A stretch of 64,000 nt of DNA from contig JADGCS010000003.1 of assembly GCA_015228875.1 (NCBI GenBank), forward strand, positions 20,473-84,472, read 5' to 3'. Shown one piece after another: positions 1 to 64,000 of this stretch. A model generated the notes under the pieces. That model saw only the letters and a list, made by a program, of their open reading frames with translations, did not search any database and was not told the origin of the DNA. The first letter of the stretch is position 1; each line of letters opens with the position of its first letter. This stretch comes from Deltaproteobacteria bacterium (GTDB lineage: Bacteria; UBA10199; JADGCS01). A program made the position numbers and the translations under genes.

Positions 1-519
1 CACATGTCTGTTTTTAATAAAGTCATCAATTATAGGGACAAGGCCATCTCTTTTATTGCCACACAGAAATTCGTAAAAAGATAAGGGACCAAGGGTAAGG
101 GATTGCACACGACCAACCGGGGCCCTGTCCTGAAAGAGATTTTTCATGCTCGAACCTGTCAAGATGCATTTTGTTTTCTCCCATTTTTCTTTGATAAACC
201 TGACATAAGACCCCAGCTTTTTACTCTCTTGTGCCTCATCAATAAATAATATTTGATTAAGGAGAGGATTAAATCCCAAGGTGGTTTTGATAAGATATTC
301 AAATTCATCAAACGACGATGTTTGGTCTATTTTTTTAGCAAGGATAACATCCTCTTCAAGATTGACTTGACAGACGTTTTTGTAGTCATCCAATACGTCC
401 TTTATTAAGGTAGACTTTCCAACTTGCCTCGCACCGCCAAGCAATATCACATCATGCGGAGGTGAATTTTTATTTATTAGTGATTTTAAATAGTTATGAG
501 TTTTTCTGTGTATTTTCAT
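1..519 (-). CDS. AAA-family ATPase (DUF4143-like ATP-binding protein), 3' portion truncated by window edge
   Basis: Not in ORF track (runs off edge). Reverse-strand translation from ATG (cat at 517-519): MKIHRKTHNYLKSLINKNSPPHDVILLGGARQVGKSTLIKDVLDDYKNV... contains Walker A GGARQVGKST; low-GC AT-rich promoter region follows at 520-700. Confidence 0.5.
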   Translation of the reverse strand, partial: MKIHRKTHNYLKSLINKNSPPHDVILLGGARQVGKSTLIKDVLDDYKNVCQVNLEEDVILAKKIDQTSSFDEFEYLIKTTLGFNPLLNQILFIDEAQESKKLGSYVRFIKEKWEKTKCILTGSSMKNLFQDRAPVGRVQSLTLGPLSFYEFLCGNKRDGLVPIIDDFIKNRHV

Positions 520-989
520 ACTAATTTTATAAAATTGTTTTTGTTTTTCGTACGAATTTATTAAATTTTATAGTAAAAAAAGGATGTTTTCAATGTATTT
601 TAGCCCTGTCCTGCTTTTTAGAGATCGATTCTAGATGAGGAAAATATTTTTGACTGATGAATGCCACCAAAATTTTTTTGATATGCTTAAAGAATACATC
701 CAAGGCTAACCTTCATTCCAAATTTTTTTTAAAAAATATTTAAAAACGTTGGGCGTCATTGCGAGGAATAAAATGACGAAGCAATCCAGTCATTGCACAG
801 GCTGGATCGCCACGCCCTGACGGGCTCGCGATGACGCATCAAGTGTTTTCGGTTGGGGAATTTTGGGTTAAAAAAGCACGCAACTTTTAAATTAAAGCCA
901 GGATAATACCAGCGATAAGTCCAGAGTAGTACGCTTCTGGATGATTGTGTTACTTTTTTTAAAAACACAAACACCGTCGGGAGAAAAAT

Positions 990-2411
990 ATGCTTCTTTC
1001 ACCTGGAACACTACTTCGACTACCACCGGCCGCTCAGGCTGCGCGTGCCCTTCCCCCTGCCTTGGATTCGGTCGCACCGCATGAATTGTTGGGGGCTGTA
1101 GCGTGGCACGCAACAGATAACGATCCCCGTGTTGTAAGAGAGATTCTCTCTCAAGGGCAATACCCTGCATTACCGCAAGGTGATGAGACCACGCGGGCTG
1201 GTTTGCGGGCCTATGTTGCCGAGCATCCACCAAGATCTTTCATGCAACGGGTCACACAATCACTGAGGCAATGGCCCGCGGCGATCAGACAGCTTCCATT
1301 TTTGGAATCACGCTGGCCCCTTGTATCCATGGGGGCCGGAGGCATTATGGGGACAGCGGTGCAATTAATGGAGGGAACGAATTCCGGAGCAGGTGGTGGC
1401 CTCGGTCAGACCGCCCTGTGCGCCTCTGCCGGTCTACTTGCCGGTGCCGTGTTTGGCGCTGCCTCAAGCATGGGCACGCAAATCTTTGACAGGGTGTGTT
1501 ACCTGCTCTTTTGTAGTCGTAAGTTTGAAAGTTTCAATCAGTACAGGGAGTCTGTCTCTACACTTGACTTATCAGATAATTACAGTGCCGCCAGGACTAC
1601 ATTGGGCGCTGCTGGTTTTGGCCTGGGGGGAGGCATGGCTCTCTATGCCCTCCATGGCATGACGGGACTTTTAGGCTCACCACCCACCGCAGGTGCTGTG
1701 ATGACTTCACTTGCCATTGCGACAGGCGCCATGGCCTTACGATACATTAATATTCCGGCCCTGCCCTTTATAGACCTGATGAGGCTTAGCGCCGAGAACA
1801 CAAAAGATAAGGCCATTGCGGCCCTTCTGGCAGAGGCCAACACAATCACCGATAATGAGATTCTCACAAGAGATCTCAGCATCCCTCTGCAGGCCTTGGA
1901 ACACCTGCTTGAGGGAAGAATAAAAGAAGAGATTGATACCGTTTTGGCAGAGATCGGCAGAGTGGATCAAACCATAGATAGCCTTGAGTCTTTGTATGAT
2001 GGACTGACACAACAAGCCCCGGAGGATGATGCTGCGTTAAAAAAGGATATAGCAGACCTAAGGCACGAAGAGCTGTCTTCTTACCAAGCGCAAAGGCAAC
2101 GCCTAAACGACGAGGTCCTCAAAAAGCTTCTGGATGCCCGACGCCTTGCGAAGGCACTGGTTGAGCACTTAAACATTGAATTAGGCCGAAAGATAGCCCC
2201 TGTTGCGGCGGAGGCAGGTGAGGAACAGGTTTTAGGTGTGATGGAACAACTTGCCCTGCGCAAACTTGCCATGAAGCGATCTGAAGGGGTCGTCAATAGA
2301 ATGGCGGCGCGTGCCCAGGTTTTTGTAGATTCCCTTAAACAGGTTTTAGACAACATCAGCAAAGCAGAGAGGGTACATACAGAGATGAGATTGCTTGAGC
2401 GGGGTCAATAA
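990..2411 (+). CDS. hypothetical protein; Gly/Ala-rich hydrophobic segments followed by long C-terminal coiled-coil
   Basis: ATG at 990 with GGGAGAAAAAT upstream; 473 aa ORF; GAGGIMGTAVQ..GAGGGLGQTALCASAGLLAGAVFGAASSMG and GAAGFGLGGGMALYAL glycine-zipper-like stretches; C-terminal heptad-rich region (EILTRDLSIPLQALEHLLEGRIKEEIDTVLAEIGRVDQTIDSLESLYD...). No recognisable catalytic motif. Confidence 0.6.
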   Translation: MLLSPGTLLRLPPAAQAARALPPALDSVAPHELLGAVAWHATDNDPRVVREILSQGQYPALPQGDETTRAGLRAYVAEHPPRSFMQRVTQSLRQWPAAIRQLPFLESRWPLVSMGAGGIMGTAVQLMEGTNSGAGGGLGQTALCASAGLLAGAVFGAASSMGTQIFDRVCYLLFCSRKFESFNQYRESVSTLDLSDNYSAARTTLGAAGFGLGGGMALYALHGMTGLLGSPPTAGAVMTSLAIATGAMALRYINIPALPFIDLMRLSAENTKDKAIAALLAEANTITDNEILTRDLSIPLQALEHLLEGRIKEEIDTVLAEIGRVDQTIDSLESLYDGLTQQAPEDDAALKKDIADLRHEELSSYQAQRQRLNDEVLKKLLDARRLAKALVEHLNIELGRKIAPVAAEAGEEQVLGVMEQLALRKLAMKRSEGVVNRMAARAQVFVDSLKQVLDNISKAERVHTEMRLLERGQ

Positions 2412-2414
2412 ACC

Positions 2415-4403
2415 ATGACAGGCCCCATCCCAAAAACACCCCCCCCCATTGGACCATCATCAGGGGCGGGAATCACTCCGACACCAACGCCCCCTCCGCC
2501 GCCCCCACACACAGGGAGGGGTGCCGCAATACTTGGCCCCGTAACCAACGCGTATCACGCCTTAATACAGGCCACGGCAAAAACCGCGCCGGCACGCGCT
2601 GTCTCTCGTCTTGCAGCCCGCATACACGAAAGAAAGGCGCCTGACGCTCCAAAAAAAAATAAAACAGAGATTGTCCGCCGACCCACAAAAAAAGACGACA
2701 AATCTTTGGGGCCGATTATTGCCCCTGCAAGTACCTACATCGGCAGTGCGTTTAATCACTTTAAACAACCCTTTAATTTAAAGGAAACGCTTACCAAATA
2801 CGGCCTGATCGGCGCGTGTTTGTTTGGACTCCATCATCTTGGTTTTGATGCCATCACAGCAAACCCCGCCATGCTGGGTGCTGTCACACTTGCCGGAAAC
2901 GCCCTCATGATGAAGGCCTACCGCGAAAAAACAGAGCCGGATGCGAACGGAAAAAAGGATCCGATCAGTTGGACAAGGGCAGCCTTTTTTCAGTCGATCT
3001 TTTTTCTCTCCACAGTGGTCTATCAGGCATTAAGCGATAATGCGGGACTTTTTCAGTACGCCGATTTTACCGGCGCCAATGCCCTTTTTTGGGACCACTG
3101 GCTTAACTGGGATTGGCAGGCACCCAACATGGCCCGCATCGCGGCCTACTGGGGCACGTACGGCATCATGTCACAGGTTTGGGGAGATGTGACCTCCTTC
3201 TCACTCGCAGCTTCGAATGTCTTCCACACAAAGATATGCAACGCGGTCCATTCTGTTTCCAAAAAACTCGGCCCCCTCATGCCCTATGTCAACTTGTCGC
3301 TCGGGGCCGTAGCCACCGTGTTTGGGGCCTATGGACTCTGCGACCTCTGGAGGGGAACAGACACAAGTCCGATTCATGTGGGCGAGACCTCCGTGAATAT
3401 TATTACAACAGCCTACGCCCTTTTTATAGGCTACATCTCCCTCGGGGCTGTAAAGACCCCGCAGAACCTGCTCAAGTTTTTTCCACAGATTCCCGCAAAG
3501 AAGGTCATCGACGAAAAAACAGGCCAGGAGGTCAAGATCCCCGACTATGTCCAGGTGCCACAAGAGGTTAAAGAATTTGGCCCCGATGAAACCGCCGCCA
3601 TCAGCCGCGGCGAACACAACCCGCGTTTTTCAAGGACTGGCCGTATGCTCGCCAACACAGCAGCGGGGGCGCTTGCGGGTTCGGTCCTCGGTCTCGGGGC
3701 CATTGGTGCCTACGAACTTGCCACTCAAAGCTCTGCCATGCCATTTGTAACGGATAATCCTGTCCTCGACGGGACAGCGGCAACAGCCGCCTTGGGCCTC
3801 GGGGCGGTGCTGCTGGCGGGTCTCAAGCCTAAAGGGGATGTCAGGCGCTGGATTGGTGCCACACGCACAGCGCTCGTGACCATGTTTGCCCCCGCGCGTT
3901 TTGCCTACTGGTTTGGGGCCTTCACCCTGATCGGCACAACCGTAAACTTTGGGATCAGCCTGATCAGCCAGGCCCTGCAGGGTTACGAGATGACGTCCAA
4001 CCTCGTAGCTATCCTCGCGATCAACGCCTTGTTTGGCGCTGCGTGGGTCAACCGCTTTGTTTACGGGACGTATGTTGCCATCACGCGCAAGCCGGGCTCG
4101 AAGTACGCCATGTTTATCGCGGGCTACCTCACCCTTGTCGGCGCCTTTTCGGCCCACATGAAAACGCCACAGACTGTGAGCCAGTATTACAACGCGGCCG
4201 CTGCGCGGTTTGACGTGACAGATGACGAGGTGGAAAAAATCACACTCAGAAAAGAAATGAGCGGCTTAAAGACCCTGCTTAAGGGCGCCATAGACAGGCC
4301 GGCCACAGACCCCGAAACAAAAGAGAAGGCACAGGCAGAACTGGGGCGCATTGCCATCACTGACCAAAGATTCTCTTTCGCCCACTCAGCAGGGACACCC
4401 TGA
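2415..4403 (+). CDS. hypothetical membrane protein with Pro-rich N-terminus
   Basis: ATG 4 bp after stop of upstream gene (translationally coupled); 662 aa; N-term PIPKTPPPIGPSSGAGITPTPTPPPPPPHTG; multiple hydrophobic G/A-rich helices (AGALAGSVLGLGAIGAY, AALGLGAVLLAGL, FIAGYLTLVGAF). Confidence 0.6.
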   Translation: MTGPIPKTPPPIGPSSGAGITPTPTPPPPPPHTGRGAAILGPVTNAYHALIQATAKTAPARAVSRLAARIHERKAPDAPKKNKTEIVRRPTKKDDKSLGPIIAPASTYIGSAFNHFKQPFNLKETLTKYGLIGACLFGLHHLGFDAITANPAMLGAVTLAGNALMMKAYREKTEPDANGKKDPISWTRAAFFQSIFFLSTVVYQALSDNAGLFQYADFTGANALFWDHWLNWDWQAPNMARIAAYWGTYGIMSQVWGDVTSFSLAASNVFHTKICNAVHSVSKKLGPLMPYVNLSLGAVATVFGAYGLCDLWRGTDTSPIHVGETSVNIITTAYALFIGYISLGAVKTPQNLLKFFPQIPAKKVIDEKTGQEVKIPDYVQVPQEVKEFGPDETAAISRGEHNPRFSRTGRMLANTAAGALAGSVLGLGAIGAYELATQSSAMPFVTDNPVLDGTAATAALGLGAVLLAGLKPKGDVRRWIGATRTALVTMFAPARFAYWFGAFTLIGTTVNFGISLISQALQGYEMTSNLVAILAINALFGAAWVNRFVYGTYVAITRKPGSKYAMFIAGYLTLVGAFSAHMKTPQTVSQYYNAAAARFDVTDDEVEKITLRKEMSGLKTLLKGAIDRPATDPETKEKAQAELGRIAITDQRFSFAHSAGTP

Positions 4404-4420
4404 TCATAGCCCCTCCTGCT

Positions 4421-5149
4421 TTAGTCAAATTCCTTCATGTAACTTTTATAATCTGAAGAGTCTATCTTTCCCAGACGACTCAGGAGTTTTCTGGTCCGCT
4501 TATAGGCCTCTCCCATTTCATCGTCTTGCACAAAGCAGTAGGGATTATCTGATATGTTTTTTTCCCAGATTTTATAGGCAAGGTAAAAAGACTCTTCAGC
4601 CTTTTTTGTCTTTTCACTATCATCCTTGTAGGTTTTTAAGAGAAGGTCTGCGAGGTTGTAATAGGCATAGGCAAATTCCGGATCATAAAACACGGCGTTT
4701 TCAAACGAGCTGATCGCTTCAAGCACGCGGTTAAGTTCCGCCAAAACCCTGCCCTTGTAAAAATGCGCGTTGGCATGGGTCTTGTCCAGTTTTAAGACAT
4801 CGTTAAAACTCTTGAGCGCGTCGTTAAGTTCTTTAATGTAATACTGCACAAGCCCTTTATCGTACATGGCTGTGATGTTTTTGGGGTCATGCTCAATGAC
4901 AAAATTATATTCCTTGATCGAGTTTAAATAATCCCCCTTGATAAAATATTTTTTTGCAGCCTTCATGCTTTTTTGGGTTTGATCTTCTAGAGACTGTTGT
5001 TTCTGTGTTTGCGGGTCTTGCTGCTTTTGACTGGTCAGCCCCCTGTTCTTGAGTTCTTTCATGTTAAAGCGCACACCTTCGCAGGCACTTAAAATAAAGC
5101 ACAGCCATAACCCGCATAAAGCGGAAAACACTACGCGGGCGGACACCAT
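4421..5149 (-). CDS. TPR-repeat protein (possibly lipoprotein); start ambiguous (ATG at 5149 inside R1 repeat, or ATG at 5062)
   Basis: ORF track 4421..5239; TPR-like repeats (AHFYKGRVLAELNRVLEAISSFENAVFYDPEFAYAYYNLADLLLKTYK...). Start from 5149 gives MVSARVVFSALCGLWLCFILSAC with lipobox-like LSAC; 5' ORF extension 5150-5239 is read through the R1 repeat and is probably not coding. Confidence 0.55.
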   Translation of the reverse strand: MVSARVVFSALCGLWLCFILSACEGVRFNMKELKNRGLTSQKQQDPQTQKQQSLEDQTQKSMKAAKKYFIKGDYLNSIKEYNFVIEHDPKNITAMYDKGLVQYYIKELNDALKSFNDVLKLDKTHANAHFYKGRVLAELNRVLEAISSFENAVFYDPEFAYAYYNLADLLLKTYKDDSEKTKKAEESFYLAYKIWEKNISDNPYCFVQDDEMGEAYKRTRKLLSRLGKIDSSDYKSYMKEFD

Positions 5150-5194
5150 GCAAAAATTGATGCCGAAACGCGTAGAAAAAACCTTCCAAGGTTC
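5106..5194 (+). repeat. R1 dispersed ~89-bp repeat, copy 1 (orientation A)
   Basis: CATAACCCGCATAAAGCGGAAAACACTACGCGGGCGGACACCATGCAAAAATTGATGCCGAAACGCGTAGAAAAAACCTTCCAAGGTTC; internal inverted repeat CTACGCG...CGCGTAG and near-palindromic end AACCTTCCAAGGTT; 5 further copies in window. Confidence 0.85.
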
Positions 5195-5499
5195 TAAGAC
5201 AACAAGGAGGGGCAATAATGGACAACCCTTAACAGACATTAAAAAAACCTTGATTTTGATAATTAATAAACGAATGCCACCAAAGTACCAAAGTCCATTT
5301 TATGCTATTACAATGAATATGTGAACCTTTTTTTGCCCTTCAAAAAACAAAAGGAGGATAAACCTCTTTATTTTCACATCTTTTACTGGACAGGAAACTT
5401 TACATCGCGAAGTGACGATAATAAAGACAGCACAAAAATCAGATTTTTATGTAACAACAATCAGGATTATGATCTGAGACCCCAGACATAAAACACCGC

Positions 5500-8400
5500 A
5501 TGTGCGCAGAAGTTTACATCGCCAAAGACGGCCTGATCATAGAGCACGAGGATGATCTAAGCGACATAAAAGGGACGCCACCTCCTCAACTGGACTACAC
5601 GGGGAGCCGTGTGGCCCTGTGCGACCAATCACCGTCCGTGCTTGATGTAGGCGCCATCCAGCAAAGGGCCGCCGCTCTCACACGAAAAACAAATGCGCCC
5701 ACTGCCCGCACCATTCATGGTCTTGTCGATCAATACGCATCCCTGCTCACAAAAAAAAATGTCGACGAAAGGCAAAGGTATCAAGCAACCGATGAACTAT
5801 TTTTTGCAATGGACCAAACCCTGATTGAGACAACACTGGGCAACTCCGAAAATGCGTGGGCCACATGCACAGAAGAAACCGCCCAGGCCCTGTGCCATCT
5901 TGTTTACGAGACCCTGAGCAGACTTAAAGGTGCCGCTTCCTCTGCATGGTCAGAGCAGGCATCAGAACTACTTGGCAGCCTCAACTTTGCTCAACTGCTC
6001 TCCCATAAAGTACTGGCCCGATGGGCCGCATTTTCTTTAAGAACAGACTGCAATACCTCAAGGAAAGAACCGCTCCTTGATGTCCTTTTCAGGGACCTGC
6101 TCGCCATCATCGAAATACAGGAAGAACACGCCGTCATTGATCACGAACAAGAGACAAATATTAAAAACGCCTTCATTACCTGTTCGGTCACTTACAAATC
6201 GTGTCTCACAGAAACATGCCTCACACAGGTTGTTAAAACTGCGGAGAAAGAAAAAATCCCCGAACAAAAATTGTCAGAGCATCTTTTTGGCTCACCGCCC
6301 GGAGACATCATTCAATATTACCTCGAAACAGCACCGCAGAATGACGCCTATCGTTTCTGCCAGTTAAATCTGTGGGCCCTCGTTAAAAACGGACACCCCT
6401 ACGCGCGCAGCATGATCAGGGATCTCCTTGACACACAGCCGACAACCCCCCGCCCAAAAAGAGACTGGCGGGCCATCTACTCTGAAAAATATATCCCTAT
6501 TTTTTTCAGGGATGTCTTAAAAAAACTCCTCCTCCCCGATACTGATCCCGAAAATCAAGGCAACAACCCTGCCCGTTGTCCTGACCATGAATCTTTTGTC
6601 AGCGAGATTCGCCATCAACTTGCAGAAGTCATGCATGATCACTCCGAATATTCCGGTGCCCTTGTCCACACACTGCTTAACCTGGACAACAACAGCGGAG
6701 ACGAAAGTGTGGCCATAGCACTCGTACAGGGCCTTCATGAAGAGTGGGTTTTAAAAGACAAAAGAAAAAGGAGTTACTGCGAGCCCCGATTTGTGAATCT
6801 GGCACATTACTATCAATCCTATCAATTCAAGATTGAATGCACCGGAGAATACCCAGACGAATCAAGCTACGGCGTTTACCAGCAAAGACTGATTCAAGGG
6901 GTTAGTCTCCTTGCTGCACTCGTCAAAAACGGATTTCCAGGCACTCTGGAAACGCTGAAAGAGCAGATTAATTCCGACAGCGCACTCACAATGCCCGCCT
7001 TTTCTGCGATCGTGCTCATGTTTACAGAGGCAGAGGATGTCATCAATCCATCAGCACCACCGGATACAAACACCGATACAGAAGGCCAAAAACCCGATTA
7101 TCGGGAAACACTTAATAAAAAATCAGAGCAGGAAACCGCCCAGACCCTCCATGACAGCATCATCACTTTTTTCAACAAAGAGCTGGATATCAATCTTTTG
7201 TGCCGTTACAGGGGCCACTCTGCAGACGACACAAATTTATCGGCGAGCCACACCACCTTACTCCAGACTCTGTGCAGTTTTTTCGAAGACTGGGGCAACA
7301 AAAATGAGCTCTGGAGGACCTATCTGGCCATAGAAAGATTCTGCTCCCTCAACCGCAACAGTCGGGATTTTCCCATCGCCATAGAGGTCATTGGCGTTGC
7401 AGACAGACGCGATCAATATCACGGCAGGCCCCTCTCGTTACTGACCGACGTCGTTCTGTTCCCGCCCTTGCAAAACACCTGCTCCGACATCGCATTTGAA
7501 TACATTGGCACAAACCTTAAAGCCGCAGGCGAGAATAATCCGGCAGCCTTTCAATCGCACCTTAATGCCCTTGTACGGATTGCAGAAGACCGAAGTCCCA
7601 CAAACCGCCACCGCATGGCCGCTGTCGCTGTTCTGACCGAAGCAGCAGAAAAAAATCCGCGTATCGCACAGAGATTAAAGGGCCTTAACATTGACGGGCT
7701 TTTGTCCGAGATCGACACCGACGAGACATATGTCGTACATGCTTTGTGTGGGCTTGCCGAATACGGCAACCATCAGGCGTTCAATTATCTTGAACGTGCC
7801 TTTATAAACGGTGATGCAAGCCTTTTCTATAATTTTGTAAATATTCTCCATGCACACGTGCCGTCCTTTCACGAGAGGATTCTCCGTAATTGCAAACAAA
7901 TACTTTCAAACAGTGAGAGATATTCCATCGACATGACAGATACCACCCTCCAGATCCTCGGGACGGCATCAGGGTTGAACATCAAGGGAAGCTGGGCGGT
8001 TCTGTATGATCTGGTGACAACCAGCCCGGAACACGAATGGTACGTGTCGTACTGCATCCTTCTTGATCACAATGAAAAGGGACAGAACTACTCGGAAAGA
8101 GAACACATCCGCTGGCTTTACGATCAACGGCTTGCCGCAAAAATAAATCAGGGCACAGATGATGTGGCCCCGTATATAAACAATGCCGGGGAACTTGCCG
8201 GTCTGGGTTACACCGGCTCTCTTCGTGCCTTAACAAAGAAAATCAAGACCGCGCAGGGACAGAAGGGGCAAACACCCCCTGCAACCACTACAAAAGATCG
8301 CGAGACAGCAGAAAATGTTAATGACGCCAGATCAGATAACGAACCAGCCCCCATGCCCCCCGGTGAAGCCCCTGCGGCATCCACCGTGACAACTTACAAT

Positions 8401-8934
8401 GTGTTGCCTTTTTCCGAGCAGGTCATTCTCACCCAACTGGATCACTACTTTCAGACAGTCCTCACCAATGACCCGCAGGTTTCTCAAGTCCACAGGGAAT
8501 GGGCCATCGACCGCATCAAGGCTCTCGCCCTGGTTCTGCCAGAACCAGCACTGGACGCCCTTGCGGCCATTGCCGAGACCAGTGGGGATGCCGTGATCAT
8601 CAACAAGGCCGTCGATGCCATGATAGAACGCGCGCAAAGGGAAGGCTCCACAGGTCTTTTGATAGAAATGCAGGAGCTTGCCCTGACAGACCCGACCCTG
8701 AGAGGGATCGCCATGCAGAATCTTCATGCATACAGGTCACTGTTTCGCGAAACCCTTGTGTATTACGTTGAGCAATGGTCCATCAATGCGGAGCAGTACA
8801 ACGATCAAAGAAGTTTTAATATTTTAAAAATGATTGCGGCGAGCAACCTTGATGAGGCCATCAAATCAAGAGCCGATGAGGCTGTCTGGTTGATCGACGC
8901 AAACAAGGGGCACCCGCTGCACAGCGAGGACTGA
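5500..8934 (+). CDS. large hypothetical protein (1144 aa), predominantly alpha-helical/HEAT-like, no recognisable domain
   Basis: ATG at 5500; long uninterrupted ORF with coding-like composition; no TM or signal peptide; no catalytic motifs recognised. Confidence 0.6.
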   Translation: MCAEVYIAKDGLIIEHEDDLSDIKGTPPPQLDYTGSRVALCDQSPSVLDVGAIQQRAAALTRKTNAPTARTIHGLVDQYASLLTKKNVDERQRYQATDELFFAMDQTLIETTLGNSENAWATCTEETAQALCHLVYETLSRLKGAASSAWSEQASELLGSLNFAQLLSHKVLARWAAFSLRTDCNTSRKEPLLDVLFRDLLAIIEIQEEHAVIDHEQETNIKNAFITCSVTYKSCLTETCLTQVVKTAEKEKIPEQKLSEHLFGSPPGDIIQYYLETAPQNDAYRFCQLNLWALVKNGHPYARSMIRDLLDTQPTTPRPKRDWRAIYSEKYIPIFFRDVLKKLLLPDTDPENQGNNPARCPDHESFVSEIRHQLAEVMHDHSEYSGALVHTLLNLDNNSGDESVAIALVQGLHEEWVLKDKRKRSYCEPRFVNLAHYYQSYQFKIECTGEYPDESSYGVYQQRLIQGVSLLAALVKNGFPGTLETLKEQINSDSALTMPAFSAIVLMFTEAEDVINPSAPPDTNTDTEGQKPDYRETLNKKSEQETAQTLHDSIITFFNKELDINLLCRYRGHSADDTNLSASHTTLLQTLCSFFEDWGNKNELWRTYLAIERFCSLNRNSRDFPIAIEVIGVADRRDQYHGRPLSLLTDVVLFPPLQNTCSDIAFEYIGTNLKAAGENNPAAFQSHLNALVRIAEDRSPTNRHRMAAVAVLTEAAEKNPRIAQRLKGLNIDGLLSEIDTDETYVVHALCGLAEYGNHQAFNYLERAFINGDASLFYNFVNILHAHVPSFHERILRNCKQILSNSERYSIDMTDTTLQILGTASGLNIKGSWAVLYDLVTTSPEHEWYVSYCILLDHNEKGQNYSEREHIRWLYDQRLAAKINQGTDDVAPYINNAGELAGLGYTGSLRALTKKIKTAQGQKGQTPPATTTKDRETAENVNDARSDNEPAPMPPGEAPAASTVTTYNVLPFSEQVILTQLDHYFQTVLTNDPQVSQVHREWAIDRIKALALVLPEPALDALAAIAETSGDAVIINKAVDAMIERAQREGSTGLLIEMQELALTDPTLRGIAMQNLHAYRSLFRETLVYYVEQWSINAEQYNDQRSFNILKMIAASNLDEAIKSRADEAVWLIDANKGHPLHSED

Positions 8935-9148
8935 GCCAGAACAGTGAACCTGTCTGCCTGAGAGGCATAGATGTTTACAGCATGGCGTCACGCGCAATAA
9001 TTTTAATATACAATTTACGACGTCTGTATACAATGCTTTCAATCTCAAACGGTGTTCTCTCCGCTCATACCAAAAAAAAAACAGAAAACCCTTAAAAAGA
9101 ACTCATCCCTCCCGCCAAAACTGTGATATGCTGATAAGATCGACAAAA

Positions 9149-9236
9149 GAACCTTGGAAGGTTTTTTCTACGCGTTTCGGCATCAATTTTTGCATGGTGT
9201 CCGCCCGCGTAGTGTTTTCCGCTTTATGCGAGTTAG
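9149..9236 (-). repeat. R1 repeat, copy 2 (inverted orientation)
   Basis: GAACCTTGGAAGGTTTTTTCTACGCGTTTCGGCATCAATTTTTGCATGGTGTCCGCCCGCGTAGTGTTTTCCGCTTTATGCG = reverse complement of copy 1 (~95% by eye); sits immediately upstream of the HD-GYP regulator start. Confidence 0.85.
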
Positions 9237-9243
9237 GGATCCT

Positions 9244-10191
9244 ATGCAAAAAATTCTACTTATTGAAGACAACGTACTGGTCAGGGCCTTTCTAAAAGAA
9301 CTCCTGCTCAACGAGGGCTATCAGGTATCCATCGCAACTGACATGGCCCTGGGGGTGCAAAAAGCCCAACTCATCGAACCGGATCTTATCCTGGTGGATA
9401 TTTCTCACCCAAAGATAGAAGACAGGGAAATATCACCGGTGCTCCGTCAACACGAAAAAACACACTCCATCCCCATGATCATGATCACAGACCCGGATGA
9501 GGACAATCAACAAATGAGAGAACTCAAATCAAAGGCAGACGAGATTATCATCAGACCCTTTGATGAAAAAGAACTCCTTGCAAAAGTAGCCACCTTCATC
9601 AAAAAGGAAAATGATGATGATGAGATGGAAAACATGACCGATGTACTTTCTGTGCTGATCTCCATTATTGATGCCAGAGACTCCTACACACGAAGACACA
9701 GCAGGAGGGTCAAAAATATCTCCCTGCGCATCGGTGAAAAACTCTCTTTGTCAACACACCAATTGTCCATCTTAAAAAAGGCATCAGAACTGCACGACAT
9801 CGGCAAAATAGGCATCTGCGACTTTGTCCTCAACAAAAAAGGCAGACTGACCAAAGAAGAATTCGAGTCCATCAAAGAACATTCCACGATTGGCGAAAGA
9901 CTCTGCACCCCTTTAAAATCGTTAAGCCCTATCCTGAAAATCATAAGACACCACCATGAACGCTATGATGGGCAGGGATATCCCGATGGGCTTAAAAAAG
10001 AGACCATCCCGCTTGAGGCGAGGATCATTGCTGTTGCCGACAGTTACGATGCCATGTCGTCAGACAGGCCCTATCGGTCAAAATTGTCCACGCAAAAAAT
10101 CAAAAGTGAGTTCCTTGCGGGAAGGGGCTCGCAATGGGATGATAAAATTGTTGATTGTTTCCTCGACATCCTCAACTCTGAGAACCTGTAA
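9244..10191 (+). CDS. response regulator with HD-GYP domain (putative c-di-GMP phosphodiesterase)
   Basis: ATG 9244 preceded by AGGGA; receiver domain (ILLIEDNVLV...LILVDISHP..) then HD-GYP (HDIGKIGI...HHERYDGQGYPDGL). ORF-track start at 9154 is an artefact of the open frame through repeat R1. Confidence 0.8.
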   Translation: MQKILLIEDNVLVRAFLKELLLNEGYQVSIATDMALGVQKAQLIEPDLILVDISHPKIEDREISPVLRQHEKTHSIPMIMITDPDEDNQQMRELKSKADEIIIRPFDEKELLAKVATFIKKENDDDEMENMTDVLSVLISIIDARDSYTRRHSRRVKNISLRIGEKLSLSTHQLSILKKASELHDIGKIGICDFVLNKKGRLTKEEFESIKEHSTIGERLCTPLKSLSPILKIIRHHHERYDGQGYPDGLKKETIPLEARIIAVADSYDAMSSDRPYRSKLSTQKIKSEFLAGRGSQWDDKIVDCFLDILNSENL

Positions 10192-10279
10192 AGAGCAGGT
10201 TGAGTCCTTTTTTTTCTGGACCATTTTCTTAAATTTCCCGTTTGCCTGATAGACCCTTTTTGTGGCATTACCTGTCGCC

Positions 10280-11113
10280 ATGAACCAAATCACCCTTAAA
10301 AAACAGCTTTCAACCGATGTCTTTTTAATGAAGGTGCGCGCCCCCCTCATTGCCGAAGAGCGCAAGGCCGGCCAGTTTATCATGCTGCAGGTCGATGACG
10401 ACTTTGGCGAACGCATCCCCCTCACCATTGCCGACGCATCCGAAAAAGACGGCACCATCACGCTGATCTTTCAGGTTGTTGGAAAAACAACCAGCGACCT
10501 CGCCGCCCTGAGCGAGGGAGAGGCCATCCCCAGCGTTGTCGGGCCGCTGGGCAAACCCACTCACATCGAAAAATTCGGCACCGTTGTCTGTGTGGGTGGA
10601 GGCATTGGCGTTGCCCCCCTGCACCCGATCGCTCAGGCCTTAAAAAAGGCAGGCAACCATGTCATCACCATCATCGGGGCACGAACAAAAAACCTGCTCA
10701 TCCTCGAGGACGAGATGAGGGCCATTGCCGATGAGTTTATCGTCTGTACGGACGATGGTTCCTACGGCAGAAAAGCGCTTGTTACTGTTCCTCTCAAAGA
10801 GGTCTGCGAAAAAAACCCCAAGCCGGCAATGGCCATCGCCATTGGTCCTCCTGTCATGATGAAATTCTGTGCCGAGACCACCCGCCCCTACAAGGTTTTC
10901 ACACAGGTCTCACTTAACACAATCATGGTCGATGGCACGGGGATGTGCGGCGGGTGCCGCGTCAATGTCGGAGACAAAGTCAAGTTTGTCTGTGTCGACG
11001 GACCTGAGTTTGACGGACACCTTGTTGATTTCGACAACATGATCTCGCGGCTGTCATCGTACAAAGATATCGAGACCAAAAAACACCGGTGCAAATTGGA
11101 GGGCTGCAAATGA
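10280..11113 (+). CDS. NfnA/SudB-like FAD/[2Fe-2S] oxidoreductase subunit (sulfide dehydrogenase / ferredoxin-NADP+ reductase small subunit, PyrK-like)
   Basis: ATG 10280 (ORF track begins at upstream GTG); PyrK-like fold motifs, C-terminal cluster CGGCRV...C; ATGA overlap with downstream gene. Confidence 0.7.
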   Translation: MNQITLKKQLSTDVFLMKVRAPLIAEERKAGQFIMLQVDDDFGERIPLTIADASEKDGTITLIFQVVGKTTSDLAALSEGEAIPSVVGPLGKPTHIEKFGTVVCVGGGIGVAPLHPIAQALKKAGNHVITIIGARTKNLLILEDEMRAIADEFIVCTDDGSYGRKALVTVPLKEVCEKNPKPAMAIAIGPPVMMKFCAETTRPYKVFTQVSLNTIMVDGTGMCGGCRVNVGDKVKFVCVDGPEFDGHLVDFDNMISRLSSYKDIETKKHRCKLEGCK

Positions 11114-12609
11114 ATCACAAAACAGAAACAGAGCTGCACAATCAGGCAGTAAAAGACCTGGCAGAGGTCCTGCCCAAAATCGCGCAATACAAGGCCAAAG
11201 ACCGCCTCAAAATCCCCGCACAAGACATGCCCTGTCAGGACCCCGTGGTGCGCCGATCCAATCTTAACGAAGTCGCCCTTGGCTACACACTCGAACAGGC
11301 AAGACTAGAGGCCATGCGGTGCATTCAGTGCAAAAACAAGCCCTGCATCGCCGGCTGTCCCGTCGAGATCGACATCCCTCGTTTTGTTCAACACGTTGCC
11401 GAGGGTGATATACAAAAGGCCATCGACGCCATAAAAGAGTTCAGCCTCTTACCCGCGATCTGCGGCCGTGTCTGCCCACAGGAAACACAGTGCCAACTCA
11501 CCTGCACAACAGGCAAGTCTCTCAAAGATATAGATAAGGCCGTGGCCATCGGCCGGCTCGAAAGGTTTGTTGCGGACTGGGAAAGGACCCAGGGGACCAT
11601 CAAGGCCCCATTGGTCAAGACCGAGACCGGCAGAAAAGTCGCTGTGGTCGGCAGCGGCCCGGCGGGGCTCGTCGTTGCGGCCGATGTCAGACGCGAGGGC
11701 CACAAGGTGGTCCTGTTCGAGGCCTTTCACAAGACCGGCGGCGTGATGCGCTACGGGATCCCGGAGTTCAGGCTCCCCAACGAGATCGTCGACCAGGAAA
11801 TCGACACCCTTAAAAAAATGGGGGTCGAGATCAAAACAAACTTTGTGGTGGGCCGCACACGCAAACTCACCGATCTTTTAGATAAAGACGGATTCGACGC
11901 CGTCTTTGTCGGCACCGGTGCGGGTCTCCCGATGTTTATGGGTATTGAGGGCGAAAACCTCATCGGTGTTTTTTCGGCAAACGAGTACCTCACACGCGCC
12001 AATCTCATGCGCGCCTTTGACCGCGACAATGCAGACACACCCATGTATTATTCAAAATATGTGGCCGTGCTTGGTGGCGGCAATGTCGCTATGGATGCGG
12101 CCCGCATGGCAAAGCGCCTTGGCGCAAAAGAGGTGTACGTCGTTTACCGCCGCACCGAGGTCGAGATGCCGGCCCGAAAAGAAGAGGTCGCCCACGCCAA
12201 AGAAGAAGGCATCCATTTTTATTTTTTGCAAAATGCCAAGCGCATTTTAGGTGACGACAAAGGGCGCGTCAGGGCCATGGAGTGCCTGCGCTACGAACTT
12301 GGTGAGCCCGACAGCTCGGGGCGCCGCCGCCCGGTTGTGATCGAGGGCAGCGAGTTTACCCTCGATGTCGACACCGTCATTGTGGCCATCGGCAATGGCA
12401 GCAACCCGCTGATCGGCCAGACCACGCCCAATCTCAATGTCAATAAATGGGGCAACATCATTGTCGACAAAGAGACCCAAAAGACAAATATCAACCGCAT
12501 CTATGCGGGCGGTGATATCGTGCTGGGTGCGGCCACAGTTATTCTCGCCATGGGCGAAGGCCGCCGCGCCGCGGCCGCCATCAACAAACTGCTGGCAGGT
12601 GCGGGGTAA
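11110..12609 (+). CDS. NfnB/SudA/GltD-like NADPH-dependent glutamate-synthase-small-subunit family oxidoreductase
   Basis: ATG at 11110 overlapping upstream TGA (ATGA); N-terminal [4Fe-4S] motifs CIQCKNKPCIAGCPV and CGRVCPQETQC; dinucleotide folds VAVVGSGPAGL and VAVLGGGNVAMDAA. Confidence 0.75.
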   Translation: MNHKTETELHNQAVKDLAEVLPKIAQYKAKDRLKIPAQDMPCQDPVVRRSNLNEVALGYTLEQARLEAMRCIQCKNKPCIAGCPVEIDIPRFVQHVAEGDIQKAIDAIKEFSLLPAICGRVCPQETQCQLTCTTGKSLKDIDKAVAIGRLERFVADWERTQGTIKAPLVKTETGRKVAVVGSGPAGLVVAADVRREGHKVVLFEAFHKTGGVMRYGIPEFRLPNEIVDQEIDTLKKMGVEIKTNFVVGRTRKLTDLLDKDGFDAVFVGTGAGLPMFMGIEGENLIGVFSANEYLTRANLMRAFDRDNADTPMYYSKYVAVLGGGNVAMDAARMAKRLGAKEVYVVYRRTEVEMPARKEEVAHAKEEGIHFYFLQNAKRILGDDKGRVRAMECLRYELGEPDSSGRRRPVVIEGSEFTLDVDTVIVAIGNGSNPLIGQTTPNLNVNKWGNIIVDKETQKTNINRIYAGGDIVLGAATVILAMGEGRRAAAAINKLLAGAG

Positions 12610-12635
12610 AGGCATCAACCCACAAAACGCATTTT

Positions 12636-12650
12636 CAAGTTAGTAACTTG
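12636..12650. repeat. 15-bp palindrome CAAGTTAGTAACTTG (R2 core) between convergent nfnB and mfd, overlapping mfd stop codon; flanked by GGCATCAA/TTGATGCC arms
   Basis: Perfect palindrome; same 15-mer (C/G centre) recurs at 36244, 46236, 46359. Confidence 0.7.
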
Positions 12651-15600
12651 ATGCCGCTGCGGCCTCAAATTTTTCAAGAAGCTCTATCACATATTCCAAT
12701 AATCGCTTGTCCGTATCAAGCCCGTGCTTGATCACCAATCGTCCATCGCGGGTGATAGAGAATTTTTTGGGATTCTTTTTGACAGCGCTTATAAAAATAC
12801 CCGTATCAATGGTGTGATTTTGATGAAACCCAAAAATCAGATTCTCGGAAACAGCCTTGATCTCGGAGACCAGAATCTTTTTGCAGTGGATTTTTACCTT
12901 GATGAGTTCGATGAGGTTCACCACCTCGTCCGGAAGAACACCAAAGCGGTCCTCCCACTCGCTGCGCAGCGCGGCCACATCGTCCAAGGCCTCACAGGAG
13001 CTCACCTGCTTGTAGAGAACAAGCCTGAGCTGCTGATCCATGATAAAATCGTCGGGGATTCTTGCTGCAATATTAAGGACAATCTCCGGCTCAAAGTCCT
13101 CGGGCAGCGCCGTGTTCTGCAGCTCATTAACCGCCTGCTGCAGAAGATGAACATAGAGATCGTAGCCGATCGCCGCAATATGTCCCGATTGTTCCTCGCC
13201 AAGGATATTGCCCGCCCCCCTGATTTCAAGATCCCGCGAGGCCACCTTAAACCCGCTCCCAAGTTCGGTAAAACGCTGAATGGCAGCCAGGCGTTTTTTT
13301 GCCTTCTCTGTGATCAGGCTCTCCTGAGGGATCACGAGATAACAGTAAGCCTGCCGCGAACTGCGCCCCACACGGCCCCGCAGTTGATACAGCTGAGCAA
13401 GCCCCAGACCATCGGCGCGGTTAATAATCATCGTGTTGGCATTGGGGATATCAAGCCCCGACTCGATGATGGTGGTGCAGACCAGAACATCAAACTTGTG
13501 ATTCATAAAATCGATCATGATTTCTTCGAGGTCCCCCTCGGCCATCTGCCCGTGCGCATGACGGCAGCGCGCCTCGGGGACAAGTTTGGCGATCTGCGCA
13601 GTCATTTTTTCGATTGAACGTACCCTGTTATGCACAAAATACACCTGTCCCCCGCGCCGCACCTCCTTTAATAGGGCATCGCGGATCGTGATCTCGTCAA
13701 AATAACAGGTGTAGGTCCTCACAGCAAGCCTGTCCACCGGCGGGGTGTTGATGATCGAGAGATCACGAATACCATTAAGGGCAAAATTTAAAGTGCGCGG
13801 TATCGGCGTTGCGGTCAGTGTGATCACATCGACAAGGCTTTTGATTTTTTTTATCTGCTCCTTGTGCGTCACACCAAAGCGATGTTCCTCATCGATGACC
13901 AGAAGTCCCAGATTGGTAAACTGCACATCCTTTGACAGGAGCCTGTGTGTCCCCACAAGAATATCGATACCGCCGGACTTTGTGAGACGAATCACATCCT
14001 GCTGTTCCTTTAATGAACGGAATCGCGAGAGAAGCCCCACCCTGACGGGATAATTTTTGAGACGTTCGGAAAAAGTGGCATGATGCTGAAAGGCAAGCAC
14101 TGTTGTCGGCACAAGAATCGCCACCTGTTTGTGATCACACACAGCCTTGTAGGCCGCACGCAGGGCGACTTCGGTCTTGCCATAGCCCACATCGCCGCAG
14201 ACAAGGCGATCCATCGGACGGTCTTTTTCCATGTCCTTGAGGACATCTTCGATCGTCGAGAGTTGGTCTGGTGTCTCTTCGAATTCAAATCCCGAGGCAA
14301 ACTCCTCTACCATCTCGGTGTTGGGATTAAAGGCATGACCTTTGAGCGACTCCCGCTTTGCCTGCAGGACAAGCAGTTCTTTGGCGAGTTTGCGGGCTGC
14401 CCGTTTTGCCTTTATCTTGGTCTTGATCCAGGTTTTGCCGCCCAGCTTGTCAATCTGCGGTGTGACGCCTTCTTCTGCAAAAAATCTCTGTACACGGTTA
14501 AGTTTGTCAACAGGCACATAGAGCCGGTCTCCGCCCAGATACTCAAGCAGCATGAAATCGTTTTTGTGAATATCAAAGTCAAGTTTGACAAGGCCGTTGT
14601 ATATCCCCACACCGTGATCCATGTGAATGATATAATCACCCTCGGCAAGATCGGAAAATGAGCTAAAAACCACCGTCCTGTTTTTTTGGCTTACCGCCCT
14701 TTTTGTTTTTTTGCCAAAGACCTCTTCGTCGGTGAGCCACCACTCCCTGTCCCCATGAGAAATAAACCCCTCGTGAATCTCTCCCACCATCAGCGTGATC
14801 AGCCGCTCATGACCCGCAAATGCGCCAAAATCAACACTGGGGGCTGGGGGATCAGTGCTCATGGCTGAGAACTCAGGACCGGGGGCTCTTAAAGGCAGGT
14901 CAAATCTCTTTAACAGGTCCCGCATCCTCTCCCTCTGTACTTCATTTCTGCAGACAATAAAACACGAGTACCCCTCAAGCCTTTTTTGGTTGAGTTCTCC
15001 GGCCAGAGGGGCAAGATTATGAACCTGTGTAATCTTGGCCAGTATTTTTGTTTTTATGAACAGGTTGGATTCTGTCTGGCCATCAATCTCATGAGAACCT
15101 GGGTAGGTTTTTGTTACGCGTTCCGGCATCAATTTCTGCACGGTGTCCGCTCGCGTAGTGTTTGCCGCTTTATGCGGGGTCTGAAGGGAGGTCTGCCCCC
15201 CCACAAAATCCCGATAAAGGCAGGTAAACGCCGCAAGATGTTTCTCGGCCTCGATGGGTGTTAAAAAAATCTCCTGCGGGGCGAAGATGCTTTCGATGTG
15301 TTCGGATTCTTCATGATGGCCGGCAAGGTCTTCGAGGATCTGCAGGCAAGTGCTGCCAAAACGGTTGTCAAGATCAAGTGCTATGACTGTGTCACGCGAA
15401 AGATAATCAAAAAAACTCCCTGTCTCATTGTAAAAAAGTGGTAAAAAAAATTCGATCCCGCGAAAATATATTTTGTTCTGCACAAACTCTTCGATCTGAT
15501 CCCTCTTATCCTTTGTAATTTGCCTTTCGTCTGCCCGTTTTTTTAAACAGGTCTTCCATCCCTCGTTGATGAGAGGGCTGGCGATACCTATTTCTGCTAC

Positions 15601-16302
15601 GTCTGCTGGTGATGGCTCGAGGCTTGTTGTCTTTTGTTTCAGGTAATTGAGAAAGATCTCGCGGGCCGGAATGAGCTTGACCTCAGACACTGCCTCCTTT
15701 GTGCGCTGCGTGGATGGCTCAAAGAACCGGATATTTTCCACCTCGATATCAAAAAGGTTGATGCGCACAGGGTCCGCATACTGCGGGCTGAAGACATCGA
15801 TGATATCCCCTCTCACCGCAAACTGTCCGGGATCTTCCACAAGGGCATTTCTCTCATAACCCATCACCACAAGTTTGTTAATCAGCTCCGTGCGATCGAC
15901 GAGATCCTTTTTGGCAATAACCATCACAAGGCTCTCAAACACAGCTTTTGGCAAAACCCTTCGCAGCAGGGCCTTTGCAGGTGCAATAACAAAATCGGCC
16001 TTGCCCTTTGACAGGAGATAAAGCACTTCGAGATTTTTAAGCATCACCCTGTGGTGAGGCGACAAACCGTAGTAGGGCATGACGTCGTAGGCAGGCAGGC
16101 AGTGTGTGGTTGTGCTACCAGAGAAAAAACAAATCTCGTCCCGTATTTGTTCGGCCTTTTTCTGGTCATCAACGATCAGAAGAATGGGTCTCTTGGTCTG
16201 CCGGTGAGCCGCAGCAAGGGCCTGCGCAAACCCCGCCCCATAGAATCCCTTAAGCAGGACCTCTTTGTTTTGAGACAAGACATGGCGAAGGTCTGATTTC
16301 AT
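12640..16302 (-). CDS. mfd: transcription-repair coupling factor Mfd, carrying an in-frame ~30-aa insertion from repeat R1
   Basis: 1220 aa; N-term UvrB-homology region, RNAP-interaction domain (GDYIIHMDHGVGIY), superfamily-2 helicase motifs (LVCGDVGYGKTEVA Walker A; LVIDEEHRFGV), C-terminal D7. R1 copy 3 lies inside the ORF with frame preserved (…SLQTPHKAANTTRADTVQKLMPERVTKTYPGSHEIDGQ…). Confidence 0.85.
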   Translation of the reverse strand: MKSDLRHVLSQNKEVLLKGFYGAGFAQALAAAHRQTKRPILLIVDDQKKAEQIRDEICFFSGSTTTHCLPAYDVMPYYGLSPHHRVMLKNLEVLYLLSKGKADFVIAPAKALLRRVLPKAVFESLVMVIAKKDLVDRTELINKLVVMGYERNALVEDPGQFAVRGDIIDVFSPQYADPVRINLFDIEVENIRFFEPSTQRTKEAVSEVKLIPAREIFLNYLKQKTTSLEPSPADVAEIGIASPLINEGWKTCLKKRADERQITKDKRDQIEEFVQNKIYFRGIEFFLPLFYNETGSFFDYLSRDTVIALDLDNRFGSTCLQILEDLAGHHEESEHIESIFAPQEIFLTPIEAEKHLAAFTCLYRDFVGGQTSLQTPHKAANTTRADTVQKLMPERVTKTYPGSHEIDGQTESNLFIKTKILAKITQVHNLAPLAGELNQKRLEGYSCFIVCRNEVQRERMRDLLKRFDLPLRAPGPEFSAMSTDPPAPSVDFGAFAGHERLITLMVGEIHEGFISHGDREWWLTDEEVFGKKTKRAVSQKNRTVVFSSFSDLAEGDYIIHMDHGVGIYNGLVKLDFDIHKNDFMLLEYLGGDRLYVPVDKLNRVQRFFAEEGVTPQIDKLGGKTWIKTKIKAKRAARKLAKELLVLQAKRESLKGHAFNPNTEMVEEFASGFEFEETPDQLSTIEDVLKDMEKDRPMDRLVCGDVGYGKTEVALRAAYKAVCDHKQVAILVPTTVLAFQHHATFSERLKNYPVRVGLLSRFRSLKEQQDVIRLTKSGGIDILVGTHRLLSKDVQFTNLGLLVIDEEHRFGVTHKEQIKKIKSLVDVITLTATPIPRTLNFALNGIRDLSIINTPPVDRLAVRTYTCYFDEITIRDALLKEVRRGGQVYFVHNRVRSIEKMTAQIAKLVPEARCRHAHGQMAEGDLEEIMIDFMNHKFDVLVCTTIIESGLDIPNANTMIINRADGLGLAQLYQLRGRVGRSSRQAYCYLVIPQESLITEKAKKRLAAIQRFTELGSGFKVASRDLEIRGAGNILGEEQSGHIAAIGYDLYVHLLQQAVNELQNTALPEDFEPEIVLNIAARIPDDFIMDQQLRLVLYKQVSSCEALDDVAALRSEWEDRFGVLPDEVVNLIELIKVKIHCKKILVSEIKAVSENLIFGFHQNHTIDTGIFISAVKKNPKKFSITRDGRLVIKHGLDTDKRLLEYVIELLEKFEAAAASSY
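15095..15180 (-). repeat. R1 repeat, copy 3, inserted in-frame within mfd
   Basis: GAACCTGGGTAGGTTTTTGTTACGCGTTCCGGCATCAATTTCTGCACGGTGTCCGCTCGCGTAGTGTTTGCCGCTTTATGCGGGGT; no stop codons in the mfd frame. Confidence 0.8.
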
Positions 16303-16413
16303 TTCGTGACACGGGTAGAAAGCACATTTTTACACGGTTTTCAACTGGCACAAAAAACAAAAAAATTGATGTATCAACCCTGCCCGACTATATTGTGACC
16401 CGACAGTTTCCTG

Positions 16414-18735
16414 ATGATACAAACCAAAATGCGTGCAAAACTTAAACCGCAAAACGTCCTTGCCCCTGCAGGCCTTCTGGTCATTTTGTCCCTTGTGGCC
16501 CTGCTTTATTCTCAATCTCTTTCCAACCCCCTCTCCTTTGACTCAGAAAAAATCCTCGATCTCAAATTTGGACAGGATTTCTTTAAAAACCTCTCCTTTC
16601 TTAACCTGCGCTGGGTCTCTTATTTAAGTTTTTCGCTCATCAACAAACTCACAGTCAGCAGTCTCTCTTGCCAGCACGCCTTTAATATTATTATTCACGC
16701 GGCGAATATCCTTCTCATCTTTGTCCTGCTTAAATCCTTTTTGACACATGTTATCCATAACCCGCATAAAGCGGAGTGCATTGCGATCAAACATGAAGGG
16801 TTTCATGTTTGGCGCTATGCGCCAGATACTACGCGGGCGGACACCATGCAAAAATTGATCCCGAAACGCGTAGAAAAAACCTTCCAAGGTTCCAAAGAAA
16901 CACGTAACAATCCAATGCCCGTTTTATATGCATTGGCGGGCTGCCTTTTTTTTGGGATCAACCCGGCCGCAGTATACGGCGTCGCCTACCTCGTCCAGCG
17001 TTCCATTCTGCTCGCCACCTTCTTTTCGCTCTTGACACTCATGGCCTACCTTAAGGGTTTGTCGGGCAGCAGAAAAATATACCTCTGTCTCTCTGTGGTC
17101 TTTTATTTTCTTGCCATCCACTCCAAGGAACACGCGATCATGATCCCCTGCGTGCTGCTTGTCCTGACTGCTTTATTTTACAAAATCGACAGCGCATTTC
17201 TTAAAAAATCGGGGTGGGTCTATGTATTTTACGCGGCCGTTGCCATCGATATAATCCTACGGACAAAAGGCATTATAGGAACTACCTACGAACCCCACAT
17301 CAGATTTGTCTTTGAAACAGGGACCACGGAGTCCGCAGGGGTCTTGTCGGGCGTTGATCAAAACCATCTGTATCCGCTCAGCATTATCAATCAGGGGGCC
17401 CTTTTCTTCCGTTATTTGTTTTTGTTTTTTGTTCCCTATACCCGCGGGATGTCCATTGATATTCATCTTTCATTCCCAAAACACTTTATCGCGTGGCCAG
17501 AGACATGCGGTTTTTTGCTGTTTGTTCTTGTGCCTGTTTTTTGTGTTTTTGTGGCCCGAAAAAACACGGCGTGGAAAATGCTCGCCCTCTCACTTCTTTA
17601 TCCGTGGACCCTCTTCTTGACAGAGTTGGCTGTCGTACGAATCACGGAGCCCTTTGTCCTTTACAGGGCCTATATCTGGATGAGCGGGGTCGTCTTTCTC
17701 TTTGCGGCCCTTGCGTTGACAAGACATGCAAAAAAAATCCTGTGTTTGTTATTTTTATATACTGTGCCGCTTTTTTTCTTTGCCCACGAAAGGCTCTCCA
17801 CCTTCACAACACTTTCCAGGTTGTGGCAGGATGCCGTAATCAAGCTGCCATCAGACGATGTCCCCGGAAGTTACAGGCCCTACAACAGCCTGGGCTACGC
17901 ACTGTTGCTGGAGGGAAGGCCGGAAGAGGCCCTGATACCGATAAAAAAATCCATCACCATTGCCCCCGACTACCCGATGGCTCACTACAATCTCGCTTGG
18001 GGACTCGAAAAAATGGGAGACCTCAAGGGGTCTATCCTTCACTATAAAGAAGCCATCACCTATCAGCCCAATTATCTCGACGCCCGCGTAAATCTTGGCG
18101 CCCTGCTCATCCAGACGCAAGAATATCAAGAGGCCTTTACCCATTTGGCCATAGCAGAACAAATCAATCCCGAGTCACAAATGGTCCTTAATAACCTTGG
18201 CGGCCTGTATTACAAACTTAATCAATGGGAAAAAGCGATGGCCTATTTTAAAAAGGTACTGTCGATCGATCCCAATCATGCCATTGCTTACAACAACACA
18301 GGCCTGGCCCTGACCAACCTTGACAAAAAGACAGAGGCCCTTGATTACTATCTCAAGGCAGTCGCGCTCGACCCCGGCTTTATTGATGCCTACGCCAATC
18401 TCGGAAAGTATTATTTCGATAGTGGCGATCTTGACACAGCCACGACCCACTATAAAAAAACAATCGAACTCAACCCAAAATACGTGCATGGGTACTTTAT
18501 GCTGGGATACATTGCCTTTACAAGAGGCAAAACCAGTGAGGCACTCGCCCTGTTTGAGCGTGTCACGACCCTTAAGCCCGATCACCACGACGCTTATTAC
18601 AACATGGGGTTGATCCTGATGGGGCTTAAAAAGGACAAAGAGGCCCTGTTTTATCTGGACAGGGCGCTCACGCTTGACCCTGAAGATCAAGACGCAAAAG
18701 AGGCCATTATAGAATTAAAAACACGGGCACAATAA
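16414..18735 (+). CDS. multi-pass membrane protein with C-terminal TPR repeats (TMTC/O-mannosyltransferase-like architecture), carrying in-frame R1 insertion
   Basis: 773 aa; N-terminal TM helices, C-terminal TPR array (AHYNLAWGLEKMGDLKGSILHYKEAITYQPNYLDARVNLGALL...). R1 copy 4 is translated in-frame (NPHKAECIAIKHEGFHVWRYAPDTTRADTMQKLIPKRVEKTFQGSKE). Confidence 0.65.
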   Translation: MIQTKMRAKLKPQNVLAPAGLLVILSLVALLYSQSLSNPLSFDSEKILDLKFGQDFFKNLSFLNLRWVSYLSFSLINKLTVSSLSCQHAFNIIIHAANILLIFVLLKSFLTHVIHNPHKAECIAIKHEGFHVWRYAPDTTRADTMQKLIPKRVEKTFQGSKETRNNPMPVLYALAGCLFFGINPAAVYGVAYLVQRSILLATFFSLLTLMAYLKGLSGSRKIYLCLSVVFYFLAIHSKEHAIMIPCVLLVLTALFYKIDSAFLKKSGWVYVFYAAVAIDIILRTKGIIGTTYEPHIRFVFETGTTESAGVLSGVDQNHLYPLSIINQGALFFRYLFLFFVPYTRGMSIDIHLSFPKHFIAWPETCGFLLFVLVPVFCVFVARKNTAWKMLALSLLYPWTLFLTELAVVRITEPFVLYRAYIWMSGVVFLFAALALTRHAKKILCLLFLYTVPLFFFAHERLSTFTTLSRLWQDAVIKLPSDDVPGSYRPYNSLGYALLLEGRPEEALIPIKKSITIAPDYPMAHYNLAWGLEKMGDLKGSILHYKEAITYQPNYLDARVNLGALLIQTQEYQEAFTHLAIAEQINPESQMVLNNLGGLYYKLNQWEKAMAYFKKVLSIDPNHAIAYNNTGLALTNLDKKTEALDYYLKAVALDPGFIDAYANLGKYYFDSGDLDTATTHYKKTIELNPKYVHGYFMLGYIAFTRGKTSEALALFERVTTLKPDHHDAYYNMGLILMGLKKDKEALFYLDRALTLDPEDQDAKEAIIELKTRAQ
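16756..16892 (+). repeat. R1 repeat, copy 4 (orientation A) with nested 48-bp insertion, located in-frame inside the TPR membrane-protein gene
   Basis: CATAACCCGCATAAAGCGGA[GTGCATTGCGATCAAACATGAAGGGTTTCATGTTTGGCGCTATGCGCCAG]ATACTACGCGGGCGGACACCATGCAAAAATTGATCCCGAAACGCGTAGAAAAAACCTTCCAAGGTTCC; insert contains perfect hairpin AAACATGAA-GGGT-TTCATGTTT. Confidence 0.8.
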
Positions 18736-18806
18736 GAGAAACTCTTTCAAAACCGGCGTTGTTTTTAAGAGAGACGTCTCCCATCACACCGGTTGCAAAA
18801 GGCACC

Positions 18807-19148
18807 ATGACCACACCCATTATCAGTATCAGCCTGCTCCTCATCTCCAATATATTTATGACCCTCGCATGGTACGGCCACCTTAAATATAAAAACACCT
18901 CTCTGGTTTGGGTCATCCTGATCAGTTGGGGGATCGCTTTTTTTGAGTACTGCCTGCAGGTCCCTGCAAACCGCATCGGCCACGGGTATTTTTCTGCGGT
19001 GCAGTTAAAGACAATACAGGAGATCATCACACTGGTTGTCTTTGCGGTGTTTTCTGTGATTTATTTAAATGAAGCCATCAAATGGAATCACTTGATCGGT
19101 TTTCTGTTTCTCGTAGCGGCCGGTTTTTTTATTTTTAAAAAATGGTAG
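18807..19148 (+). CDS. small DMT-superfamily membrane protein (DUF486-like)
   Basis: 113 aa from ATG 18807; four predicted TM helices; GIAFFEYCLQVPANRIGHGYFSAVQLKTIQE matches DMT/DUF486 family. Confidence 0.55.
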   Translation: MTTPIISISLLLISNIFMTLAWYGHLKYKNTSLVWVILISWGIAFFEYCLQVPANRIGHGYFSAVQLKTIQEIITLVVFAVFSVIYLNEAIKWNHLIGFLFLVAAGFFIFKKW

Positions 19149-19213
19149 TGGAATACCCATGAATTTCAATCTTCTGTTTGATCATGGACGCAAAACACAT
19201 TAGTAAAAAAAAC

Positions 19214-19819
19214 ATGAAAACAAAAACATTCCTCAACATCTTTCTCTGTTCGATGCTTTGCCTCGCCACATCTGTTGTCCTCTCAGAGGATGTGAGTCTT
19301 TCTGACACCTACGAAACCTATCACGGCATCAAGATCGAAAAAAACACAGCCACCCTGAGAATGGCCGGTAAATTGAGGGCTGCAAACCTTTATGAAGACA
19401 CAGAGATCGCCGGCATTAACTGCGCAAAAAACACAATGGTTTTTTTTGACAATAAAGAAGGCCTTGAAGGCTGCACACTCTCTCAAAAAACTGGTTTTCA
19501 TGGTTACGACTTTGCCCCGTTGACAGAGGTCCGATTCTCGGCATCCGGCAAACTCAAATCAGCCCTGCTGGCCGAGGCAATGTTTGTGCAGAGAATCAAA
19601 TTCCCCAAAGAATCACTTCTGTCCTTTGATGACTTTGGTGATCTTACAAGCGTAACACCCGTAACAGATATCACCATTGGCGGCCAGTCATGCCCCGCAC
19701 ATGTCATGATAAAATTTGATGACAGCGGCGGTGTGCAGTGCAAAACGGCCGCACCAAAAAAAGAAACCACGGGCGAGGACAACAGCAACAAAGAAAACAA
19801 AAAAGGAGAAACAGAATGA
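19214..19819 (+). CDS. secreted protein with MORN-variant-like repeat (paralogous to 44725..45654)
   Basis: Signal peptide MKTKTFLNIFLCSMLCLATSVVLS; repeat units of the type GINCAKNTMVFFDNKEGLEGC / FSASGKLKSALLAEA; stop overlaps next gene start (ATGA). Confidence 0.5.
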   Translation: MKTKTFLNIFLCSMLCLATSVVLSEDVSLSDTYETYHGIKIEKNTATLRMAGKLRAANLYEDTEIAGINCAKNTMVFFDNKEGLEGCTLSQKTGFHGYDFAPLTEVRFSASGKLKSALLAEAMFVQRIKFPKESLLSFDDFGDLTSVTPVTDITIGGQSCPAHVMIKFDDSGGVQCKTAAPKKETTGEDNSNKENKKGETE

Positions 19820-20394
19820 AAGTCATCGCATTTAACGGAAGCCCCAGAAAAGAGGGCAACACTTTTTTACTCATCAACCGCGTGTTTGAAGAGCTTGAAA
19901 AGCAAAATATAAAAACAGAACTCGTCCAGCTGGGCGGCAATCAAATAAGGGGCTGCAAGGCGTGTTACATCTGCTCAAAAAACAAAGACAACCGCTGTGC
20001 CCAAAATGACGACATGATCAACGACTGCATTGCAAAAATGGCCCAGTCTGACGGCATCATCATCGGTTCGCCCACTTATGTCACCGATGTCTCTCCTGAG
20101 GTCAAGGCACTGATTGACCGGGGCTGCCTGGTCTCGCGTGCCAACAATCACCTTCTCAAATACAAGGCGGGCGCTGCCGTCCTTGCCGTCCGCCGTGCCG
20201 GATCCTTGCACGCCTTTGACACCATCAATCATTTTTTTACCATCAATCAGATGATGGTCGTTGGCTCCATCTACTGGAATCTCGGAATAGGCAGGGATAT
20301 CGGCGAGGTTAAAAAAGACGAAGAGGGCATGAAAACCATGGAGGTCCTCGGGCAAAACATGGCGTGGTTGATTAAAAAAATCTGTGCCCAGTGA
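19816..20394 (+). CDS. iron-sulfur flavoprotein (Isf) / NADPH-dependent FMN reductase, flavodoxin-like fold
   Basis: ATG 19816 with AAAAGGAGAA RBS; MKVIAFNGSPRKEGNT flavodoxin-like N-term; CKACYICSKNKDNRC = CxxCxxCx7C cluster motif of Isf family. Confidence 0.7.
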   Translation: MKVIAFNGSPRKEGNTFLLINRVFEELEKQNIKTELVQLGGNQIRGCKACYICSKNKDNRCAQNDDMINDCIAKMAQSDGIIIGSPTYVTDVSPEVKALIDRGCLVSRANNHLLKYKAGAAVLAVRRAGSLHAFDTINHFFTINQMMVVGSIYWNLGIGRDIGEVKKDEEGMKTMEVLGQNMAWLIKKICAQ

Positions 20395-21650
20395 CAAAAC
20401 ACCCCCACTTAAATATCCGTCCCGCAGAAGTGGAAAACAAGGGGCAGCTCCAGCATGATTGGCTGGATACTGCCAATCCTGATGAAGCAGCCTACGTGTA
20501 TGCGGCGCAGGGACACAGGCTCGCCACATATGAAGCAGATGAGTATCGGTATTACTGTATTTCACAGGCAGCCTTTGCAGAAATAAAAAAAGCCACCGAC
20601 ACACTCCACGAGATGTTTCTAAACGCAACCGACTTTGTGCTGCATGACACAAAAACACTCGAAAGGTTCAATCTGCCAAGGTCTGTCTGGCCGCGACTGC
20701 GCGCCTCATGGCATCACAGAAAAAACCAGATGATTACCGGCCGTCTTGATTTTGCGGTCTCCGAGCAGGGCATCAAGATCTATGAGTATAACGCGGATTC
20801 CGCCGCCTGCTACATGGAGTGTGGAAAAATTCAGGACAAATGGGCAAGGCACTTTGGCTGCACCGAGGGCGTGAGTGCTGGCAAAGGTTTACAGGCAGCC
20901 CTGATAGCAGCCTGGCAGAAAAGCAAAATCAAGGGCATCGTGCATGTCATGCACGATCACGACGTGGATGAAACCTATCACGCCCTGTATATGAAATCAC
21001 TCATGGAAAGGGCGGGCTTAAAATGCAAGGCCATCAAGGGGACCATGGGACTCTCGCGCCGCGATGACGGGGTCGTTGTTGATCCCGATGGCGAACCTAT
21101 TCGCTGGGTCTGGAAAACATGGGCGTGGGAGACAGCGCTGGACCAGATCCGCGGCAAACATGCGGGTCACAAAGGGCAGGACATTGCATCAACAAATAAA
21201 GACTCATCCCCAAACCTCGCCGATGTCCTTCTTAACGAGGGTGCTGTGGTCTACGAACCTTTCTGGACGCTGATCACCAGCAACAAGGCTCTCCTGCCTG
21301 TCTTGTGGCACATGTATCCGCAACATCCCTACCTGCTTGAGACGCAGTTCGCGTTGACTCAAACCCTTAAACAAACAGGTTACATCATCAAACCCATCGT
21401 GGGCCGGTGCGGGGCGAACATACAGGTCATTCACAACAATCACCTTGTCTTAAAAACCAATGGTCAATTTGAAAACCAGCATAACATCTATCAACAATAT
21501 TTTCCCCTGCCTGTCATCAATGGCAACAACGTGCAGATAAGCACCTTCACTGTATCAGGGAGCTTTGCAGGCGCCGTCGCGCGGATGAATCCCACACAAA
21601 TCATCGAGGCGGACAGTAATCTTTTGTCTTTAAGGGTCGTGGAAGATTAA
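20391..21650 (+). CDS. glutathionylspermidine synthase family protein (pre-ATP-grasp amide ligase, YgiC/YjfC-like)
   Basis: 419 aa; GRLDFAVSEQGIKIYEYNADSAACYMECG core typical of GspS-family ligases; ATG overlaps stop of isf-like gene. Confidence 0.65.
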   Translation: MTKHPHLNIRPAEVENKGQLQHDWLDTANPDEAAYVYAAQGHRLATYEADEYRYYCISQAAFAEIKKATDTLHEMFLNATDFVLHDTKTLERFNLPRSVWPRLRASWHHRKNQMITGRLDFAVSEQGIKIYEYNADSAACYMECGKIQDKWARHFGCTEGVSAGKGLQAALIAAWQKSKIKGIVHVMHDHDVDETYHALYMKSLMERAGLKCKAIKGTMGLSRRDDGVVVDPDGEPIRWVWKTWAWETALDQIRGKHAGHKGQDIASTNKDSSPNLADVLLNEGAVVYEPFWTLITSNKALLPVLWHMYPQHPYLLETQFALTQTLKQTGYIIKPIVGRCGANIQVIHNNHLVLKTNGQFENQHNIYQQYFPLPVINGNNVQISTFTVSGSFAGAVARMNPTQIIEADSNLLSLRVVED

Positions 21651-21699
21651 GCGGTTAAATGCCTCATATTCCATCGTGGCGGCAGCGTGGCCACGTCTT

Positions 21700-21872
21700 T
21701 AAAAACATCGGGCAATCCAATCGGGGATTGTGTTCATGCCCGTGGCTCTTTGGGTATATGCGCGTGTCAGGTTCAGATCGAAATTATCGAGCGCAATGGC
21801 CTCTTTACATTCGCGCGGGCAATCAGCGGTTTTTTGTCTTGTTGCAAACACAGTCAAAATCCCCAACCATCC
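21700..21872 (-). pseudogene. ~170-bp remnant homologous to an internal segment of the STAND Ser/Thr kinase gene (cf. 29170-29340)
   Basis: ~85% nucleotide identity by eye over ~140 nt (GGGATTGYGTT...CAGATCGAAATTATCGAG...CCTCTTTACATTCG...TTTTGTCTTGTTGCAAACACAGTCA) to the NTPase-domain coding region of 27406..30516; lies in the intergenic gap between 21650 and 21980 with no complete ORF. Confidence 0.45.
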
Positions 21873-21979
21873 CCTTAACTTGCTAATATGTATTGTGATT
21901 TACTATTATCAAAGTTATGACAAAAAAACTTTTGTCGCAGGCAACATTTGTTTGAGTTTTGCGATAAGCCCATAAACCT

Positions 21980-24913
21980 ATGAAGCAAGCCATCATTGCC
22001 ATTATTGTCTGTGTGTTTTTAAGTTTTGGTATTGCCTTTGACTCCCACGCCAAACCCACAAAACCCCTGATCACCTTTCCACCGCGTGGCAGGGTTGCGC
22101 CCGTGCGAGTCCCTTTTAAAAAACCTTGCATGAGCAAGAGTGACTACATGAGGAGGTTCGGCGGTCTCAATAATCTCTTTGGCCGTAATACACTTCGCTA
22201 CAACGACTGCGATGAGGATGGCTTTGATTCTACAAGAGACGGCGGTGGTGATTGCAGTGATTACAATGCCAACGTGCATCCGGGGGCGGTAGAAATTTGC
22301 GACGGGCTTGATAACGATTGCAACGGCACTGCGGACGATGGTCTGCCAACCCACACTTGGTATGCTGATGCAGATAATGACGGCTACGGCGATCCCACCG
22401 CGAGCACGAGCACATGCACGATTGCGGCGCCAGCGGGCTTAGTTGCCAACGCTAACGATTGCGATGATACTAACAATGCAATACATCCGGGTGCAGTTGA
22501 GGTCTGCGACAACGCTGATAACGACTGCACGGGCGGCATTGATAATGGGATTGCGCCTATCCCAGCGGATAACACGCAGGGGCTTTGTGCCTCTAACATA
22601 AAAGTTTGTCATGATGGTGATTTTGTAAATGCAACTGGCAATTATGTTCCTATGTCTGAAATTTGTGATGGGTTGGATAATGACTGTGCTGGCGGCACCG
22701 ATGATGGTTTAACCAATCGCCCTGCAAGCAATACACAGGGCCTGTGCGCGGGTAATACCGAAACCTGTAATGGCATTGATGGCTGGCAGGCCACCGCTAC
22801 CAATTACACACCAACAGCAGAAATCTGTGACGGCCTCGATAACGACTGTGCAGGTGGCATTGACAATGGCCTTGCCGACCGCCTCACCTCTAATCAAGAT
22901 GGTGAGTGCGAGGGTAATCTTGAACATTGCGAGGCTGTAGAGGGTTATCAACCCTTGGCAACCAATTATATTCCAACAGATGAAATCTGCGACAACAAAG
23001 ACAACAACTGCAACGACGCTGTTGATGAAGGTATTTCCAATATTCCCGCCCTTAACACGCAAGGGCTTTGTTCGGCCAATATCAGGGTTTGCAGTAGTGG
23101 TACGTTTGTTGATTTGGCTGCAAATTATATTCCAACCACCGAGATTTGCGATGGGCTAGATAACGACTGCGCCGGCGGCATTGATGACGGGCTTACCGAT
23201 CTCCCTGCAACCAATACAAACGGCGAGTGTGTGGGCAACAAGCTACAATGCAATGGTGTTGCTGGCTGGCAGGCAAAGGCAACAAACTACATACCGACCG
23301 ATGAGACCTGCGACACACTCGATAACAACTGCAACGGTACAGTAGACGAGGGTTTGACAATCTACACATGGTACACCGATGCAGATGGCGATGGGCACGG
23401 CAATCCCGAAATCTCTGAAACCAATTGCCATGCAACTTTTGCGTCCCATGTTTCTAATGCAGACGACTGCAACGATGCTGACTCCACTATTAACCCTAGC
23501 GTTGCCGAAGACACCACCCGCATTGGTGATGAAAATTGTGATGGCAAAGGCATAGGCAATCTAAGTGCCGCTGATGCTGTGTTTGAGGGGGATACGGCGA
23601 GTGATTATACGGGTTTCTCAATGGCCAATGTGGGGGATATGGATGGTGATAACGTGCCGGATATTTTGGTGGGGGCGCCGAGTTGGGATGCTAGTCTAGA
23701 ACCTTTGGGCACTGGTGAAGCAGTATTGCTTAGAGGTAATACAGAAAATTTTTTAAGTTTGGGAACCGAACTGTATCATGCGGGCGTGCACACTGGCGAT
23801 TCTGCTGGCTCCAGTGTTGCTAGTGCTGGTGATATGAATGACGATGGGGTGCCTGATATTATTATTGGAGCCACCACTGTTGATGGTGAAGGATTAGACA
23901 CTGGTGCTGCCTATTTAATCTATGGGCCTTATAATGAATCGGTTTCTTTGTCAGAAGCAGATTTTGTTTTAACTGGCATCGCTCAATATGACACTATTGG
24001 ATTTACGTTGGGATCTGCTGGTGATTATAATTGTGATGGATATGATGATCTCTTTATTGGTGGGGCATACAATAATAACGGTGGCACCAATGCCGGTGAA
24101 GCCTATGTGATCTATGGTCCTTTAGATACGGGGACAATGAGTATGACCTCTGCTGATGTCACCATAAGAGCAACAGAAGCTTGGAGTCTATTTGGCGACT
24201 CGGGTATGGCTACCGACCTTGATCGCGATGGTTGCTCTGATCTCATTATCAGCGCTCCTATGGCAGGTTCGACCGATAGAGGTAAGGTCTATATTTTTAA
24301 AGGGAGTGAAACCCCTGCAAGTCTGATAACAACTGCAACCGCTGATGTTATATTTACGGGCGGCACGGATGGCGAAGAAGCTGGTGGTGCAATTGCGATT
24401 AAAAAAAATGGCGACTTGACCGGTGACGGAAACATCGATCTTGTCATTGGTGCAAGATATAACGCCTGCGGTGGCACAGACAGCGGCGCCGTTTATATTG
24501 TATCCGACCCTTTGACCAGCAAGACACTCTCCACATTAGAGTCAGCCTTTATCTGCGGGGATGGCACGGGTGATCAACTTGGTGACTACAGCAGTTCCCT
24601 CGACATCGGAGACCTTGACGGCGACAGGGTTTATGATCTGCTGATTGGGGATGAGAGTAATGGCACATACTACGGCGCGGCTACTTTTTTATTTATGGGA
24701 CCCGTAAATGGAATCCACGACGCCTCTGATGCCAACTTCATTTTTGAAGGGCAATCCGACGTGGGCTATGCCTCAGGTAGGTCTGCAATCTTTATCGACG
24801 ATCTAAACAGTGACGGTTTTTTAGAAATTGGAATTGGTGATCCAAACTATAGCAATCCAGAAGTCAAAGCTGGCGCCGCTTATATTATTAATGGTAGTCG
24901 GCTCTTTAATTAA
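21980..24913 (+). CDS. large secreted protein with ~9 tandem Cys-rich 'putative metal-binding motif' (MopE-like, CDGxDNDCxG) repeats and C-terminal FG-GAP/integrin-alpha repeats
   Basis: Signal peptide MKQAIIAIIVCVFLSFGIAFDSHA; repeats EICDGLDNDCAGGIDDGL…; FG-GAP units DMDGDNVPDILVGAP, DMNDDGVPDIIIGA, DYNCDGYDDLFIGG, DLDRDGCSDLIISAP. Confidence 0.75.
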   Translation: MKQAIIAIIVCVFLSFGIAFDSHAKPTKPLITFPPRGRVAPVRVPFKKPCMSKSDYMRRFGGLNNLFGRNTLRYNDCDEDGFDSTRDGGGDCSDYNANVHPGAVEICDGLDNDCNGTADDGLPTHTWYADADNDGYGDPTASTSTCTIAAPAGLVANANDCDDTNNAIHPGAVEVCDNADNDCTGGIDNGIAPIPADNTQGLCASNIKVCHDGDFVNATGNYVPMSEICDGLDNDCAGGTDDGLTNRPASNTQGLCAGNTETCNGIDGWQATATNYTPTAEICDGLDNDCAGGIDNGLADRLTSNQDGECEGNLEHCEAVEGYQPLATNYIPTDEICDNKDNNCNDAVDEGISNIPALNTQGLCSANIRVCSSGTFVDLAANYIPTTEICDGLDNDCAGGIDDGLTDLPATNTNGECVGNKLQCNGVAGWQAKATNYIPTDETCDTLDNNCNGTVDEGLTIYTWYTDADGDGHGNPEISETNCHATFASHVSNADDCNDADSTINPSVAEDTTRIGDENCDGKGIGNLSAADAVFEGDTASDYTGFSMANVGDMDGDNVPDILVGAPSWDASLEPLGTGEAVLLRGNTENFLSLGTELYHAGVHTGDSAGSSVASAGDMNDDGVPDIIIGATTVDGEGLDTGAAYLIYGPYNESVSLSEADFVLTGIAQYDTIGFTLGSAGDYNCDGYDDLFIGGAYNNNGGTNAGEAYVIYGPLDTGTMSMTSADVTIRATEAWSLFGDSGMATDLDRDGCSDLIISAPMAGSTDRGKVYIFKGSETPASLITTATADVIFTGGTDGEEAGGAIAIKKNGDLTGDGNIDLVIGARYNACGGTDSGAVYIVSDPLTSKTLSTLESAFICGDGTGDQLGDYSSSLDIGDLDGDRVYDLLIGDESNGTYYGAATFLFMGPVNGIHDASDANFIFEGQSDVGYASGRSAIFIDDLNSDGFLEIGIGDPNYSNPEVKAGAAYIINGSRLFN

Positions 24914-24916
24914 TAT

Positions 24917-25165
24917 TCAACGGTAAATATCTTTTCTATGCCCGATTTTTTCGATGCATATCTCTCTATTTCTGCAAATATAAACCACCCGATACTGTCC
25001 TGTTTTCAATCGATAGGTGTTTATTAAACCCCTAAGTTTTGACGAATTTTTTGGGAATGGATTTGTCGACAGAACATCAATATGCCTGCATATCATTTCA
25101 CGATCTCTGACTGGCAATTTTTGGAGTCCTTTTTTTGCTCTTTTTGTCACTACCACGTTTTGCAT
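24917..25165 (-). CDS. RelE/ParE-family type II toxin
   Basis: MQNVVVTKRAKKGLQKLPVRDREMICRHIDVLSTNPFP...GQYRVVYICRNREICIEKIGHRKDIY matches RelE/ParE consensus (…RviY…HRkd.Y). ORF-track start at 25177 is a TTG; ATG at 25165 is used here. Confidence 0.65.
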   Translation of the reverse strand: MQNVVVTKRAKKGLQKLPVRDREMICRHIDVLSTNPFPKNSSKLRGLINTYRLKTGQYRVVYICRNREICIEKIGHRKDIYR

Positions 25166-25259
25166 GCTGCTTAACAAGTTGCTTTTTAAAATCTTCCCAA
25201 GGAATGTATTCCTCGTGGCGACTGTTAATGATGCTGATCATATCGTCATGGTCGTTCAT
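25098..25259 (-). CDS. putative cognate antitoxin (small, Lys-rich C-terminus); overlaps toxin start by ~68 bp
   Basis: Only upstream ORF on same strand (MNDHDDMISIINSRHEEYIPWEDFKKQLVKQHAKRGSDKKSKKRTPKIASQRS); no recognisable RHH/Phd motif; assignment by position only. Confidence 0.3.
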   Translation of the reverse strand: MNDHDDMISIINSRHEEYIPWEDFKKQLVKQHAKRGSDKKSKKRTPKIASQRS

Positions 25260-25398
25260 AAAGTTGATAAATTTATTTATGGGGATTTGAACATGCGTCA
25301 CCTTGCCAAGATTACTGCAAATAAACGTGGCCTTGAGTTCTTTATTTACCAATGGACAGGTGAGAATCCTTTTGCCCAACTTTATTTTCAGTTTTGAT

Positions 25399-27177
25399 TT
25401 ACTCATACTCACCCACATCTATTAGTAATAGTGATTTGTTAGTTACGTCAGTCACAATCAGTTGCTTGTCTTTTAACAACAAGCTGTTTGCCGAAAAACT
25501 GACGGTTTTGTTTGGCACTGAATCGGCAAGCTTGATTACAGTGCCTACGACGGGTTTTGCAATCGGGAGACCGTTTTCTTCCATAAGCGAAATAACGGAC
25601 ACGGTTTGATCATCATGATTTAACACATAAAGTTTACCACTTGTTCTGCTAAAAGTCATTGCCTGCGGGTCTTTGCCAACCATGACCACATTAGCTTCAT
25701 CTATTGTTTTTATGCCTGTTTCTAAATTAAAATTGCCAAGCCAGACTTTGTTATTTTTATCTAAAAGGGCAAAATCTACAATTTTGCTGTCGTCATCATA
25801 ATATGCAATCATATCTATTAACTGCACTTGATTATTATCTTTCCATATTTCACCACCAAGACGGTCCTCATCAGTTCTTCCAAATTCTTTGATGGCCTTT
25901 ATCCTTATGTTATTCTCATCATTAAAGACAACCAGGGTCCATTTCCAACCGCCAACATCTGCGTCCCCAAACCCCAACGTCCTCGTATGCCTGATCTCAT
26001 TGCCTTGGGTGTCGGTGTCGCCTGCGCGGGTGATCCAGATTATTTGGTGTTTCTCCCTTTTCCACTTCTCCTCAGTCACCGCGAAATTCAAATACCCCTC
26101 CGCCGCACTCTCCTGCTCAATCCCATAATACAAAATCCCATTCATCGCCCGCAAAAACGTGTACGCCTTGGCGTTGGGGTCGGTTACTTTTTCGCCGCTG
26201 TCTAGCACAATGCCGGCCTCGTAGTTGAGCAGTTGCACGCCTTCGGTGCCCATTACACCCAGGAGGGCGTCGGAGTCTGCATACGCAAGCTCGGTGCCTT
26301 CTGCATCAAATGTTTTGTAGCCAAGGTTGTAGTCGCCGGCAACCCGCATACCACTGCCATCATCGCGAGCTACAACACCATTGCCGTTTGCAAGTGAGTA
26401 CAATTCATCACCCGCCGAGTTTACATCAGTCGGCGTATTGCCAACATAGAGGAGGTTTTTTTTCGGGGTATCTTCTACAACCTGATCCGTCGCAGGTGCG
26501 CAGTCTTTATCCACGATGGTGTAGTAAAGTTTTTCGGTAGAGACCCCCTGATTGACAAAACACTTAAAGGAACCGTCTGTGTCGATGGGGCAGTAGGTAA
26601 ATTCATCGGAGCAGGTGGTTGCAACCTCTTGAGCATGGGCTTCTTTGATGAGCCAGCCGGACCAAGGGGATTGCCGCGTCGCTTTGCTCCTCGCAATGAC
26701 GGACGGCCGCTCTTTGCAGGCAACATCTGGAATAATCTCCTCAACACTCACCGCAATTTGATCGCCTGCTTCAAAATCGGTCACCGCACCCGCTGTGGCC
26801 GTGATCGGTACGTTACCTTGAGCATCCGGCGCAAATGTCAAAAAATTGCCTGAATCTAGCGACGGGTTAATAATACTCCCCGTGGGCAAGCTGCCCGGAT
26901 CCTCGAAATAATTGTTGTCGGGAGGGGTTATTCCTTCACCTTGGGCATCGGTGGCTTTTGACGACTGCGTTGTCCCAATCTCATCTACACTCGTGTCGGA
27001 CGTATCCATTGATGATGACGATGTTGACGGAGAATTTGATCCACCATTAGTATCATTCAAGAAAACAGAGCTGCCCACACCTTTTGAACAGGACGTTGCT
27101 ATAAATAGGGCAAAAAGATTTAACAAAATTTGGCGAACAATGGCATTCATCTCAAATAAACTGTACGCAAATCTCAT
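25399..27177 (-). CDS. secreted lipoprotein, unknown function (possible start at internal ATG 27150)
   Basis: MNAIVRQILLNLFALFIATSC signal/lipobox-like; Ser/Thr-rich linker then large domain; 592 aa. Confidence 0.55.
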   Translation of the reverse strand: MRFAYSLFEMNAIVRQILLNLFALFIATSCSKGVGSSVFLNDTNGGSNSPSTSSSSMDTSDTSVDEIGTTQSSKATDAQGEGITPPDNNYFEDPGSLPTGSIINPSLDSGNFLTFAPDAQGNVPITATAGAVTDFEAGDQIAVSVEEIIPDVACKERPSVIARSKATRQSPWSGWLIKEAHAQEVATTCSDEFTYCPIDTDGSFKCFVNQGVSTEKLYYTIVDKDCAPATDQVVEDTPKKNLLYVGNTPTDVNSAGDELYSLANGNGVVARDDGSGMRVAGDYNLGYKTFDAEGTELAYADSDALLGVMGTEGVQLLNYEAGIVLDSGEKVTDPNAKAYTFLRAMNGILYYGIEQESAAEGYLNFAVTEEKWKREKHQIIWITRAGDTDTQGNEIRHTRTLGFGDADVGGWKWTLVVFNDENNIRIKAIKEFGRTDEDRLGGEIWKDNNQVQLIDMIAYYDDDSKIVDFALLDKNNKVWLGNFNLETGIKTIDEANVVMVGKDPQAMTFSRTSGKLYVLNHDDQTVSVISLMEENGLPIAKPVVGTVIKLADSVPNKTVSFSANSLLLKDKQLIVTDVTNKSLLLIDVGEYE

Positions 27178-27333
27178 GCCTTGTTTGGCGTTATTCTAAT
27201 AGCAGGCAACTACTTGAAATGTTAAATTAATATTTGTTCTTGATTGGATTTTTGTAGAGTGGCGTTAACAAAAAAATGACAGTCTTATCAATTTGAGGGA
27301 CCTGAAATTATCAATGTGAAAAAAAACATTAAT

Positions 27334-27431
27334 GGGCACCTCTAAAAACTCAATTGGAGTCTCCAGATGTCATTCCCGCCCGCGCAAGCGGGGGCAGGGG
27401 TGACACTACGGAAGATTTTTTAGAGGTGCCC
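27334..27431 (-). terminator. candidate rho-independent terminator: perfect 15-bp inverted repeat GGGCACCTCTAAAAA / TTTTTAGAGGTGCCC enclosing the kinase stop codon, followed on the minus strand by U8
   Basis: Arms at 27334-27348 and 27417-27431; 68-nt spacer contains an inner GC hairpin (CCCGC…GCGGG); minus-strand downstream sequence AUUAAUGUUUUUUUUCAC. Confidence 0.4.
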
Positions 27432-30400
27432 TATAATTTGACTCATCAAAGTCTGGATCTAATTTTAACCTTTCAATTTCCTTCTCAACCTCGTGCGCTT
27501 TGTCCATCTGTTTTTTTATTTTATAGCTCTCTGCCTTTTGAGTCAGCAAACGGAGACGGTATTGTTTTAAGCTATCATGGGCGGATAAAATTTCTGCTGC
27601 CTGCCCCAGGTGCCAATCCCCCTCAATATGCTCACCTTTATGCAGGCAAGCCATGGCCATTGTAAGATGCGCACTGAAGAGGCAATACACCTTCTGATTG
27701 ACGTTAATAAAATCATTTTTTTTTATACAATCCAAAACAAATCCGGCATGCTTTTGAGCTCCATCAAAATCACCTTTTTTGAAACACAGTGTTGCCATGT
27801 TACCTGCAATAATGAACAGATTAACGCCCGCGTGAGATTTTTTGGCAAGATCAAGCGCATGTTTGTAGTACTTAACAGCTTCATCGTAATGATCTTCTGC
27901 ATCTTCTATATTGCCAAGTTCGTTATACACCGCATAAAGCCACTTGGGCGTTCTGTTTTGTTTTATCAGGTCAAGCGTTTGCAAAAGCAGTCTTTTGCCT
28001 TTAACAGGCTCACCGCTCCTCAAATACGCAACTCCCAACTTCATGATCGTGCGAGGGTAATAATCCAAGTGGGGGGTTTTTGAAACAACCGCCAATTGTT
28101 CTTCGAGATACGCTATAGCCTCTTTGTGTTTTCCACCGTAGTGAAATATCATATCGCTGTCGTTTCTCTTGATGGCCTCGATTTTTTCGTCATCATCAAG
28201 TTCATTGTGCCAGATCTTCCAGGTGGATTGCGCAATATCTTGAGCCCGATTAATATTGCCTGATTCGAGTTCTCGCATCGCCTCCCAGTTTTTTATACTG
28301 ACCCAAAGCGCCTTGTGGCTCCGCAAACCATGACACAGTTTTTTTGCCTGTTCAAAACATTCAGTTGATTTGTGGGCTGTGCCCTTGCGGTTAAAGCAGA
28401 GGCCAAGCAGATACAGTGCCCTAGTTTTAAACACAATATCAGTTGTCTGAGCTTCAAGCTTTGCAAACCACTCGACAGCGGAATCATAGTCGGCATCATC
28501 AAGAAATAATTCACCCAACATCAATAGCGCCTCGTCTCTCACAGAGGCCTTAATGCCATCCCTGCATAAAATATCAGCGAGGTTCTCCTTTGCTTGATCA
28601 AACTCAAGTTCTTCGTAGTTCTTTTTTGCAAGTTCCAACAGAAATAGAAATGCCTGCGGTCCCGTCCCCCTGCCTCTAAAGAACAAAATCTGATCCTTAC
28701 TTGCGCCTTTTTTTTCAAAGTACTCAGCCAGCCTTTCGCAGTATGCAGACTTTTCATCACATGCAATCCTGCTCATAATGATTTTTGCGAAGTTTGAATT
28801 TAAAAAGGTGATTCTATTACCTGATAATGGTTTGAATATTTTATGTTCTGTAAAATAGACCAGGTCTTCATTCAAGCGAAGGTTGCCTGTAATCTTTATC
28901 AGATCATCAATAGACAACATGTTTTCGGACAGCGCCATGTAATTTAAAGTATCTCTTTGCACATCGCTGAGATGAAGGGATTCGATGACCGCCAAAAAAC
29001 GATTCTGTATAAAACCACTCACCCCGTATTTTTTTATTTCTACTCCCAGATCATCCAATATTTTTTCTGACCACCTCCCCTGCGCGTCCCTGAAAAAACC
29101 TGCATCAAAGAGTGTCTTGATATATTCCGCCAGGAACAACGGATTCCCCTGTGTCTGTTCGAAGACGGTGTTCACAATCCAATCAGGGATTGCGTTAATT
29201 CCCGTAGCCTTTTGGATATATGTGCGCGTCAGGTCCAGATCGAAATTATCGAGTGCAATAACCTCTTTACATTCGTGCGGGTAATCATCCGGCTTTTGTC
29301 TTGTTGCAAACACAGTCAGGACAGGCTCCCGTTTGTAACAAAATGTGGCGTAAATGAGTTCATCACGGTCAATGGTGTTATTGTCGGCAAGTATCAAACA
29401 GGGGCTGGGCGCTTGGCCCTCGGGGTATTTGTCAAACTCTTCGAGTGTCAGTACAGACACAAAAAATTTCTGTGCCTCATGTTTGCATTCCTGCAAAAAA
29501 CGGGTTTTTCCGGTCCCTTCATTCCCGCTTATGATGAGATACGGTTCTTTGCTGTAAGTTTTGTTTCTGATTCGATCTTCAAAATAAAGTTTAAATTTTT
29601 CAAACTCGTCTTCTCGTCCAATCATCTCGCCCTGTTCCGGTAGATAACTCATGATAGTTTGCTTGGTCTCAACAGGATAATTCTTGAACGTCAGAATGTT
29701 GATCTCTTCGATGACATCTGATGCTTTTGAATAACGGTCTTTCGGGTCCTTGCTTAATAACTTAAGTATAATTTTATCGAGATATTCCGGCACAGCATGG
29801 TTAAGTGATGAAGGTGCCAAGGGTGACTGCAAAAGATGTTTTTGATGTATTTCCTCAGGATAATGCCCCCTAAAAGGCTGCGTGCCAGCAAGAACCTTGA
29901 AGAAAGAGCAGGCCAGCGAATAAAGATCGGCCCTGCCATCAAAAGACTCACCCTTGATGATTTCGGGGGCAGTAAAGGGCGCAGTTCCGATGATCGCCGC
30001 TAGTCCCTCATTGCTCTGAGCCCTTGTCGCCGTTGCCCTGGAATGGGCAAAACCAAAATCAATGATTTTAACAAGGGGACCGCCCCCATCATCTGTGGTC
30101 ACAAGAATATTTTGCGGTTTAATGTCAAGATGGCAAATACCGTGCTGATGAAGGTAATTAAGGGCCCGCAACGATTGTATAAGCAGTTCTTCGACAAACT
30201 CAACTGGCTTATCCACGGCCGCATAAAACAAGTCTTTGCCGTCCACATATTCTGTCACAATGTAGAGTCTGTCCGTTTCGTCATCAAAGCCTGTATCATA
30301 AACACGAGCAATGTAGGGATGATTGAGATTTTTGAGAACATCAAACTCTTCCTTGAAAGCATGGCGAGTAGCAGCCTTGCCACTCGTGCGTGATTTTCTT

Positions 30401-30516
30401 AAAAACTTGACGGCACAGTTTTGTCCGGTTTTACTGTCTTTGGCAAGCACGACCTCACCAGTCACCCCCCTTCCAAGGTACCTGATTTGCTGGTAGCGTT
30501 CTGAAAATCGGGGCAT
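27406..30516 (-). CDS. STAND-type signalling protein: N-terminal Ser/Thr protein kinase + AAA/NTPase domain + C-terminal TPR repeats
   Basis: Kinase subdomains (GRGVTGEVVLAKD…AVKFL; HRD-like ICHLDIKPQNIL; DFGFA; APE-like TAPFTAPE); P-loop ISGNEGTGKTRFL and Walker-B-like CLILAD; extensive TPR region; start ATG with GAGGGA RBS 8 nt after stop of upstream XRE gene. Confidence 0.8.
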   Translation of the reverse strand: MPRFSERYQQIRYLGRGVTGEVVLAKDSKTGQNCAVKFLRKSRTSGKAATRHAFKEEFDVLKNLNHPYIARVYDTGFDDETDRLYIVTEYVDGKDLFYAAVDKPVEFVEELLIQSLRALNYLHQHGICHLDIKPQNILVTTDDGGGPLVKIIDFGFAHSRATATRAQSNEGLAAIIGTAPFTAPEIIKGESFDGRADLYSLACSFFKVLAGTQPFRGHYPEEIHQKHLLQSPLAPSSLNHAVPEYLDKIILKLLSKDPKDRYSKASDVIEEINILTFKNYPVETKQTIMSYLPEQGEMIGREDEFEKFKLYFEDRIRNKTYSKEPYLIISGNEGTGKTRFLQECKHEAQKFFVSVLTLEEFDKYPEGQAPSPCLILADNNTIDRDELIYATFCYKREPVLTVFATRQKPDDYPHECKEVIALDNFDLDLTRTYIQKATGINAIPDWIVNTVFEQTQGNPLFLAEYIKTLFDAGFFRDAQGRWSEKILDDLGVEIKKYGVSGFIQNRFLAVIESLHLSDVQRDTLNYMALSENMLSIDDLIKITGNLRLNEDLVYFTEHKIFKPLSGNRITFLNSNFAKIIMSRIACDEKSAYCERLAEYFEKKGASKDQILFFRGRGTGPQAFLFLLELAKKNYEELEFDQAKENLADILCRDGIKASVRDEALLMLGELFLDDADYDSAVEWFAKLEAQTTDIVFKTRALYLLGLCFNRKGTAHKSTECFEQAKKLCHGLRSHKALWVSIKNWEAMRELESGNINRAQDIAQSTWKIWHNELDDDEKIEAIKRNDSDMIFHYGGKHKEAIAYLEEQLAVVSKTPHLDYYPRTIMKLGVAYLRSGEPVKGKRLLLQTLDLIKQNRTPKWLYAVYNELGNIEDAEDHYDEAVKYYKHALDLAKKSHAGVNLFIIAGNMATLCFKKGDFDGAQKHAGFVLDCIKKNDFINVNQKVYCLFSAHLTMAMACLHKGEHIEGDWHLGQAAEILSAHDSLKQYRLRLLTQKAESYKIKKQMDKAHEVEKEIERLKLDPDFDESNYRAPLKNLP

Positions 30517-30524
30517 GTGATCCC

Positions 30525-32225
30525 TCAGAAAAGTTGTTTAAGACGCTTTGTAACCTCGTCTGCCGAAAGGTCAAATTTATCAGCCAAAGAATCAAGATTG
30601 TTGTCCGAGATTCTCTGATAGGCCACCTGTATGTTGCCCATTCTTTTTTCGTAATCGTCCAAAGACTCCTTGCGGCGTTTCATGAGCATCTCGGTGATAA
30701 ATGATACAAACATCTGGTAGCATTCATTGATCAACGCATGCTGATACTCGGGGTCGAACCTGAATTCACTGCGTTTGGGCTGTTTGACGAGCATAACGGA
30801 ACCGAGTCCGTGAATTCTGTGATTGTCCCTGAAAGTTTTAATGCGTCTTGAGGTAATGGTCGAAACCTGTTGGCTTCGCTTCTCGATCATGTTTGAACTG
30901 ATCTCGACAAGATGCTCTCTGAGACGATTGAGTTCATTTACCACTTTAAATAATGATTCGGGCCTCATCGGGATCTGTGGGTATTGTTGCAGCATCTCCT
31001 CGATCGCGTCAATTTTCATGACAGGAAAATCACAGTCCACAAAATAATTAACAAGTTTAAGCGTGGCATTGAGTGGCGTGATCTCTTTGCGACGGGGTTG
31101 GTATTTCTCATCAAGGAGAGGTTCGTGATGATCAATAAGACATCTGACGACTGCATCGGGACAGTTCCAGTTGGCCGCAATCATCCCGCTAACAACCGGA
31201 TGCAGGTGATAGTGCATCATGTCATTGATTGAGAGCAAGAGATCAGAAAAAGACTCATCTTTGAAGTCAACATTTTCTTCGAGAAGTGAGGGACTCAGCA
31301 TCGAACAAAAGGCCTGTACACTGGCCGATTGCGCTAAAACACAGGTGTACAGATGATCAAAGTTAACGGTATCTGGCAGATAGGGCTTAAGCCTTTGAGT
31401 CATTAAACCTGCCAAACTAGAAAACTCATTAAACTGCTGTAAAAAGACAAGATCTTCACTGTAGTTGTAAATGCCGCATGGGTGCGATGCCACAAGCAAC
31501 AGTGTTTTAAACTGTTCAATGGTAAGCCGGTTAAAACAATCCAAAATATTCAACGATGGGGCGTCATAAAAAAAGATGGTGTTGGCAGCGTACGTGATAA
31601 AGGGTCCAAAATAAGGATCCCTAGCCACATAGCCGGCAAAACTTTCGCCGTCGACTACATAATCCTGTATTTCGTAAAGATAACCATCCTTGCCCTTGTA
31701 TTCAGCAAGCGTGCTTAAGATCATAAACAACGGCATGGGCATAATAGGCAGCCTGTAAAGACGAGAAACAGACTTGTGCATGTTGGCAAGTGCGGTTACA
31801 ATTTTGGGATCAAGTTTTGTTGTAAACCTTTCGTCATACGCCTTTTTAAGCTTTTCCACAGCCAGTTCCCAGTCCGCGGCGTATTTTAAGGCGCCGTCTT
31901 CTGCGGGTTTGTCCTCGAATTTTTTACCGGCCTGATGCATGGCATAGGCCCGCCACTGCAAGAGTTTCTCAAGCGGGATTTCAAGTATTTTTGCAAGACT
32001 GATCATGGCAACTTTTTCTGGTATGAGTTCGCCGCATTCGTACCTCATGTAATCGCGGCGAGACATGCCCAGAGCCTCGGCCAGATCACCGCTGCGAATC
32101 CCCTTTTTTTCACGAACACGCATGAGCCGTGATCCAAAGTGCAGGTATTTAAGTGTGGTGCGCAGGGCCATTTTATCAATATTGCCCTCTCCGCTGATGT
32201 AAGAGGTGGTCTGATTGTCTGCCAT
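30525..32225 (-). CDS. XRE-family HTH protein with large uncharacterised C-terminal domain (566 aa)
   Basis: N-terminal HTH_XRE (LMRVREKKGIRSGDLAEALGMSRRDYMRYECGELIPEKVAMISLAKILEIPLEKL); remaining ~450 aa no recognised motif; translationally coupled to kinase. Confidence 0.65.
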   Translation of the reverse strand: MADNQTTSYISGEGNIDKMALRTTLKYLHFGSRLMRVREKKGIRSGDLAEALGMSRRDYMRYECGELIPEKVAMISLAKILEIPLEKLLQWRAYAMHQAGKKFEDKPAEDGALKYAADWELAVEKLKKAYDERFTTKLDPKIVTALANMHKSVSRLYRLPIMPMPLFMILSTLAEYKGKDGYLYEIQDYVVDGESFAGYVARDPYFGPFITYAANTIFFYDAPSLNILDCFNRLTIEQFKTLLLVASHPCGIYNYSEDLVFLQQFNEFSSLAGLMTQRLKPYLPDTVNFDHLYTCVLAQSASVQAFCSMLSPSLLEENVDFKDESFSDLLLSINDMMHYHLHPVVSGMIAANWNCPDAVVRCLIDHHEPLLDEKYQPRRKEITPLNATLKLVNYFVDCDFPVMKIDAIEEMLQQYPQIPMRPESLFKVVNELNRLREHLVEISSNMIEKRSQQVSTITSRRIKTFRDNHRIHGLGSVMLVKQPKRSEFRFDPEYQHALINECYQMFVSFITEMLMKRRKESLDDYEKRMGNIQVAYQRISDNNLDSLADKFDLSADEVTKRLKQLF

Positions 32226-32239
32226 AAATGATCCTTTCG

Positions 32240-32866
32240 TTATGGTGCCATTAACGACCACACCTTGTGTAAAAAAAACAGCGATTTTTTATTAAAGACC
32301 TGAGCCCCAAATGCCGTGTTAAGCGCTGTAAGCACAATGATGTTGTTGTCAAACTGCACACGCCTGAAGATAAGTGTTTTGCCCGTGTCAGCAACCACAA
32401 GATCATGATTATCAACAGGTGTAGAAGGGGTTACAACAAGTCGCCAGCCTTCACCGATGGGGTCCATGGCCCTGTCTTTGACAACGACCGCATAACAACA
32501 GGGATCATCCGGCCGTGACGTGTTACTGAGATAATCCAGAGGTTTTCCCTTAAAAAGACCCGCCTTGTCAAACTTGAGGGGACCATGCAGTCGCTTGGTG
32601 TTGACAAGACCTATCACGGGGACACCGGTGACAGCACCCGGTTTTTCACCTTCCTGTGCTGCCATGGCAAAGAGAAAGGAAAGATCAGTCCCCAGTGCCT
32701 CTGCGACCCGCTCCATCGTGGCCATGCCGACATTGTCTGCGATGTCGTTGTCCTGCTCGATGCAATTCATATAACTTAAACTGATAGCGGCATTACGTGC
32801 TAAATCCCCCTGCGAAAGTCCCTTACGACGCCTGATTTCTCTTATAATTTTTCCCAGTTTAATCAT
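32240..32866 (-). CDS. CI/LexA-like repressor: XRE HTH + S24-peptidase-like C-terminal domain with Ser->Ala at the nucleophile position
   Basis: MIKLGKIIREIRRRKGLSQGDLARNAAISLSYMNCIEQ HTH; C-terminal VVKDRAMDPIGEGWRLVV…VVADTGKTLIFRRV resembles LexA/CI S24 fold but GDSM motif is DRAM. Confidence 0.6.
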   Translation of the reverse strand: MIKLGKIIREIRRRKGLSQGDLARNAAISLSYMNCIEQDNDIADNVGMATMERVAEALGTDLSFLFAMAAQEGEKPGAVTGVPVIGLVNTKRLHGPLKFDKAGLFKGKPLDYLSNTSRPDDPCCYAVVVKDRAMDPIGEGWRLVVTPSTPVDNHDLVVADTGKTLIFRRVQFDNNIIVLTALNTAFGAQVFNKKSLFFLHKVWSLMAP

Positions 32867-33061
32867 TTGATTGGCCTTTGTGCCTGTAAACCATATCACA
32901 ATCAAAACAACCATCAACAATAAAATTGTAATATATTATAAAAAAACTTAGCAACTTTTATTTTAATATAGTCGAAAATAATTGCAAGAGTAATGTTAAT
33001 CATTATGATATAGTTAATATGTGTCCCACGAATAATGCGAAGGACCAAAGGAGTATTCATC

Positions 33062-33775
33062 ATGACAACAAACAACACATGCGACAATCCACTGAAAATC
33101 ATGAATATTGTAAGACAGGCGGCCCATGACATCAGGAGTCCCCTTGAAGCATTAACCATCATCATAAAGTGTTGCGAAAAAAAATTAAACAGGGATGAGA
33201 TGGCCATCATCGTCAGCGCGATGGACAGGATTAAGATAATTGCCAATGACATCCTTGAAGATCACCGTCATAAAAAAAACAACCTCAACTTGAAACACGT
33301 ATCGATTACCGATGTTGCAAAAACTGTTGAAGATATTGTTGCCGAAAAAAAGATGCAATACATGGAAACACCTCAGATACACATCCTTGCGGATACGTAT
33401 GCCGCCCAGTGTAAAAGTATGCGGCATAGAGGAATCAAGGTCGACTTGGATACCTTTGCCAGAACACTCTCCAACATCATTAACAACGCCATTGAGGCTG
33501 TCGAGGGCGATGGACGTGTGTTGATCACGTTCCATACACAAGGAAACCACGCCCTCCTTTGTGTTGCGGATAATGGCAAAGGTATTGACCCCAGTATCTT
33601 GCCCCTGCTGATGCAAGAAGGTGCTACATTTAAAAAAGACCACGGAAATGGGCTTGGGCTGTATCATGCCCGCCAGGCCGTCACATCGTGGGGAGGACTC
33701 ATAAAAATCGAGTCAAACGCGGGCAGGGGCACCGTTGTGCACATGCAAATTCCCACAATCGCAAGGTGTTGGTGA
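33062..33775 (+). CDS. cytoplasmic sensor histidine kinase (HisKA + HATPase_c), no cognate response regulator adjacent
   Basis: ATG 33062 with AAAGGAG RBS; H-box AAHDIRSPLEAL; N/G boxes IINNAIEAV, DNGKGID, GNGLGL; divergent from CI-like gene across ~195-bp AT-rich region with palindromes (ATCATTATGAT; TTGTAATATATTATAA). Confidence 0.75.
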   Translation: MTTNNTCDNPLKIMNIVRQAAHDIRSPLEALTIIIKCCEKKLNRDEMAIIVSAMDRIKIIANDILEDHRHKKNNLNLKHVSITDVAKTVEDIVAEKKMQYMETPQIHILADTYAAQCKSMRHRGIKVDLDTFARTLSNIINNAIEAVEGDGRVLITFHTQGNHALLCVADNGKGIDPSILPLLMQEGATFKKDHGNGLGLYHARQAVTSWGGLIKIESNAGRGTVVHMQIPTIARCW

Positions 33776-34117
33776 CAAGCATGATCCTGTTTGCTTGCAA
33801 CAGTCGCCGTGTTAAACATCGCAGGCAAATTTTTCCGGCTTTTCTCTATCCTGTATATTCCCTTGAGAAAAAATGGTCGCCCTTGACCCGCCGCTTATTG
33901 TCGCGCCGATCGGGTGCCTTGCAACAAGTTGTTTTGTGGCTTGTTTATCAGCAATGCGCCCCATGATTATTTTTTTTAAATTCTGGAATATTCTTTGCTG
34001 CTTCAATGGTGTAATATAGTGGATCGGGGGGCAGATCGAGGGGGATGCAGTATTTGACACCGCTTAACATCGTATGACTGCTTACAACATGGGGTGATAT
34101 TTAAAAAAGGGGGGCGC

Positions 34118-36166
34118 ATGAACTTTCATATCATCACACAATCGCGCATCATCGTCTGTCTCTGTGTTTTATTTTTACTGCCCTGCCTTACGCACTGCGG
34201 CTCAAATTCTGCGATATCCACCTCCACATCAACCACATCTACATTCAGTCTGACGGGACAGGTCACCATGCCTTCGTCAGTATCCACAAGTGTGAGTTAT
34301 CTCACAAAAGCCATACCCTCTTTGATCACAGAGGCCGCTGCGCCAGCTGCCCTCTGTTACATCTACAACAACACCAATCCACCCGCTGACGGCAGTTACA
34401 TTGCAGAGGTTATGACCGGCAGTGACGGCACGTATTCTGCCGCCGTTGATATCAGCGATGTCAATGCCGGCGACACACTGTGCGTTGTCTGCGACGACGT
34501 AGGGATAAGCGGCTGTTTCGAACTGCCAACCGACCTGGGAACAGGTACAGCATCTCTTGGCACCGCCAACTTTACAACCACGCTTGTTGTGGAACAACTC
34601 AGAGACAGGCTCGGCTCAATCAACTGGGGGAGCCTTGATTTGGACGGGGCAGAGGCCGACTTTAACGTGGTGTGCTTTTTGAGACTGGCGGCCGAGCAGT
34701 GGGAAAATGCGGCCACACAGGGAGACTCCTATATCGAGGCCAATATGGGTTTGCTCGAGGAGCAGATGGCAGAGGCCCTGGTCAATTATCACAATGGAGA
34801 GGCCGGCACATATGCATCACCGGCCGACATGTATCAGGACATGTTCGATAATGACAGCACTTATAATATTGTGACCGGTGTTTTAGAGGATTACTATGCC
34901 GGCACACCGGGGACTGATGCTCCCGCCAGCCTTATTAAGACCGTAGAAACAACGGCCGCTGATGGCAGTTTCTGCGGCGAGATTCTTGCTGACGAGACCT
35001 ACCTCGACACCGCCATGGATGTGTTGATGCAGGCAGGCAGCATTGAGGAATTCACACAAACATACGCCAACGCCTCTGCTGTTGAATTTTTGGTAGAAAC
35101 GTTCGCGCAATATGAGGGTGATGATGGTTATGTCGATTTTGACAACGCCGGCTATGGATGGCACACTGATGCCTTTGCAGGCATGATGCAGGGGCTGGGC
35201 GGTTCCTATTCCGGTGCCTCGCCACAGATCATTATTACCCTCATGGGAAGCCTGCCCGCTGCGGATAATGCCAACTTTGACTGGGACAACTACGGCAGGG
35301 GCTATATCGCCACCTTTATGGATTACAGGGAGGAAGGCGGCGCCCCAAGCGCCGAAGAACTGGAGCAGATTGCTGGATACATTGCCTATCAGACCGAGGC
35401 CGGTATTATTTTTGACCCCACAACAGATGCGTACGCTAATTATGCGTGGCGTGATGAGTTTGAAAATGCCTACGATAATGGCACCAACGACTTTAACACC
35501 TGTGTCGATGATCCGGCATTATGTTATCAGACCTACTCAAACACCTATGTCACCGACACTTTTACTCAGTCAACAGCCACAACATGTGTTGTGGACGGCA
35601 CTTGCGCGGCAACCGAAGACGTTTACATCTGTCCCGCTGACTGCGCCCCAACCAACACAGTGGTTACAGCTGTGTGCGGGGACAATTATTGCGATATCAC
35701 CACGGGGGAACGGTATACCTGTCCCGCAGACTGCATAACCAGCACTTGCGGCAATGCGGTTTGCGATACCAGCGAGACAACGGCCAGTTGTCCTGTGGAC
35801 TGCCCGCTGATAAACACACCGGGAACAATAAGCAAACCAGATCTTTCCGGTCTTTATTATTGGGGGTCATCGGTTCTCGCACCCTGCAGAGATAAACTTG
35901 GCGGCGGGGTTTCTGTCTCGCTGATGTCCCGAAATACGGAGAATTCGGCATACAATGTGTTGAATGCGGGAACTGCATTGGGTTACATCACAATTAATTC
36001 TGTCGATAACAGTTCCGTAGACACAATTTACTGGTGCGCCTTTACCGGCATAGGTTCTGTGAACAACGGCTATTACTGCGAGATGCGCGGCTCAGGTACC
36101 TATAATCTGTACCCCACCGTTGTCATAGGGATAGATGAGTGTCTTAACACCGCAATCAAGTATTGA
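34118..36166 (+). CDS. secreted Cys-rich protein, unknown function
   Basis: Signal peptide MNFHIITQSRIIVCLCVLFLLPCLTHCGS; C-terminal repeated CPADC…CGDNYCD / CPADC…CGNAVCD…CPVDC motifs. Confidence 0.55.
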   Translation: MNFHIITQSRIIVCLCVLFLLPCLTHCGSNSAISTSTSTTSTFSLTGQVTMPSSVSTSVSYLTKAIPSLITEAAAPAALCYIYNNTNPPADGSYIAEVMTGSDGTYSAAVDISDVNAGDTLCVVCDDVGISGCFELPTDLGTGTASLGTANFTTTLVVEQLRDRLGSINWGSLDLDGAEADFNVVCFLRLAAEQWENAATQGDSYIEANMGLLEEQMAEALVNYHNGEAGTYASPADMYQDMFDNDSTYNIVTGVLEDYYAGTPGTDAPASLIKTVETTAADGSFCGEILADETYLDTAMDVLMQAGSIEEFTQTYANASAVEFLVETFAQYEGDDGYVDFDNAGYGWHTDAFAGMMQGLGGSYSGASPQIIITLMGSLPAADNANFDWDNYGRGYIATFMDYREEGGAPSAEELEQIAGYIAYQTEAGIIFDPTTDAYANYAWRDEFENAYDNGTNDFNTCVDDPALCYQTYSNTYVTDTFTQSTATTCVVDGTCAATEDVYICPADCAPTNTVVTAVCGDNYCDITTGERYTCPADCITSTCGNAVCDTSETTASCPVDCPLINTPGTISKPDLSGLYYWGSSVLAPCRDKLGGGVSVSLMSRNTENSAYNVLNAGTALGYITINSVDNSSVDTIYWCAFTGIGSVNNGYYCEMRGSGTYNLYPTVVIGIDECLNTAIKY

Positions 36167-36243
36167 TTGTTTTGTGACCTGACGCCACACACCCTCCATC
36201 CCCCAACGAGATTTTACTCCGGCAGAAAAAAGTACTCCGGTTC

Positions 36244-36362
36244 CAAGTTACTAACTTGACTTTGATGCCCGAAGGAAATCCCCTTGGGGGACGCGGTTGA
36301 ATTCTTCCATCTTGCGAGGGATGCACCCGCGCTCTGTCTACCTTGAAATTCCTAGACATTCA
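36244..36362. repeat. R2 repeat copy a (contains 15-bp palindrome CAAGTTACTAACTTG + ~90-bp conserved tail)
   Basis: CAAGTTACTAACTTGACTTTGA[TGCCCGAAGGAAATCCCCTTGGGGGAC]GCGGTTGAATTCTTCCATCTTGCGAGGGATGCACCCGCGCTCTGTCTACCTTGAAATTCCTAGACATTC; homologous to 46359-46449. Confidence 0.75.
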
Positions 36363-36445
36363 AAAACAATCTCGTCTTGACCTGTCAAACATCGTCCCAT
36401 TATAGCCTTGGAACATACAAACATACATATCACGTGGGAGGAATT

Positions 36446-37624
36446 ATGAGAGCAATGTTTACGGGTCCGCAGCCAAAAATTTTGATGCTGGGTGTGGGTG
36501 AGCAGGGTGGGTGTATTCTGGACATGTTACTTAAAGACGGGTTTCATGACATCCACATCGTGGATAAAAACACGGCCAGGGTCACAGCGCTCACACAACA
36601 ATACGGCAACGCAGTGAGAGCCTGTACCGACGCCCCTGATTGCCTATCGGGGGATCATACAGACCGCTTTGTTAAAAGTTATGACGCTGTCATCGATTCC
36701 CTGCCTGCGAGATTTTCATGGCCATACATGCAGGCTGCGGCACGCACCGGCACAAACATGGTCAGTGTTTCATTTCTCGAAGAAGATTTTATGTCACTCG
36801 ATGGCACAGCGGCTAAAAACGGCTCACTTATTATCCCCGATGCCGGCGCAGCCCCGGGACTTGTGGGTCTGATGGCGGCCCACGGCAGCGCACTTCTTGA
36901 CGGGGCCGATGTCATCATCGAAAAACTCGGCGCCCTGTCGGCAAGGCCCACTCCCCCTTATTTTCATGCCAACATGTGGTGTACAACAGACCTTATGGAA
37001 GAATATATCAGACAGGCCCTTGTGCGCGTTGATGGCGAGCTTAAACGAGTCGATCCTCTGCAAACAATCGAACGCGAAATCATCAGGGGCATGGGCGAAG
37101 AAATGGAATCCTTTATCACCGATGGCGTGCGGTCACAGGCGCAAAACCTCCCCGCAGTCAAAACATTTATCGAAAGAACCCTGCGCATCAAGGGTCATCT
37201 GGCGTTCATGAAAAACCTGTTTCATGCGGGTGCCTTAAGTTACAACGACATCACGCTGCCAGACGGCAGCACGATAAAGGCTTACGAGCTGCTGGCCAAA
37301 ATACTGGACAAACAGTTCGGCAACCTGCCTGCGGAGGACAGGTTTGTCATGGACATCACGGCCTCAAAGGGCAGCGCAGCAAGCCAAAGGCGCGTCAATA
37401 TTTTTTACCTGATGGCATACGACCACAAAAATAAAATCGGCGCCCTCACCAAGGCCGTAGCGTTGACTGCGTACATCAGCCTCAGACTCATGCTCGATGG
37501 CACCATTACTGAAAAGGGCGTGTACCCCTTGGAGCGACTGGGCCACAGGCCTCATATATATCAGGCCTATATCAACGCCCACCGCGAGGCAGGGGCAAGG
37601 ATCGATGAAGAAAGTGCTGTATAG
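36446..37624 (+). CDS. saccharopine dehydrogenase-family NAD(P)-binding protein (carboxynorspermidine/homospermidine-synthase-like fold)
   Basis: ATG 36446 with GGGAGGAAT RBS; N-terminal Rossmann ILMLGVGEQGGCILDMLLKDG; ~390 aa. Confidence 0.55.
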   Translation: MRAMFTGPQPKILMLGVGEQGGCILDMLLKDGFHDIHIVDKNTARVTALTQQYGNAVRACTDAPDCLSGDHTDRFVKSYDAVIDSLPARFSWPYMQAAARTGTNMVSVSFLEEDFMSLDGTAAKNGSLIIPDAGAAPGLVGLMAAHGSALLDGADVIIEKLGALSARPTPPYFHANMWCTTDLMEEYIRQALVRVDGELKRVDPLQTIEREIIRGMGEEMESFITDGVRSQAQNLPAVKTFIERTLRIKGHLAFMKNLFHAGALSYNDITLPDGSTIKAYELLAKILDKQFGNLPAEDRFVMDITASKGSAASQRRVNIFYLMAYDHKNKIGALTKAVALTAYISLRLMLDGTITEKGVYPLERLGHRPHIYQAYINAHREAGARIDEESAV

Positions 37625-38015
37625 TGTGCCCGCCTCGAGACTGTCGATTTATGCAATAAATCGACAGTCTCTATCCCTGTGGGAGATAAATATTGTGGTT
37701 TTTGATTAAAAAAACATATCAATTATCCATAATTCTGGAAATAATCTTCCAAAATTATTGCCTTTATGGTCCTGTTTTTAAACCACACCAAGGAATCAAA
37801 AGGCTCTCGTCTATAACGGACCCATGACAACACTGAAGCACAAAAATAAAACAATACAGGCGATCCCTCCTTTTATGATTACGGAGTTGGAAGGGTTGGT
37901 GTATGATCATTGACAAGCCCAATTTCTTTAAGCCCCTCTTGCCAAAAGGATTTTTCTTTAAAAAATTCCCTGAGAAAGTAAACCAATAAACTAATATGAC
38001 GGAGGTCGAAATTTT

Positions 38016-38090
38016 AAACGGAATAAAAATAAAAAAAGTTAAACTTTTTTCACTTTTTGGCCGGTTAACACGCAACCTGATAGGGTTTAT
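38016..38090. promoter_or_regulatory. R3 shared upstream element, copy 1 (50 bp upstream of 38136 gene)
   Basis: AAACGGAATAAAAATAAAAAAAGTTAAACTTTTTTCACTTTTTGGCCGGTTAACACGCAACCT…GATAGGGTTTAT; near-identical copy at 42266-42357; contains palindrome AAAAAAGTTAAACTTTTTT. Confidence 0.6.
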
Positions 38091-38135
38091 TCCGATAACT
38101 CTTTCAAATAAACTACAATTAAAAGGGATAATATT

Positions 38136-39893
38136 ATGGCTGAATTACCTCCTGTGGGTTGTTACTACACAACCAATGCACCTGGCTTTGAAGGCAAGAA
38201 AAAACTGGTGTGTGACCAAAGTGGTGAGGGAACACTTAAGACCGACGGGCCCACACAAGAACCAGATGGCGCGCAACATGCCGCAAACACCGATATGACC
38301 CAGCGATCAGATGACCCCTTCAGGTTTTCGCCGGGTGTGGATATTGACTACAATACCTTTTGCGAGGGGGTTGCGTTTATCAGAGACATGAGACTCTTTA
38401 ACGGCGTTGCACAGGGGATGGGTATGGGCATGGAGGCCGTTGCCCAGATTGACGACTTTATTATGGAAGACATGGCCCACACCCTGTTTTTTGATCCCGC
38501 GATGGAGGCCATGGGGGTTGAGCCTTTAGAAGAGGGGAGCGTTGAAAAAATGACCTTTGATTGGGGGGTGAGGACTGCCAATGCCGTAGGGATTTTTGCA
38601 ATGTACCACCGTTTTATAGGCCCCGGTAAGGCGTTTCCAACATGGGCGCAATTTAAAAGTGCGGCGGCCAAATACATGCCCTTTATTGGGATGATGTATC
38701 TCATGGAAACCAAACTTGTCAGTTCGCCCGATGCCGTGCTCAACGCGGTAGGACTGGACGGGCTTGAGGGGTGGCAACATGATGCGGCCTACTGGGGGAT
38801 TTTAGGCACAGGCACAGCGGGGGCCCTGGCCTATATCAATCACGAATATGTTAAACCAGTTTCTGAGGGTGGTAAAACCCTCTCCGCAAAATCTGGTGTG
38901 GCCTGGATTTCGTTTTGGCTCGCCTACTCCCTCTATTGGAGAATCATGACAGATCAGGGTAGGGCGTTGCAGTCTGTTGATGGGCAGGATGTATCGGGGC
39001 TTAATCCCCTGGATTGGGAGTGGGACTATGTTAATCCAGATACGGCGGCATCGGGCTATTGGTCATGGGCTGTTGCAGCACCTGCGTGGGGGGTTTTGGG
39101 AGCAGTGTCGAGATTTTTAACAGACTTTGAATCAAGGGTACTAAATCTGATAACAAGGGGCAAGGTTGGTGGAGGAGACTTTAACAGTCTCATGCAACTT
39201 TCGGGGGCAGAAACGGTAGCCATTGACGCCGCCGCCCCGGAGATTCTTGGTAGAAAACTCAAGTTTGCCTCGGGCGCCTTTGCCAAGGCGGCCGCAAAAC
39301 CCAGCCGTGTGGCCTACTCGCTTACGATGTTTGCAAATGGTCTTATTGCCGGCATGTTTGCAGGCAATGCCATGCAACAGGTTCGTGATTACAAAGACCC
39401 TTCAACGCTACATGGTTCGTCGGTAAGAACCGTGTTTACGGGCGGCGCAAATGTTCCGCTCACACATTCTCTTAAAATTCTGGGTTCGGATGTCAGTCAT
39501 TATCAGTATTATCTGGCAGGGATGCTCTTTTTATACCCCTATGAGTCCTGTAACGAAATTAAAGAGAGTCTCAGTACCATTGCGAGATATCAGGCCCACA
39601 AATTCAAGGCGAGTGTTGATCCTGTCGAAAAAAGGGAGATCGCGGGTTTGATTTATAAGCTGGGTCTGGCATCACTGCCAGGCACCTGGGACGGCAAAGA
39701 GTACAAGCACGGTGAACGTGACGAGATTATCAAATCTGTCAGTCAAGATCCAAAACTCTGGACTGAGGTTAATGATATTGCCGATTCTGTCGAAGAGGCC
39801 CTGATGGCCAGGGGGGTTGTAGTAGAGGAGATTGATCTTGATGAGTTTAGGGCCGTGATTGAAGATGCTATCAAATTGGAGAGTGGTTCATAA
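38136..39893 (+). CDS. hypothetical protein (585 aa), Trp/Gly/Ala-rich amphipathic segments, no signal peptide
   Basis: ATG 38136; coding-like ORF; no recognised domain. Confidence 0.55.
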   Translation: MAELPPVGCYYTTNAPGFEGKKKLVCDQSGEGTLKTDGPTQEPDGAQHAANTDMTQRSDDPFRFSPGVDIDYNTFCEGVAFIRDMRLFNGVAQGMGMGMEAVAQIDDFIMEDMAHTLFFDPAMEAMGVEPLEEGSVEKMTFDWGVRTANAVGIFAMYHRFIGPGKAFPTWAQFKSAAAKYMPFIGMMYLMETKLVSSPDAVLNAVGLDGLEGWQHDAAYWGILGTGTAGALAYINHEYVKPVSEGGKTLSAKSGVAWISFWLAYSLYWRIMTDQGRALQSVDGQDVSGLNPLDWEWDYVNPDTAASGYWSWAVAAPAWGVLGAVSRFLTDFESRVLNLITRGKVGGGDFNSLMQLSGAETVAIDAAAPEILGRKLKFASGAFAKAAAKPSRVAYSLTMFANGLIAGMFAGNAMQQVRDYKDPSTLHGSSVRTVFTGGANVPLTHSLKILGSDVSHYQYYLAGMLFLYPYESCNEIKESLSTIARYQAHKFKASVDPVEKREIAGLIYKLGLASLPGTWDGKEYKHGERDEIIKSVSQDPKLWTEVNDIADSVEEALMARGVVVEEIDLDEFRAVIEDAIKLESGS

Positions 39894-39975
39894 GATGGGG
39901 CAATGTGTTAGTGAAGGTGGGTAGGGGGGCAAGGCAACGTATTAATTTTTTTAGGAGGGGGTCAGAAAGGAATTT

Positions 39976-41670
39976 GTGCCACCCAAAGTAAGTGAGCAAA
40001 GAGTCGTAAAACTTGAGCTTGGTGATTTTGTAGTCAGGCTCAAAGAATGCATCGCAGACAGGATCGTCTCGGCCGAAGAGGCCCTGGATCTCTATGCCCT
40101 TGCCGATACCTCAAACAACCCTTCGGTCAGATTTTTTTTCACTCAATTTTTAACAGGGGGTGCCTCTGTAACTCGCTACACTAATGCCACGATTGGGCCA
40201 GGGCACGGTTATTTTGATTCAAAGCCAGCCCACATGTACACGGCAAGGGATCCTTATTTTAAAGATCAAAATCTTTGTTTAAATTTTAGTGGTGACTCCC
40301 TCAAACTCCCCTGTATAGAACCCGATCTTGTCGACGGGATTTTTGGTTATAATGCACTCGCATCTGTTGACGTTCCCTCTATGGGCGCACTCGTTTTTAC
40401 AGACCCGGCGGTTAAGGCCCGTCTGCAACGCGATGCCCTGCAAAATTGGGATGTTAATTCCAAAGATATTTCCATCACAAATGCCTTTAACATCATCAGA
40501 GACTATACGGGTGACGTGATCATGGTGAGGTCCATTTTGGAGAGGGTTTTTAAACAAATTTACACGCCCGCGGCCGCATCAGCCGTGATGGCCCTTACGC
40601 TTTCGATATTTTCGACATCGCCAAATATTATTACCACAGAAAGAGGCGCCTATGCGCGCATGGCCTATGCCAGCGCATGCAATTGGCGCGAACGTTATTC
40701 GAGGATGACCATTGCCTACAATCTCACACAGGAACCGCAAGTTAATCAGGCTGATGTGATGAGTGATGAAGGTTTTGTTGTTGAGGCAAAAAGAGAGTGG
40801 GTGGATGTTCCCATCAAACCGTCCATTGCTTATCCTGATATTCCCTCGGACTCTCAAGCTTTGTTGAGGGCTTTAGAAAACGAAAAAAACGAAATCCTTG
40901 ACGCGTGGCAAAGTCATATCGAGGCAACACGTGCGCACCCCGACACAGAGCGGGAGATTCCACGACTGCAGCTTGAGTACCAGGCCCTGATCAGGGCTTA
41001 CGAAAAATACCAGACACCCCAAAACGACAAGATGGTTTTTTCGTGGACCTATTTAAAACGCACTTTTTCGCAAAAGGAATACACCGTCGAGGCCTTGACG
41101 GGGACCTTGCAGTGGATGCTGACCGCCTTTACGAAGGATGATTCGGAGCTTGCCGCCATTTTGGATAAGGACCTTAATTTTGTGCGCGCCCTGGCCAGTG
41201 GTGATCCAGACGCTGTCTCCGTGGCCCTTTACATGGGCGGGGGATTTTTTGGTCCCTGGGTTGTCGAACAGGGGCTCCCGACAGTACTCAGAGTGGCGCA
41301 CTGGCTGGCCTCGACCTTTATCCCTTTTTTATCGGCCCCCGTACCCGCAACGGCAACCAGCATCACCGGTTTAAGGGCAAGCATTCTGGCTGCAGAGGCC
41401 GAAATAGCTTTACTTGAAGGCGGTACGGCTGTTGCCGCAGGCAGGTTTGCCGGTTTATTAAATTTTGCATCCAAATTTGCAAGGTTTAATCTTTACGCCG
41501 CTGTTGTGATGACCACGTATTCTACCCATGATTTTTATGATTCGGCAACAGACCGCTTTGGGGTGTCTTTGTCCTTACCCGCGTGGACAGCGGCCCCCGC
41601 AGCCTTTATGGAAAAAAGATATCAGTTGACGGAGGACCTCCCTTCGGCAGAAGAATTTAAAGACAGATAA
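39976..41670 (+). CDS. hypothetical protein (564 aa)
   Basis: GTG 39976 with GGAGGGGG upstream; follows 38136 gene by 82 bp, likely co-transcribed; no recognised domain. Confidence 0.55.
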   Translation: MPPKVSEQRVVKLELGDFVVRLKECIADRIVSAEEALDLYALADTSNNPSVRFFFTQFLTGGASVTRYTNATIGPGHGYFDSKPAHMYTARDPYFKDQNLCLNFSGDSLKLPCIEPDLVDGIFGYNALASVDVPSMGALVFTDPAVKARLQRDALQNWDVNSKDISITNAFNIIRDYTGDVIMVRSILERVFKQIYTPAAASAVMALTLSIFSTSPNIITTERGAYARMAYASACNWRERYSRMTIAYNLTQEPQVNQADVMSDEGFVVEAKREWVDVPIKPSIAYPDIPSDSQALLRALENEKNEILDAWQSHIEATRAHPDTEREIPRLQLEYQALIRAYEKYQTPQNDKMVFSWTYLKRTFSQKEYTVEALTGTLQWMLTAFTKDDSELAAILDKDLNFVRALASGDPDAVSVALYMGGGFFGPWVVEQGLPTVLRVAHWLASTFIPFLSAPVPATATSITGLRASILAAEAEIALLEGGTAVAAGRFAGLLNFASKFARFNLYAAVVMTTYSTHDFYDSATDRFGVSLSLPAWTAAPAAFMEKRYQLTEDLPSAEEFKDR

Positions 41671-41838
41671 TTTTAATCAAGGGTTGATATGGATCCCTTT
41701 TTAAAAACCACCAAACAGATTGTAAAAAATTATCTTTCAATCACCGGCAAAAGTTAAAAGTCATGGATAGTCACACCCTGTCGCGTCCCATCAATATTGA
41801 GAATCATGTTCCAGCTCAAATGAGACTCACGGACTCAT

Positions 41839-42177
41839 TTAAGGTTCAAGTCCGTCCAGTGGAATTATTTGAATTTTAAATTGTGCCCGGAGCCGGGACC
41901 CAGAAGACGATTGGGATCTTTGTTGTTGATGTTTAACGGGTAGAGTTCCTTGATTGTATGAATCAACTGAAGACATTCCTCCGAAAGAGGGACGGGCATC
42001 TTCTTGTTTAAAATAGCCAGGATTGTCTTGCCGCCACCTTTTCAGATACTCTTTTTTCCTCTTATTCTGGCATTCAGGCCTTCCACAGGTCTCTTGTTTT
42101 CCCTTGGTTCTGGGATCTGGTTTATAAAAGCGACCACAGCTCTTGCACTTTGGGGTGATGCGTTTTTTTATGCACAT
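41839..42177 (-). CDS. possible small basic zinc-ribbon protein
   Basis: MCIKKRITPKCKSCGRFYKPDPRTKGKQETCGRPECQNKRKKEYLKRWRQ – CxxC…CxxxxC; weak coding evidence. Confidence 0.3.
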   Translation of the reverse strand: MCIKKRITPKCKSCGRFYKPDPRTKGKQETCGRPECQNKRKKEYLKRWRQDNPGYFKQEDARPSFGGMSSVDSYNQGTLPVKHQQQRSQSSSGSRLRAQFKIQIIPLDGLEP

Positions 42178-42265
42178 CAAACTATTATCATTGAAGAAAT
42201 CAAAAATAAGAAGAATCAAATTGAGTTAAATTGAATAAAATACAATGTGATTTTTGGCTGGAATC

Positions 42266-42357
42266 AAACGGAATAAAAATAAAAAAAGTTAAACTTTTTT
42301 CACTTTTTGGCCGGTTAACGCGCAACCTTTGTATCAAATATAGCGATAGGGCGTATC
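42266..42357. promoter_or_regulatory. R3 shared upstream element, copy 2 (upstream of 42398 gene)
   Basis: AAACGGAATAAAAATAAAAAAAGTTAAACTTTTTTCACTTTTTGGCCGGTTAACGCGCAACCT + 16-bp insertion + GATAGGGCGTAT. Confidence 0.6.
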
Positions 42358-42397
42358 AGAAGAAGAGCTGAACTCAAAAGAAAAAAATCCCAACTTT

Positions 42398-44587
42398 ATG
42401 AACTTTATGAAAAATACAACCCTCATACTCTGCATCCTGTCCCTTCTCGTTTTACACACAGCCTGTAGGTCAAAAGCAACGACAGAAGAATTTAACTCTG
42501 ATTATTCAGAAAGTGACGAGAACGACAACAGCACCAGCGATGAAAAGATAGACCTTGGTCAATCCGATATCCCGCAAACCTATATGCTTGTTGATTTTGG
42601 CGGCTCTGCCCAAGACAATATTTATGGGATCGAAGAATGGAACACCGTGATCACTGGATCCGGCGTCGCATATGTCACCCAAAAAGAAATTACCGGAGTC
42701 ACGCTCACCACAGAAACGGAAAAGTTTGCAAGTCATGTGGGGATGACCGGCCCTGCCCTTAAACTGGACGCCGGCGACATGGTCGTTGCCTACTGGCACA
42801 ACGCAACCAATGGTATGGTCACCCTCTGGCGACCCCTCATCAGTTTTGTGGATATCGATCAGCCCGAAGACAAAGAGGGGGCTCCTCAGTGGTATGCCAT
42901 GAAAACTTTCGACGGCCCGACACGATTTGACTACATTCACGATGGCAGGCCCATGAAAAGTGTTTATGTCATTACATCAACAGAGACGGCGCCGGGTAAT
43001 TCTCCCCCAACGGAGGGGTGGCGCAGTGTGATCAACTTCAATCAGAACAGCACTTTCGCGGGGATTATCCTGGACAAGGTAGAAATCATCAAGGCCGCGC
43101 AATGCAAGCCGTCCGCCCCTTCAAATCTCAACCTCACTCTCAACGCAGCAAACCCGACATCCAGTGTCAAACTCGCGTGGACAGCATCTGTCGGTGATCC
43201 CCCTGTCAAGTATTACAAAATCATACGCAATGGACTCTGGATCGACAAAACCCTGGAGACACAATATACAGACTGGCACCTCAATCACTCCACACAATAT
43301 ACGTACACGATCACTGCCATTAATACTGTGGGGATCAGCAGCGAAAAATCCGGGGAGGCCGCCATCACCACTGCTGTTTTTTCATCCGCAAAACTCATCA
43401 ACCCTCAGCATGATCTGGAATACCTCGGCGCCTTCAGGTTTCCCACACAGACAATGGGCGCGTCCGGCTGGGCCTACAGACTCGGCGATCTCACTTACTA
43501 TCCCGATGGAGAAGGGGGGGCTTTTGGTCCCGGTGCTGCAGACGGTTATCCCGGAACTCTCTTCGCGTACGGGCACATCCATCAAAGAATGATCGCCGAG
43601 ATCAGCATCCCCGAGCCCATCATTGCAGACAGCTACGAAGAGCTCCCCGCAGCCGTTCACATTCAACCTTTCGCAGATGTCATCCCCGATAATAACCCCG
43701 GTTCATCCGACAAGGCATCACCAGGCTTGGAATATCTTGAATCCAACGATTTGTTCTTCACCATCTTTGGCGACAACTACAATGTGAGTTACAATAAAAA
43801 ACTGTCACATGGCGCTTTTAAGATGAACCCGAATCTTGCGAACGCATTTGTCTACGGACTCTGGTGGATTGGCAACAAGGAAGATTCCGACAATCCCAAC
43901 TATTATGCCTACGCGCATTTTCTTTTTGAAATCCCTCAAGCATGGTCCGACACCCACACACCCGGCAAACAGATTGCCTCGGGTGCCAGCAGGGCAGGTG
44001 GTGGGCCGCAGGGACCAGGGCTGGTTGCCGTACAAACCAATGAGCAGCCCGCACCAGACGCGGAACTGGGGTTTACAACACTTCTGCAATACGACCTTAA
44101 CGGCAAGGGCCCTGTCACCATGAACGGCTGGATCGAAAACGATGCGTGGACGGGCGGCGCCTGGCTCGAGGCCGGTTCACGATCTGCTGTGGTCTTTGTG
44201 GGTTCGAAGGCCCGTGGTGAGTACTTTTATGGTTATGCCGATGGGACTGTCTACACAGATGTGATCGACAATATCCCGCCCAATACCTCAAGTAGTGATG
44301 TTGGCAGCAAAGGTGGGGGTGCCCGCAGCTACGAATCAATGATGATTTTTTACAACCCCGATGACCTTGCAAGTGTCGCAAATGGTTCATTAACGTCAAC
44401 CGCGCCGCAACCCTACGCTGCGATTGTTCTCGATGATTACCTTCTCAAAAAAAACACCTACAGTCCAGATACCAAGGCACTGCTTGGTGAGACGGCCTAT
44501 GACAGAGAGGGAAATCTTCTTTTTGTCATCGAAAACAATGTTGCTGTCCCCAAGGTTGATATTATTCATGTCTGGAAAATAAAATAG
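42398..44587 (+). CDS. secreted lipoprotein with fibronectin type III domain
   Basis: MKNTTLILCILSLLVLHTAC signal/lipobox; FN3-like segment PSAPSNLNLTLNAANPTSSVKLAWTASVGDPPVKYYKIIRNGLWIDKTLETQYTDWHLNHSTQYTYTITAINTVGIS. Confidence 0.6.
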   Translation: MNFMKNTTLILCILSLLVLHTACRSKATTEEFNSDYSESDENDNSTSDEKIDLGQSDIPQTYMLVDFGGSAQDNIYGIEEWNTVITGSGVAYVTQKEITGVTLTTETEKFASHVGMTGPALKLDAGDMVVAYWHNATNGMVTLWRPLISFVDIDQPEDKEGAPQWYAMKTFDGPTRFDYIHDGRPMKSVYVITSTETAPGNSPPTEGWRSVINFNQNSTFAGIILDKVEIIKAAQCKPSAPSNLNLTLNAANPTSSVKLAWTASVGDPPVKYYKIIRNGLWIDKTLETQYTDWHLNHSTQYTYTITAINTVGISSEKSGEAAITTAVFSSAKLINPQHDLEYLGAFRFPTQTMGASGWAYRLGDLTYYPDGEGGAFGPGAADGYPGTLFAYGHIHQRMIAEISIPEPIIADSYEELPAAVHIQPFADVIPDNNPGSSDKASPGLEYLESNDLFFTIFGDNYNVSYNKKLSHGAFKMNPNLANAFVYGLWWIGNKEDSDNPNYYAYAHFLFEIPQAWSDTHTPGKQIASGASRAGGGPQGPGLVAVQTNEQPAPDAELGFTTLLQYDLNGKGPVTMNGWIENDAWTGGAWLEAGSRSAVVFVGSKARGEYFYGYADGTVYTDVIDNIPPNTSSSDVGSKGGGARSYESMMIFYNPDDLASVANGSLTSTAPQPYAAIVLDDYLLKKNTYSPDTKALLGETAYDREGNLLFVIENNVAVPKVDIIHVWKIK

Positions 44588-44724
44588 ACTGTGACCATCC
44601 CTACCTACCATACCTTAAATTCCCTTTTACAAACCCACAGGTTTCTCTGAGGAGCCTGTGTACAACCCCAAAAGTTGGTTGAGTTTTTTCTTAATCCACA
44701 GTATGCTTCGCGCCGCTGTCACAA

Positions 44725-45654
44725 ATGAATTCCACAACTGTTAAAAACAAGACCGTCCTTGCCCTTGCTGTTTTTATTTTTGCTGCATCTGCAGTGTTAT
44801 CGCCCGCCCTCTCAACAAAACCGGCGCTCGCCAGCGAATCCCTCTCGGTCAAGGTCATCAAGGATCTCAAGGTCGTCGAGGATTCCGCAAGGGTTGACGA
44901 AAAGGGAGATGTCACCTCTGCCTTCATCAAAGAAAATAAAACCATTGCGGGCATCAAATATTCAAAGGACAGTTTTATCGAATTCCACGATAATAAAAAA
45001 CTTAAAAAAGCCACACTCGTACTCGACACAATCATTCAGGGGATCAACTGCCTCGAAAAAACAGAGGTCCAGTTCTACGAAAGCGGCAAACTGTTATCGG
45101 CAATTCTTGCGGCGCCTACAACTTTTACAGGCAATCACTTTGCCAAAGGGACCAAAATCTGGCTCTACGAAAAAGGCGGGCTTGAATCCGCAGAGCTTGT
45201 TGCCAAAACCCCCATTCAGGGCGTTGAGTTTCCCGAGTTTACAAAACTCTTGTTTGACAGCGTGGGAAAACTAAGACAAGCGCGAGTCCCCGAAACCCTC
45301 TCCATACAGGGGATCAACATCGCAAGGACTGGCAACGTCGAGTTTTACAACAACGGCAAACTCAAATCGGCCTTTCTTGCGCAGAACACCAACATTCAGG
45401 GCATCAATTGTGCACGCGATAAAAAAGTCATGTTCTATCCCGATGGCAGGCTCAACGCCGCCTACCTTGCCGACAACACAAACCTGCAGGGGATCAATCT
45501 TTTTAAGGGAACCATCGTGGCTTTAAGTGAGACAAAAAAACTACAGGGCGTGATGTACGGCGAAAACCTGACCATTCAGGGGGTCGAGTGCCCCAGGTTC
45601 ACCGCAATCAAATTTAACGAAGACGGCTCTCTCGTTCCAGAATCATGCCGGTAA
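44725..45654 (+). CDS. secreted protein composed of ~9 tandem MORN-variant-like repeats
   Basis: Signal peptide MNSTTVKNKTVLALAVFIFAASAVLSPALS; repeats TxIQGINCxxxxxVxFYxxGKLKSAxLAxNT. Confidence 0.6.
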   Translation: MNSTTVKNKTVLALAVFIFAASAVLSPALSTKPALASESLSVKVIKDLKVVEDSARVDEKGDVTSAFIKENKTIAGIKYSKDSFIEFHDNKKLKKATLVLDTIIQGINCLEKTEVQFYESGKLLSAILAAPTTFTGNHFAKGTKIWLYEKGGLESAELVAKTPIQGVEFPEFTKLLFDSVGKLRQARVPETLSIQGINIARTGNVEFYNNGKLKSAFLAQNTNIQGINCARDKKVMFYPDGRLNAAYLADNTNLQGINLFKGTIVALSETKKLQGVMYGENLTIQGVECPRFTAIKFNEDGSLVPESCR

Positions 45655-46235
45655 AACCAAAAAATCCAATCCATGTTTTAGAACGCATACACAGGGACAA
45701 AGCGCGCAACCTGAAAAGCCCTGAATGAGGGATGAACCCCCATCAAATACCGATGCACAGACGCAAACAGGGCATCAACTGCAGTCCTAAAATTCATATG
45801 ACCACTACCACCAGATTCCCCACCGCCTGTGGGCCATGGAGAATTTAAGGGCGGTCCTCCGGGAACATGAGGCATGACAACACCGCCGCTACCGCCGGTC
45901 TGTCCGGGAGGTGAGATATGTTCACCACCGGGGACGTGGGGATGCGGGCCTGATGGCCTGTGGGGTTGCGGGGAAGCCTCCGGTGGCCTGCCATGCACGC
46001 TCATCATGACATAAGAGTCCAGGGCCTGTGGTCTCGCCGATGTTGTCCTTGCGGGCGCAAACGCACTCCACGCTGCTGTTGACGAAGCCATCACTGATGG
46101 CCATACTGCTCTCATTCCAAACATATATTCCCCTTTCTGCTCTTTGTTTTTTTACGGTTCATGCATGGGAATTTCAAAGTCAATCGAGCGCGGGTACATC
46201 CCATGCAAAACAGAAGAACTCAGCCGCGTCATAGA

Positions 46236-46250
46236 CAAGTTAGTAACTTG
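46236..46250. repeat. R2 core palindrome CAAGTTAGTAACTTG (isolated copy)
   Basis: Exact 15-mer identical to 12636-12650. Confidence 0.7.
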
Positions 46251-46358
46251 TGTTTTTGTTATCGGGTTCTGCTGCGTGATGTTGCGTAAAATCACAAAAA
46301 AATTTGCCACCAAGAACCACCGATCCGTTATCCTAAAAACATCTATAGGGCGTGTTGA

Positions 46359-46449
46359 CAAGTTACTAACTTGACTTTGACGCGGTTGTATTCTTCCATT
46401 TTGCGAGGAATGCACCCGCGCTCTGTCGACTTTGAAATTCCTATACATC
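46359..46449. repeat. R2 repeat copy b
   Basis: CAAGTTACTAACTTGACTTTGACGCGGTTGTATTCTTCCATTTTGCGAGGAATGCACCCGCGCTCTGTCGACTTTGAAATTCCTATACAT. Confidence 0.75.
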
Positions 46450-46495
46450 GAGGTATTAAGGCATCAAGAAATGATTGTCATGCAATTGTTTTGAT

Positions 46496-46876
46496 CTACG
46501 CAAACGTATCGCGGGGGCGTGTGCCCCTGATCTGGGCGAGACAGCTGTCTTTTTTGGAGTCGGTGTAAGGGTTGTTGTATTCTGCGGCGTCGGCAATAAA
46601 CATGGCCCGCTGGTTGTAAGAGGTGATCTCCTGATACTTTGAATAAGCGGTCTGGTTTGCCATGATAAAACTCGATGAGGTGTCTGTATGAACTGTTGAC
46701 GTCGCTCCATCGTTGATTTCTTCATACTCGGCATCAATGTATTCAACACCCGATGGCCTGCTGATGGGAGCGATCTGCGTGTCTTGATGATGAACCCTTG
46801 CAAGGGAGCTCGACGGCACATTGTTCGATCCCTGAACAGGCGGCGTTAAGGCAAAAAGTCTGGTATTCACACGCAT
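46496..46876 (-). CDS. possible small hypothetical protein (126 aa)
   Basis: ORF only; acidic Ser/Thr-rich; overlapped by other-frame ORFs; weak. Confidence 0.25.
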   Translation of the reverse strand: MRVNTRLFALTPPVQGSNNVPSSSLARVHHQDTQIAPISRPSGVEYIDAEYEEINDGATSTVHTDTSSSFIMANQTAYSKYQEITSYNQRAMFIADAAEYNNPYTDSKKDSCLAQIRGTRPRDTFA

Positions 46877-47060
46877 ACTTTATCAATATGCAACAAACAT
46901 ACCAAACACAGGGCACAGGTGACCATTTTTTTGTTTGTGATTTTAAATGGTTAGGCAAGTACAAATTAATGTAAGTTTATCAAAATAATAAACTGTGGTG
47001 TGGATTATCACTTTGATCGATTAACAAGGGGGCGGAGTCGCCAGAAAATAACGCCTCTGA

Positions 47061-48338
47061 TTATAAAGATGACGACACGCCGATCATCTGGCACCCCATG
47101 TACCCCTGCAAGGCATCTGGCACAGTGATCGAACCATCGGCATTCTGGTAATTTTCTATAACTGCAATCAGCGTACGGCCCACAGCCAGAGCAGAACCGT
47201 TGAGGGTGTGAATAAACTGGGGCTTGCCATCATCGCCCTTAAACCGTGTATTCATGCGCCTTGCCTGAAAGGCCTCGCAGTTGGAACACGACGAGATCTC
47301 ACGGTACCTGTCTTGACCCGGAAGCCAGACCTCGATGTCGAAGGTCTTTGCCGCACCAAAGCCCATATCGCCCGTGCAGAGCACAACGGTCCTGTAGGGC
47401 AGTATTAACAGCTCCAGGACGTGCTCGGCATCTTTTGTGAGCGCTGCGAGTTCATCGTAAGAGTGCTCTGGCATGCAAAGCTTGACCAACTCAACCTTAT
47501 GAAACTGGTGTTGGCGCACAAGACCCTTGACATCCTTGCCGTACGAACCTGCCTCGGAGCGAAAGCAGGGTGTGAAGGTGCAAAATTTTTTGGGCAGATC
47601 TGTTTTTAAAAGCGTCTCGCCCCTGAAGATGTTGGTCACGGGGACCTCTGCAGTGGGGATGAGGTAGAGACCCACGTTTGTTTTAAAAAGCTCCTCTTCA
47701 AATTTGGGGAGCTGTCCCGTTCCCACCAGCGCATCCGCATTCACCATATAAGGGACAATGATCTCCTCGTAGCCGTGCTCCCGTGTGTGCAGATCAAGCA
47801 TGAACTGGATGAGCGCCCGCTCCAACCTCGCCAGCGCCCCGCGATAAATGGCAAATCGGGCACCTGTCATCCTGGCCGCCCTCTCAAAATCAAGCATTCC
47901 CGATTTTTCTCCAAGCTCCCAGTGTTCCTTTGGTTTAAAATCGAAGGTTCTTTTTTCCCCCCATTCGCGCACCGTTTGATTATCGGCCTCTGATTTTCCC
48001 AAAGGAACCGATGCGTGCGGCAGATTTGGAATCACGAGCATCGTGTCTTTAATTTTAAGCTCGATCTCCGATTGTCTTTGCCCCGTCTCTTTAACCCGTG
48101 CAGCAACCGCCTGCATCTCGGAGAGGATTTGTGAAGCATCTTTTTTTTCTTTTTTTAAGAGGGCAATCTCTTTTGATTTTGTATTTTGAAGGGCCCGAAG
48201 GCTGTCAAACTCACGCTGCACCTGTTTTCGCGATTCTTCGAGTGCGAGAAGCTCATCAAGGCACAGATCGGAGTTTCTATTTTTAAGGGCGTCTTTGACA
48301 AGATCAAGATTGCCGAGCACCCATTTGATATCAAGCAT
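47061..48338 (-). CDS. serS: seryl-tRNA synthetase
   Basis: [22 protein letters not shown]… N-terminal coiled-coil arm, class II aaRS core ([25 protein letters not shown] motif 2; [19 protein letters not shown]-term). Confidence 0.9.
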
Positions 48339-48348
48339 GGAGATTCCT

Positions 48349-49884
48349 TTACTCTTCGAGAAGTTTAACCCTGTCCTCAAGGCTCATCTGCATCACCGCA
48401 TTGGCATCGCTGTGATTAATTTTAACCAGGGATTTTTCGAGATCAAAATCTGGAGAAAACTTTGGAGTGTGGCAGGACACGCAGGATTTTTTGGTGGCCT
48501 CTTTTTGTGCCGTCTTGTCTTTTTTGGACACATGGGGGCCTCCCCTATCGTGACAGTTTTCGCAGGTCACATTTTGAAACCAGGGAGGCACACGCACAAT
48601 TTCCTCTCCTGTTTTTGGATTTTTGATCGACTTAAAACCGCCCTCTGTATTGAAACCCACCGTGTGACAGCCGACACAGGCGGGATTGACGTCTTCACCC
48701 CTGATTTCAAGGGTTCGCCAGGCCCGGGCATGCCTTGTTACCGCCCATGAGGTATATTCTTTTTGATGACAGATGGCGCACGCATCAACCCCGCTGTATT
48801 TTTTTTCGTCGAGCTGGGGTTGATTCTGGATCCCCAGAATGTCCCTTAACAGCGTCAGGTAATTATTGTCCATGTTCTCCGAGTAACCTGTCCCATGCAG
48901 ACGAATAAGGCCTTGCCTGTCGATCACAAAATTTTCTGGAACAGCCCCTTCGTCGGAAAATAATTTTCTGATCTCTCTTTTGGGATCAGCAATGATCGGC
49001 CATGTGTACTTAAAAGAGTCATAGAGCTTTTTTTCCTCGCCCTCAAGTGCCACGGCGGAGACGGCAATCACTTCTAAACCCTTAAGTTTAAACTCGGGGT
49101 AAATTTTTTCGTTTAAAAATTTCATCTCGTGCTGGCAATGAGGACAGCGCGGCGAAAAAAACAACACAATGACAGCCTTTCCCCTGTAGGAACTCAGTTT
49201 AATCTCCTTGCCGTCTACTGTTTTTGCGGTAAATTCGGGGGCCGCAGGGCGGGTGCCCAGTTCTGGATGCCTCGCATCGTATGCCTTGATGCTTAAATTT
49301 TCCCTGAGATAATCGAGAAATATTTTTTCACCACCGGCCATACCGGAAAAGGCGTAGCGCTTGATTCCAAATGAAGGTTTGTGATCCTTTGCAGAGAGAC
49401 CCACAAGGCACACCTCGTGTTCCACATTAAATCTCTCGGCAATTTTAAGCGCGGCATCTTCAAGGATCACGGGAAAATCGATCTGTTGAATCTTTAAAAA
49501 ATCACCGATTTTGTCCCTGTCGTTGTAATCGATATTAACAAGAAATATTTTGAAATTGTATTTTTGCTCAAAGGGCTTGAGTTTTTTTAGCGCGATCAGC
49601 ATATCCATCGCGTCTTTGTGCTTGATGCTAAAGAAACCCAGGATCAGCCTTTGATCCTGATACCGGGCAGAATCAAACAGCGCGCCATCAAGCATCTGCG
49701 CGCCAAAAGGCTGGTCGGCCTCCGCCTGCGGTCCATCGGGCTGCATTTTACCCTTGTCTGCAGTCATGGCGGGTTTGTGCGACGTGTCGTTTTTTGCGCC
49801 GTCTGTCGCCTTTCCCTTTGAACAGGCCCAAAGACACAGGGTCATCATGATCAACCAGATAGTAAGGTAAGTGTTTCGTTTCAT
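48349..49884 (-). CDS. lipoprotein fusing two thioredoxin-like (TlpA/ResA-type) domains to a C-terminal tetrahaem cytochrome c domain
   Basis: Signal [21 protein letters not shown]; redox Cxx[14 protein letters not shown]; four CxxCH: CAICH, CVGCH, CENCH, CVSCH. Confidence 0.7.
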
Positions 49885-50103
49885 CCCGTCTGTCTATAAA
49901 ACTTTGCCCAACAAATCAACTACACTCAAACTACACTTGGTTTACCATTATGTGACTTGAAGTCTTAATAAATGAGTCAGGGTTCCGCAGAGAACCCTGC
50001 AAATAAAACGACAGGTTTGACCCCTCGTTTTTTTTTTGATACTCGCGCACATGCTCTGCCTGTGTCTTACACATGCAGATCTTATTTTAAAAAGGACGTG
50101 ATC

Positions 50104-51546
50104 ATGAAAAAGTTGTTCGCAACCGAGGACTGGTGGGCGGTGTGGCTGGGGTTGGTTATTGTGGTCCTTGCCTTGCCCGTTGCCTTTGGCACTGACCTGC
50201 TCGGCTGGGTTGTCAAGACAAACGTGTGGCTCGATCCTGCAAAGGCCTTTACAGCCGCGTCAAAGACGTACGCGGAAATACCCGGGCTTGTCAGTTTGTT
50301 TCTCACCTATCTGGTCATGACGGCACTGCTCGGCATGGGCTCCTTCGTCATGCGGTTTTCTCTCAAACGCTTTCTGGCAGGGTTTGGCGTGATCTTCTGG
50401 ATCAGTGCCGTCTGCTGGTTTGTGGGTCACTATGCCTACATCGCACAGACACCGGACAAACTCGAAGCCACAGGCATTGGCTGGTCCCTGGGGCTTACCG
50501 GCGAGGCCGGTTTTATTGTGGCCCTGCTTGCGGGTCTCGCGATCGGAAATCTTTCACCAAGACTCACCCTGTGGCTCAAAGAGGCGTGCCGCCCCGAATG
50601 GTACATCAAAACAGCCATCGTCATCCTTGGCGCCTCCCTCGGCATCAAGGCTGCGGGGGCTACCGGGCTGATGACAACCATCATGCTGCGAGGGCTTGCT
50701 GCCATCATCGAGGCCTATCTTGTGTATTGGGCCGTTGTGTATTTTGTCGCCAGAAAATATTTTAAATTCAGCCGTGAATGGGCCGTGCCACTTGCCTCAG
50801 GGATCTCTATCTGCGGTGTTTCTGCCGCGATAGCAACCGGGGCAGCCATACGTGCCAGGCCAGTCGTGCCCATCATGGTTTCTTCTCTGGTTGTTGTCTT
50901 TGCGGTGGTTGAGCTGATTATCCTGCCCTTTGCAGCGCAGACCTTTCTCTCACACGAACCCATGGTCGCCGCGGCATGGATGGGGCTGGCCGTCAAAACC
51001 GATGGTGCTGCTGTTGCGAGCGGGGCCATTACCGATGCACTCATCCGCGCCAAGGCCGCCGGGTACGGTGTCAACTGGGAACCCGGCTGGATGCTGACCA
51101 CCACAACCACCATCAAAATTTTTATTGATGTCTTCATCGGCTTCTGGGCCTTGATTCTGGCCATTGTCTGGGTGTACGCCATCGACAAAAAGCCCGGCGA
51201 AAAGGTGCAGCTTAAAGACATTGGCCAGCGTTTTCCCAAATTTGTCTTCGGTTATTTTCTGCTTTTTCTGCTCACATTTGCGGTGGCTTTGGCGTGGCCC
51301 CAGGCAATCAGTGGTCTTAAAGACGCCACGGGAGAGGCCGATGTCTTTCGCGGTCTGTTTTTTGTTGTGACTTTCTTTACCATCGGGCTCAGCGCCAATT
51401 TTAAAAAGCTATGGGCCGAAGGGATCGGCCGCCTGGCACTTGTCTACGTTATTTGTCTGTTTGGTTTTATTATCTGGGTCGGGCTGGGGATATCATGGTT
51501 GTTCTTTCACGGTGTGTTTCCACCCCTTGTCAACGGAGGATCATAA
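50104..51546 (+). CDS. polytopic integral membrane protein (putative transporter, family unassigned)
   Basis: ATG 50104 with AAGGA RBS; ~12 predicted TM helices; 480 aa. Confidence 0.55.
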   Translation: MKKLFATEDWWAVWLGLVIVVLALPVAFGTDLLGWVVKTNVWLDPAKAFTAASKTYAEIPGLVSLFLTYLVMTALLGMGSFVMRFSLKRFLAGFGVIFWISAVCWFVGHYAYIAQTPDKLEATGIGWSLGLTGEAGFIVALLAGLAIGNLSPRLTLWLKEACRPEWYIKTAIVILGASLGIKAAGATGLMTTIMLRGLAAIIEAYLVYWAVVYFVARKYFKFSREWAVPLASGISICGVSAAIATGAAIRARPVVPIMVSSLVVVFAVVELIILPFAAQTFLSHEPMVAAAWMGLAVKTDGAAVASGAITDALIRAKAAGYGVNWEPGWMLTTTTTIKIFIDVFIGFWALILAIVWVYAIDKKPGEKVQLKDIGQRFPKFVFGYFLLFLLTFAVALAWPQAISGLKDATGEADVFRGLFFVVTFFTIGLSANFKKLWAEGIGRLALVYVICLFGFIIWVGLGISWLFFHGVFPPLVNGGS

Positions 51547-51547
51547 C

Positions 51548-51709
51548 ATGTCTCATGCACAACACACGGATCAAGAAATCGAAAAAAAACTGGCCCAGGA
51601 AATGGCGGCCATCCCCTACGAGCCGCTCCTCCCCATCGAAAAAAAACTGATCGCATGGAGTCTTGTCATTGGGGTGAGTCTGCTGCTCGTGCTCATGTGG
51701 GTGGTTTAA
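51548..51709 (+). CDS. small single-TM protein (53 aa) immediately downstream of membrane protein
   Basis: MSHAQHTDQEIEKKLAQEMAAIPYEPLLPIEKKLIAWSLVIGVSLLLVLMWVV; ATG 2 nt after upstream stop. Confidence 0.4.
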   Translation: MSHAQHTDQEIEKKLAQEMAAIPYEPLLPIEKKLIAWSLVIGVSLLLVLMWVV

Positions 51710-51711
51710 AA

Positions 51712-52419
51712 TTATTCCCTTTTCGTTCCCCAAAAAAACATCGTGTGCGACTCGTTTGCCGCCACGATTTTATTTGTCTGCGGCAAAAAACCACCGGACC
51801 TTTTGATGCTGATGTGATTCTCCCCAAGGATCCCCTCAATCTCGTTAAAATCAAACCACGAGTGATGGGGATCGGGATCAAGACGTCCTGACGTAAACTC
51901 ACACCACCCGATATTTTTTGTGGTGAGAAAGATCTGGCCAGGGGCCTTGAGCCTCAGGCACAGGGCCCCTATAAAATCCGCCGGTCGGTGGCCGCATTGT
52001 TGCAGCGTCCCGATAGAGGTCACAAGGTCAAACCTCTGCCCGTCATCGGCAAGGGAAACAAGGTCGTCAGCAAAAAATTTTACATGGCCTGCAAGATTTT
52101 TTGACCGCGCCTCTTTGATAAGATCATTCACCGCGTCCACGCCAAACCTGTAAGGGACAGCGATCCCCGCCTTGTCCACATACTCAAATAACGCTCCTGT
52201 GGAACAGCCTGCATCGAGCCAGGTGTTGACACGCTGCCAGTCAACCAGCAAGTGACAGAGTTTAAAGCGGTTGAGCATGCTCTGATGACTTGACCACTTT
52301 GCCTTTTCGTAATCATTTTTTTTAAGACTGGCCTCGCGGTACTCCGCAATCACACCCTTGATGCTGATGTCCCTGTACTGTGACTTTGCGGGCGTCTGTT
52401 TTTTTTCTTTTACGGCCAT
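51712..52419 (-). CDS. class I SAM-dependent methyltransferase
   Basis: Motif I LDAGCSTGALFEYV; 235 aa. Confidence 0.65.
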   Translation of the reverse strand: MAVKEKKQTPAKSQYRDISIKGVIAEYREASLKKNDYEKAKWSSHQSMLNRFKLCHLLVDWQRVNTWLDAGCSTGALFEYVDKAGIAVPYRFGVDAVNDLIKEARSKNLAGHVKFFADDLVSLADDGQRFDLVTSIGTLQQCGHRPADFIGALCLRLKAPGQIFLTTKNIGWCEFTSGRLDPDPHHSWFDFNEIEGILGENHISIKRSGGFLPQTNKIVAANESHTMFFWGTKRE

Positions 52420-53381
52420 AAATGCAGGGTCACAAGTGACGATACAAACTTAAGCCCCATCTTTCTGTAAAAATTAAGTGCGGGGTAGTTGTTGGTCTGC
52501 GTCCCCACCTCGAGGATGTTAAAGTCATCGGCATAGTGTTTAAAAAAAACTTTAAAAAGCGAGTGCGCCACCTTTTTGTCCTGATACTTCGGGTGAACGG
52601 CGATGATGTTGAGATAGCCAAACTTGAGCCCCGGCCCCTGGGACAGTGCCCTGTCCCGTTCGCAACAGATCACACCCACAGGAACCCCCTTGTGTTTTGC
52701 AATCACCTTGCAGGTCTGCGGGTTATTTAAATGACTCTCTACAAGCCGTTTGTAAAAACGCGTCTTAAGCCTCTCCGTCATGCGGGTGTCGTTGTAAATA
52801 CGCCCCGTGACAAAGGCGTCCCTGGCAAACGCTGCTGTCTTTGATACATCACCGCTGCTTAATCTTTGCGCCGCTGTAAAGACAATCCCTCGGACAGATT
52901 GGGTACCCTTTAAGGCAGGCATATTTGGTGTGGCAATAAGGATATTGAGCGTGTCCACCACCTTAAAGCCGTGGCCCTGCAAGAGACTGAGCAGATCCTT
53001 ATTGTTGTCCGAGATCCGGACGGTCAGGAGTTTGATCCCCTGTTTTTTTGCCATGCGAACAATGTGGGCAAGGAGCGCCGCAATGGTAGCAGTTTCTGTG
53101 CCACAGATGTCAGCTACGGAGGCCACACGAAAACCAAATGTCCGGCGGTCCCACGCATTCTGCCGGAGGGTCAGAATGGACTTGAGCCCTCCCCCTGTTT
53201 CCAGACCAACAAGGCCGCGTGTGTTGTTAATGATCGTGCCTGCCTTGCGGTCCTTAAAATCGGGAGTGATGCTGCCAAGGTAATTCTGGTAATCGTGTTT
53301 GAAATACATACCCGCAAAGGCCTTAAGGTCGTGTCGTTTGGCGAGTGCAGCGTCTTTAATCATGCGGGTCTGTTGTACCAT
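52410..53381 (-). CDS. two-domain GNAT-family N-acetyltransferase (WecD-like)
   Basis: C-terminal GNAT core LNIIAVHPKYQDKKVAHSLFKVFFKHY…LNFYRKMGLKF; 323 aa. Confidence 0.5.
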   Translation of the reverse strand: MVQQTRMIKDAALAKRHDLKAFAGMYFKHDYQNYLGSITPDFKDRKAGTIINNTRGLVGLETGGGLKSILTLRQNAWDRRTFGFRVASVADICGTETATIAALLAHIVRMAKKQGIKLLTVRISDNNKDLLSLLQGHGFKVVDTLNILIATPNMPALKGTQSVRGIVFTAAQRLSSGDVSKTAAFARDAFVTGRIYNDTRMTERLKTRFYKRLVESHLNNPQTCKVIAKHKGVPVGVICCERDRALSQGPGLKFGYLNIIAVHPKYQDKKVAHSLFKVFFKHYADDFNILEVGTQTNNYPALNFYRKMGLKFVSSLVTLHLWP

Positions 53382-54487
53382 TAAACGAGTCCCTTCATTT
53401 TTATAAGCAGCGCATCGAGGTATTGATTTTTACCAATCTCCACGTCGCGTGCTTCCTTTGTATCAATGTGGCTGGACTCGATCAAGGCGGCAATCTGTTG
53501 CCTTCTCCTTGCAATGTCCTGAACCCACTTGGCATCGCACACCGAACAGAGCTTGCCCGTGTCTTCGATCGGCGTGTAGACCTTATCGATCAAGGCCCTG
53601 CGAAAAGCCTGTGCCCTTTCGTTGTTCCAAAGGACATGGTAAGGCGCTTCACTCACGTTGCCAAGGACATGAATAGACTCCCAGTCAATCGCGCACAGAG
53701 ACACATTGCCGTTTGGTCTGATGAGCAGACGGTCAAAGCCATTGATGCAGATCGGAAGTTCATCGGGACTCGTAAGCTCGTGGTATCTTCTTTTAATAAA
53801 CTTGGTTTCGTTTTTTATATCAAGCCCGCCCTGAAAGTTGAGCATGTCGCTCGTGTAAATGACATGAACCGGCAGATCACTGAAATATTCAAAGACCGTC
53901 GTCCTGCTCCCCAAGGCCATCTCGGTATTGACCGTTGAAATATTCACATAAACAGGGAGACCGCGTTCGTAATTCAGTCTCAGAAATTTAAGGATGTTGC
54001 CAAGCGTTTTTTTGAGCCTGGCGCCCTTTCTGAGTTTTGGGTAGACAGCGGGATCAACCGTATCAACAGAAAGCGCAAGCCGGTCCACCCTGTGCTTGAT
54101 GAGGCAGTCCATCACCTGATCGGTGAGGAGTGTGGCGTTGGTGATGATGTTGAGAAAAAAACCGGCGTCCTTTACCCTCTCGATCATCTTGAGGACTTCC
54201 TTATGAAGCAGCGCCTCACCATGATTGCCAAAGGTGATCGTCGAGGCGCGGCCTTCGGCCTGGGAGAGGATCTCGTTAAATGTTGCCATCGTCATGTCGG
54301 GGAACGGCTTAAATTTTTTGATGCTGTGAAAACACGAGGCGCACTTTATGTTGCACCTGTTGGCGATATCGACATCAAGGGCATCAGGCAGATAAGGCAC
54401 CACAGGGCATGGGTGCTTAAGAAATTCAAGCTGATTCTTAAAAAAATCAACCTGCATCTTTTTTTGTTTGGCGTTACCCCAGTGCAT
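53381..54487 (-). CDS. radical SAM protein with C-terminal SPASM-like Cys motifs
   Basis: CNIKCASCF (CxxxCxxC); C-terminal CSVCDAKW; start taken at internal ATG to limit overlap with WbqC-like gene. Confidence 0.65.
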   Translation of the reverse strand: MHWGNAKQKKMQVDFFKNQLEFLKHPCPVVPYLPDALDVDIANRCNIKCASCFHSIKKFKPFPDMTMATFNEILSQAEGRASTITFGNHGEALLHKEVLKMIERVKDAGFFLNIITNATLLTDQVMDCLIKHRVDRLALSVDTVDPAVYPKLRKGARLKKTLGNILKFLRLNYERGLPVYVNISTVNTEMALGSRTTVFEYFSDLPVHVIYTSDMLNFQGGLDIKNETKFIKRRYHELTSPDELPICINGFDRLLIRPNGNVSLCAIDWESIHVLGNVSEAPYHVLWNNERAQAFRRALIDKVYTPIEDTGKLCSVCDAKWVQDIARRRQQIAALIESSHIDTKEARDVEIGKNQYLDALLIKMKGLV

Positions 54488-55235
54488 GGACCTCCCTTGC
54501 AAGTTTAAGGACGTCCTTTTTTGTCGCGTTGCCCTGCACGATGATCTCGCCAGAGTCTGGCCCGTGATTAAACAAAAGATCAACAATCGAGAGGTGTGAG
54601 ACAAAACCACCGAGGTTTTGGGTGTATGCCGGGTGCTGGTAGCTCTGGTAATAGACCTTGATGTGATTATTTTTAAACGGGGTCTCGTCTATGTAATCCC
54701 TCCCCTGACAACCCGTGACGCAAAGGTCTGCCTTAAAACGAAGGCAGTGCTCCAAAACCCTCCCTGATTTTTTTTTGGCAAACCCAAGCTGCGATTCTTT
54801 TTCTACCCTTACCTTGATGCCAAGGGCCTCTATAAAAAATCCAAGCTGGTGAAAATTAAGGTCCGAAAGAAGCCCCCACTCCCTGTTAAAATACATGTCA
54901 TAAAAAAAATCGGCGTATCTTTTAAAGTAGGGGGTTTGTGTGTAGTGGCACCTTAAGGTCTCCCAATGGATGCGTGGCCAGTCAAATTTTGTGCCCGCCT
55001 TTGAGCGGTCGATGTGGATATCCTTGATGAGCCTGGACGCGCTGTGTTTGAGGTCAACGGGGACCGTCATCCAGAACGCGCCATTGGCCGTCTTGATACG
55101 GTTTCTGTTGTTAAAATCCCGCGTGAGGTACTGCACATCATCCATGTAGATAAAAATATCGGCAAGGCCAATCTTGTGAAAGAGTCCAATCCACGGGAGA
55201 TAGGCCGGTTGATGTCCGGTGATGATGGTTGTCAT
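54474..55235 (-). CDS. WbqC-family protein
   Basis: MTTIITGHQPAYLPWIGLFHKI… matches WbqC-like N-terminus (HQPxYLPWxGxF). Confidence 0.7.
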   Translation of the reverse strand: MTTIITGHQPAYLPWIGLFHKIGLADIFIYMDDVQYLTRDFNNRNRIKTANGAFWMTVPVDLKHSASRLIKDIHIDRSKAGTKFDWPRIHWETLRCHYTQTPYFKRYADFFYDMYFNREWGLLSDLNFHQLGFFIEALGIKVRVEKESQLGFAKKKSGRVLEHCLRFKADLCVTGCQGRDYIDETPFKNNHIKVYYQSYQHPAYTQNLGGFVSHLSIVDLLFNHGPDSGEIIVQGNATKKDVLKLAREVHALG

Positions 55236-56293
55236 GTCACATCCTTAAGCAGGATCATCTGGTCTTTTTTAATGTCACGATTAAGGCATTTTCCGATAAT
55301 CCTGTCGCGCTCGCAGGGTTTAAGCCCGTGCCCCGGCCTCTTGTACACTATGTGCGCCTGCGTGAGCTTAAGGCCCTTTTTAAGATCCAGGGCGGCCACA
55401 ACACTGCGGCGGTGTTTAAGCCTCATCTCGCACTCGGACGGCGCAGGGGCGATTTTGGGATCGCCCAGTATTGCCTCGGTCTCCCTGATGGCCTCAATAT
55501 ATTTTTTGAGTGCGTTTGGAGGAAGCGAAAACCGATGGTCGGGCCCCTTTAAGGTGCGTGACAGAGTGATGTGTTTCTCGATCACGCGCGCCCCCAGCGA
55601 GACCGCAACAACAGCCGCGTGCGTCCCCTCTGTGTGATCTGAGTAACCTGTCAAGACCCCGTACCGATCATGCAGGGACACAAGCCTTAAAAGATTGGCC
55701 TCGTGATGCGGTGTGGGGTAAAGCGACGTGCAGTGAAGAAGGATCACATCTTTGTGGTTGCGCCTTGTAAATATTTGGAGCGCCGTGTCGATCTCATCTT
55801 GATCTGCCATCCCCGTGGAAAGAATCACCGGTTTGCCGATCTTTGCAACACATTCTAAAAAATCGATGTTGATGAGGTCCTCGGAGGAAATTTTAAAAGC
55901 ATTTACCCCCAGCTTGTCCAGAAACAGCGCGGATTCACTGTCGCAGGGTGTGGACAGGAAACCAACCCGTCTTTTTTTGCAATGCCGAATGGTCAACTCG
56001 TACCAGTCAAGCGGGAGCTCCAGCCTTTTAAACATGGCGTAGGTTGTCTCGGTGATCCTCTTTTTGCCGTGCCTGTAAGAATATCGCGCGGTACGGTCCG
56101 CGATAAACTCGTCCGTGCGAAAGGTCTGAAACTTGACGAATGCAGCCCCTGCGTCGGCCGCCACATCAATGAGTCTGAGGACGTATGGAAAACGGGCATT
56201 GTGATTAATGCCGGCCTCTGCAATCACGCAAACAGGGGCATTTTGCGCAATGCTCACTTGGCCGATCTGAACCTGATGATTAAAACAGTCCAT
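55232..56293 (-). CDS. N-acetylneuraminate/pseudaminate/legionaminate synthase family (NeuB/PseI/LegI-like) with C-terminal SAF domain
   Basis: PVCVIAEAGINHN…FVKFQTF TIM-barrel signature; C-terminal antifreeze-like domain. Confidence 0.8.
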   Translation of the reverse strand: MDCFNHQVQIGQVSIAQNAPVCVIAEAGINHNARFPYVLRLIDVAADAGAAFVKFQTFRTDEFIADRTARYSYRHGKKRITETTYAMFKRLELPLDWYELTIRHCKKRRVGFLSTPCDSESALFLDKLGVNAFKISSEDLINIDFLECVAKIGKPVILSTGMADQDEIDTALQIFTRRNHKDVILLHCTSLYPTPHHEANLLRLVSLHDRYGVLTGYSDHTEGTHAAVVAVSLGARVIEKHITLSRTLKGPDHRFSLPPNALKKYIEAIRETEAILGDPKIAPAPSECEMRLKHRRSVVAALDLKKGLKLTQAHIVYKRPGHGLKPCERDRIIGKCLNRDIKKDQMILLKDVT

Positions 56294-56301
56294 CGTTATA
56301 A

Positions 56302-56390
56302 CATAACCCGCACAAAGCTGAAAACACTACGCGGTCTGGCACATCGTAAAATATTGTTGCCGAAACGCGTAGAAAAAACCTACCTAGTCC
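56302..56390 (+). repeat. R1 repeat, copy 5 (diverged centre)
   Basis: CATAACCCGCACAAAGCTGAAAACACTACGCGGTCTGGCACATCGTAAAATATTGTTGCCGAAACGCGTAGAAAAAACCTACCTAGTCC. Confidence 0.75.
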
Positions 56391-56486
56391 TTCGACAACT
56401 TAATTTTTATCTTTCTAGATTGCTCAGGACTAGTGCTGAGCGTTTAATAATTTTCTAATAAAGAAAATTATTAAATTGTCGAAGCA

Positions 56487-57326
56487 CTAGGTTCCGATAA
56501 AGGATTTAAAATTACCGGCATAAATTTTTTTATTCAGCCCCTTGTCAAGTTTGAGTGCCTCGAATTTTTTGATCACTGCCCCCTGACTGTGGTCGGGCTG
56601 AAACGGAAAGTCCGTGCCAAAAACAAGGTGATGCGGCTCCAACACTTGGGAGGCAAGTCCTACAAGTCGCATGGACTCTGGAACAGATGTAATAAAACGC
56701 ACATTGTTAAAATACTTTTTAACCGGTCCATAGGTGTAATGAAAACAGAGGAGCCCACCAAGGTGCGGGGCCAGGACCTTGAGTTCGGGATGCCTTTTAA
56801 TCAACGCAAAGAGGTCTGCAGGGCCATCGCCCTGTGGTGCGCCAAGCACATAACTCACATGGGGAAGCAGCAGCATCTTGTTTTTAACAAGACACTCGGC
56901 AAAGGAAAAAAAAACCTTGCTGCTTAAAGACACACCCTGCCACGCAGGAATAACCTTGACACCAAGAAAGCCGTAATCGTTTTTAAATCTTTGAACCGCA
57001 TCGCGCGATTTTTTTTTATTGACCAGATTGACAATGCCAAGCCCATACAGCCTGTCGGGGTAACGCCGGCACGACTCATATATATAGCGGTTGTTCTGCT
57101 GGTTGAGTGCGTCATCGCAAAAGGGGAGTCCCATGATGAGAGAACTGCCAATGCGGTTTTGATCCATTGACCGGATGAGCGCCCCTGTGGTTGCAAGTTT
57201 CAGGGCCTTTTTGCCGTCGGGGTGTGTGAGGATGGCTCGTCTTAAAAAGGGTTCTCGACCGGGACGCATCCCCATCTCTTTGGTGATTTCGGGTGAAATC
57301 AGATGAACCTCGGCATCGATAATCAT
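56487..57326 (-). CDS. amidohydrolase-2 family (TIM-barrel metal-dependent hydrolase)
   Basis: MIIDAEVHL… N-terminus and GTDFPF C-terminal motif typical of PF04909. Confidence 0.6.
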   Translation of the reverse strand: MIIDAEVHLISPEITKEMGMRPGREPFLRRAILTHPDGKKALKLATTGALIRSMDQNRIGSSLIMGLPFCDDALNQQNNRYIYESCRRYPDRLYGLGIVNLVNKKKSRDAVQRFKNDYGFLGVKVIPAWQGVSLSSKVFFSFAECLVKNKMLLLPHVSYVLGAPQGDGPADLFALIKRHPELKVLAPHLGGLLCFHYTYGPVKKYFNNVRFITSVPESMRLVGLASQVLEPHHLVFGTDFPFQPDHSQGAVIKKFEALKLDKGLNKKIYAGNFKSFIGT

Positions 57327-57402
57327 ATTAAAAATCCCCGTTCGTCCCAATCATAGACCCTCATAACGTGCAATGACAAGAATAATATCGATTGCCCCCT
57401 CT

Positions 57403-57491
57403 CATAACCCGCATGAAGCGAAAGATACTACGCGGGCCGGCTCCTCATAAAATATTGATGCCGAAACGCGTAGAAAAAACCTACTTAGGTT
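57403..57491 (+). repeat. R1 repeat, copy 6
   Basis: CATAACCCGCATGAAGCGAAAGATACTACGCGGGCCGGCTCCTCATAAAATATTGATGCCGAAACGCGTAGAAAAAACCTACTTAGGTTC. Confidence 0.8.
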
Positions 57492-57534
57492 CTAAAATTG
57501 ATCTTTCAACGGCATTTGTCTATGACTTAAAAAA

Positions 57535-59046
57535 GTGAAAGTAACCTTTATCAATCCCTGCCTTAAAAAGGGGCCTCAAAAAAACCAGATAGATGGCGGT
57601 GATTTTTCCTTTGGGATCGCCATACTGTCCGCGCATCTCAGACAATCAGGCATTGCCACCTCGCTCATTCAGATCACAAGGGACTTTACAGACAATGAGA
57701 TCCAATCAATCATCACAGCACACCCATCACCACTTTACTGTTTTTACATCCTGACCCACTTTCTCGCTCCTTTAAAACAATGGATCAGGGTGATCAAAGA
57801 GACAACAAGTTCGTTTGTGGTGTGTGGGGGGACAGCGGTGTCTGTAAATCCCGATGAAATCATGGAAGATCTGGGCGTTGATGCCGTTTGCATTGGTGAG
57901 GGTGATGAAGCCCTGATCGAACTCGCTCGCTCTTTTGACAGCGGTAAGATTGATCACACGATTCGCAATCTGTGGTTTCGCAACAAGGACACCATCATCA
58001 AAAACCCATTAAGACCGCTTTGGCGCAATCTCGATACGCTCCCCCATTATGACATGACCCTGTTTGATCTCCACAACCTCAGAACCATGAGATACAGGCT
58101 CCCCTACCTGCCCGTGATGGTGTCAAGGGGCTGCGCCTTTGCCTGCAGCTACTGCTCAAACAACCGTCTGCACGGCATCTACAAAGGGCTTGGCCGCTTT
58201 GTCAGGTTTATGTCCCCCAAGAGGGCCGTTGATGAAATCCAGCACATGCTTCAGTCATTAAACAAACCAACGACGCTCAACTTCTCCGATAATACCTTCG
58301 ACACATCCCGAAAATGGATCTTTGATTTCTGCCGCCTGTACCAAAAACAAATTGGTCTCCCCTTTCGGGCCATGGGTAGAGTCGAGCGGTTGGACGATGA
58401 GATATGCCGCATCCTTAAAGATGCTGGCTGTTTCAGATTCACCGTTGGAATCGAAAGCGGTTCCGAAAATATCAGATACAATTACCTCAACCGCAGGATA
58501 CCCGATCATAAAATACTCAAGGGCATTTTGGCCCTGCGCACAAACGGCATACAGACGGCAACCTACAACATGTGCGGCCTTCCCAGCGAAACACGCGAGG
58601 ACATGTTAAAAACAATCAAGTTAAACGCCGCAGCCAAAGTGGACTTTGCCAGTTGTTCGATCTTCTGGCCTTACAGGGGAACAGCCCTTTATGACAAGGC
58701 CGATGAACAAAATCTGATATGCGCAAACAGCAATCACCGCCAGCTCAGCAGTGTTTATGAAGATTCCATCCTCAACATTGACGACAAATTAAAGGCCCAT
58801 ATACGTTTTACATCCCAGTGCTTTTTTAAACTGGTCTACCTGTATCGGATGTGCCATGAAGGGGTGTGTCTCGCGAGCGACACGACAGAGGCCACGCTTG
58901 ACAACCTCTACCTTGGCGATGACAAGGGAGAGTTCATCAAACTGTTTTCTGTTCTTGGGCTCAATGATCTGGAAAACAACCTTTACGAAAAATTTGAAAC
59001 ACCGATCTTACACGATGTGTCCCGTATAACCGGTCACCCACAATAA
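57535..59046 (+). CDS. B12-binding-domain radical SAM protein
   Basis: GTG start; N-terminal B12-binding-like region; radical SAM CAFACSYCSNN. Confidence 0.65.
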   Translation: MKVTFINPCLKKGPQKNQIDGGDFSFGIAILSAHLRQSGIATSLIQITRDFTDNEIQSIITAHPSPLYCFYILTHFLAPLKQWIRVIKETTSSFVVCGGTAVSVNPDEIMEDLGVDAVCIGEGDEALIELARSFDSGKIDHTIRNLWFRNKDTIIKNPLRPLWRNLDTLPHYDMTLFDLHNLRTMRYRLPYLPVMVSRGCAFACSYCSNNRLHGIYKGLGRFVRFMSPKRAVDEIQHMLQSLNKPTTLNFSDNTFDTSRKWIFDFCRLYQKQIGLPFRAMGRVERLDDEICRILKDAGCFRFTVGIESGSENIRYNYLNRRIPDHKILKGILALRTNGIQTATYNMCGLPSETREDMLKTIKLNAAAKVDFASCSIFWPYRGTALYDKADEQNLICANSNHRQLSSVYEDSILNIDDKLKAHIRFTSQCFFKLVYLYRMCHEGVCLASDTTEATLDNLYLGDDKGEFIKLFSVLGLNDLENNLYEKFETPILHDVSRITGHPQ

Positions 59047-59053
59047 TCAAACC

Positions 59054-61018
59054 ATGTGCGGCATTTTTTTGCATTTGACCACCACACCTGATCCCGAAGT
59101 CCTTCATAAAACCTACAGAAATCTTTCCGCAAATCTCTCCCACCGCGGGCCGGATGCCATGGGCGTTTCTGCAATCCCTGCCAATCCTCACAGGCCTTTA
59201 AATCCTGTGATCAAAGAAAAAAACGGAGCAAACTTAAGTCTGTTCTGTCCACTCGATGACAGTTATTTTAAGAACTGCATGGGCTTTATGGGACAGCACC
59301 GCCTCTCGATTATCGATCCCGACCCAAGGGCCGGCCAGCCCATGACCGACGCCTCGTCCATGGTCGCTGTTGTTTTTAACGGCGAGATTTATAATTACAT
59401 CAAACTCAAGGCCCAGCTGCAAAAACAGGGGCACTGTTTTACAACCACATCGGACACAGAGGTCCTGCTCCACGCGTACCTCGAATGGGGGGACACCTGC
59501 TTTAACAGGTTTAATGGCGATTTTGCGATCATCATCTACGACCACAGAACCCGCCAACTCATCGGAGCACGAGACCGTTTCGGGATCAAGCCTCTCTTTT
59601 ATTATTGCGGCAACAACACAATCACCCTGGCGTCCGAACTCAAGGGATTTATTAATCTGCCGGGATTTGTACCCCAACTGAACACGCAGACGGCCTATCA
59701 TTACCTGGTGGCAAACTTTCCAAACCAAACCACCCTCCAAAATACCTTTCTCAAAAATATTCACCCCGTCCCAGGTGCCCACGTTTTTAAAATCAGCGCC
59801 AGCACCCATGCCATCACCTTTTCGCGCTACTGGGACCTTGACAACACGCCCCCAAGTCACAACAGCACTGACCAACGCAGCATTGTAGAAGGCTTTGAGT
59901 CTCTCTTTAACGACGCCGTAAAAATACGTTTACGGTCAGACGTCCCACGCGGACTCATGCTTTCCGGCGGTATTGACTCCCCCTCCATCGCGTCTTGCGC
60001 CGTCAAGACGGCACAAGACATCCCAAGCTTCAGCTGCGTCTTTAAGGGTTTTATAGAGGACGAATCCGTTTTGATTGACGAAATCGCAGAACACCTCGGC
60101 TTGATAAATATTAAACACGAGCAGGGGTTTTCTGATTTTTTTATGGAACTGCGCGACCTCGTCTGGCTGCAAGATGAACCCTTCACAACCCTTAATGTCT
60201 ATTCACAGTATAAGCTTCTCAAAATCGCAAGAACGCACGGGGTCAAGGTTATCCTGGACGGAACAGGTGCTGATGAGTTTCTTGCCGGATACACAGACTA
60301 CAGAATCCCTGCAGCCCTCGACACACACGACACATCTTTTCTGTCAGGCGAAGAAAAAATTCTGATTGATCACATCACGTCTCTGTCCAAAAATGAATTT
60401 TACAAATGGTGCGAGGCACATCAAAAAGACGAAAGAAGCGTCCCCTACATCAACAAGGACTGGAAACAAAAAAATGTCGTGCCTCTGACAGACATCGAAC
60501 GCCCCCTCGACCCGCTTTATATCGGACTGCATCAGGGTTCGTATCTTAAACATGCCTTAAAACACTCTCTGCAACAATCATGGATGAACAAATCCGTGGC
60601 ATGGGATAATCGGTATCTTGACAGAAACGGCATGTCGCTGGGCATTGAGGGAAGGGTTCCTTTTCAGGATCACAGACTGGTTGCGTACGCTTTTGGTTTG
60701 CCCGTGGCCCTGCTTCACCACAAGGGGCTTTCCAAGGTGATTTTAAGGGAAACACTCAACAACAGTCTCCCTGATCACATCACGTCAAATCCCTGTAAAA
60801 AGGGATTCACATTTCCTTTTGTATCACTGATTGCCAAAGATAATCATTACCACAATTTTTTTATGTCTCTGGCAAAAAATTTAAACCCGCTCATGACGGA
60901 GCTTGTTGAACCTCAAAAAGTCATCGCTGAACTTGACAGGATGAAAAACCAAATATCGTCCCAGTACAATCTGTGGAGGGTTTTTAATCTGTCGCTCTGG
61001 TGTGATTTATTTTTATAA
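59054..61018 (+). CDS. asparagine synthetase (glutamine-hydrolysing) family amidotransferase (AsnB/PseA/WbpS-like)
   Basis: N-terminal MCGI (Cys2 nucleophile); PP-loop LSGGIDSPSI; 654 aa. Confidence 0.8.
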   Translation: MCGIFLHLTTTPDPEVLHKTYRNLSANLSHRGPDAMGVSAIPANPHRPLNPVIKEKNGANLSLFCPLDDSYFKNCMGFMGQHRLSIIDPDPRAGQPMTDASSMVAVVFNGEIYNYIKLKAQLQKQGHCFTTTSDTEVLLHAYLEWGDTCFNRFNGDFAIIIYDHRTRQLIGARDRFGIKPLFYYCGNNTITLASELKGFINLPGFVPQLNTQTAYHYLVANFPNQTTLQNTFLKNIHPVPGAHVFKISASTHAITFSRYWDLDNTPPSHNSTDQRSIVEGFESLFNDAVKIRLRSDVPRGLMLSGGIDSPSIASCAVKTAQDIPSFSCVFKGFIEDESVLIDEIAEHLGLINIKHEQGFSDFFMELRDLVWLQDEPFTTLNVYSQYKLLKIARTHGVKVILDGTGADEFLAGYTDYRIPAALDTHDTSFLSGEEKILIDHITSLSKNEFYKWCEAHQKDERSVPYINKDWKQKNVVPLTDIERPLDPLYIGLHQGSYLKHALKHSLQQSWMNKSVAWDNRYLDRNGMSLGIEGRVPFQDHRLVAYAFGLPVALLHHKGLSKVILRETLNNSLPDHITSNPCKKGFTFPFVSLIAKDNHYHNFFMSLAKNLNPLMTELVEPQKVIAELDRMKNQISSQYNLWRVFNLSLWCDLFL

Positions 61019-61043
61019 TTCTGCCTGGAGTTGCAGCTCGCCC

Positions 61044-61736
61044 CTATTTTATGTTTCTCGCTGCAACGGTGTAGTACGAGACAGGTATTTCTTCGTCAAA
61101 ATTGACGTTTCTAAGTACAAAACCAATTTTCTCTGTTTCGAAGTTGTATTTCGTCAAAAATGCAACCGACTCCTCACGATTCCAGAACCGTGTGTGATAG
61201 CTGCTGTCTTTGTAGTTTATTTGATACACATTGTCCTCCACAAGCACAGCCCCCTTAAACTTTTTGTCCTCTGGGGCCATAAACGAAATCAGAAGACGGC
61301 CGTCTTTTCTCAGAACGCGTTTTAATTCCTGCATGGTTTTTTCGAGTTCCCCGTTTTCCACAACATTGTTGATGACACCCCAACAGAGCAGCAAATCAAA
61401 GGCATCGTCTGCAAAATCAATTTGGCTGCAGGAACCAGGTTTAAGATCCGCATCCAGCCCCTCGGTCTCAAGAAATTTTTGTGCATACACAAGGGCCGAC
61501 GGTGATGTCTCAATTCCCGATGCTGCAAAACCCTCCCGCGCAAAGAGAACAACATGCCGCCCCGACCCACAACCAACATCCAGGATTTTTTTTATGGAGG
61601 GATCTTTTTTGACGGTGGTGTAAAGATAAGAAACGAGGATCTCATCCGGGTACTTGAGGAGTTCCTGTCCCTGCCTGTAAATGGTTTCGTAGATTTGTTG
61701 ATTGATACGATCCCTTGTTGGAACTTCTTTATTCAC
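61044..61736 (-). CDS. class I SAM-dependent methyltransferase
   Basis: Motif I LDVGCGSGRHVVLFA; 230 aa. Confidence 0.65.
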   Translation of the reverse strand: MNKEVPTRDRINQQIYETIYRQGQELLKYPDEILVSYLYTTVKKDPSIKKILDVGCGSGRHVVLFAREGFAASGIETSPSALVYAQKFLETEGLDADLKPGSCSQIDFADDAFDLLLCWGVINNVVENGELEKTMQELKRVLRKDGRLLISFMAPEDKKFKGAVLVEDNVYQINYKDSSYHTRFWNREESVAFLTKYNFETEKIGFVLRNVNFDEEIPVSYYTVAARNIK

Positions 61737-61748
61737 TTTGTTTGGTGC

Positions 61749-62786
61749 TCAAGTTAAAATACATTCGACGATCTTTTGATTGCGCTCTTTACAACCATCG
61801 AAGTAATTTTCGAAAGCAAGCCCCCCCTCCCATGCCGTACACTTATGACACATGATATTGTGAGAGACAAGAAGCCCCTTGTTCTTTTTTATGATGGCCT
61901 CCCGGACCTGCTTGAATTTTTCTCCAAACCAGACATCCTTGACACCACTGTCAAAGGCATTCCCCGCACAGTAATCACCGCTCGTCGACCCGCAGACTGG
62001 TATGTCTCCATTGGACAGGATGACCAGTATTTTAAAAGGGAGCAGGCAGGAGGCAGAGAGTTCCCCGTCATCACTCATCCTGTCCTTTTCAAATCCTTTG
62101 CCTGCGCGGGTGTAAGCATGGGGCAAATAGATATTATCAACTCCCTTGCCGCTCCAGAATTTTGTAAAGGCCTCCGATTCGTTTTTGTTGATATCCATCT
62201 GTACAGAGCTGATACTGACAAATGTGCCTTGGCCAAGTGATTTATTTATGTCGATAAAATGCAGAATATTTTTAAGCGTCTCCTCGTAATAACTCTTTTT
62301 TTGAACACCAACAGGGATGCGTATCCGGTCATAAGTCTCTTTTTCAATCGAATCGAAAGAGAATTGAATCCTGTCAAGACCTGATTTAAAAAGGGCCTGG
62401 CTGGTTTTTTCATCAAGTAAAGTGGCGTTGGTGATGACCGAGACATGAAAGTTAAACTTTTTCGCATATGAAATCTTCTCAACGAGGGACGGGTCGATGA
62501 GGGGTTCTCCTATTCCTGTAATGGTGATTCTTGGAAAAAAACCCAAGGCATAAAACTCGTCAATAATTCTGACAAAGTTTTCATGAGTCATGGTCTTTAC
62601 ATCCCTTTTCATGTCCCCGCGAGAGCACATGGGGCACTGCAGATTACAGGCATTTGTTGACTCTATATAGACATGCTGGGGGAAAATACAAAATTCACCT
62701 CCGGTCAAAACAAACCTGGTAAAATCGATTTCGGACTCAAGAAAATGAGAAACTGTTTTTATTTGTGCCTGTGAATGGCGACTCAT
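61749..62786 (-). CDS. radical SAM/SPASM-domain protein
   Basis: CNLQCPMCSRGD (CxxxCxxC); C-terminal extra Cys pairs (CGSTSGDYCAGNAF…CHKCTAWEGG). Confidence 0.7.
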   Translation of the reverse strand: MSRHSQAQIKTVSHFLESEIDFTRFVLTGGEFCIFPQHVYIESTNACNLQCPMCSRGDMKRDVKTMTHENFVRIIDEFYALGFFPRITITGIGEPLIDPSLVEKISYAKKFNFHVSVITNATLLDEKTSQALFKSGLDRIQFSFDSIEKETYDRIRIPVGVQKKSYYEETLKNILHFIDINKSLGQGTFVSISSVQMDINKNESEAFTKFWSGKGVDNIYLPHAYTRAGKGFEKDRMSDDGELSASCLLPFKILVILSNGDIPVCGSTSGDYCAGNAFDSGVKDVWFGEKFKQVREAIIKKNKGLLVSHNIMCHKCTAWEGGLAFENYFDGCKERNQKIVECILT

Positions 62787-62938
62787 ACGGTTATGGACAT
62801 AAAAAACAGAGACGGGCTTTTTTTACAAAAAATTTTGTCGGGATGACTTAGGTTTCTTTTTGTTCGCTTTTTAAGCCACTGGCTGCGGTCGCTCCGGTTC
62901 AAATCCAGTTCAAAATACGCCACTGTTTTTTTAAAGTG

Positions 62939-63013
62939 TCGGGGTGACTGGATTTGAACCAGCGACATCTTGCTCCCAAAGCAAGCACTCTAGCCGGGCT
63001 GAGCTACACCCCG
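62939..63013 (-). tRNA. tRNA-Pro (anticodon UGG)
   Basis: Minus-strand CGGGGUGUAGCUCAGCCCGGCUAGAGUGCUUGCUUUGGGAGCAAGAUGUCGCUGGUUCAAAUCCAGUCACCCCGA folds as cloverleaf: 7-bp acceptor, anticodon stem CUUGC/GCAAG with loop UUUGGGA (UGG), T-arm GCUGG-UUCAAAU-CCAGU, discriminator A; CCA not encoded. Confidence 0.8.
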
Positions 63014-63223
63014 AAATCAATCGATGAATCCATCAACTTTAATAGACTACTATTGGGTCTTGGACATTAAGTCAATTTTTTCGATGGGGGTTACAAACTC
63101 TCCCAGACAATGCTGCGCGCTATCCATTTGTGATTGCCAAAAACACAATCCGGGTGTTAGGCGACACGTGATCACAAGACCCTGCAATACATAAATTTAT
63201 GTTCACCCTCCAAGGAGTCACCA

Positions 63224-64000
63224 ATGAATCACGAACTGCCTTTTGAGTCCTATCTGATATCCGTCGCCCGCCCCATTAAAATAACAGCACAAAAAGAACG
63301 TGAACAGATCATCCGCGAACAGTATTATAACCTCTTTAAAATACCCTCACCCAAGGTGATGATCGACATGCTCACAGATTCCGGCACAGGCGCGATCAGT
63401 AACGAGCAGCTCGCCGGCATCATTGTGGGAGACGAAAGTTACGCGGGCTCAGTCTCGTTTGAAAAAATGAAACGGGCCATCAACGATATCACGGGTTTTA
63501 ATTTTATCATCCCGACACATCAGGGCCGCGGGGCCGAGAACGTGCTCCACTCTGCCATCGTAAAAGACGGCGATGTCGTCCCGGGCAACACGCACTTTGA
63601 CACCACCAAGGCACACATAGAATTTAGAAGGGCCACAGCCGTAGACTGCACCATCGACGAATCAAAAGAAACCAGCAACGAACACCCCTTCAGGGGTAAC
63701 CTCGACCTTAAAAAACTTGAAGCGGTTTTTTTAAAGACACCAAAGGAAAAAATCCCCTTCACCCTTATCACCATCACCTGCAATTCGGGCGGCGGACAAC
63801 CTGTGTCCCTGTCCAATATTCTTGCCGTAAAAAAACTCTGCAAAAAATACAATATCAGACTTTTTTTCGATATGGCGCGTTTTGCCGAAAACGCCTACTT
63901 TATCAAGACGCGGGAAAAAGAATACCAGAGCTGGCCCATCCTCGATATCTGCCGCGAAATGTTTAAAGACGCAGATGGTGCAACCATGTCTGCAAAAAAA
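63224..64000 (+). CDS. tryptophanase/tyrosine phenol-lyase family (beta-eliminating lyase), 5' portion; continues beyond window
   Basis: ATG 63224 with AAGGAG RBS; MNHELPFESYLISVARPIK…DMLTDSGTGAISNEQLAGIIVGDESYAGSVSF…FIIPTHQGRGAENVL closely parallels TnaA/TPL N-terminal region; not in ORF track because open at window end. Confidence 0.75.
   Translation, partial: MNHELPFESYLISVARPIKITAQKEREQIIREQYYNLFKIPSPKVMIDMLTDSGTGAISNEQLAGIIVGDESYAGSVSFEKMKRAINDITGFNFIIPTHQGRGAENVLHSAIVKDGDVVPGNTHFDTTKAHIEFRRATAVDCTIDESKETSNEHPFRGNLDLKKLEAVFLKTPKEKIPFTLITITCNSGGGQPVSLSNILAVKKLCKKYNIRLFFDMARFAENAYFIKTREKEYQSWPILDICREMFKDADGATMSAKK

What the first reader, a model, noticed from the sequence alone, without database searches (positions are those of the whole stretch)
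51712..62786. Glycan-tailoring cluster: NeuB-like synthase + WbqC + AsnB-like amidotransferase + GNAT + two methyltransferases + amidohydrolase + three radical-SAM enzymes, next to tRNA-Pro and flanked internally by R1 repeats
The gene content resembles flagellin or LPS nonulosonic-acid modification islands (NeuB/PseI-type synthase, PseA-like AsnB amidotransferase, acetyl- and methyl-transferases). It additionally has a B12-dependent radical SAM, a SPASM radical SAM and a third radical SAM. These are unusual in sugar pathways and would imply C-methylation or other radical chemistry on the sugar, or a hybrid glycan/RiPP pathway. The expected CMP-sugar synthetase, aminotransferase and dehydratase are not in the window. 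Two R1 copies (56302, 57403) bracket the amidohydrolase gene.
Basis: partly seen in the sequence, partly recalled or inferred. Interest (0 to 1): 0.65.

Follow-up and report, generated by a model that had tools for sequence, protein, structure and literature searches.

The report
Radical-SAM-rich pseudaminic-acid-type sugar tailoring island
Ten adjacent genes form the synthase-plus-decoration half of a pathway for a nine-carbon sialic-acid-like surface sugar of the pseudaminic acid type; it includes three oxygen-sensitive radical enzymes, recurs in several groups of uncultured anaerobes, and makes a product that nobody has characterised.

Summary
Window 51712-62786 encodes ten intact genes:
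- a NeuB-family synthase
- WbqC
- an Amidohydro_2 protein
- a double GNAT
- two SAM methyltransferases
- an AsnB-type amidotransferase
- one B12-binding radical SAM

tRNA-Pro lies next door. The R1 copies are real, but they belong to a repeat dispersed across the window (six copies).

The gene set is not a chance neighbourhood. One metagenomic operon (L067) carries orthologs of 9 of the 10 genes at 37-63% identity. Subsets recur in Omnitrophota, Victivallales, Bacteriovoracaceae and Desulfobacterota, including cultured Desulfonatronum thiosulfatophilum. In those relatives the set sits inside pseudaminic-acid clusters: PseB and PseC score above their curated cut-offs, PseG scores just above its cut-off in L067, and PseF-like and PIG-L genes are present.

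The window lacks all five of those genes by tblastn, so this is a split-off synthase-plus-tailoring island. The closest solved relatives of the radical SAMs act on carbohydrates (BtrN, AprD4, BlsE, DesII). I found no precursor peptide, protease or transporter, so I reject the RiPP reading.

The product and the individual steps are inferred, not shown. I rate it a new variant of a known kind, with moderate interest.

The parts
51712..52419 (-). g1: SAM-dependent methyltransferase, 235 aa. It is the free-standing equivalent of the C-terminal half of the PseG-methyltransferase fusion proteins found in relatives.
   Evidence: Pfam Methyltransf_25/23/11. It aligns to residues about 314-547 of the 548-aa fusion in L001 and is 45% identical to the L067 ortholog.
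52410..53381 (-). g2: two-domain GNAT N-acyltransferase, 323 aa. It occupies the PseH position in the cluster.
   Evidence: Pfam Acetyltransf_1 at residues 207-309 plus a weaker N-terminal GNAT hit. There is a sub-threshold match to WecD, the dTDP-4-amino-4,6-dideoxygalactose acyltransferase. Homologs at 26-35% identity occupy the same position in L001, L004, L009, L010 and L013.
53381..54487 (-). g3: radical SAM enzyme with a truncated SPASM (twitch-like) domain, 368 aa.
   Evidence: Radical_SAM + SPASM. It has the CxxxCxxC motif, and the family keeps only 4 invariant auxiliary Cys. The AF2 model (pLDDT 89) best matches BtrN bound to its substrate (E 1.3e-12). Orthologs at 50-59% identity occur in L011, L013, L065, L066 and L067.
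54474..55235 (-). g4: WbqC-family protein, 253 aa; biochemistry unknown.
   Evidence: PF08889, 226 bits. It is 48-55% identical to homologs that always lie next to NeuB and Amidohydro_2 in relatives. The AF2 model is confident (pLDDT 96.7) but has no solved-structure match.
55232..56293 (-). g5: NeuB-family nonulosonic acid synthase with a SAF domain, 353 aa.
   Evidence: PF03102 278 bits + SAF. It scores below the equivalog cut-offs of both NeuB (354 vs 400) and PseI (287 vs 340). It aligns full-length to SpsE, PseI and NeuB structures, and I recognised the AEAGINHN, SDHT and EKH motifs in that alignment.
56302..56387 (+). R1 repeat copy, in the spacer between Amidohydro_2 and NeuB.
   Evidence: In relatives these two genes overlap or abut.
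56487..57326 (-). g6: Amidohydro_2-family protein of a rare subfamily, 279 aa.
   Evidence: PF04909. It is 54% identical to the L001 ortholog. Only 14 representatives reach E<=1e-30 among 1.84 billion. The canonical N-terminal HxH reads D-A-E-V-H here.
57403..57488 (+). R1 repeat copy, between the divergent g6 and g7 genes.
57535..59046 (+). g7: B12-binding-domain radical SAM enzyme, 503 aa.
   Evidence: PF02310 + PF04055; CxxxCxxC at residues 200-207. The best PDB hit by sequence is AprD4 (8.7e-15). The ortholog in L067 is 55% identical.
59054..61018 (+). g8: AsnB-type glutamine-dependent amidotransferase, 654 aa.
   Evidence: TIGR01536 382 bits, above the 267 cut-off; N-terminal MCG. Orthologs at 42-50% identity lie next to the g3-type SPASM gene in L013, L065 and L067.
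61044..61736 (-). g9: SAM-dependent methyltransferase, 230 aa.
   Evidence: Pfam. It is 63% identical to the L067 ortholog, which lies between the g10-type SPASM gene and the g7-type B12 radical SAM gene.
61749..62786 (-). g10: second radical SAM/SPASM enzyme, 345 aa; only 26% identical to g3.
   Evidence: Pfam; comparison with g3. The best PDB hit is BtrN (4e-8). The ortholog in L067 is 53% identical.
62938..63013 (-). tRNA-Pro(tgg); marks the right-hand border of the island.
   Evidence: ARAGORN, Rfam. Beyond it a tryptophanase-like frame runs to the window end.

Best explanation
The ten genes are one functional unit. They form the condensing-enzyme-plus-tailoring half of a pseudaminic-acid-type nonulosonic acid (NulO) pathway. 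That pathway is conserved, with shuffled gene order, in a small set of mostly uncultured anaerobes.

Inferred working, step by step:
1. A 2,4-diamino-2,4,6-trideoxy-hexose is made by PseB, PseC and PseG enzymes. These are encoded elsewhere in this genome.
2. The double GNAT (g2) N-acylates this hexose, taking the PseH role.
3. The NeuB-family synthase (g5) condenses it with phosphoenolpyruvate.
4. The always-linked trio WbqC (g4), Amidohydro_2 (g6) and methyltransferase (g1) remodels an N-acyl group, most plausibly at N5. One possibility is an (N-methyl)acetimidoyl-type group, as PtmG and PtmH make on legionaminic acid.
5. AsnB (g8) supplies glutamine-derived ammonia to an ATP-activated carbonyl, giving an amide or amidine.
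6. The two BtrN-like SPASM/twitch radical SAMs (g3, g10) abstract hydrogen from the sugar or its side chain. The outcome could be oxidation of a secondary alcohol, epimerisation or decarboxylation.
7. The B12-binding radical SAM (g7), with methyltransferase g9, adds a methyl group to an unactivated carbon or performs AprD4-like dehydration.

What is shown: the domains, the intact catalytic motifs, the gene linkage across phyla, and the Pse-type context. What is inferred: the substrate of each enzyme, the order of steps and the final structure.
For: Domains and motifs are intact:
- All three radical SAMs carry CxxxCxxC, and AsnB keeps its Cys2 nucleophile.
- The NeuB motifs that I take to be catalytic are present.

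Gene linkage:
- L067 has orthologs of g10, g9, g7, g8, g3, g1, g6, g4 and g5 in one co-directional operon, at 37-63% identity.
- L013 has seven of the ten genes on a 9.8-kb contig.
- L001, L004, L007, L008, L009, L010, L011, L012, L063, L065 and L066 carry subsets.
- Every g3-family member on a contig of at least 20 kb shares that contig with a WbqC or NeuB homolog. I inferred this from matching contig lengths.

Pse-type context in relatives:
- PseB scores 515 and 555 bits against a 408 cut-off.
- PseC scores 498 bits against 424.
- PseG scores 154.3 bits against 153.55.
- The PseF-like protein scores 144 bits, below its 206 cut-off.

The closest solved relatives of the radical SAMs all act on sugars or aminocyclitols:
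- BtrN is the best hit by sequence for g3 and g10 and the best hit by fold for g3.
- BlsE and DesII are also among the top fold matches.
- AprD4 is the best hit for g7.

Precedents in the literature:
- PtmG and PtmH make acetamidino and N-methyl-acetimidoyl legionaminic acid (PMC3766260; bioRxiv 10.64898/2026.04.20.719630).
- An AsnB is proposed for the C5 acetamidino group of Pse in T. forsythia (PMC6120980).
Against: - The window has no PseB, PseC, PseG, cytidylyltransferase, PIG-L, glycosyltransferase or flippase. Whether this genome can feed the synthase is therefore unknown.
- NeuB scores below both the NeuB and PseI equivalog cut-offs, and higher on the NeuB model than on the PseI model. 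The stereochemistry (Pse versus Leg or another type) is not settled.
- That PtmG belongs to the WbqC family is my recollection and was not tested.
- The WbqC fold gave no informative structural match.
- PF04909 members are mostly decarboxylases, lactonases or hydratases. The role I give to g6 is speculative.
- The radical SAM matches to BtrN and AprD4 are at superfamily level (15-19% identity). RiPP maturases such as SuiB score almost as well.
Confidence: 0.72

Rival explanations
1. It is a RiPP or hybrid glycan/RiPP cluster. The SPASM and B12 radical SAMs mature a ribosomal peptide, and AsnB acts as a lasso-type cyclase or amidating enzyme.
For: SPASM radical SAMs and B12 radical SAMs are common RiPP maturases. 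NCBIfam lists sub-threshold similarity to WgkB, StsB, ApyD and the lasso cyclase. SuiB, CteB and SkfB are among the top fold matches to g3.
Against: - No plausible precursor ORF, protease or transporter lies in or beside the cluster.
- All the RiPP-family scores are far below their cut-offs.
- The same radical SAMs are always embedded among PseB, PseC, PseG, PseF-like, NeuB and WbqC genes in other phyla.
- The g3 family keeps only four auxiliary cysteines, like BtrN.
Confidence: 0.03
2. It makes a diffusible small molecule, such as an aminoglycoside- or nucleoside-like natural product built on an ulosonic acid, and not a cell-surface glycan.
For: The best characterised relatives of the radical SAMs (BtrN, AprD4, BlsE, DesII) all come from antibiotic pathways. 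The window has no glycosyltransferase or flippase.
Against: Relatives carry CMP-sugar-type cytidylyltransferases, GT2 glycosyltransferases, ABC or flippase-like genes and sulfotransferases next to the set. In Dethiosulfatarculus the sub-module lies between flagellar genes and a GT2-TPR gene.
Confidence: 0.07
3. It is an orphaned, non-functional remnant. The island was separated from its core pse genes by rearrangement, possibly linked to the R1 repeats, and no longer makes a product.
For: Five genes that are nearly always adjacent in relatives (PseB, PseC, PseG, PseF-like, PIG-L) are missing from 64 kb. Gene order is shuffled relative to L067, one segment (g7-g8) is inverted, and R1 copies sit in two intergenic spacers.
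Against: All ten ORFs are full-length with intact catalytic motifs. Overlapping stop and start codons in the NeuB-WbqC-g3-g2-g1 string indicate a maintained operon. Split NulO loci are common (my own knowledge). The contig extends 22 kb beyond the window, and I could not see the rest of the MAG.
Confidence: 0.1
4. The pathway logic is the same, but the sugar is not pseudaminic acid. The synthase makes a legionaminic-, neuraminic- or other-configured NulO from a precursor supplied in trans.
For: g5 scores higher on the NeuB/LegI-type model (354 bits) than on PseI (287 bits), and below both cut-offs. L008 carries a second, Leg-type set (NeuC, PglD, a long PglF-like protein) beside the module.
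Against: Relatives that carry the orthologous NeuB clade encode an inverting PseB, PseC and PseG. These are Pse-specific, and PseB and PseC score above their cut-offs.
Confidence: 0.15

Closest known systems
Pseudaminic acid biosynthesis pathway PseB-PseC-PseH-PseG-PseI-PseF (Campylobacter/Helicobacter)
   Same: It has a NeuB-family condensing enzyme with a SAF domain and an N-acyltransferase in the PseH position. Orthologous clusters in other organisms contain PseB and PseC above the curated cut-offs, PseG and a PseF-like enzyme.
   Different: The window itself lacks PseB, PseC, PseG and PseF. The synthase is below the PseI cut-off. The cluster adds seven genes that the canonical pathway does not have: WbqC, Amidohydro_2, AsnB, an extra methyltransferase and three radical SAMs.
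Campylobacter and Legionella legionaminic-acid tailoring genes ptmG (Cj1324) and ptmH (Cj1325)
   Same: There, a small protein of unknown fold plus a SAM methyltransferase convert the 5-acetamido group of a CMP-NulO to acetamidino and N-methyl-acetimidoyl (PMC3766260). Here WbqC and methyltransferase g1 are tightly linked next to NeuB.
   Different: That PtmG is a WbqC-family protein is from memory and was not tested. To my knowledge the Campylobacter locus has no Amidohydro_2 partner. Here Amidohydro_2 always accompanies WbqC, and in the wider WbqC family a PIG-L deacetylase is the usual neighbour (32 of 34 loci of at least 8 kb carry one).
Tannerella forsythia protein O-glycosylation cluster (pseBCFHGI + asnB + methyltransferases)
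   Same: It is a Pse cluster with an AsnB-type amidotransferase, proposed for the C5 acetamidino group, and several SAM methyltransferases (PMC6120980).
   Different: That paper's text mentions no radical SAM (0 occurrences). I did not check its cluster for WbqC or Amidohydro_2. The AsnB assignment there is itself only proposed.
Carbohydrate-modifying radical SAM enzymes of aminoglycoside, nucleoside and deoxysugar pathways (BtrN, AprD4, BlsE, DesII)
   Same: These are the best solved relatives of g3 and g10 (BtrN, BlsE, DesII) and of g7 (AprD4). The g3 family has a single auxiliary cluster like BtrN. This makes radical hydrogen abstraction from a sugar carbon plausible.
   Different: Identity is only 15-19%. 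The pathways, substrates and organisms all differ. The functional analogy is an inference.
Class B (cobalamin-dependent) radical SAM methyltransferases such as GenK, Fom3 and PhpK
   Same: g7 has the B12-binding + radical SAM architecture, with sub-threshold hits to HpnJ, PhpK and BchE.
   Different: No family cut-off is reached, and the best score (110 bits) is far below. Its best solved relative, AprD4, is a dehydratase and not a methyltransferase.

Membership tests
Canonical pseudaminic acid cluster (PseBCHGIF) | PseB, the inverting UDP-GlcNAc 4,6-dehydratase (TIGR03589) | tested here: not met
   There is no hit anywhere in the 64-kb window by tblastn or Pfam. It is present above cut-off in relatives L001 and L063.
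Canonical pseudaminic acid cluster (PseBCHGIF) | PseC aminotransferase (TIGR03588) | tested here: not met
   Absent from the window. Present above cut-off in relative L001 (498 bits against 424).
Canonical pseudaminic acid cluster (PseBCHGIF) | PseH N-acetyltransferase (TIGR03585) | tested here: inconclusive
   g2 is a two-domain GNAT with a sub-threshold WecD match and no PseH hit. It occupies the PseH position in relatives. L067 has a formyltransferase there instead.
Canonical pseudaminic acid cluster (PseBCHGIF) | PseG UDP-sugar hydrolase (TIGR03590) | tested here: not met
   Absent from the window. g1 corresponds only to the methyltransferase half of the PseG-MT fusion found in relatives. 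The PseG of L067 scores 154.3 bits against a 153.55 cut-off.
Canonical pseudaminic acid cluster (PseBCHGIF) | PseI synthase (TIGR03586) at or above cut-off | tested here: not met
   g5 scores 287 bits against a 340 cut-off, and 354 bits against 400 for the NeuB model. Family-level membership (PF03102 + SAF) is clear.
Canonical pseudaminic acid cluster (PseBCHGIF) | PseF CMP-sugar synthetase | tested here: not met
   There is no CTP_transf_3 homolog in the window. PseF-like genes are present in relatives.
NeuB family (PEP-dependent nonulosonic acid synthases) | NeuB TIM-barrel domain plus C-terminal SAF domain, with the motifs I take to be the metal-binding His motifs | tested here: met
   PF03102 at 1e-82 and PF08666. 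The alignment to SpsE and PseI shows the AEAGINHN, SDHT and EKH motifs.
Radical SAM / SPASM-twitch enzymes | CxxxCxxC radical SAM motif plus a C-terminal Cys-rich auxiliary-cluster domain | tested here: met
   g3 has C86/C90/C93 (409-aa ORF numbering) plus 4 invariant C-terminal Cys in the family (C247, C265, C314, C317 in 368-aa numbering). g10 has C47/C51/C54 plus 5-7 C-terminal Cys.
Class B cobalamin-dependent radical SAM methyltransferases | N-terminal B12-binding domain + radical SAM core; methyl transfer to carbon or phosphorus | tested here: inconclusive
   The architecture is met (PF02310 at 9.5e-10, PF04055). No equivalog cut-off is reached. Catalytic activity cannot be tested with these tools.
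RiPP biosynthetic gene cluster | Short precursor-peptide gene plus protease and/or transporter beside the maturase | tested here: not met
   ORF listings down to 20-30 aa cover the two R1-containing spacers and the region right of g10. They show only repeat-derived or overlapping frames. No peptidase or ABC gene lies in the cluster.
PtmG/PtmH acetamidino and N-methylacetimidoyl tailoring system | PtmG-family protein (recalled to be WbqC/PF08889) with an adjacent SAM methyltransferase acting on a CMP-NulO | not tested
   WbqC and methyltransferase g1 are present and linked. No PtmG sequence was available to compare. The function of PtmG and PtmH is taken from PMC3766260.
AsnB (glutamine-hydrolysing asparagine synthase family, TIGR01536) | N-terminal Cys nucleophile, GATase domain and Asn_synthase PP-loop domain, scoring above cut-off | tested here: met
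   382 bits against a 267 cut-off; MCG N-terminus. The genomic context argues for a glycan-amidating paralog, not housekeeping asparagine synthesis.

The most novel reading that the evidence does not exclude
These would be the first radical SAM enzymes dedicated to nonulosonic-acid biosynthesis. Two BtrN-like twitch enzymes and a cobalamin-domain radical SAM would turn a pseudaminic-type sugar, or its 6-deoxy-hexose precursor, into a derivative that is C-methylated, oxidised or aminated, or otherwise modified on its carbon skeleton. Such a sugar class would be confined to anaerobes. The WbqC-Amidohydro_2-methyltransferase trio would be a previously unrecognised route to N-acyl or amidino remodelling that does not depend on PseA.
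Probability: 0.4. Interest if true: 0.7.

Novelty: new variant of a known kind. Interest (0 to 1): 0.55.

Why it matters
Nonulosonic acids (sialic, pseudaminic and legionaminic acids) decorate flagella, S-layers and lipopolysaccharides. They shape motility, phage and immune recognition, and cell charge. As far as I know, all characterised pathways use conventional tailoring enzymes that need no oxygen-sensitive radical chemistry.

A conserved gene set that welds three radical SAM enzymes, and an uncharacterised WbqC/Amidohydro_2 pair, onto a pseudaminic-acid pathway points to sugar chemistry that has not been described. It may be the way anaerobes diversify these sugars.

The hypothesis is directly testable, because two cultured bacteria carry related gene sets: a related cluster in Desulfonatronum thiosulfatophilum and the methyltransferase-Amidohydro_2-WbqC-PIG-L sub-module in Dethiosulfatarculus sandiegensis. 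Full-text searches of the open literature found no paper that links radical SAM enzymes to nonulosonic acid biosynthesis.

Tried and rejected
- **Source contig.** I tried to retrieve the contig beyond the window by exact-protein look-up with g5 and g10. Neither is on record, so I could not see whether pseB, pseC, pseG and pseF lie in the remaining 22 kb. The MAG is also not among the GTDB representative genomes scanned.
- **PtmG and the WbqC family.** I looked for a literature statement that PtmG/Cj1324 belongs to the WbqC family. The papers I could search or open do not say so, and the Howard 2009 paper is not held.
- **RiPP reading.** Rejected for lack of a precursor, protease or transporter, and because of the Pse-type synteny.
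- **R1 repeats as a cluster-specific signal or mobile-element boundary.** Rejected. R1 has six dispersed copies in the window, predicted hairpins with no covariation support, no Rfam match and no integrase or transposase nearby.
- **Promoter and terminator scans.** Counts were not above the shuffled expectation.
- **Horizontally acquired tRNA-linked island.** G+C content of 0.44-0.50 is within the window's range, so there is no compositional support for this idea.

Full report
**1. What is there**

The region 51712-62786 holds ten intact genes.

Six genes lie on the minus strand and read, in the direction of transcription:
- Amidohydro_2 (g6, 57326-56487)
- a NeuB-family synthase with a SAF domain (g5, 56293-55232)
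- WbqC (g4)
- a radical SAM/SPASM enzyme (g3; the true start is at 54487, giving the 368-aa protein that NCBI annotates)
- a two-domain GNAT (g2)
- a SAM methyltransferase (g1)

The last five have overlapping or abutting stop and start codons.

Two genes are divergent on the plus strand: a radical SAM with a B12-binding domain (g7) and an AsnB-type amidotransferase (g8). Two more converge on them: a second methyltransferase (g9) and a second radical SAM/SPASM enzyme (g10).

tRNA-Pro(tgg) follows at 62938-63013. After it, a tryptophanase-like frame runs off the window end. To the left are a PF03601 membrane protein, an AhpC-cytochrome c fusion and seryl-tRNA synthetase. The island is therefore sharply bounded.

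The catalytic motifs are intact:
- All three radical SAMs carry CxxxCxxC, and AsnB keeps its Cys2 nucleophile.
- NeuB aligns over its full length to SpsE, PseI and NeuB structures, with the AEAGINHN, SDHT and EKH motifs present.

**2. The R1 repeats**

Copies at 56302-56387 and 57403-57488 do flank the amidohydrolase gene. R1 is, however, a roughly 90-nt structured repeat with six copies in the window. It has three predicted hairpins, no covariation support and no Rfam match. One copy lies in frame inside the mfd gene.

R1 is a repeat dispersed across this window and is not part of the cluster's function. Its only local relevance is that one copy sits in the spacer between Amidohydro_2 and NeuB. 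In relatives those two genes overlap or abut.

**3. The gene set is a conserved unit**

The nearest NeuB homologs outside the source MAG are only 46-52% identical. Even so, every one I looked up lies in a syntenic cluster.

The clearest case is L067. In one co-directional operon it carries:
- a g10-type SPASM enzyme (53% identity)
- a g9 methyltransferase (63%)
- a g7 B12 radical SAM (55%)
- a g8 AsnB (50%)
- a g3-type SPASM enzyme (59%)
- a g1 methyltransferase (45%)
- a g6 Amidohydro_2 (37%)
- a g4 WbqC (52%)
- a g5 NeuB (49%)

That is nine of the ten window genes. A formyltransferase stands where the window has its GNAT.

L013 has seven of the ten on a 9.8-kb contig. L065 and L066 carry the g3-type SPASM enzyme beside NeuB, WbqC and Amidohydro_2.

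Gene order differs between loci while gene content is kept, which is the signature of functional coupling.

Carriers named by the genome records are Omnitrophota, Victivallales, Bacteriovoracaceae and Desulfobacterota. They include the cultured Desulfonatronum thiosulfatophilum and Dethiosulfatarculus sandiegensis.

The set is rare:
- The g6-type Amidohydro_2 has 14 representatives at E<=1e-30 among 1.84 billion.
- The g3 subfamily had 27 members in the 5.8-billion-protein search.

**4. It belongs to a pseudaminic-acid-type pathway**

In the relatives the set is embedded among the following genes:

| Gene | Score | Curated cut-off |
|---|---|---|
| PseB (TIGR03589), L001 and L063 | 515 and 555 bits | 408 |
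| PseC (TIGR03588) | 498 bits | 424 |
| PseG, L067 | 154.3 bits | 153.55 |
| PseF-like cytidylyltransferase | 144 bits | 206 (below cut-off) |

PseG is also often fused to the g1-type methyltransferase. A PIG-L deacetylase is usually present as well, often with GFO/DegT pairs, GT2 glycosyltransferases and sulfotransferases.

PseB and PseG are specific to the pseudaminic route. The window's own NeuB is below both equivalog cut-offs and scores higher on the NeuB model than on PseI. I therefore call the sugar 'Pse-type' and keep another configuration as a rival.

The window lacks PseB, PseC, PseG, the cytidylyltransferase, PIG-L and any glycosyltransferase (tblastn; Pfam). It is a split-off synthase-plus-tailoring island. 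I could not reach the rest of the contig or the MAG.

**5. Sub-modules and what they suggest**

*Methyltransferase g1 (with or without PseG), Amidohydro_2, WbqC and NeuB.*
- These are adjacent in nearly all relatives.
- In Dethiosulfatarculus the methyltransferase-Amidohydro_2-WbqC-PIG-L set occurs without NeuB. It lies between flagellar fliK/flgD genes and a sulfotransferase plus a GT2-TPR gene. This is a hint that flagellin is the target.
- In the wider WbqC family from metagenomes, 32 of 34 loci of at least 8 kb carry a PIG-L deacetylase. PIG-L is also the commonest gene immediately downstream of WbqC (25 of 80 loci). A DegT-type aminotransferase is present in 26 of the 34 and NeuB in 18.
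- WbqC therefore works on amino sugars whose N-acetyl group is being removed or remodelled.
- The only experimental precedent I know is PtmG/PtmH, which convert CMP-Leg5Ac7Ac to the acetamidino and N-methyl-acetimidoyl forms (PMC3766260). That PtmG is a WbqC-family protein is my recollection and was not tested.
- The WbqC model is confident but matches no solved structure.

*AsnB and the g3-type SPASM enzyme.*
- These are adjacent in L013, L065 and L067.
- An AsnB has been proposed to make the C5 acetamidino group of Pse in Tannerella forsythia (PMC6120980).

*The g10-type SPASM enzyme, methyltransferase g9 and the B12 radical SAM g7.*
- These are adjacent in L067.

**6. The radical SAM enzymes**

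- By sequence, g3 and g10 hit BtrN best among solved structures. They also hit BlsE and PqqE.
- By sequence, g7 hits AprD4 best.
- The g3 model (pLDDT 89) matches BtrN bound to SAM and its aminocyclitol substrate best (E 1.3e-12, TM 0.74 on the target). BlsE and DesII are among the top hits, but so are the peptide maturases SuiB, CteB and SkfB.
- The g3 family conserves only four auxiliary cysteines, which means one auxiliary cluster, as in BtrN.

This favours hydrogen abstraction from a sugar carbon, leading to oxidation, epimerisation or decarboxylation. It does not prove it. For g7 both C-methylation and AprD4-like dehydration remain open.

**7. Rivals**

- **RiPP or hybrid reading.** It fails on the absence of a precursor, protease or transporter, and on the constant Pse-type context.
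- **Diffusible natural product.** This is less likely because relatives carry CMP-activation and glycosyltransferase genes.
- **Non-functional remnant.** This cannot be excluded without the genome, but it is disfavoured by ten intact genes with coupled reading frames.

**8. Novelty**

Full-text searches that combined 'radical SAM' with pseudaminic, legionaminic or nonulosonic acid, or with N-acetylneuraminate synthase, returned nothing on this topic. WbqC is essentially undescribed in the searchable literature.

The kind of system is known: a NulO biosynthesis and tailoring cluster. The conserved addition of three radical SAM enzymes and the WbqC/Amidohydro_2 pair is a new, uncharacterised variant. 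Interest is moderate. It is a well-supported lead with cultured organisms available for testing, but no chemistry has been shown.

Noticed in passing
window 15094-15183 (inside mfd ORF 12640-16302, minus strand): One R1 repeat copy lies in frame inside the transcription-repair coupling factor gene. It falls between the UvrB-interaction and RID domains and is translated as ...PHKAANTTRADTVQKLMPERVTKTYPGS.... This is an apparent repeat insertion tolerated within a housekeeping protein. Another copy (16819-16902) lies within the N-terminal part of a TPR-protein ORF.
   Followed up: partly
metagenome loci L068-L147: In the wider WbqC family, 32 of 34 loci of at least 8 kb carry a PIG-L-family deacetylase. 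PIG-L is also the commonest gene immediately downstream of WbqC (25 of 80 loci), and a DegT-type aminotransferase is the commonest immediately upstream (13 of 80). This suggests a conserved aminotransferase-WbqC-deacetylase unit of unknown chemistry. The window's WbqC lacks the PIG-L partner.
   Followed up: partly
L063 15571-20750+ (Desulfonatronum thiosulfatophilum): A giant protein of 1915 aa combines GT2, radical SAM and GT2 domains. It lies just downstream of the related Pse-type cluster and a sulfotransferase.
   Followed up: no
L065, L066, L067 (for example L067 2222-3442): A DUF4915 / TIGR03032-like protein of about 400 aa recurs next to NeuB or the SPASM genes in three relatives. It is absent from the window.
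   Followed up: no
window 38016-38078 and 42266-42328: A 63-nt sequence, 98% identical between the two copies, precedes two large genes of unknown function (38136-39893, with no Pfam hit; 42398-44587, with an fn3 domain). It looks like a duplicated upstream or promoter region.
   Followed up: no
window 36290-36359, 46161-46251 and 46358-46448: A second repeat family of about 70-90 nt is present, with direct copies at 91% identity and an inverted pair 106 nt apart. It is unrelated to R1.
   Followed up: no
window 21713-21856 and 29175-29318: A 144-nt direct repeat (86% identity) lies 7.5 kb apart. One copy sits just upstream of the MopE/FG-GAP repeat protein gene and the other inside the Ser/Thr kinase-TPR ORF.
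   Followed up: no
window 48349-49884 (minus strand): One 511-aa protein fuses a peroxiredoxin (AhpC/TSA) domain to a multihaem cytochrome c (c554/CXXCH) domain.
   Followed up: no
window 21980-24913: A 977-aa protein has five MopE-type Cu-binding repeats about 160 nt apart (seen as DNA repeats at 22517-23208) followed by FG-GAP repeats.
   Followed up: no
window 63230-64000 (plus strand): An open frame running off the window end resembles tryptophanase / tyrosine phenol-lyase, judged by eye from the translation. It marks the right-hand neighbour of the island.
   Followed up: no
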